From: Camelus ferus
Taxonomy: Eukaryota
Assembly (NCBI RefSeq): GCF_009834535.1
Contig: NC_045696.1
Coordinates: 20,338,001-20,402,000, forward strand
Direction: 5' to 3'
Length of the DNA stretch: 64,000 nucleotides
Every line of letters starts with the position of its first letter. Positions within the stretch are counted from its first letter, which is position 1. Made by a program: the position numbers and the translations under genes. The notes below the pieces were generated by a model that saw only the letters and a program-made list of their open reading frames with translations, was not told the origin of the DNA and ran no database searches. Below are positions 1 through 64,000 of this stretch, piece after piece.

Positions 1-629
1 ATTGCATGTTAAATACAAGTCCCCATTATTCTAACTGCATTCCTTACATTTTATGCTTAATACCCAGGAAAAAAAAAATATTAGGTATGCATAATTTGAC
101 AAGAGATTTAAGTTAAATCCAGAGATTTGAAATAAATACACATTTAGGAAATGGCATAGCTGATTCAATCCCAAATTTCTCAGCCTCCAAAACCAATGCT
201 GTGTTCATCTGTCTATATTAAGCATATTATTCTGTAATGTCATTCATTTTCTGGTATTTTCTTCTTTTTAGCTCTATCTTTCTCTTTATATAACTCTACC
301 TCTTCTCTGCAGGCATATTACTGGTATTTGAATTTGTATAAGTTAAAAAGCCTCAATATTTGACATAATTATTTGCCCAACTATTTAGCCATAATTAATA
401 TTTTGTAATTATTCATTGTTTCCTGGATCAGTCTGTTCTGCTATTCTCTCCTAATTTCCCCTCACATCACATCTGCCTTCACATATTCCCTAATCCCTTT
501 CACTAATTTTTAATATGGAACTGAATTTATTTTATAAAACAACTGTATTCTTTCTATAATTCATAAAGTAATATTTATTTCAAATCTAATGTAAGGACTT
601 AATTTGTTTTCTTAAGCATCTATGCAGTC

Positions 630-647
630 TGTGTGTGTGTGTGTGTG
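630..647. repeat. (TG)9 microsatellite
   Basis: Direct reading of the tandem dinucleotide. Confidence 0.95.
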
Positions 648-1249
648 AATTACCCTAACAGAATCTAAAATAGATTACAAAAAACAAAGTAAATAAAAGA
701 TATGAAAAGGGCACTGGAGATCTTTTTGCCTCATCTATCTCTACCCATATCCTTCTCCCCTTAAATTATTTTACAACGTTCTTAACAAATGATTCGTGCA
801 GACTCAACTTTCTGTTTATTTTCATTATTATATACTGTTTATTTTCTGGATTGTCTAGAGACCAGCAATTCCACTGTGAACATTCTACATTTTTTAATTG
901 AAATATGCCTCTTGCTAACATTCACAAATTAAATAACTTCATATTATAGCACTGAAAATGGAACAAAATTGTATCAAGAGCCACAATGAAAATATCTTAC
1001 TTCCTGTTAAATTATTATTCTATTAATAGGTCCTTATTTTGCATTATTTCTTTCTATTATGTTTTACAGCATCTAGAATAACAAGTTTTTGAAGTCTTTC
1101 CAGCAGTACTTATCTCAAGGCAGGTCTATTTGTTTTTACATTATAATTTATTATTTGAACATATGTTCAAATGTTATAATAGGATTATTTCTAGGCACAT
1201 TGGAGGAAGAACATGCAGACCCTACCATAAATAGCAATTATAAAAACTA

Positions 1250-1490
1250 GAAAATACTAAAAATACAAAAAAAAAAAATACTGTTGATATCAAGTGTCAG
1301 CCAGACTGTAGAGCAACTGAAACTCTAATGCTTCCTGGTGGTAATCTAAAGTGGTATAATTACTTTTAAAAATAGTTTGGAAATTTTCTAAAAATTAAAA
1401 TGCATTAACCATATGACTCAGCCACTACAGTCCTAGAAAGTTACTTAAGGGAAATGACAACTTACATCTATGAAAATCTCACACACTTTT
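1250..1490 (+). mobile_element. Old L1 (L1M/L1ME-like) ORF2 3' end fragment
   Basis: Diagnostic motifs 'gtagagcaactgaaactct...ctggtggtaatctaaagtggta' and 'accatatgactcagccact'. Confidence 0.75.
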
Positions 1491-1919
1491 GTTCACTGAA
1501 ACGCCATGTCCCAGACACTGAATAAACTCAACTCACAGCCCTAAGGTTGTGCATTTTTTTCAAGTCCACAAAGATGTTTAGATAGTTCAAGTGGACTATA
1601 ACAAAAAATCCAGCTAATTGAGATTTTTATTCTGTTTCATTTTAATGAGAAACATATAACACTTAAAAGAGTTAATAATTCTGTTCTTTGACAGTCATAA
1701 TACTTTTAAAAAATTTGTAATAAATCACATCCAAATGTGACTACTGCTCTTTCATGCGACTTTCATAATTTTTAATTTTTTAAAAGAACCATATTTAGTA
1801 AGTATACTGATAGGTACAGAATGTAGATAAAATTTTCATTAAATATATAACTTAGTATGATTCACGTAACTTAAAAAAATAAAAAGGGTAATATTCTTTT
1901 TTCACAGACAAGAAAGAAT

Positions 1920-2008
1920 ACATATTATATTCTAGAAAAGGCAAAACTATCATGACACAAGATCAGCTCAGTTGCCAATTGCTGAAGGTGATGAGAAAGG
2001 ACTGACAT
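1920..2008 (+). mobile_element. Old L1 3' UTR fragment
   Basis: 'ttctagaaaaggcaaaacta...gatcagctcagttgcc' resembles the L1MB-ME 3' end; interrupted by the LTR at 2009. Confidence 0.6.
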
Positions 2009-2560
2009 TGTAGGAAAGCAAAATTAGCACCTCCAAAATGTGTCTCTTTGGCATAATGATTAATTTAGGCTGATTATTTTTAAGAAATCAAAGATATAGG
2101 GGAAGATCTGAAAACTGAGTAGAAGCTTCCTTTTTATAAGAGACATTTACATTTATAAGAGAACCCTCTCCATTTGTAAGGGTGTCTTCCTCTCTGTACT
2201 AGGAGGAGAAGGATGACTCTAAATATCTAGAAACTCTTAACAATGGAGAAGGCAATGACCTAAATTTCCATAACAATACCCTTGTAGCTTGTGCTTTTCC
2301 TGATAAGCTGTCCTAACTGTCTTCCCCAACCCCTAACTCTTCTTTTTATCTTTAGCTGGAGATGTTATTTAAGGTGGTAGCTTGGGCCATTTGCGGGAGT
2401 TATTCACTTATCCCGAGTCATTCTATATATATATATATAGGAGGTATACATATTATTAAATTTTGTTTGTTTTTCTCCCATTAATCTGTCACTTATTACA
2501 GGGGGTGTCTCAGACAAGAACTTAGAAAGGTAAAAGAATAGTATTTTTTTCTCCCTGAGA
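2009..2560 (+). mobile_element. ERV1 solo LTR (MER34/MER39-group-like)
   Basis: Begins TGTAGG; family motifs 'ccaaaatgtgtctctttggcataa' and 'ttttctcccattaatctgtc...agaacttagaaaggt'; ATTAAA polyA-like signal. Confidence 0.75.
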
Positions 2561-2589
2561 AGATGGAATCATTTAATCTCTGCAAACAG

Positions 2590-2700
2590 TACCTTTAGAC
2601 ACAAGAGGAAACTGAGGCAGAGGGAGGTTTAGTTGACTTGCCAGAGAATTATCTTAAAGAAAGCAGTACAAATGATACTCTACTCCAGGCAGTAGGTCTC
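2590..2700 (-). mobile_element. MIR fragment
   Basis: MIR core 'gaggaaactgaggcagag...gacttgcc'. Confidence 0.65.
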
Positions 2701-3015
2701 TGAAGACAAGGAAATTACAGCACTTCCATAAACTAAATGATGTGATTTAAATGAAAAAGTAAAGCAGAATAAGATATACTCTTTCATGAAATGAATAAAT
2801 ATTTTAGTCAAACATTTTTAAGTTTAGCTGATGATTTGTAGAAAAAGTATAAGGAGAAGGAATTTTGTGCATGCTCCACAGAATCACAATAGGCTTTATA
2901 GGTTCAAACAGCTTTATACCAAATGTCTCAGATTAGAGTAATTGTGTATTTAACGCTAATTATAGTCATGTGACATGGATGGTCACTGCAGGATTTGTTC
3001 TGTCTAGCACCATAA

Positions 3016-3464
3016 TGTCAACTTAAAGAGAAACACACAATGTAAGAGCTGTGAGTCTAAGTTTTATTCAATGTCTTACTGAGGACTATAGCCCAGGAAA
3101 CAGCCTCTCAGTAGCTCTGACAGAACTGCTTTGAGGAGTAGGGGAAAAGTCAGAATATATATCTGATATATATATGATTATGGTTAGGGAGTACCCACAA
3201 TCAAGTATACATCTTTGTAAAAGGTTACCACCAGTCACAAGGAACAGATATCTCAGTTAATGATTTTAGCACTTTTCCATGTATATGGGAAAATGCAAGA
3301 ATCTGGGTTCACTAAAATTCTTCCTGAGATATACATCTAACTATATGATTGGCCTGTTTTTCCAAAACACAGACTCATACTGATTTCCTCTCAGTCAGCA
3401 ACTATAGTTGCTAATGTCTTCATCCTTGTAGAATTAGTTGGTGAGCAACATTGTTTGTTTTACA
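3016..3464 (-). mobile_element. ERV1 solo LTR (MER41-like, laurasiatherian)
   Basis: TG...CA termini; perfect 4-bp TSD ATAA (3012-3015 / 3465-3468); AATAAA on the minus strand near 3063. Confidence 0.85.
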
Positions 3465-3509
3465 ATAATATACATACACACATACATATCAATGTACATA
3501 TATGTCTAT

Positions 3510-3940
3510 TGTTGATGTTAAAATAAAAACACAGAGACCAGCCTTGAAAATTCTCTAAGCAGACAAAATCATATTAGTCATATAAGCAAAGTTTAATTTA
3601 GCTTATTTTGCAAGACTAATTTGACCTAGTGCATTTCTTGCTTATGCCTCTGGAAATCATAAGCAAAACTTAAACTCTTTTTTAAACTGCTATGTGGTAA
3701 CCACTAACCAATTCTTTATTATTTAAGAAAATTCTAATAATACAACCAGTCACTGAAAAGAATAAACTTAGTTATTGCCTTCCCACTATGTTAGTTTCTA
3801 TATAACACTATAACCCTGAGTTTTAATCTGAGTGCTCACAGTGTGCAAATTGTCTTCTTGGTGTGTTCATGATAAACTTTTACTAATTACTACTAAAGTG
3901 ATTCATTGGTTTTACTTCTGTTAATTTTGAACTTTTGACA
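3510..3940 (+). mobile_element. ERV1-type solo LTR, family uncertain
   Basis: TGTT...GACA termini; CCAAT, TATA-like and GATAAA elements in LTR order; TSD only partial (ctat/ctga). Confidence 0.65.
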
Positions 3941-4061
3941 CTGATTTAATATGACATGACCTGCATGTGTCCATAAACACATTGTATCTTTCATATTTAC
4001 AGACTTTGAGGAAATATTTTAAAGCTAAAAAGCTACTGAGATCTCTAAAGATCAATACTAT

Positions 4062-4705
4062 TGTTACTGAGGCTATTGCCCTCAGGATCATACCCCTGCC
4101 CCTCACCTGAATAGAAACCAGTTGCTCTTATCTAAGTTTCAGGAGGAAGCTACAAAGAGAAAATAAATAAATAAGTAAGAATCAAGAACTGCTTAGAACC
4201 AACTAGGCCAAAGATGGTAGAGGATTTGCCTTCCAGTGGTCTGTGACCTTGAGCTTCTTTATTAACTCACTGTAATGCATTAGCATGCTAAATGACACAA
4301 CCACCAGTGCCATGACAGTTGATGATTCCTGTGACAACAACCAGAAAAGCCCATACAAGAGCTGAAAAGGAGAGTTACATCAGCTCTGGGTCTAAACCAC
4401 ACCCCTGTTCTTGGATAACTCACGAATATTCCTCTCAGTCTTTCCAATTCCCTCCTTTTTACTTTCACCTTGCCATATATTTGGTGTCTCCACCCAAATT
4501 GGGTTGAGAAATTGATTTGCAAACTAGGTTCCCCCTTCTCCATTCTTCGGCCATTGAATAAAGCCTGCACTGTTCTAGTCTCAGCATTTGTTTTTGTTAC
4601 TGGCTGTGCAAAGCTGATCAGAAACAGAATCCTCCCTGGTCAGGACAGGGAGTTTCAGCCCAGGCTAGGGTGCTGGCACAGGTCCAGTTGACCAATTCAT
4701 TAACA
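4062..4705 (+). mobile_element. ERV1 solo LTR
   Basis: TGTTA...TAACA inverted termini; TSD ctat/ttat; AATAAA at ~4557; more GC-rich than its flanks. Confidence 0.8.
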
Positions 4706-4718
4706 TTATTTTTACCCT

Positions 4719-4724
<6 letters not shown>

Positions 4725-4748
<24 letters not shown>
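4725..4748. repeat. (AG)12 microsatellite
   Basis: Direct reading. Confidence 0.95.
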
Positions 4749-4749
<1 letters not shown>

Positions 4750-6365
4750 AAAAAAAGAACCAAGAGTATAGGCTACAAAGTAAAAAACTGCTTTTTAGTA
4801 GACATTTTATATTTTAAGGGATGAGGAACAGGAAGTAATTCCAAGTAAAAATTTTTTCCTCCAAAAACTTGTGTCTACTTCATAAACTGAAACTTCCTGA
4901 GGACAGTTGGACACCTGCTAAGATTTAATACTTCATTCTGAGGCACTTTTCCTTTTAGTTGCAAATTTCTGCTGTTCATTTCAAGTATCGTTTTACACTT
5001 TGTGTTTTTACTTTCAAATAAAATTTTTCCTATTCTTTTGATATGCTGATATTCTATGATATCTCACCTTTTATTCAAACTATAGTGAATACCTCCTCCC
5101 AGCCTCCTTTGCCTATCTTTTTTTTTTTTTTAATTCCCCCAAAGGCATTTCCTTGAAATGTAATACACGGCTTTATACTTGGGCTTCATAAACCCATGGA
5201 ATTTAAAATCTTTTGTACCTATGATCTCATTTCTTTGATTCTCTCCCACTTTCAAGCAGTTCCTGCATAGTTGTGAAACATACATTGAGAATAATTTCTT
5301 CTTGTTGAATTCTCTACTTTAGACAATGTAATTGACCTCTCAGAAACCAGGAAATCGTTTTGGTCTATTTTTAGCTCTATTTGTCACCCACCAGCTGTTG
5401 AGGTAGCTAAAATTCCCCTGGAGAACTCTGTTAAACAGCAATACTGAGGTTGCATTTCAAGTTCAAAATTTTACAGCATTGGATCCTGTGCTGTGTGCCT
5501 TCATGGCTCCACTTCTGTGGATCAATACTGCTCTTGTTCTGCTTTAACTTAAACAGAAAGAGTGTCAGCAAACTATGATCAAAATCATATAAAACGGTCT
5601 CTTCTTTTATCAAGTAAAATTATGATCAATATTTCTGGAAAACGGTAGATAAACAGCACAGTGATTTCATAAATAATGCCAATGTTTTTTATATGACCTT
5701 CAGGAAATTCTTCCTCTTAAACACAGAAAATGTATTTGGAAAATTATTGAAAATAGGGAGAAATTAGGTCAACATGTAATATACATGCTTTGCATTTAAA
5801 ATGAAATACTAAAGTAAAAAGAATGAAGTGATTACAGTTTTGAAATACGTAAATTAAAAGACAACTTTCATCTTTAACAATAATTAAATGCCTTTCTGTT
5901 TTCACATAAGTCCAAATGCTGTTGTAAGTAAATATTAGAAAATAGAGCTTTAAGACAAGTGTATTGAAATTACTTTATAGGTGCTAAACTTCATAAAATA
6001 AAAGAATTACAAAGGTAAAAAAACATGTATAGTTTTCAACTGCTCTTCATCCACTGAAATTAATTGACCATAAATCTGTTAGCAGTGGACTCTGAAGTGG
6101 GATGGAACCAAGGCACAAGTACATATTATTTTAATGAACAATGATGTGTGAAACGAATCATAGCCTTGTCAACAAGATAATGGTGAATTATGGCCTATTC
6201 ATGGATGAAAGACTGTGGCAAGTGCATGGAGTAGTTTGTAAAAGATGCCAGTTCAGGCTGATATTTGAAAACGGAAAAACTAAAGGAAGTCCATAGCTGT
6301 CAGGAAATGTCCATGCAGTAAACACACTGAAGTCCTGTTCTGAAGATTTTGGATGAAATGGAACA

Positions 6366-7449
6366 TTTTATTAGTTTTCTCTTGCTTCTGTAACAAATTT
6401 ACCATAAATAGCTTAAGGCAAAGTGTATTTACTGTCTTACAGTTCTGCAGGCCAGAGGTCTGACATAGGTCTCACTGGACTCAAATTAAGAGGTGGTCAG
6501 GGCTGAGTTCCTTTCCGGAGGCTCTAGGGGAGAGTTCATTTTCTCCTTGTTTGGATGGTTGACAAAATTCAGTGTCTTGCGGTTGGAGGTCTGAGATCAC
6601 TGGAGGGGTTCAGAACAGGCTTCTCCAAGATGCGCCACTTTGGTGTGTGAGTTATTTTGAACTAAAGGCAATAGAGAATGTGCAGCTCAAGAGAAACTCC
6701 TGTTCCTCCCTTAATCAACTAGAAAAACTTTAAATTGGGACTTTTTCCCAGAAAAAGAGTTATTCTCAGAGATACATTTTATCTAGGTGGCCCCATATAT
6801 GTGGCAGTGCAGACACCTAATAACCAGACATCTGTTCTTCTCCTTGTCCCATGAATGACCTTCCTGTCCTTGGAAGACCCAGACCACTATCCCATTCCTT
6901 ATCTCTGGATGGCACAGACACTGATTTTACCTTTCTGTCTTGGAACCTCTCATGCATGGGGGAGAAGGGTCTCTGACCCTTTTATGTGGGATTCTTGTAA
7001 GGAAGAAATTAAATTTGGTTTTCTCCTGTCCATCTGTCTCATGTCAATAAAATTCTCAGAGCAGCCAAAAGAACCAAGAAGGGTAGAGAAAAGTTTTCTT
7101 CCTCCCTGACATCAGCTTTTCCTTGCTGGCTGTCAGCTGATGTCTGCTCTCAGTCTCTAGACGCTGCCTTCATTCTTTGACTCATGACTCCTTTCTTCCA
7201 TCTTCAGAGCCAGTAACAATAGGCTGAGTCCTTCCCTGAATCAAATCCCCCTTTCTTCCCTCTCACCTCTCTGACAAAGACAGAACAAGTTCTCTAATAT
7301 TAAAGGCTCCTGTAGTTAGATTGGGACAACTGGGTGCCTCCCATTAATTATACCTACAGAGTCTCCTACTATGTAAGGTAACATATGCATAGGGCCCAGG
7401 GGTAGACTGTGGACATCTATTGGCTGGGGGCCCCTTATTCTGCCCACGA
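6366..7449 (-). mobile_element. MaLR LTR (MLT1D/E-like) split by a nested ERV1 LTR
   Basis: MLT1 motifs 'tattagttttct...tgtaacaaatttacca...ttacagttctgcaggccagaggtc' and 'ttattctgcccac'; sequence continues on both sides of 6601-7111. Confidence 0.8.
6601..7111 (+). mobile_element. ERV1 solo LTR (MER34/MER39-like) nested in MLT1
   Basis: TG...CA termini; TSD tcac/tcag; family motif 'ccaagatgcgccactttgg'; related to the LTR at 35795-36247. Confidence 0.8.
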
Positions 7450-7478
7450 TGACTCTTGACATCGACTACGTTATCCAG

Positions 7479-7887
7479 TGTATTTGTTTACTAGGGCTGA
7501 CAAAACAAAATACCACAGACTAGGTTCCTTAAACAATCAAAATTTATTTTTCTCACAGTTCTTCAGACTACAAGTCCAAAACAGAGGTGTCAGCAAATTT
7601 GGTTTTCTCTGAGGCCTCTCTTCTTGACTTGCAGGTTGCCACCTCCTTGCTGTGTCTTTACATGTTTTTCCCTCTGTGTGCACGTGTCTCTGCTATCCCT
7701 TTGTGAGACCAAGTTTCCTTTTCTTAGAAGGACACTAGTTAAATTGGATTAGGGGTCACCCTAAAGGCCTCATTCTAACTTAATCTCCTCTTTAAAGACC
7801 TTATCTCCAGATACAGTCATACTCTAAAGTACTGAAGATTAGAGATTCAACATACGAATTTTGGGGAGAGTAATTCAGCCCATAACA
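7479..7887 (-). mobile_element. MaLR LTR (MLT1B-like)
   Basis: 'tgtatttgtttactagggctg...aaataccacagact...aattcagcccataaca'. Confidence 0.85.
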
Positions 7888-8499
7888 CACAGTAATTTGG
7901 GGAGTATGAGAGCTGAAGGTTTAAAATGACACTTTCCTCAAAGTGTAACTGAGGAAACCAATAATCATATAAACCACGAAGCTCAAGGTTACCCAGGCCA
8001 TCCACTGTATGTCAAGAACTCCAATCATGTACACCACATTTGCAGTGCAGACTTAATTTTCTCAATATGCCATGTTTCCCCTCCACACAATCATATAATT
8101 TTAATACATATCTTTCCAAAATTCAATTGTAGGGCTTGATTTTGCAAAAATGAGGACATAAAAGAATAATAATGTGTGCCTATATACTGTGCTTTCTGAA
8201 AATGTGGACTCTTTTTTTTTTTTTTTGGTGACCCATGTATTTTCATAGCTTTAAACTTCTGACTGAGTCTTCTGAGTTTTGTGTTGTTCTGTGTTTTCAC
8301 TAGAAGTAGTCTGTTCAGGACTCAAGGAAAATACCACCTCACCCCATTAAATATAAACTAAATTAACTTTAAGGATTTAATATATATATTAGGCTTAATA
8401 TATAATAATAAAATGACTCTAGCTCTGACTTTTAAGAACACATGATGAACTGAGGCATCAGACAAGGAAACTGGAAATACTAATATGCTGTGGTTTTAT

Positions 8500-9050
8500 G
8501 CTATGGTTTAGGGTAGTCCAGGCTTCACACAGGAAGCACACACAGCGAAGGAAACAGTGCAGTTGAGTGGTTCAACTGGGACAGAGATTACTGGAGGAGA
8601 TAACACTGAGTTTGCCAGGCGAAGGGAGAGAGTTGAGTGGAGAGAGAATGGAGGCAGCGATGTGAATTCAGCAAGTGTGAGACTCAGAAGAGAGGTATAG
8701 CATTGCTATTTTAAAGAATTGAATGTTAAGTAAGTTCATTCTGCACATAATCTGGAGTGAGTGCCAGGAGTGGATATGAAAAGTAGGGAGGAAAAGGCAA
8801 TGATTGGAAGATGGTACATTAGTGGCTAGAAATGAAACTATATATATAAGAAAGGTCCTCAGGATGCTCTCAAAATACATTTGGATCTCATCTTGAAAGC
8901 AAATTAGAGTTCTTGTAGAGCTGTTAAGTAGATAAATAGAAGGAACACATTTATATTTTATCAAAACAAGTCCAGTTGATGAATAAAGGGTAAATAGGGG
9001 TAGGATCTGAGAGTATGATAGAAAAAAATAAAAACTGCAGCAATAATAGA
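8500..9050 (-). mobile_element. Degenerate L2 fragment
   Basis: Purine-rich stretch with L2-like phrases; highly diverged. Confidence 0.4.
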
Positions 9051-9079
9051 AATCTTACTATATATGAGTTATTTTGGTG

Positions 9080-9280
9080 GATGCTTACAGGATGCACTTT
9101 CTGTAGACTTAACTTTTTAAGTAGGTATTCTTTTTTAGCTATATTTCAGTACTGAGGAAGCCCAAATACAGAGAATTTAAACAACTTTCCTCAAATAAAA
9201 TATCTGTTCAGTGACAGAGGCATGATTTGAGATCTGGCAATCTGACTCCCGAGCTCATGCTCTTAAATAATACACAATCC
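9080..9280 (-). mobile_element. MIR
   Basis: 'actgaggaagcccaaatacagaga...gatttgagatctggcaatctgactcccgagctcatgctctt'. Confidence 0.7.
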
Positions 9281-10004
9281 ACAACCATGAGGAAGGTAAG
9301 ACAATGAAATAAAGTTCAAAGGATGCAAGACATAGGAAGAATGGAGAAAATCGGTTCATGTATCAATTTTAAAAGCTGAGGAGGGAAAAAAGAATGGCAC
9401 ATAATTCACTAGCTCAGGAAACCCATCTTTACAGAAATCTCTGTGATTCCATGGCAATTCGTGTTCTCTTCAACTGCAAACATTTTCAAATTTACTTTTT
9501 TTGGGGGGGGTTTACTTTCTCCTTTCTATACCTAACTTCAAATTCTTAATGGTTAAGAATTGTTTTACATTTCCTTATATTTCTTAGTACAATTCTTCCC
9601 ATACAGTGGGTGCATAATAATTGTCTTAATGGGAAATGAGTCTGAAGTCTTTGATTCAAAGTCCTAATTTTGACTCAGAAAGAAAATTTAGTAATTCTTA
9701 TAATTAAACTTTGCACAGAACAGAAATTTAGCAGGGTTTCAGGACAATCTTATTCTAGAATGAAAAAAACCAACCAACCAAAAAAAACCCCACACATTCC
9801 AGGAGTTTCCTTTCCTCAGCTCTGCATTCACTGGATATGACCTGCAGTTACATACACTGTGGACTAGGTTTTTCCACATATTATGGAAATGACATTGTGG
9901 GAAAAACAAAAATAAACCTGCCAATCAAAGACCCCTCCAGACGTTAAAATGAAAAGAAATTTCCCAAAGAAAAAATGATTTTTTCCCCTTGAAGAATATA
10001 CATG

Positions 10005-10007
10005 TAT

Positions 10008-10038
<31 letters not shown>

Positions 10039-10053
10039 CACACACATACACAC
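10005..10053. repeat. Compound (TA)n/(CA)n microsatellite
   Basis: Direct reading. Confidence 0.9.
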
Positions 10054-11290
10054 AAACATACTAAAAATGTTTGTTAAAAAGGATTGTTAGATGTAAATCT
10101 ATCACAATAGTAAGAAGGTATACGCATGATTCTGACAAAAACATTTTTATTTTATAAGAAAGGAGATCTTAAGGAAAATCTCTCTAATTAATACTTAGCA
10201 TACAAAGGTCAAGCAGCACATATTCAAAAATAAAAAATTCGATATTTGCCAAATGTAAGTAGACTTTCTTAAGTCTTCTCACCTAACTGACAACTCATTT
10301 AGGTACTTAAGAGTATATTTTGAAGATAATTTATCTTGAAATATCCATCATGACTTACTTCTACTTGAAAGCAGATTTTTACTACTATCTTGCACTTGTA
10401 AGGACATAATGGCCAATTTATAACACCCATGCTTAAATATTTTTAGCTCCAGATAGTCTGTTACAAGTTTTACAGGACTGAACTATGCATCTCAAATTGT
10501 ATATGTCTATGTACTTAACTAAAATCAAAACTCTTTTTTGAGGGGAAAAAGTGATATATGCTGTCTAACTCCATGTACTCCTGAGTCCTATGTCCCTGTA
10601 AAAATGAACTGGCTACCTGTCTAAAGGAGAATTCAAGTCAAAGTCTTAAAATTTCAGAACCACATGTCAATAATACCACCTACATACATCTATAGAACAC
10701 GAGTTACACTTCATTCACCAAGACAGAATACTGACATATGAAGCTCTTGCAAAGAATTTAGCCATAAATTAGGTGTGACTTTGTATTTTCTAAATGCTTG
10801 CTCAGTACATTTAAGATCTTAAAGAACTCAATTTCTTTAAGCCTTCAAAGTTCTAGCCCTTAACTAACCTAGATAATTAAAAAGAAGTATGTATACATTA
10901 TTCATGTTACTCTCCATAAAAACACACTTATCGAGTGATGGTTAATGTCACATTTTGAGCTTTTATAGAGACATATGAAACTAGAATATTTGCCAAATTT
11001 TGTTGTATATGACCCAAATTAGCTTTTAAGAATGTCAGACTGATAAAATTCTTCTAGAAACTATTTGTAGTTGAAAAGGCCTACCTTTTCTAATGTAATT
11101 GACTATGTTAATCAGACAGGTCAAACTCTGAAACAGGGCATGCCTATTTTCCTCCCTTTTTATCAGAATTTTCAAAACGAATTACCTTATACTGTACAAT
11201 TTTCAAATAGTTTTTTCTAGTTAGTTTTTTTTCCAAATATATATTGCTAGTTAGCTCTTTTTTCTCTCCCAAAAAATACATGTTTGAACC

Positions 11291-11879
11291 TCTGATGGTT
11301 AATTTTATGTGCTAATGTGGCTGGACTAAGGGAGGCCCAAATAGCTGGTAAAATACGTCAGGGTGTGTCTCTGACGGTGTTTCTGGGAGAGATTAGCCTC
11401 TGATTCAGTAAGCCGAGTAAAGAGATTCACCCAATGTAGGCAGCATGAGCCAAGCCACAAAGGGTCAGAATAGAACAAACACCGGTGAAAAGAATTTTTT
11501 CTTTCTTCTTGAGCTGAGACATCTGTCTTTTCCTGTCCTCAGATATTGGCTCCCCTGGTTCTTAGGCCTTCAGATTCCCAGGACTCAAGCCTGTGGTCCC
11601 TCAGTTTTCAGGCCTCAGGCTGTGGACTGAATTGTACCTTAGCTTTTCTAGTTCAGCTTGCAGACAGCAGATATGGAACTTAGCCTCCATAACTGCATGA
11701 ACAAATTCCTATAATAAATATATTTATATTTATATATACAAACAAATAACCATATATAACCTATAATAAATATATAAACATGATATTATATATCCTATAA
11801 TATAGATATTTATTAGTAATATAATATATATATATTACTATCTCCTATTGGTTCTGTTTCTCTGGAGAACCCTAATATA
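11291..11879 (+). mobile_element. ERV-L solo LTR (MLT2B/C-like)
   Basis: 'tgatggttaattttatgtg', internal TA-rich tract, terminal 'cctattggttctgtttctctggagaaccctaata'; TSD gaacc/gaaca. Confidence 0.9.
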
Positions 11880-11929
11880 GAACATTTCCTAATTATTATT
11901 ACTGTTATTGTTTGTGTCAAGTAGAGTGC

Positions 11930-12110
11930 ACTTCACAGTCAGGCTCTACACATTCATTACCTCATTGAATTCAGAGAACAAAACTGTGAAATTGGTATCA
12001 CCTACTTTATAAATCACAGAGGGGTTAAGTCACTTGCCAGGTATCCCTGTTAAGTTTCAGATCCTGACTTGAGGTCAAATCATGCCAATTTCAGAAGTTA
12101 TTTGGCTACT
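11930..12110 (-). mobile_element. MIR
   Basis: 'acattcattacctcattgaattc...cacagaggggttaagtcacttgcc'. Confidence 0.7.
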
Positions 12111-12994
12111 GTACCTCTAAGGTGTTGGAAGTGAAGAATGAGGTTAAATGCTATGACTAAAGAGTAAAAAGGACATAACAGTACCTTGCCAATCACTCCA
12201 TTCTCCCAGCTGAGGTCACAAGATACAATAACAAATACCACTTTACATTACACCAGTTACACCAACGTAGACCTCAGTGCAACGAGATTTAGGTTTAAGC
12301 ATTAAGTGGGGTCTCCCAGCGTGAATCTACATCATAGAGTCTGAATTCAGAGAGTATTGAGAGAGAGAGAGTCATATGGGTTTGAGTTTTTTTGTTTTTG
12401 TTTTTTAGTTTTTTAATATACAGTTAATTCCATGCATTGCAATCAATCATAGTAAAAACTTCCCTTTCCTTGGAGGATAATAGGGGGAAAGAAAGAGAAG
12501 GCTAGAATAATCTGTTACTAAAAATATTAGAGAAGGTTCTCCTTCCTCATATTAAACAAATCTATATTGATTCTTAATTAGTCACCTAATGATTATGGGA
12601 TCTTTTGACAAGTTACTTCATTTTATTAATTATTTCATTAATTACACATGAATTTATGATGATAATAAAGATTTTACTTTAGGATTAATAGGCCTATGTA
12701 GCTGCAGCATTGGTTAGTAAATGTTAATTATCTTTGCTTCATTGTTTTGGTCATCAAGGAATCTTCAATCAAAGGATAAATTATCCAACAGAGTCTAACA
12801 ATGTCTCTAATTTTCCCATTTCCGAAGAGAAAAATGCAGTTGAATTCAGCATTTAAAGAAGTCAATGCAAAGACAAAATATTATAACGTTAAACTATTAT
12901 TCAGCTAGGCTTTTATGTAAACAGCTTTTGTGTCAAATGTATTTACTCACAAAAGCATAGATCACCATTTCCAAATATCCCATTACTCCCAGTC

Positions 12995-13125
12995 AGGACC
13001 AGTGTCACTGGCTTACACATAGAAGGGCCCTATTCTTGGTTTAATACTCTGCTACCAAAGTCTTGAAATTCCTATTCTGAATAAGAAGCCTGAACTTACA
13101 TTTTGCTCTGGGCCACACTGGTCTA
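12995..13125 (+). mobile_element. MER53-like hAT DNA transposon
   Basis: 'agaagggccct...cttggtttaatactctgct...gtcttgaaattc...cattttgctctgggcc' matches the recalled MER53 consensus. Confidence 0.75.
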
Positions 13126-13659
13126 GCTTCCACCTGTTGACGTATAGATAGATAGTTGGCACTCTCCTCCTTAACTCTTTCATTAATTAAAATTAAATAC
13201 ATCAAAACCCAATTAATTTTATGTATTACACATAGATATTGAGAAATCCAGAAAATCATAACCTTGTAAATGTACATTAACATTACATACATTTGATGGA
13301 TTTTTTAAACTGCTCTTGGTCCCCAAGCCAAGGCATCATCTCCAAAAATTCAGGCTTGCAGAATGTATTTGGTTCCTGAGTCAAAATTTTACCCTAACAG
13401 TGCCAGGACTCACATTCTAGGTATCTCCTCTGTGTCTTACACTTTCTCAAACACCTCAAAGTTAGCTGCTATGAAACAGTCTATATGTAAAGAAAGGGAA
13501 AGTGAGCAATATTCTTCACTGTATTTCTGTATTGTTATCATTTTCCTTCTATCAGAAACCTTCCCAGTTCTTTTATGGAGTTTTCTCAAAAATTTTTCAC
13601 TCTCCTCCTAGTGATCACCTAATGAAGAATCTACAATTGGTTGGGCTAGGAACATCAAT

Positions 13660-13790
13660 TCTTCCACTCATTTATTTAATACTTTTTACATTAAATCACT
13701 CTACTTCACTTACCATTCTTCGAGGTGCAGAGGATATAGCAGTAAAAAGCCAGAAAATCCTTTCCCTCTGGGAGCTTAAATTCTAGTGGT
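13660..13790 (-). mobile_element. L2 3' end
   Basis: 'cattcttcgaggtgcagaggatatagcagtaaa...ccctctgggagcttaaattctagtgg'. Confidence 0.7.
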
Positions 13791-14849
13791 CATTTCTACC
13801 TTTTAGGTTAGTCTGACACATACACTATCAGAACTACAAGCACAAAGCCCATTAATAACAACTTAGACACTTTTTTTTTCTAAATACAACAAACACCTTT
13901 ATTTTTCATAAGCAAAATTTTTAGGGTTTTTTTTTTTTTTTTTTTTTTTAAGCTGGAAGGAAATTTTGATGCCACCAATCTTAGGAATGATATGGTTTGG
14001 GGATAAAACACTCTCTTAAAATCAAATTCTCCTTAAATGTGAAATCCATTCATTTATTTATTTTATAATATTTGTTGTATGGCTTTCAGAATCCCCAAAA
14101 GGGTACTAACTGTCAACTAAAATTACAGCCAAAAACAAACCTGTTAGGGAATATAGCTATGACTGAATTATATTATCAGCTGAGTTGCCCTGTCTCTTGA
14201 GATTTAATCAAATTATTTTGAGCTTCCTAAGATATGTCTTATAGAATATTCCATACTTTTTCCTAAGTACTGTATGAGTTGCTTCTTCCTTAAATTCTTG
14301 TTCCCACTTTTGTTTCCAAGTTGCTGAGATACACATCTCACTTTTATAACTGTTTCCTCTTAGTTTGCCAATCCAGTTGTAAAATACAGTTCTCATCAGT
14401 GGACAGAGCATGTATTAGAAGTTTGAAAAGGACAGAAGTCTTTTGCACCACATAACTTACAAGTGAATACTTTAATTTTTTTTATTATTATTACTTAGCA
14501 AGAACTTTGGTTCTTTCTTAAGAACTGTCCTTTATCAATTATTTGGATCACCCTGAAAATCAAATCTTTTTCTAAATCAAATTTCCACATGAAGTCTAGC
14601 TCCAGACGATTCTTAGGCTATTTTCACTTTTATATTTTCCCCTTTTTTGGTGTTTAATCAAGCCTCCAAATTCCTATTCTTTTATTATCAGTGTAGTTTA
14701 GCTGATTTTTATTTTTTATGTTATAATCACATATATCAAAATATTTTTTGCAAAAAAAAAAAGCCAGTTGTATTTCTTAGAGGTAATTTGCTGTAAGAAG
14801 TTTAAAATGACACTTTAAAAACCGCTATAAGTAATTGAATGATTTACTA

Positions 14850-15660
14850 TAATATAACACTGCAAAGGTAGAGAAGTACAGGGCGCTATGGGAATCCATA
14901 GGAGAGATATTTTGGGGAGATTAAGATGGGCTGGCTTCCCAGTTGAAGTGGCACTTAGAATGAGAAGAAAAGAAACTATGTGTCACAGATTAAGGAAAGG
15001 AAAGGAAAGTGTTAAACACCCAAAACCAAAAGCTGAGGAGACATTTGTAGAAGTGATAGGAATTCAATACACCTTGAGTGTGGTGTGTGGAGTACAAGGA
15101 GGTGGATGCAGAAAGGAGGCAAAAGTTGAACAAGGATATGATCACTAGGGATACTCACTGCAGGCTGTTAAAAAGTTGGAACTTTTTCCTAAAAATAAAA
15201 ACACTGGAAAGGGTTTAAGCAAAGGGCTAACAATCTGTTCGCTACTTCAGACATGTTACCATGGCTACAACATAGACAATGGATCTAAGGGAACAAATGT
15301 GAAAATTCAGAAACTAGCTGGGAAATATTGTGGAAATACAGATGATAAATGATTATGGTTTCAGGCAGGATAATAGCATTAGGAATGGAGAAACAAAAAG
15401 AGGCATGAGAGTGTTTGCTGTGAGCCAATGTTGAGAAAAATTCATTGGATTTTGAAATTCCTTTGCATGTTAGAGAAATGGGTTGATTTATATTTTTGAT
15501 ATTAAAGACAAAGTGTATCTGGCTACATTGATTGTCTGTTATTTCAATTTTTTTGTTGCCTGGCCCCAAGATTTGATCTATACTTTGGAAATGACAGAAA
15601 ATGAAAAATTCCTTTTATACTTCTTAATGTGAGTTTCTTAGACAACATACCAATAAAAAA
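14850..15660 (-). mobile_element. L2 fragment
   Basis: 'ggcttcccagttgaagtggcactta...cactggaaagggtttaagcaaagg' purine-rich L2-like sequence. Confidence 0.6.
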
Positions 15661-15844
15661 AAGTGAGTTGAACAATTTTTTCCGTAAAATAAGACAGGTT
15701 GAATGCTAAGCTTTGTTTCTTTCATCTTCTCAGAGAATCTTGTTGACTCTCAGGATTGAGAAAGGCTTTCAAGAGCATCCTTTTCAATTATCTAGTTGAT
15801 AAGAGGATTTCTCTTAAAGCATCCCTCATGAGGGTCACATAACC

Positions 15845-16016
15845 TGGTGCTTCTCAAACTTCGATGTGTATACAAATGACATGGAGATTTTCTTAAAATG
15901 GGGATTTTAATTCTGTCACTTCAGGGAGGAGCTGTTTAATAGGAAATCTTGAATGTTTAATAATGTTCCAGTTGTTGCTAACATTCTTGTTGGTGGACTA
16001 TTTTTGAGTACCAAGA
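15845..16016. mobile_element. MER5-like hAT-Charlie element
   Basis: 'gtgcttctcaaacttcgatgtgtatacaaat...ggactatttttgagtaccaag'. Confidence 0.7.
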
Positions 16017-16698
16017 ATCTAACTTATACTTGAAAAAATTTCTAGTTAAGCCAAGTTCACTGCTAATCCTGACAGTATGGCAATATGAGAGAGTACTGTT
16101 GAGTCTTAGGTAAAAGGAAAAAGCTTGTTTTCACCTCTTATTATACACTTTTATTGATCTCCTTATCAGAGAGCCAGTTTTCTCTGCAAAGTGAAGGGTA
16201 GGTAGTACCTCTTCCTTCTGTAAGATTCCTTGAAGTAACTGGGGATAACTGATTGATCTACATAACTCTCAGCAAATTAACTGAACAAAATAAGCACCAT
16301 TAAGTTTAGTTTAAAAGTGACAGTGTAAAATGCCTACATCTACAAGCCAATTCCTTCACTTTTCATTACATATATTTTTTCAAGTTTTGAAGATTTTATG
16401 TAAATACTACTTCAGACTAAGTTTTAGAGACAGACCACCAAATCTGAAAACATTTAGTTATTTTAGCACATTTTAGTTTCCATTTTCTCTCACATAAATG
16501 TTTTGGAATGATTACTGAAGTCCATATAGCTATAGAATTTGACCCCATCCTTGTTTGTTTGAAAGATTTTGCTTTACCTTTTCCATTACTACTTGACTAT
16601 GTTGTACTTCTTCTCCAAAGAAAATTAAATATGTGAAAACATCAGTTTGAGTCCATTTCTATTCCTCTCATCTATAACACTCAGTATAATGATGATGG

Positions 16699-16736
16699 TA
16701 ATAATAATAATAACAACAACAACAACAATAATAATA
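16699..16736. repeat. (AAT)n(AAC)n compound trinucleotide repeat
   Basis: Direct reading. Confidence 0.85.
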
Positions 16737-17059
16737 TCACCTAATTTTCAGGTTCATTTAGTGGAACTGAATCAACATGAGTATTCATCTGGTATATAGA
16801 AGGTGCTTATAAATTGTATTGGTGGGTGTAATTAATAGAATTATTAACGTCACCTCTTCTGGCTCTTAAGAATAGTCAGTATCTTTCACAGTCAGAGAAT
16901 GTGCAATGATGTTGAAAGACTCCTTGCCTCATTCACCAGGGGTCTCTCTTGGGGTTTTTCAGAGGCATCCAACTTATTTTTTTTCATTTTTAATGATATT
17001 TATTTTTTTCTAACTTTACAAGGAACACATGTTCATCACAACTAGAAATACATAAAAGC

Positions 17060-17140
17060 TTATCAACAGACACTTAGGTTGCTTTCATATCTTGGCTATT
17101 GTAGATAACACTGCAATGATCACAGTAGTGCATATATCCT
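17060..17140 (-). mobile_element. Short L1 ORF2-end/3' UTR fragment
   Basis: 'gacacttaggttgctttcatatcttggctattgtagataacactgcaatga'. Confidence 0.8.
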
Positions 17141-17997
17141 TACATATTTTACAATTTATAGAAATACAGATGGTTTATAATAGCATAATTTCACATTCAG
17201 AAGAGCTGCTCCTATTGTTAAACTAAGTTAGACACTTAGTATGAAGGTCAAACCAAGGTGTATAATTTTTATAAATGATTCACAGACTCACTAACAAATG
17301 TTTGAATAGTTTAACTTCAAATATAACTTTCACTTAAGAAGCTTCAGTGGTTTTTCATATGTCTAGTATTGTTTCAAAAAATTTAAAAAGCAAAAGACAA
17401 ATATTCCTTCAACTTATTTCTTGTAATTTTAAAATATAATAAATATTTGATTTAGCAATAATATGTGAATTATTAGCAGTGGTGAAGTCATGAATGTAAA
17501 TGAGCTGGAAGAGTTCCACATGACATAAAGGCCACTTAGAAAGAGAGAGAAAATTACTGGCATTGTCATATGAGAAATATTTATTCAATTAGGTTGATTT
17601 TTGGTATATTTGTTTTATGCTTGAATTTATTAACTGATAATTTGTAAAGGTTATAAAACTATTTTTTTCTGTTCATTGTTTATGCTTCCTATTTAGTTAT
17701 GCAAGGGAATCAAAGACACATGAATGAATGTTATTTTTAGAATCAATTATTCACTAGCAACGAGGATTCTAGTTTTTCTACTATTATACTTTATTACACA
17801 AACCTTCAGTGGTAAAAATCTCATCTTTTATGAAATAAGTAATGTTTTTTATAATCTAATGGCTACATGAGTATAATGTCTAGAATTATTATTTTTAAGA
17901 GAATCACTGGCCCTCCTTGGTCTACAGGCCTCTCACAAAGCCCTTGAACAATGCAGTATATTGATTCCAGATAGACTCCTATTAAAAAAAAAATTAG

Positions 17998-18106
17998 GTG
18001 CTTGCTTTGGTAGCACATATGGAAAAACTGAATGCAAAGATTAGTGAAGACTAGCATGGCCCCTGAATAAAGATAACAGACCAATTTGTGATACATTCCT
18101 ATTTTT
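17998..18106 (+). pseudogene. RNU6: U6 snRNA pseudogene (full length, diverged)
   Basis: 'gtgcttgctttggtagcacatat...gaagactagcatggcccctg...aatttgtga...ttcctattttt' is collinear with U6 (GTGCTCGCTTCGGCAGCACATAT...GAAGATTAGCATGGCCCCTG...ATTTTT). CpGs are decayed, the ACAGAGA box is altered, and the flanks are A-rich. Confidence 0.9.
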
Positions 18107-18527
18107 ATTCTCTAATAAAAATTAAAGTAGCTGAGTTTTGTTTTGTTTTTTAAAGATTGAGTTTTATGATGTCTGGTTAGATTTAAACAAATGAGATGTA
18201 AATGAAATAAAGATAATGTACTTCTACTTAAGTGAGAACTCACAAAAATGAAGTAACTAAATTTTAAGAAAATTTTCTTTGGCATGCAACCAAATGTTAA
18301 CTTTAAAATGATGTATTCTTACCTTTCTTTCACTTTGGAACTCAGTTTATGAAAAGCAACCTTAAAATAAAAGCAGTTTTATAAATTCATAAAATCATTC
18401 AGATTGCCTATTTTTTTACTGTCCAGGTATATGATAGAACTACTTAATTGTTCTATTTATTTTGTGTGTGTAGACTTGATGCTGATCATAACATCTGATG
18501 TAACTGTAGCATTTATTAATACTTCGC

Positions 18528-19050
18528 TTCAAATAAAAATAAATCCATGCTTAGACAAGGAGAGACTTTCTTCCAAAAGACTAATATAATAGGGAGAAAT
18601 CTTGGAGCTCAGAAATCTGCAAGTATCTCAAAATCAAACAGAAAAAGGCTTTTCTTTTATAGAGAGGTAAGTATAGCTTAGCAGAAACTTTTAAAGAGAA
18701 GTTGGACAAAAAAGGAGGAGTGTCCAAAAAGCATAATAGGTGCAATCTGACAGGAAATGTGTCTGCTGGGCCTGCTGATTTTGGGAGGTAAGCTGTTGAG
18801 GAGGAGGGCATATACTGCATCTTAGTTTTTGCCCCAGGGATGGGGACAAGTCAAAGTTCAGGGGACTCTGGGGAAAAGAGAAGCCTGAATAAAGTCTGAT
18901 CAAGACAAAGCAGAGGGGAAGAAGTAAGAAATTGTGCATACATGGTCAGGAGCTGTAACAGTACACTTTGTGCATGTGTGTTCATGTGTGTGTATATATG
19001 TGGAGGGCAAGCACACTCATTGGCTTTGTGATAGGCTAATTTGATGGGTC
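18528..19050 (-). mobile_element. ERV1 LTR (MER90/MER110-like), incomplete
   Basis: Collinear with the LTR at 36617-37312, e.g. 'ggggact..ggggaaaagagaagcctgaataaagtctgatcaag' vs 'ggggactggggaaagagagatgcctgactaaagtctgttcaag'. Confidence 0.65.
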
Positions 19051-19054
19051 GGTA

Positions 19055-19822
19055 TGCAGTTGTCTCATCATAGAAAGATATTTGGTCTTTGTATTCTTTC
19101 TTATTTCCAAAAACAAAGCTCCTAAAAACCTTGGAATTTCCTGCATCATAAGGAAGATAGAAGCCTTTTATTCTAATGAGCCAACTCTTGGTGAGTAGGC
19201 CTCCCTCAATGATAGCTTCAGGATGGGGCTGATTGCCAGTAAGACAATGCCTTGATTGGGAGCTTGGAATGTTCAACCCCATACTCAATTTTTGGGGAGG
19301 GAGGAGAAGCTAGAGTTTGAGTTAATCACTAATAGCCAATGAAATTCCATAAAAATACCTAAATGATGGGGTTTGAAAGCTTTCAGGTTCATGAATACAG
19401 GGAGGGACTGAGAGGATGGTACACCTGGAGAGGGCATGGAAGCTCTATGATCCATCCCTCTGCCCCATACTTTGCCTTCTGCATAGCTTTCTCTGGTGAT
19501 TTCTGAGTTGTATCCTTAATAACGAACTGAAAAACATAAGCAAAGTGTGTTTCTGAGTTCTGTGAACCCAAGGAGGTTGAATCTGATTTATAGTTGGTGG
19601 GTCAGAAGTACGGATGTCCGGGACTTGTGACCTGTACCTAGAACTGGAGTAGTCTTGTGGGACTGAGCTCCTTAACTTGTGAGATCTGATGCTAACTCCA
19701 GATAGACAGTGCCAGAATTGACTTGAATTGTTGGACACATAGTCCATGTCCGGAAAATTAAAGAGGTGATGCTGGGAAAGATACCATGCATTTGTTGTCA
19801 GGAAGAAAAAGAAAAACTCTCA
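19055..19822 (+). mobile_element. 5' LTR (MER21-like)
   Basis: 'gatatttggtc...gctcctaaaaaccttggaatttcctg' and 'gatagacagtgccagaattg'; ends in CA just before the PBS. Confidence 0.85.
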
Positions 19823-19824
19823 TT

Positions 19825-19845
19825 TGGTATTAGAAAAAATGGAAT
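19825..19845 (+). other. Primer-binding site, tRNA-Leu-like (degenerate)
   Basis: 'tggtattagaaaaaatggaat' follows the LTR and resembles the ERV-L PBS TGGTGTCAGAAGTGGGATT. Confidence 0.55.
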
Positions 19846-19899
19846 TTGCTAAAACAGCTCTGGCTCACAGAAACATATGGTTTGTGAAGAGAAAGGATG

Positions 19900-21300
19900 A
19901 CAGGGTAGGAGATTAGGGATCGTTTATCCCTGGATGGCTACTGAGTCACCCATGGCATGAAACTTTTGCTGCACTGAGATCATTTACTAAAGGCAAAAGT
20001 TGTCAATGGTATTTAGAATGGTGGCAGACACTACTTCTGAGGAATTCACTCACTGGATACCTAAGAAAATGCAAAATAGTAAGAAGCATGCCAGACTTAC
20101 AATCCATTGCTATTACTATCTATAACAGATAAAATGAAAGAAAATATTGAGTTGGACTTTGATGCTGGACCAAGCTCAGATTTCACTTGGCCTAAGTTTC
20201 AGCCACTTGTTTCAAAGGCAGCCACAAAGGGAAACATTATGTCAGGAGAACAGAAAGGAACTCAGGACCTCTGCTCACTAAGTAGGTAGTCAATACTGGG
20301 GAAAGGTAAAAACCAAGAAACAAGTGAAACCAGGGGATATGGTGTAAAAGATATGTCATTTTGTGGAACAGTATCATCAACTTCCTATAGAACAGTCAAT
20401 AAAAACAGACTATAAGAGTGACTAATTTAGAGCAGTATCTTTGTTGTTAAATGCTGCAGAGTGGAAGTATATGTTTGGGTTGATACAGGACCCACAGCTC
20501 CCTATGGAATGATCACAGATGACTATACCTAATCCTGACACACAGCAGGCTATTTCCAAAGAAAGAACTAGCCTAGATGACTAGATGTAAACCACTGTAA
20601 GGATGTTCAGAAGGGGGCTATCAAACTTTCCCTACAAATGCCAGTGTAACAGTCCAGATACAGCAGCTGATATGCCTCATATGCAAGCCATGTTGGACTA
20701 GCTCTATGATAATCAGGATATTCACTCACTGAATATCTTGTTACCAAGTCATGGTAAATTCTATGATTAATGTGACCCTTTTTGCATGGGCATTCTATGT
20801 AACCTCACTGCTATAAAATCTAGCAACAGCAGGAGCCTTATCTAATCTGCTATCTCAGCTTCCCCTCAAGAGCCTTAGGAATCTAAAACAAGACTAGATT
20901 AATAAACAAGAGAACAGAGAGAAGCAAAGGGGAGAGTCAAGGGACTTTTCCTAGCAGGGTAGAAATTTTTAAATGGTTATTAAGAAATGAGGTGAATAAA
21001 GGAAATATTGATAGGGGTGAAACAAAGAGGAAAGAGAAAGGGGAGAGTCAAGAAACCTATTCCAGAAAGGTGGAAATCTTTAGATGATTATTTAAAAGTG
21101 GGATAAATAAATAGTCATTGGTGGTGTTGAAACAAAGGTCAACATAGCACTATTGAAGGCTGAGTGAACCAAATCAAAACACTGCTGGTCTCCCAACATT
21201 AAAGGGCCCCAAGCAAGTCCACTGTATTTGCTTCCATTCAGAAGTATTTTACAAATGAGAAGGCAAACATTTCAATAAGAAATTGGACGTGGAAATGCTT
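19900..21300 (+). pseudogene. ERV-L gag remnant
   Basis: Lies between the PBS and the protease; peptide VEIFKWLLRNEVNKGNIDRGETK resembles the ERV-L Gag C-terminal WL..GV...IDG motif; many stops. Boundaries approximate. Confidence 0.6.
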
Positions 21301-21379
21301 GGTATCAAAATTGGGCAGATTAATTGAGATAAAGACTGTCAAAATGACGATGGACCCAGAGTTAGAAACCCTGCTGGAG

Positions 21380-21960
21380 ATCCAAAGCCTTTTGTCTTTG
21401 AGTGGATATAAGGGTCAAGGGGTGAGAGAAAATTTTCTGGGATTTCTTAACATGGGAGTCACTTGTACTGTGGTACCAAAACCCATTGATGAAGCCCTAA
21501 TATGGGCTTCAATTAAATATAGCAGGTATAGAAATACAAGGGGTGATAGGATTAAGGTGGAAGTTTGGATGGAAATTAGAATATTTAAACAGTCTCTGTG
21601 TGAAGAGGCTGTATCTCCTTTATGTAAATATTTTATGAGAAGAGATATTATGTCTGACTGGGGAGTGTCTGCTCTATCTAGCATTATAAAATGAAAACCT
21701 GTTGATGAAGGCCCAATGAAGGCTACAAGTAATGGTTGTAATGTAAGGGATGACTGTATTAAGGTGAAAATTGGGGGAAGAACTGGTGAGTTAGAACAGG
21801 CTTTATCTGAAATAGTTGCAGCTCTTTTGTATCAATGTACTATTAGGACAGACACTGTGTCTGACCTGAGACACGTCCCCTACCTAGTATTGTGAAACAC
21901 AAGGCATGTAAATCTGCCCTTCAAGCAATATTAATTGGACATGCTAAATGGGAACCAAAA
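21380..21960 (+). pseudogene. ERV-L aspartic protease remnant
   Basis: ORF 21299-21694 has FLGFLNMGVTCTVVPKP (a decayed L-D-T-G; AAC ATG GGA from GAC ACG GGA) and VSPL..YFMRRDIMSDWG; followed by AILIGHAKWEP. Confidence 0.75.
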
Positions 21961-22284
21961 AAGACTGGCTGAGCCCACACACTATAGAATAGAAACTGGA
22001 GTGCTGGTAATGATAAATTCTGAGACAGTCTTATGTTGAGTGTATACTAGGGTTTATGGCAAAACCTGTGAGTGCCTCCCTGCAGTGACTACTGGGGCTT
22101 TGGGAATGTTCATTTCAGGGGCAAATTACTAGTTGGTATCAGACACTAGTTACAACTGCCCCTAAGACTGAAGGGCATTAAAATAATTTTGAAATACCCA
22201 TAATGACTTGAGTAATGTTGGATAAATGCTTTAATGAAGAGGATATTGCCCAGAAGAATTCCATAATAAACCAGAAATGGTTTA

Positions 22285-22623
22285 CATTTGGCCCTCTATA
22301 TCTGTGGGTTCCACTTATGCAGATTCAACCAACTGTGGATCGAAAATATTTTTAAAAATTCCAGAAAGTTCCAAAAAGCAAAACTTGAATTTGCCAAAGG
22401 CAACTATTTACATAATATTTACATTGCATTTACAACTACCTACATACCATTTACATTGAATTAGATATTATAAGTAATCTAGAGATGATTTAAAGAATAC
22501 AGAAGGCTATGTAAAAGTTATAGGCAAATACTATGACATTTTATATGAGATTTAAGCATCCTCAGATTTTGATATCTGTGGGGATCTGAGAACCAATCCT
22601 CCATGGATACTGAGGAATCACTA
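22285..22623 (-). mobile_element. MER2/Tigger3-like TcMar DNA transposon nested in ERV pol
   Basis: Terminal inverted repeats 'catttggccctctatatc' / 'ggatactgaggaatcacta', TA on both sides, and internal 'gattcaaccaactgtggatcgaaaatatt'. Confidence 0.9.
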
Positions 22624-22777
22624 TATAAGACTTCTGCACTACAGGAATCTAAGAAGACACCCATGAGTAGGGAGCTCCTTCCCAAGGAGTGAACTTGTAA
22701 CTGTGTGAAGAGCTGCTGGACTTCACTATCACTTGGACACTGTCCTATAAAAAGCAATTAACTAACCAACAAACAGG

Positions 22778-23120
22778 TGCCTGGCTTATGGATGATAGTT
22801 CAAAGGTGAACAGAAAGCATACTGTTTGGAAGACCACTACTTTAAATGGAAAAAGGTAAAAACAAATCAGTTCTGTGGGCTGAATTGCTTGCTGCTTGCC
22901 AGAATGTTTTAGTTTTTACTAACTCATTGGTGTTGGCCAATAGCTTGGCCAAACGGTCAGACAGAAGGGCAATGGAAAGCTGATCTATTAAAGGGATTCC
23001 CATATGGGACACAGCCCTGTGGAAATCATATGGGAATCTGAAGTGTACATTAAAACAAAACGTGTTGATGCCTATCACAAGAACCCCTTTCCAGATATGG
23101 AAGGTGACTGAAATTGTGAA
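22778..23120 (+). pseudogene. ERV-L RNase H remnant
   Basis: Translates to AWLMDDSSK...GKNKSVLWAEL...FTNSLVLANSLA...PIWDTALWK (cf. AWFTDGS / SSQWAEL / TDSWAVANGLA). Confidence 0.75.
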
Positions 23121-23212
23121 GTAGATATCCTGATGTACTCAACTGTGTAACCACCTGGGTCCGTGAAATAAGTGGATATTGCAGCAGGGAGGCTATAGCA
23201 ACGGGCTGAAAC

Positions 23213-23784
23213 CATTAGAAAGTTAGATAGAAACAAGCACCAGGCAAGGGGAGAGGAATGGGGGAGGGAGCAACTCAGAAGATAACAGTACACCTGCACT
23301 CAGGATAAGGGGCTTCAGAGAATTTTACTTTTTCTAAATGAGTGCTGACAAAGAAGTCGGTTAGAATCAAACGCTGTGGCTGTGCAGTAGAGAGAAAGAC
23401 CCAGCTTAACATGATCCAATGCTCATTATAATATAATTAACATTGTGGTTTGGGCCCCCTCCCACAGGTTTTTCTGTGTGCATCATGGGTAAGAGCATGC
23501 ACTATAAGAGATGGGCGTGCCTGAACACTCAAGGGCCATGAGCCATCAATCAATCACGAGAACGCCCCTAAGCCAGGATATAAGGCAAGAGAAACAAAGG
23601 AGAGCTGCCATCTTCCTCTCTTGGGCTGACCCACCTTCAATTTTTGAAGGTGTACTCTTACTTTACTAACTTTTGCTCTATTAATAAGATTTTCTGTTTA
23701 TATCACACTTTCAGTCTCCTGTTTAAATTCTTTTTCTCCAGTAAGACAAAGAACCAAGGTCTTTTTATCATCCTCACAGTAACA
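23213..23784 (+). mobile_element. ERV1-type solo LTR nested in ERV-L pol
   Basis: Ends 'cagtaaca'; TATA-like 'gatataag' ~23577; 'aataag' ~23683; TSD aaac/caac; pol sequence resumes afterwards. Confidence 0.75.
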
Positions 23785-23889
23785 CAACTAGACATACTCC
23801 TCTTGTAGCCTCTGAGGATCTAAACATATTCCCCTTGCACCCTCTGAGGCACAAAATGACAATAAGAACTATTCTGTCTGCTAGTAAAA

Positions 23890-24330
23890 GAGACAGAGAC
23901 TGCAGACGGTTGAGTGACACATTCCCTGGGGGAAGGCTCTGAACACAGCTGGCAAGTCAGATCAGACTGACGCCAGTAACCCCAGTGGACTACAAATAGG
24001 CCCTCGTAGAAAGTGACGCTGACTTTGTACTGGGCTCTGCTGACCTGGTGTTGGATGCAAATGCCCAGAGTACTATAAAAGAACTGGAAAGAACTCTACC
24101 ACACTGAATGGCTGAGTCACATTTCTTCAGACCAAAAAACAAACTTTATAGCCCATAGTGTCAGCAACAGGCAGAGAGTTTTCTTCCTCAGAGTAACAGT
24201 GTGATAAAGAATTGGAAAAGGCAACTGACACACTACCTAAAACAACACTAGACATAGGCATGAAGGGCTTGCTCACATGCCTTCCTGAGTATGGGCTCAC
24301 ACAAAGCATGAGGGAGCTTAAAGAAGTGTC
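23890..24330 (+). pseudogene. ERV-L integrase remnant
   Basis: Frameshifted IPWG-EGSEHSWQV... and downstream IDT.SG.GFA-like residues. Confidence 0.65.
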
Positions 24331-24479
24331 CCCACTAGAGAGATCACGGTTTCTGCTGGACTCAGGAAAGAGGGGATGGCAGAGGATGCTGGCATGACCA
24401 TGTAATTCTTCCCAAGCAAGGAGGCTGCTGGTGTGATGATTATAATCTTTTTCTTCCCCATATCAACTCAACTTTCTTT

Positions 24480-24790
24480 TTCCTAGCAGATACAGTGGTG
24501 TCAGGACGAGGGCTAAAAATACAAGTGTTAGAAGCAGGGATAATTCCTAAGAAAGAAAATGTAACTATGTTTTTATACATTTATATTAGAATTTTAAGGA
24601 CCTGACAGAACAGGTTATGCGCTCAGCCTATATGGCAAAATTGGGGTTAACAACAAATGCAATTACATTGCCTAGTGGTAACAACAGCCCACCCGTTCTC
24701 TACCTCTGTAACCTTACCCTGTGTGAGTAGGGGTTAGACTAATATTGCTGCCTACAATCTAGACCATCACAGTGGCCAACCCCAAAGTCC
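24480..24790 (+). pseudogene. Possible dUTPase-like remnant of ERV-L
   Basis: Located after IN, where ERV-L encodes dUTPase; EAGIIP..E.VT and KLGLT.NA resemble it weakly. Confidence 0.35.
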
Positions 24791-25190
24791 TTCCAAAGAT
24801 GGAAACACTTGGGCATAAATGAGAAAAGAAGGAATAGTAGCCAAGGATAAAGAAATGAGTAAATGGGCTATGAAATAAGAGAAATCCAGTATTACATTAA
24901 CACTTGGAAAGAGGCTCAAAGCAAGAGATGACACTCTTAGCTCAATTAGATCAGAAGCCTGAAAGGGTGAAGCCATATACTGCTGCGACTACTCCTGTTT
25001 TTGAAACCTAAGGTCAAATGAAAACCCATAAACTTGAATGCCTCACCCTGGGAGACATTTTCATGTGACAGGATGGTGGAATGGACTAATTGTGAATGAC
25101 TGAATGGGACTCTAGTTAAGTACCAGCATCTTTTAACTGTTAGGATCTTTTCTGCTATAAGGGATCCAAAGTCAAAGACAGGGAGTGGCC

Positions 25191-26537
25191 TACAGTATCA
25201 CAGAAAGGTATCTGGTCTTTGACCCAGTTCCCAGCACAGAACTCCTAAAACTCTTGGAATTTTTTTGAGTGATAAGGGTGATGGGAGGGCCTTTTATTCT
25301 AATGGGGGGACTCTTGGGCTCCTGGATGGCTCTAGCTTTAGGATGGGAGCTGGTCACGAGAAAGACCACGCCTTGATTAGAAGCCTGGAAATTTCAGCCC
25401 TACTACTCAACCTATGAGGAGAGGAGAGGGATTGGAGATGGATTTAACCACCAATGGCCAATGAAATCTTTATACAAATCCTTAAACAACAAGGTTTGGA
25501 GAGCTTGTGGATTAGTGAACACACGGATGTGCAGGGATGGTGGCATACCTGGAGAGGACACGGCAGATCAGTCCATCAATTCCCCTATAGCTAAACTTCT
25601 GCATCTCTTCCAATTTGGCTATTCTTGAGTTATATTGTTACTGGAGAGCAGGTTCTTGTCCCATCACAGAAAGAATTCAGAGAAGAGACACAGAAGTCAA
25701 GAAAGCAAAGTGAGGATTTATTAAGTGATAGTACTCTCTCAAGGGGAGAGTGGAGAGACTCAGGTGAGTAGCTGCGCTGAGCTTCTTTGTCAAGCTCCAT
25801 ACATGCGGTGTAAAAATGTAAATGGGCAGAATATTCATTGAAGAGAGAGGAGTTTCAGGTTGTGTCCTGACTTTCATCCCAGCTCCACCTTCTGGAGGGA
25901 AGGAGGGTTTTTTGTCCTTATTTAGTCTTGATCAGAAGTGTCATGGCATCAGTGTGTGATGGGTACTTCTAATCTGCAAGGCTAATTTTATATAATGAGG
26001 GCACAATGAGCAAAAGGTTACATTCGGACATTAGAGATTCCAGGCTTATCCCACCTTTCTTTATCTGCCTCTAGGACACCTGCCAAACCAAAATATGTGG
26101 TTTCTTACCAGTCCAGATGTTCCTACTTTTCTTTGTCTGCCAAGGACCCCCGGTTGTTTGCAAGATGTATGGTTTCCTGACATTTGGCCCATGCCTCCTC
26201 TTCTCTGCTCATATCTAGCTACTGACAGATCTAACAGCATCCTTTAAAATAAATCAGCAAATGCAAGTCAAGTGTTTTCCTGGGTTCTGTGAGCCTTTCT
26301 AGCAAATTATCACATCTAAGGAGGGGTTTGGGGGGTACCTCCTGCAGGTCAGAAGTAAGGATGGCCCAGGGCTTGTTACTGGTGTCTGAAGTGTTGAACT
26401 TGAGCCTAAAGAGGCTGTGGAATCTGATGCTAAGTCAAAGTAGATAGTGTCAGAATTGAATTGAACTATTGGAGACTCTGTTGGTGTATCAGAGAATCTG
26501 AGAGTGGTTGGTATGGAGGGGAAAAAAAAAAACTTCA
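25191..26537 (+). mobile_element. 3' LTR (MER21-like), interrupted
   Basis: Follows the purine tract 'aaagacagggagtgg'; collinear with the 5' LTR on both sides of the insertion at 25636-26236. Confidence 0.85.
25636..26236 (-). mobile_element. ERV1 solo LTR nested in the 3' LTR
   Basis: TGTTA...TAACA termini; TSD atat/gcat, where the 5' LTR has gtat at the empty site; AATAAA on the minus strand ~25717. Confidence 0.85.
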
Positions 26538-27789
26538 ATAGTATAAAATCAAGGATTCAGTCTCTGTTAAATTTGGACAGTTTATAGCTTTTCTTTTTCC
26601 ATTTACAAGTACATCATTAATCCTGGTCCATTACATGAGTCCTGCTGGTCATAAGAGGGACTGAATAAAGAAAAGTATTAAAAATTGTTAAAAGCTATTC
26701 TCACCACTGAGAAAAAGAACTTTAAATACCAGCTCACTGGTAATGGGCTGGTAGTTCCAAATTAGCATATGAAGGACAGCATATTATTTTCACCTTTCAA
26801 GTACTTGAGACTATTATCATATCTTTAGACAACCGATGCTTAACTAAACAATACACTTCAGTTCCTGCAATTTTTTTTTATAACTTGGTGAATTGATTTC
26901 ATTAATCATTTCTGCTCTTCTCAGAACTATCTCCAAATTCCTGGACTTATCTGAATATTGAGATAAATAAAGCAGAAAGAAACAAATCTGGTGTCATCCA
27001 AGTCACAAACTTCAGGTAACAGATTCATTCTTATCTTTGATTTAGGAAACCACAGCCTGTCCATCAGTGATGATCAGAAACTACATGGTTTTCAATTGCT
27101 GTGCAGCCCAGCTATTGGTAGGTATGGGGTGAAAAGTACCCTTTCCTGTGGGCTCAGCTCCAGCTTCAGGAAAATCCAAGCCCTCACCTTTCCATGACAC
27201 ATGGAAGAAGTCCTTGTCTCAGATCAATCCCAATATAGACAGTCTTGCTATTAGTAGCTTGAAACTTACTACACCAAATTCTCTTTATCTAACCTCAGGA
27301 AGTAGTCTCTAAGTCTCCTCTGTAATTCTATGGCTGGATCTCAATCTCTTGTAGTTGTACTTCTATTCTTAAACATCAAGTTGTTTTTTTTCCCCCACAA
27401 AACAGTCATAACCTGCAGAACTATTAAGTACCAGATATTGTAGTGCCTGATGTACCTAGGTAACTTCATTTAGCACTCAGAGCAAAATATGGTGTAGCTA
27501 ATATTTCCCACTTCTTCTGGAGAAGTTAAATTAACAACTGTGATAATAACTACAGTTAAGTAACAAATGGTCAACAGGATCTCATCTAGATTGACTCTGT
27601 TCTTTCTTCTTTACTATCCTGCAGCTCTCACTCCATGGTCCACGTCCCAGTGTGTTCTTTGACAACGCTCATCTAGTTCTTTACTTCACGTGGTCATTTC
27701 CTGGTAGACAACAGAACCCTCAAAAATTTCATGAGCCTGCCCATAACTGAAACCACGGATGTATAACCCTTCTGTGTCTCTGGATTGTT

Positions 27790-27956
27790 AGGTTTTCCCC
27801 CCTGGTAACCATAAGTTTATATCCTACATCTGTGAGTCTGTTTCTACTTCGTACATAAGCTCATTTGTGTCATTTTTTTTGGATTCCACATATAAGTGAT
27901 ATCATATGGTATTTTTCTCTTTCTGGCTTGCTTCACTTAGTATGACAATCTCCAGG
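27790..27956 (-). mobile_element. Young cetartiodactyl/camelid-type L1 3' UTR fragment
   Basis: 'ccctggtaaccataagttt...tgtgagtctgtttct...gattccacatataagtgatatcatatggtattt'. Confidence 0.85.
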
Positions 27957-30900
27957 TAATCTGGGTTTTGACTGGCATTGTATTGAATCTGTAGACTATT
28001 TTGGAAAGTACTGCCATTTTAAGACTTATTAAGTAGTCTAATTCATGAATATTAGGTTTCTTTCTGATAATTTAATATGCTTTAATTTATTTAAAAATTT
28101 ATTTTAAAATTTCATTTCCAGACTCTTCATTGTTAATGTGTAGAAGTACAATTGAATTTTGTAATTTGATCTTGTATCCTGCAAACTTGTTAAACTCATT
28201 TATTAGTTCTAATCATGGATTATAACAGATGCCTTAGAAATCTGAATATAGAAGGTCATGTTATTTATAGTCACAAATATGATTTTGGATTTCTTTCCAA
28301 TTCATATGCCTCTTATTTCTTTTTATTGCCTAATTTCACTGCCTAGAAACTCTAGTCCAATGTTCAGTATAAGTGGCAAGAGTGGTTATCTTTGTCTTGT
28401 TCCTGATCTTAGAGGAAACCATTCAGTTTTTACCAATAAGAATAATTTAACTGTGGTATCTTATAGATGACCTTAACTATACAAGTTCCTTATTATTCCT
28501 AATATGTTCAGTGTTTATACTATGAAAAACCGTTGGGTTTTGTAAATTGCTTTTTCTGCTTGCATTGAGATGATTATGTGTGTCCTTTATTCCATAAATA
28601 TCATATAACATGGTTTTTTGGATGTTAAACCAACTTTATACTCTAAGGATAAATCTCACTTGTTCAAGTTGTATAATATTTTTTATATTTTGTTAAAGAT
28701 TTTTATCTCATAAGGGATATGTCTTCTGATATTTTTGTCTAGTTTTGGTTTCAGGATAATATTGGCCTCAAATAATAAGTTAGAAGTGTTTCATCTTCTA
28801 ACGTTTAGAAGATTTTGTGAATATTAATATTAGTTATTCTGTAAATATTTGGTGGAAATCAATAGGAAAGCTACGTGGGCCTTAGCTTTTCTTAGTAGGA
28901 AATTTAAAAATTATTAATCACTTGTTATAAAGCTACTAGTATTTTGAAATTCTTTTTGAATAAGTTTAACAACTAGTCTAGGATTTTGTTCATATCTTAA
29001 GTTATCTAATTTCTTGACACATAGTAGTTCATAGTATCTCTTACATTCTTTTATTTCTGTAAGGTCTATAGTTATGTGAACTCTTTCATTACTGATTTTA
29101 GTAATTTGAGTCTTTTTTTTCTTGATCATTATATATGCTTTTAAAGAAATTTTTTGCTCTTTTAAAAAAAAACTTTTGATTTCATTGTAACTGTCATTTT
29201 TCTATATTTTATTCCATTTATTTCCACAATAATGTTTATTAATTCTTTCCTTCTGCTTGTTTTGAGTTTAGTTTGGTTTCTTCTTTCTCTGATTTCCTAA
29301 TTAAAGTGAAAGATTTGGATATTTACTTGGTATCTTTTTTGTTTGTTTAAACAGTTGTTGGCAGCTGTAAGTTTCCTTCTTAACATTTATCATCTGTAAC
29401 CCACCAGCTTGTTATGTCATGGGTTTGTGTTATTTACACTGCAGTACTTTCAATTTTCCAAATGTATTATTTGACTCATTATTTACTGTGGAATGTGTTG
29501 TTTATTTTTAACTTATATAATCATATATGTTTAAAGAAGGTAAGAGAATTAGTATATATTTAAACCATTTATTATACTAATATACTTATTTACCATATCT
29601 ATTTTTTCATTTCTTTATGTAGATTTTTCTCATCTGGTATCATTTTCTTATCTATATAACTTTGTTTTCAGCTGCCTCTGTTGTGCTCTCATTGTCAAAT
29701 ATGTTATATTTCTAAATTGTATAAGCTCAAGAATACAATTATATATCTTTCTTGTGCAATTGTTTTTTAAATATATCAAGAGAAAAATGGAGGAGTGCAT
29801 AATTATAATGTATTTTTTAAATCACCTACAAAATTTCCTTTACTGGAGCTTTTTTCTTTTTTAAAAATATGAATTTGGTTTACTCTCATGTCAAGCTGAA
29901 GAACTTCCCTAGTATTTGTGATAGAGAAGATCTGATAGTAACAAATATTTTAAGCTGCTGTTTATGTAGGAATATTATTATTTCACCTTTTATTGAAAGA
30001 TATTTTCCTGACTAAAATATTTTTGGCAGACTTTTTTTTTTTCCTGTATCACTTTGAATATGTCATTCTGCTACCTTGTGCAGTTCATTGTTTCCTATGA
30101 GAAGTCAGCTGTTAATCATACTGGGATCTCTTTGTTGTGATGAATCATTTTCTATTCCTGCTTTCAAGATTTTTTCTTTGTCACTGATTTTCAACAATTT
30201 GACTATGATATGTCTGAGTGTGGACCTTTTTATATGAACACATATAATGTGTTGAGATTTTTGGATTTGTAGATAGATATTTTTCATCAGATTTGGGAAA
30301 ATTTTTGGCCATTATGTCCTTGAATATTTTTCATATCGCCTTCTCTCTTACCAAACCTATATCCCCACTATGCACATATTGCTGTACTTTTTCACATTTC
30401 TCCCAGGCACTGTTTATTTTCATTCTTTATTTTTTCCTGTTCATCATATTGCAAGACCTTTATTAATCTATCTTTAATGTTGCTGATTCTTTTTTCCTGC
30501 CAGCTCAAATTTACTGTTGAGACCCTCAAGTAAATGTTTTATTTTATTAACTGTAATTTTCAACTCCAGAGTTTCAATTTGGTTCCTATTTATAATGTCT
30601 CTCTCTTTACTGATACTCCTTATTTGATGAGACATTCTTCAGATGTATCTACCTTCAGGTCTTTGAACATATTTTATAGTGGTCACTTTGAAACCTTTGT
30701 CTGACAAGTCCAACATCTAGGCTTCATCAAAAACTGTTTCTATTATCTTTTTTCTTTTTTTCTTTCTATTTATGAGCCATACTTTCCTCTCTTTGTATGT
30801 ATTAATTTTTTATTGACCCCCCCCAGGGGGTGTTTGTTATAGTGTTGTTGTTGCTTCCTTGGTCATGTGTTTAGTAACTTGGCTAAACTACCTCTGTAGA

Positions 30901-32450
30901 GTCTATTCTTCTCATAATATGTAGCATCTAATGACTTTAATCAGATTTTTTTTTTCTTGTCTTTATCTTTTAGTGTTGTGGTCTTTTAGGTACCTAGTGG
31001 TCACACCTGGGTCATGTAAGCCACTTGCTGGTCAAAGATTGTGCTTAAATATCCTTAGCCAGTTAGACTTTTATCCTTAACACATTTTATTATTAGATAT
31101 GTGTCTGGCATAGAGGGTGTTATCACAGTTTAAGGACATATGATCTTGTCCCATGTTCATCTTGCAACTAATCATTTAGATTTTTCCTCTCTGATCATTC
31201 CTAAGAGGTCACAGCCTAAGTAAGGCATGCACATAGTCTTTTACTCTTCCAGGAATGGGTGCAATTTTGTTTCTAATCCTGGCTGTCTAAGATGTGCCAC
31301 TGAGTCAGAGGAACTTCTTGTTCAGCCAGTGATTTGTCAGAATTGTGCTTAAGTCTCTTGTGCCAGTGAGGCTTCTTCCCTTTTTAGATGGATCTTAGTG
31401 TAACATGGAGAATGTTTTCAAATCTACCGCATATCCAGCTCTGATTGCTTCTGATCTGGTGCAGCCTAGCATTGCACACAACACTCCTGATCCCCGTGTT
31501 GCCTGTTACACCAGTGAAGGCTCTTCAACACTGTCTCCTCCCTGGGTTCTGTTAAATTTCTGGTGCTTCTTCACGTTACTTGTTGCTATTAGTATCACGG
31601 TGCTTTCAGTGCGTTCTTAATTGCTTCCCTCTAAGGTCTTTGTGGGTTTTGACAGCGAATTGAATGGAGTTCTTTGAGCTTTGTTACCAATAAAGTCAGT
31701 CCCTTTAGGCACAGTTGTAGAACTCTAAATAATTATGGCTTGCCTCTATCCTACTCAGTATCTTTGCAGGTCTACTGAGGAGCTGGTGGTGAGCCAATGG
31801 CCCACTACACTTAGAGTGACACCCCAGTTCAATGAACTGGCACTGGTGGCAGTTGGTAACTCTTAGTTGTCTTGGTTTGCCTTTCCCTGCATGTAAACTC
31901 TGCCCTCTGAGCAAGCTGGAGCTGAGACAATTGTATGCAATGTTTTTGACCCATCATATCTAGAATGGATCTCGCATGCTACAGTTAGGGCCTGAGTAGG
32001 GGTAGGGAGCTTCCATCTTCTCCGTTCTGTTTTTGAATAGAGCTTCTACAAAATAGGACTAGTGTGATGACAAATGGCAGCTACCTATCTCTTCTGAGGT
32101 GAAACTCAAGCCTTCAAATGAAGCTGGAGTAAGGAGCCCCATCTTAATGTCTATACCCACCCGGGGTAGAGCATAAGAGTAGAGTTTCCATATATGGAAC
32201 TGTGAGGTGGGAAACAGAGTAGGTCATGGCTTAAATGCTACATTCTCAAGCTATTCTTATTGAGATTTAGACTTTGATGAACACGTGTTTTTCCATTTGC
32301 TTTATGCCCTTAAGACAATTTCCAGAGACTTTAAATGATGGAGGGGTTTTGTTTGTTTGTGTCTTATAATTTTCTCCAGTTAACAGGTTGTTTTGTTGGG
32401 GGTAGAGTTTACTGCATTACTCACTCTTTCATTCCCAGATTACCACTTCC
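27957..32450 (-). mobile_element. Old L1M element: 5' region, ORF1 and partial ORF2
   Basis: ORF 30105-30287 (RSTLRHIIVKLLKISDKEKILKA) is L1 ORF1p-like; ORF 28914-29129 (KTQITKISNER.ITIDLTEIK..YYE.L..KKLDNL) is ORF2p-like; degraded, with deletions. Confidence 0.85.
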
Positions 32451-33149
32451 ATAATCATAATTCCTTGCACTGATTTCATATTGCTAAAATTTTAAAACAT
32501 ACTGACATTTATTTCTTGTTTAAATCGTATATTGAACTGACTTAAAGAAACTGTCAAAAAAAATGATGGTGACATATTATTAAATACACAAGAATTTTCC
32601 TGCCAAAAATTAAGTAAATGTAAAACATCATTTAAAAGTAAATATTTGAATACACATTTCATACAGCTTTATGTTTTCATTAGGGCTCTTTTGAAATAGC
32701 TTAATGTCTCAGATCTCTTTTTTCATTTTTGCCCTAGTGAAATATATAATTATCCAATTCTATTGAAAAAAGATGCTTAAATATTTTTTCCTGAAATCAT
32801 TGTGAAAAGTCAAGAATTGTAAGGGTTGCAACAGAGGGTCACATCAAGAATTTTTTTAAAATAGTGTTTATGTCAGTAGTAATCACCAAAATGGGTGCGA
32901 TTAAAAACTAAACCAACCACCACTGTTAAGTAGGTAATGGCTACTTTTATGTGACTATTATATAACATACTTGAAGAAAATTCCCTATGTACATTAAGTA
33001 TCTGCACATTATTTGGGGTCCAGATCAAATGTGGGGCTTTTTGTCACTCTGTACTCTTTTTCCCTTTTCATCATAGGTCTCTAAATTTCTTGCTGAATGA
33101 CAGAGTCAAAGAACTTAAAAAAAAAAAAAAAAAGCCATATCATCTGATT

Positions 33150-33250
33150 TAACTGCTTTATTTTATAAATATGAAAAACTATATTCTAGAGAGGAAAAAT
33201 TAAAGGTCATACATCTTTTAATGCAAGTCTGGAACTTGAATTCCCTTACC
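33150..33250 (-). mobile_element. MIR fragment
   Basis: 'attttataaatatgaaaaact...aaggtcatac...ctggaacttgaattc'. Confidence 0.5.
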
Positions 33251-35794
33251 CCTTCCCAATGCATAATTCACTCTGGATGCTGCTTCTCCCAAAAAATAGC
33301 AGAAGGTGATGGGAAATGAACTCAAGCCACAGAATCAAAACAGCACCTTCTTCACTTATTTCCCTCTCCAGCTGCTGTTTCAGATCTGAAATGGAGTTAA
33401 GACTGCAGAATGGGTTCTGTCTATGTTGGACACTGTTTTCGCTCACATTTTCTGAAAATCCCATATACTTCTGGAAGATTATTTTTCTTTAACTTTTTTT
33501 AAAGGGGAGAGGGGTAGTAGGGAGACTTTCCTAGTACTTTTGCAATTCTGAATAAGAACTACAGGCAATAAAAGAAGAAACAAGTGTTCATAGTTGAAGG
33601 ATCTCTCCCAAAGGTCACAAGATTAAGTTAAAAAAAAAAAAAAACAAAAAAACAAAAACAGAAAGGGGTAAGGTTTACTGAGGACAAATTGCTTTAAAAA
33701 TTGGGGATGTGTGAGATTTTTACCTTAAAAGTATATCTTTCTCACAAGTTAAAATTTCTTTCCATGATTAGAAAAAAAGTATACATTTAATGTAGAGAAT
33801 TACTTTTGATCAGTGTTTCTAGTTTATGTAGTGCAATTCAAATATTTAAAATAATATTCATGTTCTACATCATTTAAACATATTTATGTCAACAAATAAC
33901 TCATACACAGATTACCTCTGACAATGGTGTATATCATTCACTGAAAATTTAATCTGTTTTGGTAGTTTTTTTAAAGAGAAAAAAATAAATAATCTTTAAA
34001 CAATTTCCAGTGTGCTTTTGGGGCCTGTCTTAATATGAAATTGTGTGATGCTTGTTCCTTTCCTAAAATCTCAGTGGGAATCCTCAGTCATTCACTGCAG
34101 TGATTAGATCTTAGTTTTGTGGCAGGTTGAAACACTTTAAATCAGGATAGAGGAGGTGAAGAAAGCTCTGTTAGCTAAACAGATACCTTGTGTATGGCAA
34201 GACACTCTTCTGTTTATGGACTTCAGAGAGAATTCTTTGTACATTATACAAGCCCACATGGTGAAGAACAAAGATGGGATTTCAAAGACTGACATCTTTT
34301 GTGATAGAAGAAAAAGCATTTTTTCTTTCCAGTTGAATATTTCTAAGAAAGATTAATAGGTAGAGAAAAAAATCATCTTCAGAAAAGATCAGAGCTTGAG
34401 CTATGCTGTTTGTGCTTCATGGTTTTATACATCCCCTCAGTGAGAGTGGGCTGTGCATGGAGAAGGTTTTTTTTTCCCCAAAAAACTATCCATTGCATAA
34501 AATTAATTGACAAACACAGCCATATCTGACAGTGAAATCTGCAGTTTAGTGGGGTGGGCACATATACTGTATGTACTCTACTTTGTAAAAATATTCCCCA
34601 GCTGCTTTCCTTTGGCTGATAAGGACACATCTTCCTCTTCTGCTATCATTCTCTTTTACTCTTTCCCTGAGTCATTACTATACCCTCAAATACACATTTT
34701 CAAGCACTTCTGAAGGATTATGTTCACAGTGCGCCCCGTCTCAACATGATTTCTTGCAGCTTCTACAATCAGACCCACCTTCCTTCTTACCATCCACTTT
34801 GCTTCCTTTGCCTGTGAAGGCTTTAAATATTCTAAGTCATCTCAGACTGTGTAATCTATTAAAAATCAAGCTTCTCCTGACAATTTCTGTAACAATAATG
34901 TTCTATTTTCTGCCCTTTTAATATAATTACCAGCATGAATTATCTCACGCCTGACATTTGGACCTGTATAATATACGCCTGTCAGGATTGGACTTTAAAA
35001 TATATATTCACAGTAGAGTTTAACCTACTGTAAAGTAGGTTCCTTAGCATTGTCACTGCATCTTACTTTATACATACTATTCATAAATAATCATGAAGAG
35101 CACTTCTGTAGCCAAGGACAAGTGACAGGTTTTAGGAAGAACTTAGTTGAGTAAATAGTGTTGTGGATATATTATAAAATCAGTGTATCTACTTTTATTT
35201 ATTTATTTTTGGCAAATAGAATTCTAGGAATTCTAGGAAGTTCTAAGAAACGTCATATACAGTCCTAAATATGTTTCAATCAGTGAACTAAGAAATCTCC
35301 CTGATTCTTATTTGTGAAAAACATTTAGAGTTAGAAATAATTTCATTATTAAGATGTATATAGCAGCCTCCTTGCTAAAAGAAAATAAAGCAAAAAAAAT
35401 GAACTAGACATACAAAACTAAAAACACACACATCTACAAAAGTAATGTGGCCAGATTATATGAAGAGTAGCGCACCAGATCTTAAGAGAGAGGTGCTAAA
35501 AGTGGAACCACATGTCTCAGGCTCCATTATCTCCCCTTCCTTAAATGGATGCAATTATTTTCACAGGGGACATCGTCATTTCCCATTCTTCTTGGTGATG
35601 GGCAGTTGTCTCAGCAGCAGAAGGCATTTAAACCAAAAAGAGGAAAAAAACAATCTGAAAACAAATCAGTATAATAAATGAAATATATAAAATGCTAGGC
35701 TAAAGGATCCAGGAAGAGATTTGTAAAATAAGAAACAGAGGCCCAGAAAAAAATAAAAGGACAAATTTTCAAGCTCATAGATTTTTATGTATGC

Positions 35795-36247
35795 TCTAGG
35801 GGCAGAAAAATTATCCCTTCTCCCCTTCTAAGTTCTTTGACTGGGCTAATAATTAAATTGACATAAGACAGGTTAACAGAAAAAAAATTAATTTCATACC
35901 TAGAGGAGCCCCAAAGATAAGAGATCCAAAGGCAGTCAAATAGTTGAAGCTTATACACCACCCTGAGCTGCGCACTGGGATAGGTGCCTGGGGCTTCAAA
36001 GGGGAAGAGGGTAATTCACAGGACAGTAAGAAAAGTAGATGTTTGCCCTGCCATGTAGGTAAGTGCTTTAGATAGAAAGTAATCTCCGGTAATAGCTCTC
36101 TCTCTGGGCCAGGCCATCTGTCTAAATTCTGCCAGGCAGGAGAGGTAAAAGCTTTTTCCTGAATCTGCTGGGTCTTCATTGCCTTCCCCTGAAAATATCC
36201 ACACGCCAAAGTGGCACATTTGGCATGGCAAATTCTGTCTCTCTCCA
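35795..36247 (-). mobile_element. ERV1 solo LTR (MER34/MER39-like)
   Basis: Reverse complement of family motifs, 'acgccaaagtggcacatttgg' and 'ttaaattgacataagacaggttaacaga'; related to 6601-7111. Confidence 0.8.
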
Positions 36248-36616
36248 TAGCCAGTTCATAAATTTACTCACATTAACATTCAGATATACAGGGAATGTGT
36301 ATTTCATTTTATTCTCTAACATTTCTCTTTTATCTGCACCCTTCTCATAACAAATCTTCTGCAAACAGAAGGAATGAAGGAAAATAATTTTAGCAAAGGT
36401 CAATTTAAAAGTTGGTCTGATCCATTAATTTAAACAGGATCTTGAGGTTGAAGTCAGTGCCTTAGAGGTAATTCAATCTTAAGGTCTCTCCCTTTCCCCC
36501 TCGCCCCTCTCACAGGTGGGATTAGAGAGATGAGGAAAAGGCTCCTAAGACTTTGAGGCACTAGGAGAAAGGGAACCCTCTCACCTTATTCCCTAGGCTA
36601 GTTTTTGGACGGATAC

Positions 36617-37312
36617 TGTCAAATAAAAACAGACCTGAACTTCAGGAAGGAAGAACTTATTCAAAAGGCTTACTGCAATAAGGGGAAGAGGATTACTTTG
36701 ATGGGGTAGAGGCACCCTTACAGTAGGGGCAGAGGGAAGACTGAAATACGGAAAAGCTGCCAGGACATCTATACTTGTATCAAATGGCAACAGAAAAGGG
36801 CTTTCCCTAGTCAGGGAGGAGTAAACAAGACTAGAAGAAATGTGTGTGGGGAAGTGGGATGAGTGGTGGTGTGACAGGACAGGTGATGAGGGGAAATTTT
36901 CCCCTGAGGTCAGCCCATTCTCAGGGGAGGCTGTGAAGGAAGAGTTGTCCAGCATTGCAATGATCGAAAATGGGTGAAGGTTTAGGGGACTGGGGAAAGA
37001 GAGATGCCTGACTAAAGTCTGTTCAAGTTAGCAAGCATTATTGTCCAGATTGCTCAGTGGAGATAAGCAGTTCAATTTGCCATTTAAGAGACAAAGAATG
37101 AGAATCTGGAGAGAGTTAGTGTGGTCTTGCCATAGTTAAATTGGGGATTACACATGGGTCTTGTCTAAATATGGTAATTCTTTGCATGGGTCCTGTCTAC
37201 ATACATATGGTGATTCTTTGCAGTCAGCTGTTTAGGGGAGCACAGAAAAGTTGTGGGAATTTCTTGACTGTTGCTGTTTTTGGGGCTTATGGGATTCTGG
37301 TAAAGTTCAACA
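36617..37312 (-). mobile_element. ERV1 solo LTR (MER90/MER110-like)
   Basis: TGTCAA...TTCAACA termini; polyA-like signal near the left end on the minus strand; internal ~33-bp duplication at 37153-37222. Confidence 0.7.
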
Positions 37313-37439
37313 CTGTCAACCAAGTGTAACTTCGTCAGCAAATGCTGCAAATACCCTTGGCTGGTGGGCTTGCACTTTCTCAGCTTAGTCAGGGCTGAGA
37401 GAACGATGTCAGATGTCTCAGTTTCCTATTGCCTGTTGT

Positions 37440-37935
37440 TGGTGCTGAAAACCACAGTGAGTATGCTCACATGATTCTAATCCCATTTCCCATGTGGGGG
37501 TAGAGATTTTCCCATAGATTCAATTCTCTGACACCAGCTGGACATCCTATAATTCAACTCAATTCTGACACTCTCTACTTGGACATAGTGTCAGATTCCA
37601 TAGGTTAAGGGCTCAGAGCTGCAGGACTTCAAATTATAATTATAAGTCCAGGTTGTTACCTGTATTACTGACCCACCCTCTAAAGATTGGAGGTTCCAAA
37701 AGCCCTTTCCTTCAGTATGACTCAATTGCTAGAGCAGCTCACAAAACTCAGAGAAACATTTTACTTACTAGATTATCAGTTTATTATAAAAAGATACAAC
37801 TCAGGTAGAGCCAGATGGGCCAGATGCATAGAGCAACTTACAGGGAAAAGGCAGGGAGCTGCCTTGCTCTCTCAAAGCTTGTCACTCTCCCCAGATCTCC
37901 ATCTATTCACTAACCTGGAAATTCTCTGAACCCTG
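37440..37935 (-). mobile_element. MER21-like LTR, partial
   Basis: 'ctgacaccagctgg...caattctgacact...tcagattccataggttaagggctcag...ctcacaaaactcagagaaaca'; same family as the provirus LTRs. Confidence 0.8.
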
Positions 37936-38885
37936 CTTACTGTGTGATTTGATTCGAAAATAAAAAAGAAAGAAAAAGAACACCTTCATTCATGGTAAAA
38001 AAAATTTCTAAGTTCTTGTTGCGTCTCAGGCAATGTACCAGGAGTTTCCTATGACCTTGGTAGAAGAAATATATGCATAACAATAGCTTTTCTTTCACTT
38101 GGTTTGGAGAATTATAGATACTATAAATCATATAGCCATAAAAATAAATATATAATTAAATAATTTGCTAAGGCCAATGAAGAGTAAATCAGTCTAGAAT
38201 TCAGGGACACTGTAATTAAAGACTTTAGTCAGTGTCAAGAAAGGTTCCATAAGGGTGTGGCAATTCAGTTGACATCAGAAATCACAGAAGACATGTGGGC
38301 TACAGTTAAAACTTTGTGATTCAGTAGCATAAAATTAAAAGCAAAAGCCTTCCATATGTCAAGAGGTTGCTCTAGAATGAGAGGAAAATGAGATGCAAAA
38401 CAAAGTCATTCATAATCATATGATGAAGTGGAATTTTCAAGACTGAACAAGGTTTTTCTCATTGGTGGGTGAAAAAAAATGTATGCAAGTATGTTAAATT
38501 ATCTCCTTAAAATTCCAAATGCAATTGTACAATTGGGAATTTTTTGGATTTTTGAAATAGTTAACAAATATTCTCAGGCAATAGTTGAACAAATTTTTAG
38601 TGATCTTGAATTTCAGACAATAATAAATACGCAGGAAACCAATTTTTTTCTTTTGGTCTCAGAAGTAGAGAGTATGTGTGTGTGTGTGGGGTTAGGGAGT
38701 GGGGGTGGTTACTTCTCAACAAACTGGGAGCCCCTTTTAATTTATGGCCTCTTGGCTCTCATTTCTGTCTATACTGAGAATGAGGTTAGCTTTACAAATA
38801 CATATTTCATGTTGTAAAATTGGTAAGTTTCCAATTTATTAAAATAATTTACTATCACCTGCAAATACCTGTTGTAGAAATAGAG

Positions 38886-38991
38886 ACCTGTTTTGAGCGT
38901 CACTGGCCTATAATTCTCTTTCTCTGCTATTCTCAAATACCTGTTTTGAGCGTCACTGGCCTATAATTCTCTTTCTCTGCTATTCTCAAAT
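38886..38991. repeat. Perfect 53-bp tandem duplication
   Basis: acctgttttgagcgtcactggcctataattctctttctctgctattctcaaat x2. Confidence 0.95.
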
Positions 38992-39372
38992 AATGACATT
39001 TATAACAAAAGGATGTTCAGACAGAATACATCCTCTCCTTAACAGAGATATCCCTATAATATAAAACTACCTATGTCAATAACTTACTTTTCTGTAGTAG
39101 GAAGTTTACTTAGAAGCAAGCAATATTTTAAGTGATGTTTATGATCACTTTTCATAAAGTATCAATACACTTACTATAAAATGTAAAATGAAATCAGTTA
39201 ACAGATTTTTAAACTACTAATTCTTTCACAGTGTATTTTATTTCCATAAACTAAAATAATTTAAATACAGAAAGAACCTTTTTATCTTACTTAACTTTTT
39301 ACCATGTCAATTCTGTTTTCTAACCTTTATTTTTCTTCAGATTTTTACAAATATTTTATACAAAGGGAAAAT

Positions 39373-39373
39373 T

Positions 39374-39412
<39 letters not shown>
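39373..39412. repeat. (TTTA)10 microsatellite
   Basis: Direct reading. Confidence 0.95.
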
Positions 39413-39459
39413 TGAACTTAGGGGAGGTTAGCACTCAAAATATTTTTTATTTTTCTTTT

Positions 39460-39725
39460 TCATTACTTGTTCTTCAAAACTGCTATGGTCCTTCGCATTC
39501 TTATACACTCTGTAGAATAAGTTTGTCAAATTCTACAAAAACATCTGCTAGGATATTTATAGGGATGGCCTTACATCTATAGATAAACTTGAGGAGACCT
39601 GAGATCTTAACTGCACTGAGTCTTCCAACCAATTAGCATAGCATATTGCTCTGTCAATAACATGCCTCCTAATTTCTTTCAACAATATTTATAGTCTTCA
39701 GTACACAGGTCTTGCACATATGATG
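39460..39725 (-). mobile_element. Old L1 ORF2 fragment
   Basis: 'tagaataagtttgtcaaattctacaaaaa...ctgagtcttccaacc'. Confidence 0.75.
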
Positions 39726-39839
39726 TCTTTTGATTGGAATGCTTAAACTACCTTGGTCTAATAGGACTTAAATGTGAACTCCACATGTAACTTTAAAATG
39801 TACTAATGGTCACAATAAAAAAAGTAAAAATAAATAATA

Positions 39840-40810
39840 CTCAAGGCAATCTACAGATTCAATGCAATCCCTACCAATAAACCAATGGAATTTTTCACAG
39901 AAGTAGAACAAATAATTCTGAAATTTGCATGGAAACACAAAAGAGACTGAATAGCCAAAGCAATCTTGAGGAAACAGAGCTGGAGGCATCATGGTCCCTG
40001 ACTTAAGACTATACTACAAAGCTACAGTAATCAAAACAGTATGGTATTGGCACAAAAACAGATACATAGATCAATGGAGCAGAATAGAGAGCCCAGAGAT
40101 AATCCCACACATTAATAGTCAATTAATCTATGACAAAGAAGGCAAGAACATACAATGGAGAAAAGACAGTCTCTTTGATAAGTTATGCTAAAAAAAAACT
40201 GGATAACTACATGTAAAAAGAATAAAATTAGAACATTTTTTCACACCATATACAAAAATAAACTCAAAATGGATTAAAGAACTAAATGTAAGACTGGAAA
40301 CCACAAAATTCCTAGAAGAAAACATAAACAGAACACTCTTCAACATAAATGGTAGCAATATTTTTTTGGATCTGTCTCCTGAGGCAAAAGGAACAAAAAC
40401 AAAAATAAATAAATAGAATCTAATTATATTTAAAAGCTTTTGCAGAGAAAAGGAAATCCCAGACAAAATGAAAAGACAGGCTACTAAAATGTGAAAAAAT
40501 ACTTGCAAATGACAGGTTCAATAAGGATTAATATCTTAAACATATAAACAGTACACACAACTCAATATCAAAAAAAAACCCTAAACAACCCAACTGAAAA
40601 ACTAATAGAAGATGTGAATAGACATTTTTCCAAAGAAGACATACAAATGGCCAACAGGCACAAAAAAGATGCTCAACACTGCTAATCATCAGAGAAATGC
40701 AAATCAAAATCACAGTATCATCCCACACCTGTTAGAATGACCATTACCAAAGACAAAAAGTAAGTATCGCTTAGGAGAAAAGGGAATCTGTGCACTCTTG
40801 GTGGGACTGC
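39840..40810 (+). mobile_element. Younger L1 ORF2 C-terminal fragment, no 3' UTR
   Basis: ORF 39991-40191 [34 protein letters not shown] is canonical L1 ORF2p; frameshifted. Confidence 0.95.
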
Positions 40811-42010
40811 TTTTAATTTCTCATTCTTCATAGGTATTTTTATCTCATACCATCACCTTTATACTAAATAACATTCTATTTCAACATCTCTTATAGTGCA
40901 AGTGTACTAGTGATAATTTGCCTGTTTATTTTTTTTTTCTCTCAGAAAAATTGATTCCTTTTTGAAATATAGTTTTGTGGTCTGAAAGGTTTTTTTTTTT
41001 CTTTTAGTACTTTTATGGTGTTTCCCTTGCTTTATTTTGCTTCATTCTTTTCTAGCTGATATGGATTCTGATAAGAAGTGTCATAAAATCATTGTAATGC
41101 CATAAAAACTATGAGTGTTTTAATTTTTTCTAGCTTATTAACATTTTTAAAAATTATTTGTTTTCAATGATTACATTATAGTGGAATTTGTGTGGTTTTC
41201 ATCATTCTATTCTACTTGGGGTTCACTGATCTTCTCATATATGGGTTTATATTTTTCATCATTATTTGGAAATTTTTCAGCCATTATGACTTTCCATTTT
41301 TCCCCCTTTCTCTTCTATTTCTAAGATTCCAATTATACATATGTTAAACATGAATATTTCCCACAAGTCACTGCAGTTCTGTGATTTTTTTAAAAAATCT
41401 TTTTCCTCCATATTTTACTGTGTTTTAATTTGGATAGTTACTATAGATGTCTTCCAATTCACTGATCTCATTTTGCACAGTATCTAATTTGCTACTGTCC
41501 CCATTAAGTATATTTTGATTTCATGGTATTTTATGTTTGTTTCCTAGAAATAGAATTTGGATTTTTGTTTCATTTTTTTCAATTTTTCATCATTGGGTTT
41601 GTGCTTTATTTCTACCAACAGGAATTACAAATTATATTTATAGCCACTGGCTTAACACTTTTATCTGTTAATTGGATTGCTGAGGGGTATTTCTGCAAAT
41701 TGCTGGGTCTCCTCTCTATTCAGCTTCCTCTTGGTTCAGTTACCTTCTCTCATTTGTTGCACCCCAGAATTTCTAGTCTCCTTGGTCTTTCTGATCTGTG
41801 ATTTCTGGCCTGTCAATTGAGTGAAATTTTGGTTTCTATATTCCTCTTTCCTTTCATGACACCTGGAAACTCCTTCCTAGAAATAAATTGGGATATTCAC
41901 AGGGCTTGGCTTGTTTTATTCCCTTGTCTCAGAGACTACTGACTTGCACTACTTATTGTCCAACACTGAAAAGCCTTTGTCTGAAATATGTTATCTGGCT
42001 TTCTGGCTGT
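40811..42010 (-). mobile_element. Old L1M ORF1-region fragment
   Basis: 'tttttcatcattatttggaaatttttcagccattat' and 'tcttccaattcactgatc' parallel the L1 at 30280-30550. Confidence 0.7.
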
Positions 42011-43825
42011 TCAAGGCAGAAGGGTAAACCAGTCCATACATCCTTTTTTTTTAAAAAATTCACCATAGTCTAATAATGTTTCTGTACATAACTGTTCTTC
42101 AATTCCTGGAAGGGGGTAGGAATCACAATAAACAACTTCTAAAACTTCAATTTATCTTGGATATATACTGCTTTTAAAAAATTCCACATTTTTATGCCAT
42201 TATGTACAACTAATAGTATAAACTAGTTCGACAGTGAAATTAAATTAAATGCACCTCAGCCAAGCTTTTAATCATAATATTAATTTCATAATCTATGGAT
42301 TAAGAACACTAGTTGTATTGGCTTGAATAAAGCCACAAATCTAGTAACACTTTATAGAGTTTTTTGAATTATTAGGTTTGTTCTATCTGAAATTTTCTGG
42401 AAAAGAAGTAAGAATCCAGTGTTCTTTTTTAAATATGACATGGATTTTTCTTTTACATACATCCACAAAACAGTTTCATTGCTACTCTATTAAATTTCAG
42501 ACATTCCAGATTTAATAGTAATTCTTAGGATGAATTTATCATTGATTGCATTCATTTTCTTTCTTCATTTCACTGCCAAGGATGAGGTAAAGTTAGCATT
42601 TTTAGGCTACACAAGATAGAATATCATATATCTGATGTCCATTTAAAATGAACAAGTGCAAAATTTATAACTCATCTGAGAACATTTAATATTCTTTTAT
42701 CCTTCAGCAGTTAATGTAAAGGACCATGGAAAACAGTTTTACAACACTCAGTTTAATGAGTAGAAAATATCCTCTTATCATTTTCATCCTTTTAAACATT
42801 TCATCATCACCCCATGGTGCAGAGAGCAGCTGTTTATATGGAAGTCAAATTTTCCTATGGCATATAATTGTTTTAAAAAGTCCCAAGACTTCATGGCAAT
42901 CTTACTAAACACTACTGTTCTCGTTTTAAATTACATATTATATACTAAAATATGTGTGCTTCTCCTCAAGTCATTACAATTATAATTGCCATATGAAATA
43001 AGGATTAAATGAAAAGTGAGCCATGGTTCAATGAATGCAAATTATCAGGAGAGGGCATCAACACGACCATAGTGTTATTCAACTAAGGCAAGCAATTCAT
43101 TCTACCCCCTACATAAATTAAATATATATAAAATATCAAATCATTAATCCAGTAATTTACAAAACTTATGTGTGGTCAGATTATGCAGTATTTGATAACA
43201 AAAATATTGGTGGCAAATAAGTTTGTTTCAGTCCTTGCTTATGTGTGTATGTGCATAGGAAATATGACTTTTCTCTCTCTGAATATTACCTACTACTAAA
43301 ATGCCCTAATATATGATACCTAAATGCATACTTGTTATCTTGAGCAAAACACTGTGAAGATAGTCTTAATACTTTAATATATTTATTTTTTAAAGATTAA
43401 AATATTGTTTCTTATTTTAATATTGAGAGGGATGAAAAAATGGGATTATTACAGTGAAAATGTATCCACAAGAGGAAAGATAAATAACAGAAATAAGTGC
43501 AATAGTAGACTTCCTAACATTATGTCAATAAATCACGAAACTCACAATGTATTTACCAAAACTTTAACTAGTATATTAGTTATTCTCACAAACTCAGGAG
43601 TTGGCTCATTTTAAGTGCCATATATTCAATCCAAATATAAAAATGGCATAAATCACCAATAAGAAATCCAATCCTACCAAGCATTTCTGATTTTTATGGG
43701 CTTTACTAAAGATGTTTGAGGGGCGAAGAGATTGTTCACAACCATAGCACACTGACAAATCCACATAACTCTTTTCATTCTGTAAGATTTCTTGGTCAAA
43801 TTGCCCCTGACAACCACTCCCCAAA

Positions 43826-44205
43826 ATAGGCTAAACTGTGTCCCCCACAAAATTGTATACTGATGCCTAACCTCTAGTACCTCAGAATGTGACTTTAGGA
43901 AGAGAAAGGGTCTTTAAAGAGGTAATCAAGGTTAAATGAGATCATTAGGGTAAGTCTTAATCCAAGATGACTGGTGTTGACTGGTGTCCTTGTAAGATGA
44001 AATTAGGACAGACACACACAGAGGGAAGACTGTGTGAAGACACTGAGAGAAGATACGCAACTACACATCAAAGAAAGAGGCCTCAGAAGAAACCAACACC
44101 GCCAACATCTTGATCTTGGACTTCTATCTTCCGGAATTGTGAGAAGATAAATGTCTACTGTTTTTGACGTTGTCTGTGGTACTTTGCAAAATAAGCAGCC
44201 AGTAT
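43826..44205 (+). mobile_element. MaLR LTR (MLT1B-like)
   Basis: 'ggctaaactgtgtcccc...agtacctcagaatgtgact...gagaggcctcagaagaaaccaac...ttgatcttggacttc'. Confidence 0.85.
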
Positions 44206-47194
44206 ACCACATTCAGCACCTATTAAGTTTTCTCTTCCCTCTTAGATATCATGAGTATATGACCCAAAGTATTAGAAGACTGTCCTTCCTAGAGATCTAC
44301 ATCATATAACAGTTTTTAATATTTCTATCATGGCTTGGAAATAGAACTGACAGAAGAAGGGAAAAGGGTAATGAAACCTCTTTACTTGGTCTCTTTGGCT
44401 TTGCAAGTCTATACATCACTAACTCCTAAAACATGAAATTTTTAGTATTTTTTAAATTTCATTTTGATACACAAAAGAAATTTTAATTGAAATTTGTTTT
44501 CATGTGCTTTTAACTTAGAAGAAAAAAATGTGTGCTGAAATTTCTGATATAATTTTAAAACGAAATGTTTCTGCTGAGAGCTATCATTTAGAAATACCAT
44601 CCACTAAATTTTACATACCTTAAAATAATAAGGCTTCTCCCTAAATATATACATCTTGAATACGGTGAGAAGATCACAATTTAGGACTATTTTCTCAGGA
44701 ACATGCAGGAATACTATTGCTTTTTAAAAGACTGGTAGTTCACATCCTGTTACATTTCTATCTTGTTTATTATTTATGAGCAAATATGTATATAAAATAA
44801 TGTACAGATTTTAATACTGAAAATGATTTAGAGATATTAGAGCAAAAGCTTACTTTTTTTTCTCAGTGATGAAAATGGACATAGATTTGAGATCATAATT
44901 TTTTAATACTTTCAGTCACGTTTCTGTTGTTTGACTTATTCTGGAATTTTCAACTGATCTTTCTACTTCTACTTTCAGCATTGTGTGACTTAACACCTAT
45001 GCTCACGAGTGCTCATCAACACTACACACACAAACACACACACAGACGCTTTCACAGGCACAGGATTTTGAGGCTTGCTGTAGCTCAAAAGCATTTAACA
45101 GATGAATTTAAAGCACTTATACAGCTTAGATATATAAACATCATAATCTAAAGACTTCTCCAGAATTGACTACTTGGGTCATACTACTTGAGAAAACTGG
45201 TCATGGAGAGATGAGAGGTTGTATATGTGAAGTGGAGTAAATCATCTCTTGAGATAAATGCTTATTGGCAATAGGCTTCTGGAATTAGGACTAGACACAG
45301 AAGAAATGTGTGTTCTATTAATATTATGATCTATAATAAAGAATGTTAAATTCATTAGCCCCTCTAATAATCCCTTGACTTTCTTTCTGAAATATAAGAG
45401 AACATAAGTTCATGTTTCCCAAATGGAGAATGCTATTTCCTCCTCTATGTCCACTTACTATCTTTGTAAAGGTTACATTTCCTTACAAAATCAAGAGTCC
45501 AGTTCCTAATTTCCAGCATAATATTATTTACTCATTCCCACCTTACTGAAGTTCAAGACTTCCTAGACTACTGCCAGGTGCTCTAATCTCTGAACCATGG
45601 TACAATATTACTTTCCTGAAAATATGGAGGTAATTTTTTTTTATCTTTGCCTTTTCTATTTTTTTCTCTTCTTTCTCTTGCTACTTAGTGTAGGGTGCTG
45701 CCCTTGCAGGGATTTCTTCTCTATGATGTCTGCATATAAATACAGTTCTATGAGAAATGCTCGAAAAGCTGTTCACTCACCTTAATGAACATTACTTACA
45801 GGGAGAAAGCCATATTACCCTGGTATTTGGTAACCCCTGAATTGAAAGGTGACAGGAGCCCTACCTTTGCTGGCCTGCAATGTGTCAAAATGTAGAATCA
45901 TATATCCTGCTGGTATAACACTGAAAGACTTTTTAATACCATATCCTCTTTGCCATTCTTTTTTTATCTATTAAACATTGGATTTATTGGTGAGATTATG
46001 TATGGTGGAACTTGGGTGGGGGGTAATGAATTAGATAAATTTTGTTTTCTCAAATCTGTATCCACAAATAGCAGGGCTAATAAGAAAAGCAGGCTAGAAA
46101 ATTTACCTGTTTTTCCTGCCTTTACTGAAGAGGCTACTGAATACCTCAGAAGTCTTATGTTAATGCAATTTCTCCTCTTTGTTTGGAGGGAGGGTCTAAA
46201 AATTCGTATCAATACTACTGGTAAATTTATCATTTTGGAGTAAAAGGACTATGTAAATTCACATTATACTATGTTCATTACCTTAAGTATAGGAAGTTTT
46301 ATTTGATTGTTCAACATTTTTCAAAACATATGTTTTCTTTTTAAGATGCTTCTGCTACAATCCAAATTGTAATTAGAAATTGCCTGCCAGAAGTCACCCA
46401 ACAGGTTTTTATAGTAGGCTTGACGTAAGTAATAACAGAGGAAATGAACAGTATCATAAATCTAGTTAGTGACATTTCCTGTGGGATAATACAGAAATCA
46501 CAGTTCTATTCTGATATTTTAAAAATGTTAGGGCTGAAAGGAACAAGTCACAATCAGCAAGTAATTATCAATAATATCTCTGAGGTTTCCTTAACACGCT
46601 GACAGATCAAAACTTAACAAAATAAGAACTGTATACCAAAAAAAGATATATATCATGTAGCTCAAGAAGGCAGCAAATGTAAAGCATCATTCTTACCTGA
46701 CTATAACACGGCAATGCACTGGGAAGCTTGGGAGGGACTCAAGGACACTTGGCAAGCTAAAGATAAGGAAATTCAATTTTCCAGTTAAGTAGACGAGAAG
46801 AAATGATAGGTATACTGCTACTTGGATTAGAGTGACATACATATTTTTCCTGTTCTTCACAGGATGATACGAGGTCTGCACACTCCAATGGTGAGCCCTC
46901 TCCCAGGGCTGCCATTAGCTGGTTGTGTTTCTGTGAATAAATCATTTCTATAGACCTTGACTTTATCTTCCATCAAATGAGTAATAAGATATTGGCAATA
47001 AACAGTCTTCTCCTTACCCTCCACCACGAATACCTAGGCACACATGATGACCAGAAACCTATAAATGGCACTATAAAAATGAAAGGAAGGTAAGGAGATA
47101 CATGTGACATATTACTAATGAAAGACACAAATTTCATTCTTCCTTGTCTTGCCTATTAGAAGACCATTTTGTTTTGTCCAGGAGGTGTGATATC

Positions 47195-47305
47195 TCATTT
47201 ATTAATTCGCCTGCATGTATTTATTGCATGCCTACTACCTGCCAGGCAGTATTCTAGGCATCAGGACCCAGGAGTAAACAAATCAGAGGCCCTAACTTCC
47301 TGGAA
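47195..47305 (-). mobile_element. L2 3' end
   Basis: 'tatttattgcatgcctactacctgccaggcagtattctaggc'. Confidence 0.7.
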
Positions 47306-47665
47306 TTTATGTGACCTCTTTAGGCTCTCGTCTAGCTTGGATTGTCTGGATGGAGTTCTGCTTAGTAAAATGGGGTTAGTTAAGTGGGAATTCTAAGGGA
47401 TCTATCTTGTCTTCATTAAAACAAGAAAAGGCTCAGCTGAAATTTGCCCTTTGCCAATCTTTCTTCTCCTTCCTCCTGCTCCATTCCTACCTAGGATGAC
47501 AATGAAATATATAGAATTGTAAGTCATATTGTAGCTTGGGGTAGATTAGTGCATTTTAAAAATTACATTAATTACAGAATGTACAGAGAAAAAATAATGA
47601 TCACAAAAAATTACATATATAGAATTATAGGATGTGCAGAGAAAAAATAATGGTCACAATATGTG

Positions 47666-48065
47666 TATTTATTAGTCAACTAGTGCTACCATAACAGAAT
47701 ACCATATAGACTAAGTGACTTAAACAACAGGAATTGATTTTCTCCCAGTTCTGAAGGCCAGAAGTCAAAGATCAAGGTTCCAAAGCTGGCAGGGCTAGTT
47801 TTGGAAGAGGCCTCTCTCCTTGGCTTGCAGGATGGCCACCTTCCTGCCGTGTCCTCACACGGAATGTCCTCTGTGTGCATGCACTCCTGGTGTCTTCTCT
47901 TCTTCCTGTGATGACACTAGACTCACTGGATTGAGGCCTCACACTTATGACCATATTTAACCTTAATTACCTTTCTATAGGCCCTATTTCCAAATATAGT
48001 CACATTGTGGGTTGGTGGTTTAACTTACAAAATTTTGTGGAGGGGACACAATTCAGTCCTTAACA
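47666..48065 (-). mobile_element. MaLR LTR (MLT1A-like)
   Basis: Perfect 5-bp TSD ATGTG (47661-47665 / 48066-48070); motifs 'ccataacagaataccatatagact' and 'ggggacacaattcagtcc'. Confidence 0.9.
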
Positions 48066-48649
48066 ATGTGAAGCCATGTTGACAACTGTTTTTCTTCATG
48101 CTTGCCTTCAAATGTTTTCTAAGAGCACTTAAACATGGCATCTTCATTTTCTGTGCCAGTCCAATATTTAATAACTGACTTTGTTGGCCAAATGGTAATC
48201 TCTTTTTCTCTATTTTCTTTGACTAGCCCACTATCCTCAAAGCTGTTGTCCATCTCTGCTTCTTCATCCCTATTAATCCTAAATGTTTTATCCTCTGATC
48301 TTACAGTCAGCATGCTAATAAACATTTCAGAAAATACCATATGACCATAAAATTCTGCTTTTTTTTTTTTTTTTACTGGGCCCACTCGATTCTATTTCTA
48401 TGCCCGTTAAAGACTTATTCTTCCTTAAAGACTACTGCAAATAAATCCACTACTGTGACACATTTCCTAACCCCAAGTAGAATTAATTTTTCTATTCTTT
48501 CTACCGCCACTACACCAAGAGGATAGTTCCATTAGAGTAATTGTGATTTCACTGTGTTTGTTTAAAAGTCTGTGTCTTCTACTAGAGAGTAAAAAGTTTA
48601 TCAGAATTCAGCCTAGTATCAAGGATAAATTGAGCTCTCAAAGTTGTTA

Positions 48650-48860
48650 TATATTATTACTTGCTCTGCCACTCTATTCCATGTGACACTCTTGTTCCCT
48701 GATATTGGAACAAATCAGTTCAACTCACTGACCCTCAGTTTCCTTATCATTAAAGTGGAATTATAATATATAGGACTGAACATAATATATAGGACTGAAT
48801 ACGTGAGAGACTCTAGCACATGTTTGACACACAGTAGATCCTTGGTTAATAATTACTTAG
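48650..48860 (+). mobile_element. MIR with an internal 19-bp-period duplication
   Basis: 'cctcagtttccttatcattaaagtgga'; ataatatataggactgaa x2 at 48763-48799. Confidence 0.7.
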
Positions 48861-48941
48861 ATTTACATATACACTTATTTTTGTCTATTAAGTCCTAGAC
48901 TAGGAAGAAAGAGATGCAAAGTGTTTCCCTACTTGATGAGT

Positions 48942-49918
48942 CAGTGTAGGACCCAAGTTTTGTGGGACCTGAAGCTTATATACATTGGAGTACAACTTTA
49001 AAAAATAATATAAGATTAAGAATACAAAATTACAAAACTAAGTTAAAATACAACTACTTATCTTGAGAGATAAAGGAGTTAATGAAATTACACATTTTAA
49101 AGAACAGATAAAAATCATAAAATGCAGAAACATTATCCTTTTTTTGGTTAACTGACTGCCTGAGACATATAGTTTATATTTTACATATTTTGGCTACATA
49201 GTCCTAGAACTTTTTTATTTGATAAGTCTTTTGCTGTAGCATTTTCTAGAGAAAGAAAATTTAGTCTTAGAATTGGTAAGATTGACCCTTTTTAACTGAC
49301 AGATTTCTTTTATCAATCCATTACTGCTAATGACATGTGAAATTTGGAGATTGCTGCCAGATTCGAGGAAAAGTTCTATTTAGTTTTATTCATATATAAA
49401 ATGAATGATTTGAAAGAATTTTCCAAGGAGTGACTTCTAGCTTTCTGCACTTAAACTATTTTTTGTTTTATCTCAACTACCCACATAAGACACATTCTCA
49501 TAAAACTTCTGGCCCTGAACCTTCATGTCAAGTGTCTGAGGGGTCCATATCATGACCAGTAATAGCACCTGGACAACTAGTCATAATTTAACATGAAAGT
49601 GTCCACAAACACATTAAGCCTGAACTAACACTCTTGAGTTCAACCTCCCCTTACCCTAAATCCCAAAATGCTCATGGCTACTACTTCACAGTAATACTAA
49701 AGGTGTGAAAAATGAAGGGTAGAAGTTCAAGTAAAAAGAGACAGAAGTATCAGTAAATTTTGTTTGTAATATCTAATATTTGCACCTTTTACAAAGCATA
49801 TGACATGTGAACACTCTGCTAAGGTCCTTCCCAGCAACTTGAAAGGAGCTGATGCAAACGACTGCTGCTTATTACTCAGTTCCAACTCATTACTGGCTTC
49901 ATGGTAAATCTACCTCTG
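48942..49918. mobile_element. MER63C/D-like hAT-Blackjack DNA transposon
   Basis: Ends 'cagtgtaggacccaagttttgtgggacctgaagcttata' and 'gcttcatggtaaatctacctctg'; ~980 bp fits the long MER63 variants. Confidence 0.8.
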
Positions 49919-50264
49919 GTTATAGAGTCAATCTTTTGGATAGGAATACAACAACACACACCAATGGTTCTCAAAGAAGATAGGATTTCAATGTTCCATA
50001 AAGCATGAGGCAGATTTAAGGAAAATACTTGGTTAGAAGAGAAAGAGGGGAAAGGCAGAAATAGAGAAAGAAAATCATATGATGTGTCTACGGGTACAGT
50101 AAACAGGAGGTTAGCTAAGGTAAGGGAGTGGAGGAATTGATAGGTTTGGAATGAGAGTTGAGGACTAACTGTATACTAATCAAAACTGTGAGCTGAGGAG
50201 TTTATTCTCTGTATGACTAGCAATGAAAGATCTTGAGGAGGGATGGAATATGATCAAAGTACCT

Positions 50265-50400
50265 GGAACACAGATGAAGAAACTAAGGCACAGAGACATT
50301 ACATGAATTGCAGTTTGGAGAGAAAGCCCGTATCATGTAAACATGTGAACTGGGTATTGATACATATTTTTCAGTCTCCAAGACTCATACTAAGCTCTAA
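50265..50400 (-). mobile_element. MIR fragment
   Basis: 'acagatgaagaaactaaggcacagaga'. Confidence 0.65.
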
Positions 50401-50864
50401 CGCAAATGACAAATTACTATCCCGTTCTGAATTTCCTAAGAATTCACCTCAAAAAAGGTGAATTAGATGACTGCTTTTATATAGAATAACCAAATAGCTA
50501 GAAAGATGCTTTGATTAATTTGTGAAAATGTTAATGTATTCAAAGCAAATGTTAGAATACTATTTATTCTTTATTTTTTAGCACTCTACATTAAATATAA
50601 CATTAAAATAAACAAATGCCTCTTATTAAACAAAAGATTGAAAAAACTAATTTGATAGTAAGAATCACATTTAAAGTACTGAATACTTGAAGTCTGCTAC
50701 ATATGAATCATGCAGTGACATCTATAAAGACAAAGGAGTATCCTCTAATTCATATATTTCACAGTTTAACTTATAAGGTGTACTGAAAGCAAGGACTACT
50801 CTAAGTACATCTCAAAAATCATGGTCTAGAAAAATGAGCTGAGAAAATAGTCTTCTGAAAGTAT

Positions 50865-51560
50865 TTTAATCTTTATATCAGATTTATTGAGATAATTTAC
50901 ATAGAGTAAAATGAACTTTTTTCAAGGGGACATTCCACTGAATTCTGATACATGGACATAGTCATGCAACCATCACCACAAATAAAATATAAAACATGAG
51001 CCCAAAACATTCTATCAGTCCCAAACATTCTCTTGTGCCCTTTGCAATCAATCCACACCCCTCCCCACACCACTACTCACTGGCAACTACTTTGAATCCT
51101 GTCTTTATAATTTTGACTTTTTCGGAATATCATAGAAGTAGAATCATACAGATACAGCGTTTTGTTTTGTATTTGTTTTATACCTGGCTTCTTTAACTTA
51201 GTATAAAGATTTTGAATTCATCTGTGTTGGTACATATATAAGCAATTTGCTTCTTTTTATTGTTTAGTAGTGTAACATTACACAGTACTGCCATGATTTG
51301 TTTATCTATTTTCCAGTTAAAGGTGTTTTAATAATTACCAGTTTAGGATTAACATGAATAATGCCTTTATGAACACTTCATATAAAAATATTTGTGTGGA
51401 CACAGACTGTCATTTCTTTTGGGTTGATACCTAGCATTTTACCAAGCAATTCCACTGCTAAATATTTACTTTTATAGGAGACAACTATATTGCTTTTCTA
51501 AGTGGCTGTATTATCTTCCATCCCCATCAGCTATGTGTAAGAGTGCAGTTACTTTGGAAC
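50865..51560 (-). mobile_element. L1MC/MD-like 3' end
   Basis: 'tttattgagataatttacatag...gtcatgcaaccatcaccaca...ctggcttctttaacttag'. Confidence 0.85.
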
Positions 51561-51739
51561 CATCTGCTTTTGCTATATTTAGAGATTTCAGAACACTAAA
51601 CCTAACCACTCCTCCTTTAATGTTTATAAGGTTCAGATTTGCATATTTAAAGGTCTATTACTGAACATATAGACAATTAGGAAACATATATTCATGATAA
51701 AATAACCATTTAATAATTATTAAATATTCCTCTTCATAA

Positions 51740-52225
51740 AATTGAAAGGCAATTGCAGATGTAATTAAGGTCTAAATCTATTGATTTTGAGTTAATTAAA
51801 AGGGCAATTATTCTCAGTGGGCTTGAATTAATCAAAGGAAAAGAGCCCTTCCTGAAGTTAGAAATTCTATGTTGCTGGGTTTGAAGAAGTCTATTCCCAT
51901 GAATTAAGCAGACATGTTGAGGAAGAAAATATTGCAAAGAACCATGGATGGCAAGAACAGGAAGCCTCAGTTCTACAGCTGAAAGGAAATGAATGCTGCC
52001 AACATTCTTCGGAAGCAAGGAAGTGGATCCTTCCCCAGTTCAGCCTCTGATGATGCTGCAGATCCAAACAACGAGACTGCAGACTGGGGAGACTTTGAAG
52101 CACAGAACCTAGTTAAGCTGCACCTGGAATTGTGACCTATAGAAAATGTAGGTTTGCTCTTTTTTTTTTTTTTTTTTTTTGAAAGCCACCTAGTTGGATG
52201 AAGTTTATAATACAACATTAACAAC
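51740..52225 (+). mobile_element. MaLR LTR (MLT1E-like), 5' truncated
   Basis: 'tgcagatgtaattaaggtc...ttgattttgagttaattaaaaggg...gaaatgaatgctgccaaca'. Confidence 0.8.
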
Positions 52226-54919
52226 TGCCTTTACAATCCTTAAGTAAACAGACAATGAGGACACGTCAGTTCTGCAGTACCACCGACGTGATTCTAAGGA
52301 CAGAGTATCTCTGTTACAGCCTATCTGTCTGTCACCTATTCATAGGGAAGCTCCATTTATCCTATTTTAACTATTAAACCTTGCCTTTTCCAATTCTCTC
52401 TCTTTCTCTTTCTCTCTGAATGTCTCTGTCTGTTTCCCTCCCTCCTCCCTTCCCTCTTGGTATGTAGTAGTTATTGAAATTTTTTCTTGTTATAAAAAAA
52501 CCCAAAACACTAAAATGCATGTTTTATCTAAATCTAGATAATGTGCAAATGGAAGCAGAAATATGATACTTATAAAAATATACTGGTATATAAATAAACA
52601 TTTAATTGTGTGGTAACAAAATGACTCTTCAACTAGATTCATTCTTCACCTTTTTTTTTTAAGTTATCCAATTAATATAAATTGTTTTCAAAAGTGAATA
52701 AAATAAAATCAAGACTTTGGAATGGCATACTTATGCTCAAATTTTAAGTAAATGGTACTTTAATTAGGAAACTATAAACCTAATAAGGTATTAAAAAAAG
52801 TCAACTTCCCAATTTCTTAGAGCTTTGGTTGTCCTGAATGCTCTGGCCTTAATCTGTATTTACCTGTCCAGCCTCTGAAAACTTCTACATACCTAGTCTA
52901 GCATGAGGACTTACATTTATGTATTTATGTATTGTTAATACAGCTTAAACCAAGATATCTTATTATTTTATTCTTCATATGATGACATGAAGCATTTTAT
53001 TCCCTGAATTGACTATGTAAATTCAAACTTCAAATAAAGTCTCCCTAAATCTTAAATCACTAAGTAGAGTTTGCTCAGTGGTATTATTTTTCCAGCATTT
53101 GACTATTAATATTCCTTGGCAAATAAACCTCATTAGAGTTGATCTTTTCCTTTTGAAATGTGGAGGTCTGGAACAAAATATAAAGTCACACAGAAATGCA
53201 GTTTCTATAAACCCATAATGGATTAGAATTGTGTAGAATTTCAAAACTTAAAATGCTCATAAATGTTGAATCTACTTTTAAACCTCTCTCTTTTTCTCAG
53301 ATAAAAAAATAACCTACCTCTCTCCCTCTTTCCACCTAATAAAAAAAATCTATGGAAAAGATAATCAGTATTATAAACCAAAGGACAACGCCTCCAGAGT
53401 GTTCAGTTTTTGTCTCTTCACTACTCTATCAAGAGACATGATTTAGGATAGAGTGTAGTTTTGTATTTTGCATTTTTTTTAAAAAAAAGCAAAGCCCTAT
53501 AAAATCAAAACAAATAGTATTGGTTACTTCAATTGAAGAGTCAATCACCTAGATTAAATGACATATGGAATGACACATAAGAGTCATTCTGCATCAAAAT
53601 GAAAATGTTTCTCCAGCTGCTGAAGTGGATCTTAAGCCACTGAGGGTTTTGCACATTTAATAAATTGCTCTGCTTGAGCAATCCTGTCAAAAAGGACAGG
53701 AATATCAGACTGCACTATACAAGCTCCCTGATTAATAGAAGTCCCCATATGATGGAGTAAGTTACAACCTTAATGTACAAATAATGAACCTCTATTAAAA
53801 CGAAGGGTATCATAAATCAAAATGCTGTAGAAAAACCATAAACCTGTGGCAACATAATGGCCACCAGGGCCCAAACTGTATTAATCTTGTAGGGTGCAGT
53901 ATCATTTCTCTAAGAGAGACAACTAAACATATCCTGTGTGAGAGTGAATTATGAGTGTGATAAAGGTTCTGGACTATTCATTTAAGTTAATGGCAAAGTT
54001 CATATTGAGATACCCCATGGTTAACTCCTCCTCTCAATCTGCCTTGAACTCTGTTTCGACTAAGACAAACATCAATGTGTTCATCAACGTTCTAAGCCTT
54101 GCATTTGTCTGAAATGTCCTTGGAAAGAAAGTGAGGGAAAAAAGAAGAAACAAATGATCTCTCCTTCAAAATATTTTTAGTTTCTTTTCCCTTCAGTTAG
54201 TATATCTAATTTTATTTAAACCTTCCTTATATATATATTTCTACTCATAGTTACACACACTATCTCATAGCATTTTAGAACTATATATAGCATTGAAATT
54301 TATATCTTTTGATATGTTTCCTGCATATTTTCCTATTACCAATTGAATATTGGAAATAAACCTTCCATATGAATTAAATTCGAAAGAGCAAAGAAAATAC
54401 TTAACACAAAATGTCTTAGTGTAGCATTTGTTTGGGAAATGTTTTCATTTACATTTTAATGTAACAGAAGAAATATTTCATTAGTATACCCTGATACGTT
54501 CTGATTTGTAACTATCTTCTATGGATAGAACAGTTTCTTGTAGGGTGAAAAATCCAAGCTGATTGTTTACATATTTCGTACTTGTTAAAAAGTATTTGCA
54601 CATAGTCTTATTCTATAAGAAACTGCTCCTGATATGATCATTACCGAGAGCAAGATCCAATAGTTTGTTGTTTCTAGAGGTATATATATATGTTCTTACT
54701 CATAGAAGGCACTTATTTTCATTATTTTACTGTGTATTTGTCTATAATGAATTTAAACTTAGTTCTGGAACCTCACGAATTTTTTTCTATTGGATATGTT
54801 GTTATCAATTCAAATATATCTCAGTCATTTCTAGATTTTTTCCCCTACGTATCCTTTGCTAACTCAGTCAATTCAGGATGCCACCTCTTTCTCCTTCCCT
54901 TTTGTACCATGGTGACCTA

Positions 54920-55014
54920 CTTTTCTAGGCTCATGCTTGTTGGTATTTATTCACCCCAAATCCTATATGTCTATTTGGGGTGAATAAATACCAACAAGCA
55001 TGAGCCTAGAAAAG
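54920..55014. repeat. Perfect 42-bp inverted repeat with an 11-nt spacer
   Basis: 54920-54961 cttttctaggctcatgcttgttggtatttattcaccccaaat is the exact reverse complement of 54973-55014. Confidence 0.97.
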
Positions 55015-55309
55015 CATGGAATCCCAGAGGGACTGAGTTGTTAATAATGTCTGCTTAATATCTATGATGTCATTTCCACCATCATTCCAGGATATTAACT
55101 TGGAATGGAAGTCACAACCTGACTCTTCAAATCTGAATTCTGAAGTTACTATAAAATCCCCAGTCCCTAGGGTGGGGCCGAGGTAGTGAGCACTTGTGAG
55201 GGAACTCTTATTTTCGTGCTTGGCTTTGTGACACAGGAAGCAATGAAGTGGTACACAGTTCAATCTAAATCTACCATAAATGAATCAGCAATCTCTAATC
55301 TAATATAAA

Positions 55310-56720
55310 CAAATAAGTAGGATAACCCCATATAATGATAAAAACAAAGAAGAAGATGTAATATGGTCATGCAAAATAAGAAAGTGACTGGGTGAATCCT
55401 CTGTCTAGGATCATAAGCAGTCCACCCTGAAGACATGACATTTGAAATGGCACATAAATTAAAAGAAGAGTGTCAGGCATGTGAACATTTGAGAGAAGAC
55501 TTTCAAATTGGAAATAAAAGCACCAAAATTACAAATAAACAAACTAAAAATGTCCTGGAAGAGAAAACTACTCTGTATTTTTGAGGGACAGAAAGTCACT
55601 AGGCATTGTATATTAGGGGAAAGTACAGATATATGTAGCCATAAAAGATTACAAAAGCCACATTCGTGAGCCCTTATGAGGAATTTGAAACTTATGTCTT
55701 AAAAACTTTACTGCGGTTGCTCTGTGGAAACATGACTGGAGGAGAACAAGAGTGGATTAGAGATAGTAGTTTGGAGTCTCGATTTGGAGTTTTCTATAGA
55801 AGTGATCATAGCTTAGACAGGATTACAGCCCCAGAGAGAACAGTAACTACTAAATATAGAGGTATTTAGGCCTAAGCATATCACAAAAATTATGTTCAAG
55901 GTATGAATCATGAAATAATTTACTTAAGTGGAGAAGACAAAAAAAAAAAAATTTGTTCTATGTGGAGGAAATCGAAGGGTTTGGTTTTGACCATGTTAAC
56001 ATAGCGATGATCGCCATGCTGTCTTGAAGCAGGTGCTTGAAACTATATACAAATAAGAGGGTGACTGAATCAATGGATAAGATGCCTATAAAAACCCAAC
56101 TGGGGAGACTATGTCTCTATTTGTGTATTTTATATACACACATGTTTATGAATATATGTTTATATACATAACAATATGTTATATGCATAACAATATGTGT
56201 TCATATCAATATGTATGTGTGTGTGTGGGTGTGTGTAATTCCCAGGAAACTATTATGGGTAGGCTGAGACTAGAAATATAGTTTTAGAGGTATCACATAA
56301 AAGATCATTGAGAATACAACCCTGGGGCATATCAAAATTTAGAATTATAATAGGTAAAGAGGTACCGTAAGAATGCTGAGAAAAAGCAGACCTCAAAGTA
56401 GGAGAAAGACCAAGAGACTGTGGCATAATGGAGTGTTATCCTACAACAAAATTAGATCAAAAGATCAGATATCTAGATATATTTAGATGTTCAATTAAAA
56501 AGCTATTTAATCCTTATAGGTCTCTGTGCCAGTCCCTAAGACAGAGAGAATAAAAAGATGGACAGGATAGGGCCACTGGACTGAGACACTTACTCTAGTA
56601 CGTAAATTATAAGACAATGTGTTACACGTCACAATTTTAGTAATAATCTTTTCTGAACTAATTTTCGGAAGAGAATGTGTGAAATTGAGCATCTTTCAAA
56701 CATCTAAAATGAAGAGTACA
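55310..56720 (-). mobile_element. Degenerate L2 with an internal TA/TG low-complexity tract
   Basis: L2-like phrases such as 'ctgaagacatgacatttgaa', 'gggtttggttttgaccatgttaa' and 'ggctgagactagaaatatag'. Confidence 0.55.
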
Positions 56721-57300
56721 AGGTGATAGGAGAGTCCAGCCAGGCTGCTGGTTCTCATGATAATAAAGTAAACATGAAATACTTTTGGGAATTGTTCCTT
56801 TGTTTGTGTGCAGTAAGGTAGTCATTGTATTTTCTTTAAATATAGATTATAAAATAAAGTAGTAAAACCCACTTTAAAAGAAAGCAGAAACCAGTTAAAT
56901 ACTAACTCAGCTATTGATATGATGTAGTTTTGACCATTTTGTCTCCACTAGAGGATTTGAGGATTCTCTTGGTCAAATCATTGGTGTGGATTATTAATAC
57001 AACATCAAATGGTAAATTCTGAACCACTGTACTTTATTTTATTGTTTAAAAGTTTGTAATGGTAAGCTTAATTTTTAATTATAGAATATAATGAAAACAT
57101 GCAAAGCATACACCGAATTAAAATATTTTTATGAGAAGGATCCAGGGACAGAAGCTGAATTGAAATGCACCTTGCCACAGAATCTAAAAGCTTCTGTTAA
57201 AATTTTCAGTGTTATTTATAATGTCCTATATGAGGGTATCTAAGAAAAAAGTACCATATGGATTTTAAGCTCAAAGTTAAAACAACAAAAAAAAGCAAAT

Positions 57301-57366
57301 GTGACTGGGACATTATGCTGTACACTAGAAACTGACACATCATAACTGACTATATTTCAATTAAAA
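57301..57366 (+). mobile_element. Very short young L1 3' terminus (camelid-type)
   Basis: 'gactgggacattatgctgtacactagaaactgacacatcataactgactatatttcaattaaaaa'. Confidence 0.8.
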
Positions 57367-58329
57367 ATATATATATGCCATTATATAAAACTTGAAGACA
57401 TTTTAAATGACAATGTTAATATATACATTTTTCTATAAAATGATGGTGATGAAATAAGATGTTTCTATACAGAAGTGGATGCCATTTGTCAGGCAAACAG
57501 GCTGAGTTTCTGTGGAGCACTCATCTACCATTCAAGAATGATGAAAGCCACAAAGAGCCCAACAGATTCTATTTGTTTCTTGAACCACTGACAGTGGCTT
57601 TCTGCCAGAAAACAATGACTCTGCTCAAACCTAAACAACTGCAAATTCTCAATCATTACAGTGCTTAAAAAAGTTCATTTAATTTAGAATATTTCATGAA
57701 AAAATTGTAATTACATTTGTCACTGAAAACCATGTTAAAATATTGTCTCAACATTTTAGGTAATACTCCCACACATGTAGTCAATATTTAAATATACAGG
57801 TGAAGTAAAAGACTATTCTTCTTGTTTATCAAAAGCTCTGATAGATCTTGTTTAACAAAACCCCTATTAAACACCATCACTACAGTTAATGGATTTTGTC
57901 CAATTAATACATAGTGACTCAACGTATAGATGCATAACTTTTTATCTAACTATTCTCCCATGGTATATTTAGATTGTTTCTGATATTGCTGTTACTTAAA
58001 AATATGTTTAAACTCTTTTAGAATACTCAGATGAGCTTGCAAAAATTAGAAATGCTCCTGTATTTTCCTCACCTTTTTTTTGCTTCCTTAATTACATTTT
58101 CCTCTATTATTCCAAAGTCAATGTCAATCTGCTGAATTATTCCACGTTACCTTACAGTTGTGCATTAGTGCTTCAGTGACAAGAGAAACCAGCAGGCTTA
58201 ATTCCAGATCAGTGTAATTTCTGTTGCCCTCACGTTGAATGTTGTATTTAATTTATAGTTTCCCTTTAGGAGACGTACCATTTGTAGATAAACAATTTGT
58301 AGACAAGACAAAGCTACATCATTTGAGGG

Positions 58330-58520
58330 ACTGTGAAACATAATGGAGTTAAGACTTTGAATTCTCTTTCCATAGCCTATTAGAATTTAAACACTCCCTG
58401 AGTCTCACTTCCCTCATGTGAATAAACTTAACTGTACTACTCTTTAGAGAGTGTCACTGAAAAATACGTGAAGAGGGGAACAAACTGTCTAAATGTACAG
58501 AATAAATTCAGTAAATGACG
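58330..58520 (+). mobile_element. MIR
   Basis: 'ggagttaagactttgaa...ctccctgagtctcacttccctcatgtgaataa'. Confidence 0.55.
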
Positions 58521-58985
58521 GAAATTATTCTCGTGGGCTCATTTTTTTCCTCTCCAGAATTTGGAGAGGCTTTAAAATCACCCTATGAAATAAGAGGTTA
58601 ATATCAACCTAAAATAAATATATATGGTTATTTATCAATGAACACTATTTTCCTTTATAAATAATTAGCTGATGTAAAATTTTCCTATTTAAAATCAATA
58701 CTTTTTACAAATGCAATAAAAATGAGTTAGCTCTATTTTTAAGAGAGCTTGTCCCAGATAATAGGGGCGTATGAAGAAAGATATTCAAGTGGTAACAGTC
58801 AATAACTCACATACATCAAATATAATGCAAAATGTAAATATTTATCAAATACATTTTAGATAATATTTTCTTAGTTAAAGCTGTGTTATGCCAAGTTTAA
58901 GTTATTTATAACTACTCTTTTGCTTATCAACCTAAAACTAATACAACCTTTTAACTGATAACATCTTAAGTTTATCTATGAAAAG

Positions 58986-59543
58986 TGAGAGACTGGATAT
59001 ACAAACAGACAATGGCCAGAGCATACATAAAAAGATAGAACTCGGACTCACAAACTGCAGCAAGCAGCCCAGGAACCCAATGCATCATTTAGAGTAACCA
59101 TCCCAGGAAGCCAACCTACTATCTACAAGTCAAACTTGTACAGAGTCAGACCACTCATTCTCTCTGGCAAACATTCCAGGAAGCCAAATAACCACCCCTG
59201 TAACAGTCAGCCTAAAATGACCAGAACTTGATTAATAACTCTCAGCTTCCCCAGTTTCTGTCCCTGATTCCAGCACAGGACCAACCAGAGAAAGTCAAAT
59301 ATAAACATCTAACCAATCACACCAGAAGCCCTGCTTCCAGTTAGCCTACCTGCGGCTTCCCTGTGCTAGGAGGTTCCAGTCAGGACATTCCTAAAGCCTC
59401 CCCCTTTTTCGCACTATAAAACTTTCCTATCCTCCTGCCTGCCTTTGAGCTTCTGCCAAAGTACAAGTTAGTGGTGACTAACAGTGAGCTCTAAAAAAAA
59501 ATAGCCTTTGCCTTTTCTCATTTGGTTGGTCTTTATTTCCACA
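58986..59543 (+). mobile_element. ERV1 solo LTR (MER89-like)
   Basis: TG...CA termini; repeated 'ccaggaagcca' units, CCAAT, TATAAA ~59415; TSD aaag/aagg. Confidence 0.75.
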
Positions 59544-61759
59544 AAGGAAAAAAAAAGGTAAAATCATTCATGATTTTTAATATGACCCAACCTAAACAAT
59601 GCAAATACAGAATTAATGGATGCCATTTGTCAGGCAAATAGGCTGAGTTCCTGTAGTATAAATAAAAACAAAGTCTGCCCCCAAGTATATACTTTAACCT
59701 CACCAATTTTCTTACCCAAACTGGCACCATCCAGTAGCTCTATTGCCTTCCTGAACACCTACCGGCATGACTTGGTTATTTCAACACATCCCTATTTATA
59801 GAAAGGACCTAACAAGAGTGACATATTAAAATTGAAATGTAACATGCCTCTTTATAACAGCTTTATGATTTTTTTCCTGCATTTTTCAAATCAATGAGTA
59901 TATATGGATGTTAAGTCAGAAATAAATGTTACCTCAAACATTTCTTTCTACAAAGTTCACATAGAAGACACATATCTAAACTGAATAGTTATTCAGTGAA
60001 GTGAATGATGACTAAATCAGGACTCTTGGAAATTGACTGAGTACTGGGGAAGGTCTTACAGAAGATAATAAAAAAAAAAAAAATTAAAGGGACCAAGGTG
60101 AATTTGCTTAATGTCATTAAGCCTCTCAACAGACAGCAACGAACAATCAAATCCAGATTATACGTTAAAAAATGTTAAAAAAAGTAACCTGAAGCAAAGC
60201 GAAAAAATAATCTGCTTATCTCTTTGCTACTTCCTCTAATAAAATTTTCAAATTATAAATTACTAGAAACAGATTCCACAACTTAAACAATTATAAATTG
60301 TTATCCAATCATTTGGGATACAAAAAATATATATATACAAGAAGGACAACAAAAGAAACATTAATACCATATGTTTAGCACAAATTACACTCTTGGTATT
60401 GTGCAAGGTTCTTGCACATCTGCTCTGCTTGACTATTTAGAAACATGTTATACAGAACTTGGTTTGACTATGACCTCATGCTACGTCCCAAATTCTGTTC
60501 AATAGTCACTTGAACAGAACAATTCAGAAGCTATTCCAGTTAAGAGTACTAACCTACAGTACCAAACCATAAATTTTTCTAGAATTCACTGTTGAAAAAA
60601 TGTCCTTATGTATAAAGACAGCACAGATTGCTCTAGAATATATGCATGTTTAATGCAGGAAGAAAAAAATCCACAAATTTAAGTCTTTCTGTTTTTGTAA
60701 GTCTTCACCAAAGATGTGAAATTTTCAAGTAAGATGTAGGTAATTAGGTAATAAATGCTATTCAGAGTTACTAACATGCTTAGTCTAAATGACTGATGCT
60801 TAATATAGTTGAGAAGGAAGGAGCATGAAAATACATATTGATATTTAATTTAGGTCACTGTGCTGTACAGTAACAAGGAAAAACAAGGATGATCAAAGGG
60901 GAAAAAATAAATCAACACTGCACTTCCATTTCAAAAGCGGTAACTGTTGAAATACATTCACACATTATAAATGTCATTAGACCTTTCCAGGTAATTGCAG
61001 TATGACATTAAATCGAATAGTTCAATTTTAGATCTTGTTTATTTTTGCAGATGTGATATATTTTATGCAAAGCAAAGTAAACTTTTTATATTAAATCATG
61101 TAATTGATTTTTGAATACTGTACATAACTAGCAATAGAAGACATTGTGGGGTCTCTATTTTTCATTATAATTCATATTGAAATGTAATTTCGTTAAGTAG
61201 CATACAATGTAATTTAAATCACAATTAAATAAGCAAGTTAGTATGTTTCCCAGTGCTTGAAATATCTTGCAACAAAACCATCTTGAAAAATTTTTATATT
61301 TTGATCTCCAGAATCCGTACAGCATATTTCAAGAAGAAAAGTTTTTAGTTTTATACAAAAAAATCAAATTAAAAAAAATAAAAGTACTCAAAATGTAAAA
61401 AACCCCAGAAAGGTAAACTTTAACTGGAGAAAAAAAAGAAATAAAAAAAAACCATTTCAGTTATGAGGGATAATAAATAAATTATTACATAATAATGGAT
61501 TATCTAGCAATACCATAGTTTTAATTGATTCAGCACCTCATCTTTTCTAGCCAATTTACACTAATTTCTTTACCACAGAAACAAGAACTCTATTACTGAG
61601 CCTTCATTCTGATTGTTAGTATCCCTCTTGCCTTTTGCGTGGTGACCACTGTTTCATATGTAGCCTTACCAAACCACACGCGCACAGAAACACAGGTGAG
61701 AAAACACGGCTATTTACAAGATTAAGCAAAAACAGTATACTTAGGGTAACTTTTAACTA

Positions 61760-62070
61760 GAACATTTACTGTCGTAAATGCTGTAATACATGAAATGTGA
61801 AATTCTTCTAGTGACAGCCTAGAGAATCAGACAGTACTTAAATTGGATGTCATGTCAATGTATAAAAATTGTTCCTGTCAAGCATGCTATTGAAAGTGAC
61901 ATCATCACAACCCTCTATGTGTCTTTGATTGATGGCGTAGCCAAATAAATGTAATAAAGAACAATGCAACACTTGATGCCTAGTAACCTATTATCAACCT
62001 GCTTTAACATTTTGGGTTTTCAACCTTACTTCCCTGGTGGTTTTTAGAGTTCAAAAGGAAAGTGACAGAC
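61760..62070. promoter_or_regulatory. Candidate developmental enhancer (PBX-HOX/MEIS/SOX/TCF motif cluster)
   Basis: TGATTGATGG 61926, TGACAG 61812 and 62063, CTGTCA 61875, GTCGTAAA 61771, AACAATG 61960, in repeat-poor sequence. Motif evidence only. Confidence 0.4.
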
Positions 62071-64000
62071 TACTATTTCACTATTTTTTCCTTTAAGTAT
62101 ATAAATGCCATACAAAGTAAATCTGAGACGTTCTTAATCACACTCATTTGCCAACATTAATCTAACAATTAAATTTTCTTAGACTACACAACTAAACACA
62201 GAAAAATTTTACTTTTTATTATAATTTTGAAACATGTCATGCAATGTTTCACCAAAATATTGTACTTAAATACCTTATATTTTTCTTCAGTAACTTCATC
62301 TCCAATAGCATTCAGCAATGCAAATCCAGTATGTTTTACAAAATTTTATCCAATTTTATTGTGACAATGTAATTAGATTCTAGAAAATACTATAATTCTG
62401 TTTTCACTAGAGTGATTACTGACACAAATTAAACAAGAATATTCAGAAATCAATGAAATTAATATTGAAATGACCTTGATAGCAGCTTGCGTCATCCTCC
62501 CTCAGCTTACCCTTTGTGATAATATTTGCTCTTTGAATTAGGACAAATGAAATTATGTTTATGAAAGCATTTGATATCCTTTAAGCTCAAAGTTGTCATG
62601 CAAATAAAATATTTTATTTTCATTACTATGCACATTTCATGTGTATAGAACTCAAATGAAAGCCAGTAAAGGTTTTGTGCCTAGGAAATCTGTTCAGTCA
62701 AAATTTATTTTTATTAATCATTGCAGAATGGAAACTGTCATAACGTGTCAAAAGATTGTAGATTTTGATTTGTGTGTTCCTGCCTGTATGTATGCCTGTA
62801 ATTATATTAAAATATCTACTGAAAATGCCCACTTGAAAAGAACATCTGCTTTTAATGACAAGTTGACAAATTTGTCAAATTAAAGTATTTTAAATAATCC
62901 ATATTTTACATTAACAAAAGAAACTTTCTTCAAAAGGAAAGAACAAATAAAAATCTGAAATTCCATTTTAAAGCAATATATTTTCTATAATCCAGACTTA
63001 CTTTTGTATGTTTCTTTATTCCAAAAGATTTTGTTCAAACATATTGCAAGAATAATATTTTCTCCAAATAAACCCCCTGTTCTCTTTACTTTCAGCTGCC
63101 AATATGAATTTTCGTAATCAGGGTATAATATAGATGAAAAATAATCGAACTAGTTTTCAAAACAAGAGGTTTTTTTTTTTTTTTTAAGTCACATTAACTC
63201 ACATCATTTTATCCAAATACTTTTAACCTCCTAAGTACTGATAAGCTGTTAAGAATTTATCCTCTCTCCAGTATCCTGATTCTTATGTAGAACAAATTTG
63301 GTTAAGAACAACCTCTTTTTGAGGTTATTATTTGAAAGAACCATGTATAGTCCTGCAAACTAGATCCCCATTCACAGATTTAACTCAACAAGAGTTCTTA
63401 GTACAATACTTTTAGTAACCAGGCTGCCATCATGTTTAGTCACAAAAATTCTTTATAATAATTTTTATACATCTATATAATTTACAAAGTTTTCTACATG
63501 ACCAGATGATAAAATTAGTATGAAAATCCTTTGGTAAGAATACACTACTAACTATTTAAAAGGCGTCAAGAATGTCTCCCTTCCTCCCATGCCTTCCAAC
63601 AATATTGCACAAATGACTTTACTTGTCCTAAGAAGTTTGTAGAGTCACGGATGAGAGGAAGCACGGATGTGGAAATCAAATGAGATATTTTATGTAAAAA
63701 TTCTTTTAAAGTTAAGATCTACTGAAATGTAAGAAGTTAATGTTGCAACATATAAGTATATAAACCAAACCAAAGAATCCACACTCACTCCATACATGTT
63801 GCTCAGCTGTCTTTCACCATCATTTTTGTTCTCCTTCCTGTTTCAGAAATGAGGGACTAACAAATACAGAGAGAAGGACAGAGAACTAAGTGGGGAAACA
63901 GTTTAAGATATCATTTGCTTCTTAATGTTTCTCCAGTTCCACAGTATTAGCATTAAAGGAGATGTCTCAGCAATCTTCATGGAGAGAAACTAATTAAAAC

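What the first reader, a model, noticed from the sequence alone, without database searches (positions are those of the whole stretch)
54920..55014. Perfect 42-bp inverted repeat (95-nt hairpin) in unique sequence
Seen: two 42-nt arms pair without mismatch around an 11-nt spacer (cctatatgtct). Flanking ccatg/catgg could extend the stem past an 8-nt bulge. The arms are complex sequence, and I do not recognise them as a known MITE (not MADE1 or MER-type ends) or a known miRNA. Inference: zero mismatches among heavily decayed repeats points to a recent fold-back/template-switch duplication or ongoing arm-to-arm conversion. The size fits a pre-miRNA or endo-siRNA hairpin, or a cruciform-forming fragile site. 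It could be a lineage-specific hairpin RNA in the making.
Basis: partly seen in the sequence, partly recalled or inferred. Interest (0 to 1): 0.7.

Follow-up and report, generated by a model that had tools for sequence, protein, structure and literature searches.

The report
Young copy-error hairpin in camel DNA
The perfect 42-base-pair hairpin is really in the sequence, but it most likely comes from a single DNA-copying slip of a kind already well described in mammals, and nothing shows that it is expressed or does anything.

Summary
Confirmed: 54920-54961 and 54973-55014 pair 42 of 42 around an 11-nt loop. The next-best non-microsatellite arm in the window is 13 bp; shuffles reach 10-13.

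The best reading is one short-range template switch during replication (type 3-2-1-4 or its mirror), which copied about 38-42 neighbouring bases backwards. Zero mismatches put the last time the arms were identical within about 7-18 My, so ongoing conversion is not needed. This is a known class: 6,054 such 30-55-nt stems arose in human genic regions, and 0.9% are in miRBase (PMC10710096).

Not a known RNA family: 0 of 14 Rfam hits reach gathering score. Not MITE-like: no flush target-site duplication and no other copy in the window. As a pri-miRNA the stem (42-44 bp) exceeds the 33-39 optimum. The minus strand does carry basal UG and CNNC in register (chance 1-6%). RNA runs hold the region only at genomic-background level.

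Open: no reads or orthologue could be laid on the hairpin, so the ancestral state, an assembly artefact (about 6%) and small-RNA output are untested. Ordinary; low interest.

The parts
54920..54961 (+). Left arm, 42 nt, complex sequence
54962..54972 (.). 11-nt spacer (loop)
54973..55014 (+). Right arm, exact reverse complement of the left arm. Which arm is the new copy is unknown.
54907..54912 (.). 6-bp palindrome in the left flank; its first 5 nt pair with 55015-55019 past an 8-nt bulge, and its last 5 nt repeat there directly. Possible junction microhomology; chance 3-5%.
55012..55018 (+). 7-mer across the right junction that also occurs inside the right arm at 54996-55002; possible return-point microhomology; chance about 2%
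55015..55016 (-). Basal UG on the minus strand; with 54918-54919 it adds a G-U and a U-A pair, giving a 44-bp RNA stem
54911..54914 (-). CNNC on the minus strand, +16 from the 3' cut that the basal UG would set
54930..55002 (-). Hypothetical 73-nt pre-miRNA if Drosha cut in that register (30-bp upper stem). A prediction only; no reads.

Best explanation
A neutral scar of one short-range template-switch mutation in non-coding camel DNA. During replication the nascent strand left its template near the present loop, either folding back or jumping to the opposite strand. It copied about 38-42 adjacent bases in reverse-complement orientation and then returned to the original template (four-point type 3-2-1-4, or 1-4-3-2 if the left arm is the new one). 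The arms are still identical because the event is young, probably under 7-18 My. It can form a hairpin in single-stranded DNA or RNA but has no shown function. Shown: the perfect repeat, its excess over chance, no flush target-site duplication, no second copy in the window, no Rfam family. Inferred: the mechanism, the age, neutrality. Unknown: which arm is new and what the ancestral allele was.
For: Geometry is what the model produces: a perfect inverted copy of adjacent complex sequence, a short spacer and dissimilar flanks. PMC5453318 (parts 1-3 of 6): types 1-4-3-2/3-2-1-4 make an inverted repeat and are 31% of 794 high-confidence human-chimp events. PMC7954356 (passage): copied fragment median 12, maximum 128 nt, so 38-42 is in the upper tail but in range. 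PMC10710096 (parts 1-4 of 6): 6,054 new 30-55-nt stems in human genic regions, 57 of them (0.9%) annotated as miRNA; no pre-existing similarity required. Outer flanks as a decayed older repeat: 4-13% of random pairs score as well. Rough estimate with assumed times and length fractions: 3-180 perfect arms of this size per 2-Gb genome, one per 170-10,000 windows. Short repeats at the right junction fit microhomology-guided return.
Against: The defining test, an ancestral allele lacking one arm, was not done: no genome, no look-alike stretch in the scan index (0 windows), no reads laid. Most template-switch fragments are far shorter (mean 11.56 bp, bioRxiv 10.1101/2021.11.26.470150, passage). Two 2-5% coincidences at the right junction may point to an older quasi-palindrome or a two-step event. 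The minus-strand UG plus CNNC register (1-6%) is not predicted by a neutral origin.
Confidence: 0.68

Rival explanations
1. An older imperfect palindrome, possibly the remnant of an ancient small DNA transposon, whose arms were recently made identical by template switching (classical quasi-palindrome correction).
For: Pairing extends imperfectly outside the perfect core: 5 bp past an 8-nt bulge, and a 23-column alignment of the 30-nt outer flanks reached by 4% of random pairs. Left flank ends TA and right begins CA, one transition from a TA target-site duplication. Template switching can repair existing stems (PMC8794818, abstract).
Against: The outer similarity is not significant at 40 or 60 nt (13% and 9% of random pairs). 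No flush target-site duplication of 2 nt or more. The arm has no relative in the window (best other hit E 0.14). The ends do not resemble the mammalian MITE ends I recall (recalled; no Dfam search possible).
Confidence: 0.13
2. A templated inverted insertion made during double-strand-break repair (microhomology-mediated break-induced replication or end joining with snap-back synthesis) and not at an intact fork. Same product, different trigger.
For: Short microhomologies at the right junction. PMC8755829 (abstract) argues for such repair behind some human-chimp microinversions. Snap-back synthesis in end joining is recalled, not read here.
Against: Nothing in the sequence requires a break. PMC8755829 concerns inverted spacers, not new arms. 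The two routes cannot be told apart from one sequence.
Confidence: 0.08
3. A fold-back artefact of library preparation or assembly; the animal has only one arm.
For: No run holds all sampled words: 14 of 24 listed runs hold 0.99, i.e. 2-4 of 279 words missing. Loss of one arm would remove 56 of 2,659 distinct 31-mers, 5.9 sampled words expected, and 2-4 missing has probability 0.27.
Against: The same 0.99 is more probable from one SNP or indel (0.63) or from contig builders dropping the loop words of a real hairpin (0.51). The sequence resumes in unique DNA after the second arm, whereas fold-back chimeras usually end there (general knowledge). In human data, short-read genotyping found the alternative allele at 95.5% of 883 template-switch loci (bioRxiv 10.1101/2021.11.26.470150, passage).
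Confidence: 0.06
4. A template-switch-born hairpin that is transcribed on the minus strand and cut by Microprocessor into a camel-specific proto-miRNA.
For: Minus strand: 11-nt loop, basal UG at -14/-13 and CNNC at +16 in one register; chance 1.2%, 3.6% or 5.8% for 1, 3 or 5 allowed registers on either strand. Template switches did found at least 18 MirGeneDB miRNAs in primates (PMC10710096). The 59.5-64 kb stretch looks repeat-poor by eye and has candidate minus-strand poly(A) signals, so read-through is possible (inference).
Against: Stem of 42-44 bp against an optimum of 33-39; adding CNNC to the 44-nt MIR579 stem gave no gain (PMC5340965 sections 5 and 8). No apical UGU/GUG in any register. 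The motif match was found after the fact. The four larger RNA or possibly-RNA runs hold 0.36-0.65 of the words, and their contigs amount to 0.44-0.47 of a genome, so there is no enrichment. Base rate 0.9% even in genic regions.
Confidence: 0.04
5. A young copy of an undescribed, recently active MITE with 42-bp terminal inverted repeats.
For: Size (95 nt) and long perfect terminal repeats are MITE-like.
Against: No flush target-site duplication; camelid MITE families have 2, 3, 8 or 10 bp ones (PMC8605555, passage). No second copy in 64 kb. Arms last identical 40 My ago would be mismatch-free with probability at most 0.0012.
Confidence: 0.01

Closest known systems
Short-range template-switch mutations, four-point model, type 3-2-1-4 / 1-4-3-2 (Loytynoja and Goldman 2017, PMC5453318; Walker et al. 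2021, PMC7954356)
   Same: Perfect inverted copy of adjacent complex sequence, short spacer, dissimilar flanks; length within the reported range (maximum 128 nt).
   Different: Those cases were called against an ancestral allele, which is missing here. The species is a camel, not an ape. The copied fragment is in the upper tail of lengths (median 12).
TSM-generated miRNA-size hairpins and de novo miRNAs (Monttinen, Frilander and Loytynoja 2023, PMC10710096)
   Same: Stem within their 30-55 nt class, central loop, no family relatives.
   Different: 89% of their TSM-associated miRNA loci are intragenic, mostly sense-intronic, and show read stacks. Here no host gene and no small-RNA reads are shown, and the stem has none of the later mismatches seen at 105 of 111 of their loci.
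Long-stem miRNA families in Rfam (mir-4504 RF03173, MIR6020 RF03351, mir-4773 RF03734)
   Same: A long, nearly perfect stem of similar size gives E-values of 1.7e-10 to 3e-7.
   Different: Scores of 46-54 bits are about half the gathering scores (100-118). The printed alignments (mir-4504, MIR6020) match by pairing and not by letters, and both strands score alike. Not members.
Short non-autonomous DNA transposons (MITEs) of mammals, e.g. the MADE type (recalled)
   Same: About 95 nt made almost wholly of terminal inverted repeats.
   Different: No flush target-site duplication, no second copy in the window, and zero arm divergence, which does not fit an old insertion.

Membership tests
Template-switch mutation (3-2-1-4 / 1-4-3-2) | A fragment that is an exact reverse complement of nearby sequence, 14-15 nt or longer, using all four bases | tested here: met
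   42 of 42, complex sequence
Template-switch mutation (3-2-1-4 / 1-4-3-2) | An ancestral or sister allele lacks the copy and four switch points explain the difference | not testable with these tools
   No genome, no look-alikes, no reads laid
Template-switch mutation (3-2-1-4 / 1-4-3-2) | No equally long hairpin existed beforehand | tested here: inconclusive
   Outer flanks pair no better than 4-13% of random pairs; the ancestor is unseen
Canonical pri-miRNA | Stem of 33-39 bp | tested here: not met
   42 bp (+), 44 bp (-); optimum from PMC5340965
Canonical pri-miRNA | Apical loop of 10 nt or more and stem pairing of 82% or more | tested here: met
   11-nt loop, 100% paired; thresholds
Canonical pri-miRNA | Basal UG, CNNC and apical UGU in register (supporting, not required) | tested here: inconclusive
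   Minus strand has UG and CNNC in one register, no UGU; plus strand has no CNNC. The -14/-13 and +21..23 positions are recalled; CNNC at about 17-18 nt is
Canonical pri-miRNA | Small-RNA reads from both arms with precise 5' ends and 2-nt overhangs | not testable with these tools
   Only contig-form runs were listed. One camel supplement with miRNA sequences gave 0 hits for four 12-nt motifs (a table of 40 differential miRNAs, very low power); another lists names only
Canonical pri-miRNA | Member of a curated family | tested here: not met
   0 of 14 Rfam matches reach gathering score; U6 is the only gathering-level match in the window
MITE / non-autonomous DNA transposon | Terminal inverted repeats | tested here: met
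MITE / non-autonomous DNA transposon | Target-site duplication flush with both ends | tested here: not met
   None of 2 nt or more at zero offset; the best is a 5-mer set back 7 nt on the left
MITE / non-autonomous DNA transposon | Many copies in the genome | tested here: inconclusive
   One copy in 64 kb; genome-wide count not possible; camelid MITE library not readable

The most novel reading that the evidence does not exclude
A miRNA gene caught at birth outside primates and rodents. One template switch made the stem just downstream of a minus-strand transcription unit (perhaps NCAM2, from recalled gene order) and by luck left basal UG and CNNC in register on that strand. Read-through RNA would be cut to a 73-nt pre-miRNA (54930-55002, minus) giving a camel-specific small RNA. 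If the allele still segregates, animals with and without it would allow a direct before-and-after test.
Probability: 0.04. Interest if true: 0.45.

Novelty: new member of a known kind. Interest (0 to 1): 0.17.

Why it matters
It matters little alone: thousands of such hairpins are documented in primates and very few become genes. It would be a camelid example of template switching; my one search for camel + inverted repeat + template switch + hairpin found 0 papers, which is a narrow search. It would matter more only if small-RNA data showed processing of a 44-bp stem, or if the allele proved polymorphic, since either would make the first step of de novo miRNA birth testable in a livestock species.

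Tried and rejected
Whole-genome copy count: no genome held. Word-share arithmetic: not decisive (0.27 against 0.51-0.63). RNA runs as evidence of expression: rejected, since shares track each run's fraction of a whole genome (ratios 0.81-1.38 for the four larger runs); X19 is a small unlaid share. Rfam miRNA hits: rejected as structure-only. A weak self-inverted match just right of the hairpin (55028-55168, BLAST E 0.46, nhmmer E 0.072): rejected, fold z -0.77, 36 of 200 shuffles as good. Plasmid and phage origin: no match at E 0.1 in either collection. Coding exons nearby: 0 of 117 ORFs of 40 aa or more hit Pfam at E 0.01 (117 of the window's 580, those reaching past 50,000 except any over one short stretch left out); short exons could be missed. 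The last 1.5 kb read in three minus frames showed no recognisable terminal exon, so NCAM2 is not confirmed. Using other old repeats in the window as stand-in ancestors: no significant match. Camel small-RNA tables: PMC12467276 supplement has 87 'novel' names without sequences and was cut when stored; PMC9933125 supplement 0 hits; PMC7275387 supplement listed, not searched. Literature searches: one search returned mostly Camellia; one search gave 5 papers; two searches gave 0; one search gave no count of perfect repeats of this size in its listing. Earlier scan notes: nothing near the locus and no look-alikes.

Full report
Observation. Bases 54920-54961 and 54973-55014 are exact reverse complements over 42 nt around an 11-nt spacer. 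Among 72 perfect inverted repeats in the window with arms of 9 or more and spacers up to 100, the next longest are a 17-bp microsatellite and a 13-bp AT-rich arm. Twenty local shuffles gave longest arms of 10-13 bp, and the chance expectation is about 5e-13 per 2 Gb. It folds far better than shuffles as RNA on either strand and as DNA (z -14.7, -14.1, -15.3; 0 of 200 each). The outer 5-bp pairing past an 8-nt bulge is present, but 2.9-5.0% of random flank pairs do as well.

Setting. The window is AT-rich, and by eye it is repeat-rich mammalian DNA (I did not display 24,001-33,999). Earlier scan notes on the same genome call it camel and place CCT8 7.5 Mb, SMIM34/KCNE 10.8 Mb and DSCAM 15.8 Mb before the window (AI notes, not checked). 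With recalled human gene order this suggests the NCAM2 neighbourhood. The stretch from about 59.5 to 64 kb could be a minus-strand 3' UTR, but I could not confirm it: the last 1.5 kb shows no recognisable exon, and 0 of 117 nearby ORFs hit Pfam (117 of 580 in the window). The only Rfam match at gathering level in the window is a decayed U6.

Is it in the animal? Of 24 runs listed for 53400-56100, 14 from six studies of organism A hold 0.99 of 279 sampled words; 3 of the 14 (X9, X10, X14, two studies) are not marked as a possible source. So the locus is real. The hairpin itself is not settled by this. A share of 0.99 means 2-4 words are missing. That outcome has probability 0.27 if one arm were absent, 0.51 if contig building drops only the loop words, and 0.63 for one unrelated SNP or indel. 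No reads were laid (one search gave no result) and no genome is held. I leave about 6% for an artefact.

What it is not. It is not a known RNA: 0 of 14 Rfam matches in 54600-55400 reach gathering score, and the best (mir-4504, 53.9 against 104) aligns by pairing alone and equally on both strands. It is not a young MITE on the tests available. There is no flush target-site duplication, whereas camelid MITE families have 2, 3, 8 or 10 bp ones (PMC8605555, passages; its supplements were not readable, and might hold a matching family). There is no second copy in the window. An insertion 40 My old would keep 42 of 42 with probability at most 0.0012. It has no match in plasmids or phages and no look-alike in the scan index (that index has only 20 windows of this genome).

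How it most likely arose. A perfect inverted copy of adjacent complex sequence with a short spacer and unlike flanks is the product of a type 3-2-1-4 or 1-4-3-2 template switch. These make up 31% of 794 high-confidence human-chimp events (PMC5453318, parts 1-3 of 6). Copied fragments have median 12 and maximum 128 nt in apes (PMC7954356, passage) and mean 11.56 bp among human haplotypes (bioRxiv 10.1101/2021.11.26.470150, passage), so this one is long but in range. In human genic regions 6,054 new stems of 30-55 nt arose since the primate ancestor, and 57 (0.9%) are in miRBase (PMC10710096, parts 1-4 of 6). Zero mismatches give a 95% upper bound of 3.6% divergence per arm. That is 7 My at the dromedary rate quoted in PMC8605555 and 14-18 My at slower assumed rates. 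Ongoing conversion is therefore not needed. A rough estimate, with assumed times and length fractions, gives 3-180 such perfect arms per genome, or one per 170-10,000 windows: striking in a window, ordinary in a genome.

What counts against this reading. The ancestral allele is unseen, so the mechanism and the polarity are inferred. Two small coincidences sit at the right junction: the 5-bp outer pairing (3-5%) and a 7-mer that recurs inside the right arm (2%). They may be return-point microhomology, or traces of an older quasi-palindrome that was later perfected, which template switching can do (PMC8794818, abstract). Break repair can give a like product (PMC8755829, abstract). I give these 0.13 and 0.08.

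The miRNA idea. On the plus strand no register has a CNNC. On the minus strand the stem grows to 44 bp, and a basal UG and a CNNC at +16 fall in one register, predicting a 73-nt precursor at 54930-55002. The chance of this on either strand is 1.2-5.8%, depending on the registers allowed (motif positions partly recalled). Against it, the optimum stem is 33-39 nt and a CNNC added to the 44-nt MIR579 stem gave no gain (PMC5340965, abstract and sections 5 and 8). There is no apical UGU/GUG. The four larger RNA or possibly-RNA runs hold 0.36-0.65 of the words while their contigs total 0.44-0.47 of a genome, which is background. One camel table with miRNA sequences gave 0 hits, with very low power (PMC9933125, passages and supplement search). 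Another lists names only (PMC12467276, passages and supplement search). I put a processed proto-miRNA at about 4%.

Verdict. A real, young, perfect inverted repeat that works like, and probably is, a template-switch mutation. Membership rests on one met feature and one untestable one. It is a new member of a known kind with no shown function. My search for a camel report of this found 0 papers; it was a single narrow query. Interest 0.17; most novel reading 0.04 probable, worth 0.45 if true.

Noticed in passing
window 38886-38991: Exact tandem duplication of a 53-nt complex unit, 100% identical; another young short-range copying event, or an assembly duplication.
   Followed up: no
window 57476-57513 and 59617-59654: 38-nt direct pair, 95% identical, 2,141 nt apart, with an LTR-like stretch (by eye) between them; possibly a young templated copy.
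   Followed up: no
window 17998-18107 (+): Decayed full-length U6 snRNA copy, 58.5 bits against gathering 44; most likely a retropseudogene.
   Followed up: no
window about 59500-64000: AT-rich stretch that looks repeat-poor by eye, with several candidate minus-strand poly(A) signals. May be the 3' UTR of a minus-strand gene beyond the window; offsets in earlier notes plus recalled human gene order suggest NCAM2. Not confirmed.
   Followed up: partly
window 54913-54934: A small imperfect hairpin (7 bp with one bulge, 6-nt loop) straddles the left end of the left arm (seen by eye); it may bear on where copying stopped. Not tested.
   Followed up: no
window 55028-55168: Weak self-inverted match with 12-13 nt imperfect ends just right of the hairpin; not more stable than shuffles.
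   Followed up: yes
window 48763-48799: 19-nt tandem repeat, 1.9 copies, 100% matches.
   Followed up: no
window about 18900-25000 and 39800-40800: Decayed LTR/ERV-like and L1-like fragments recognised by eye (family labels recalled).
   Followed up: no
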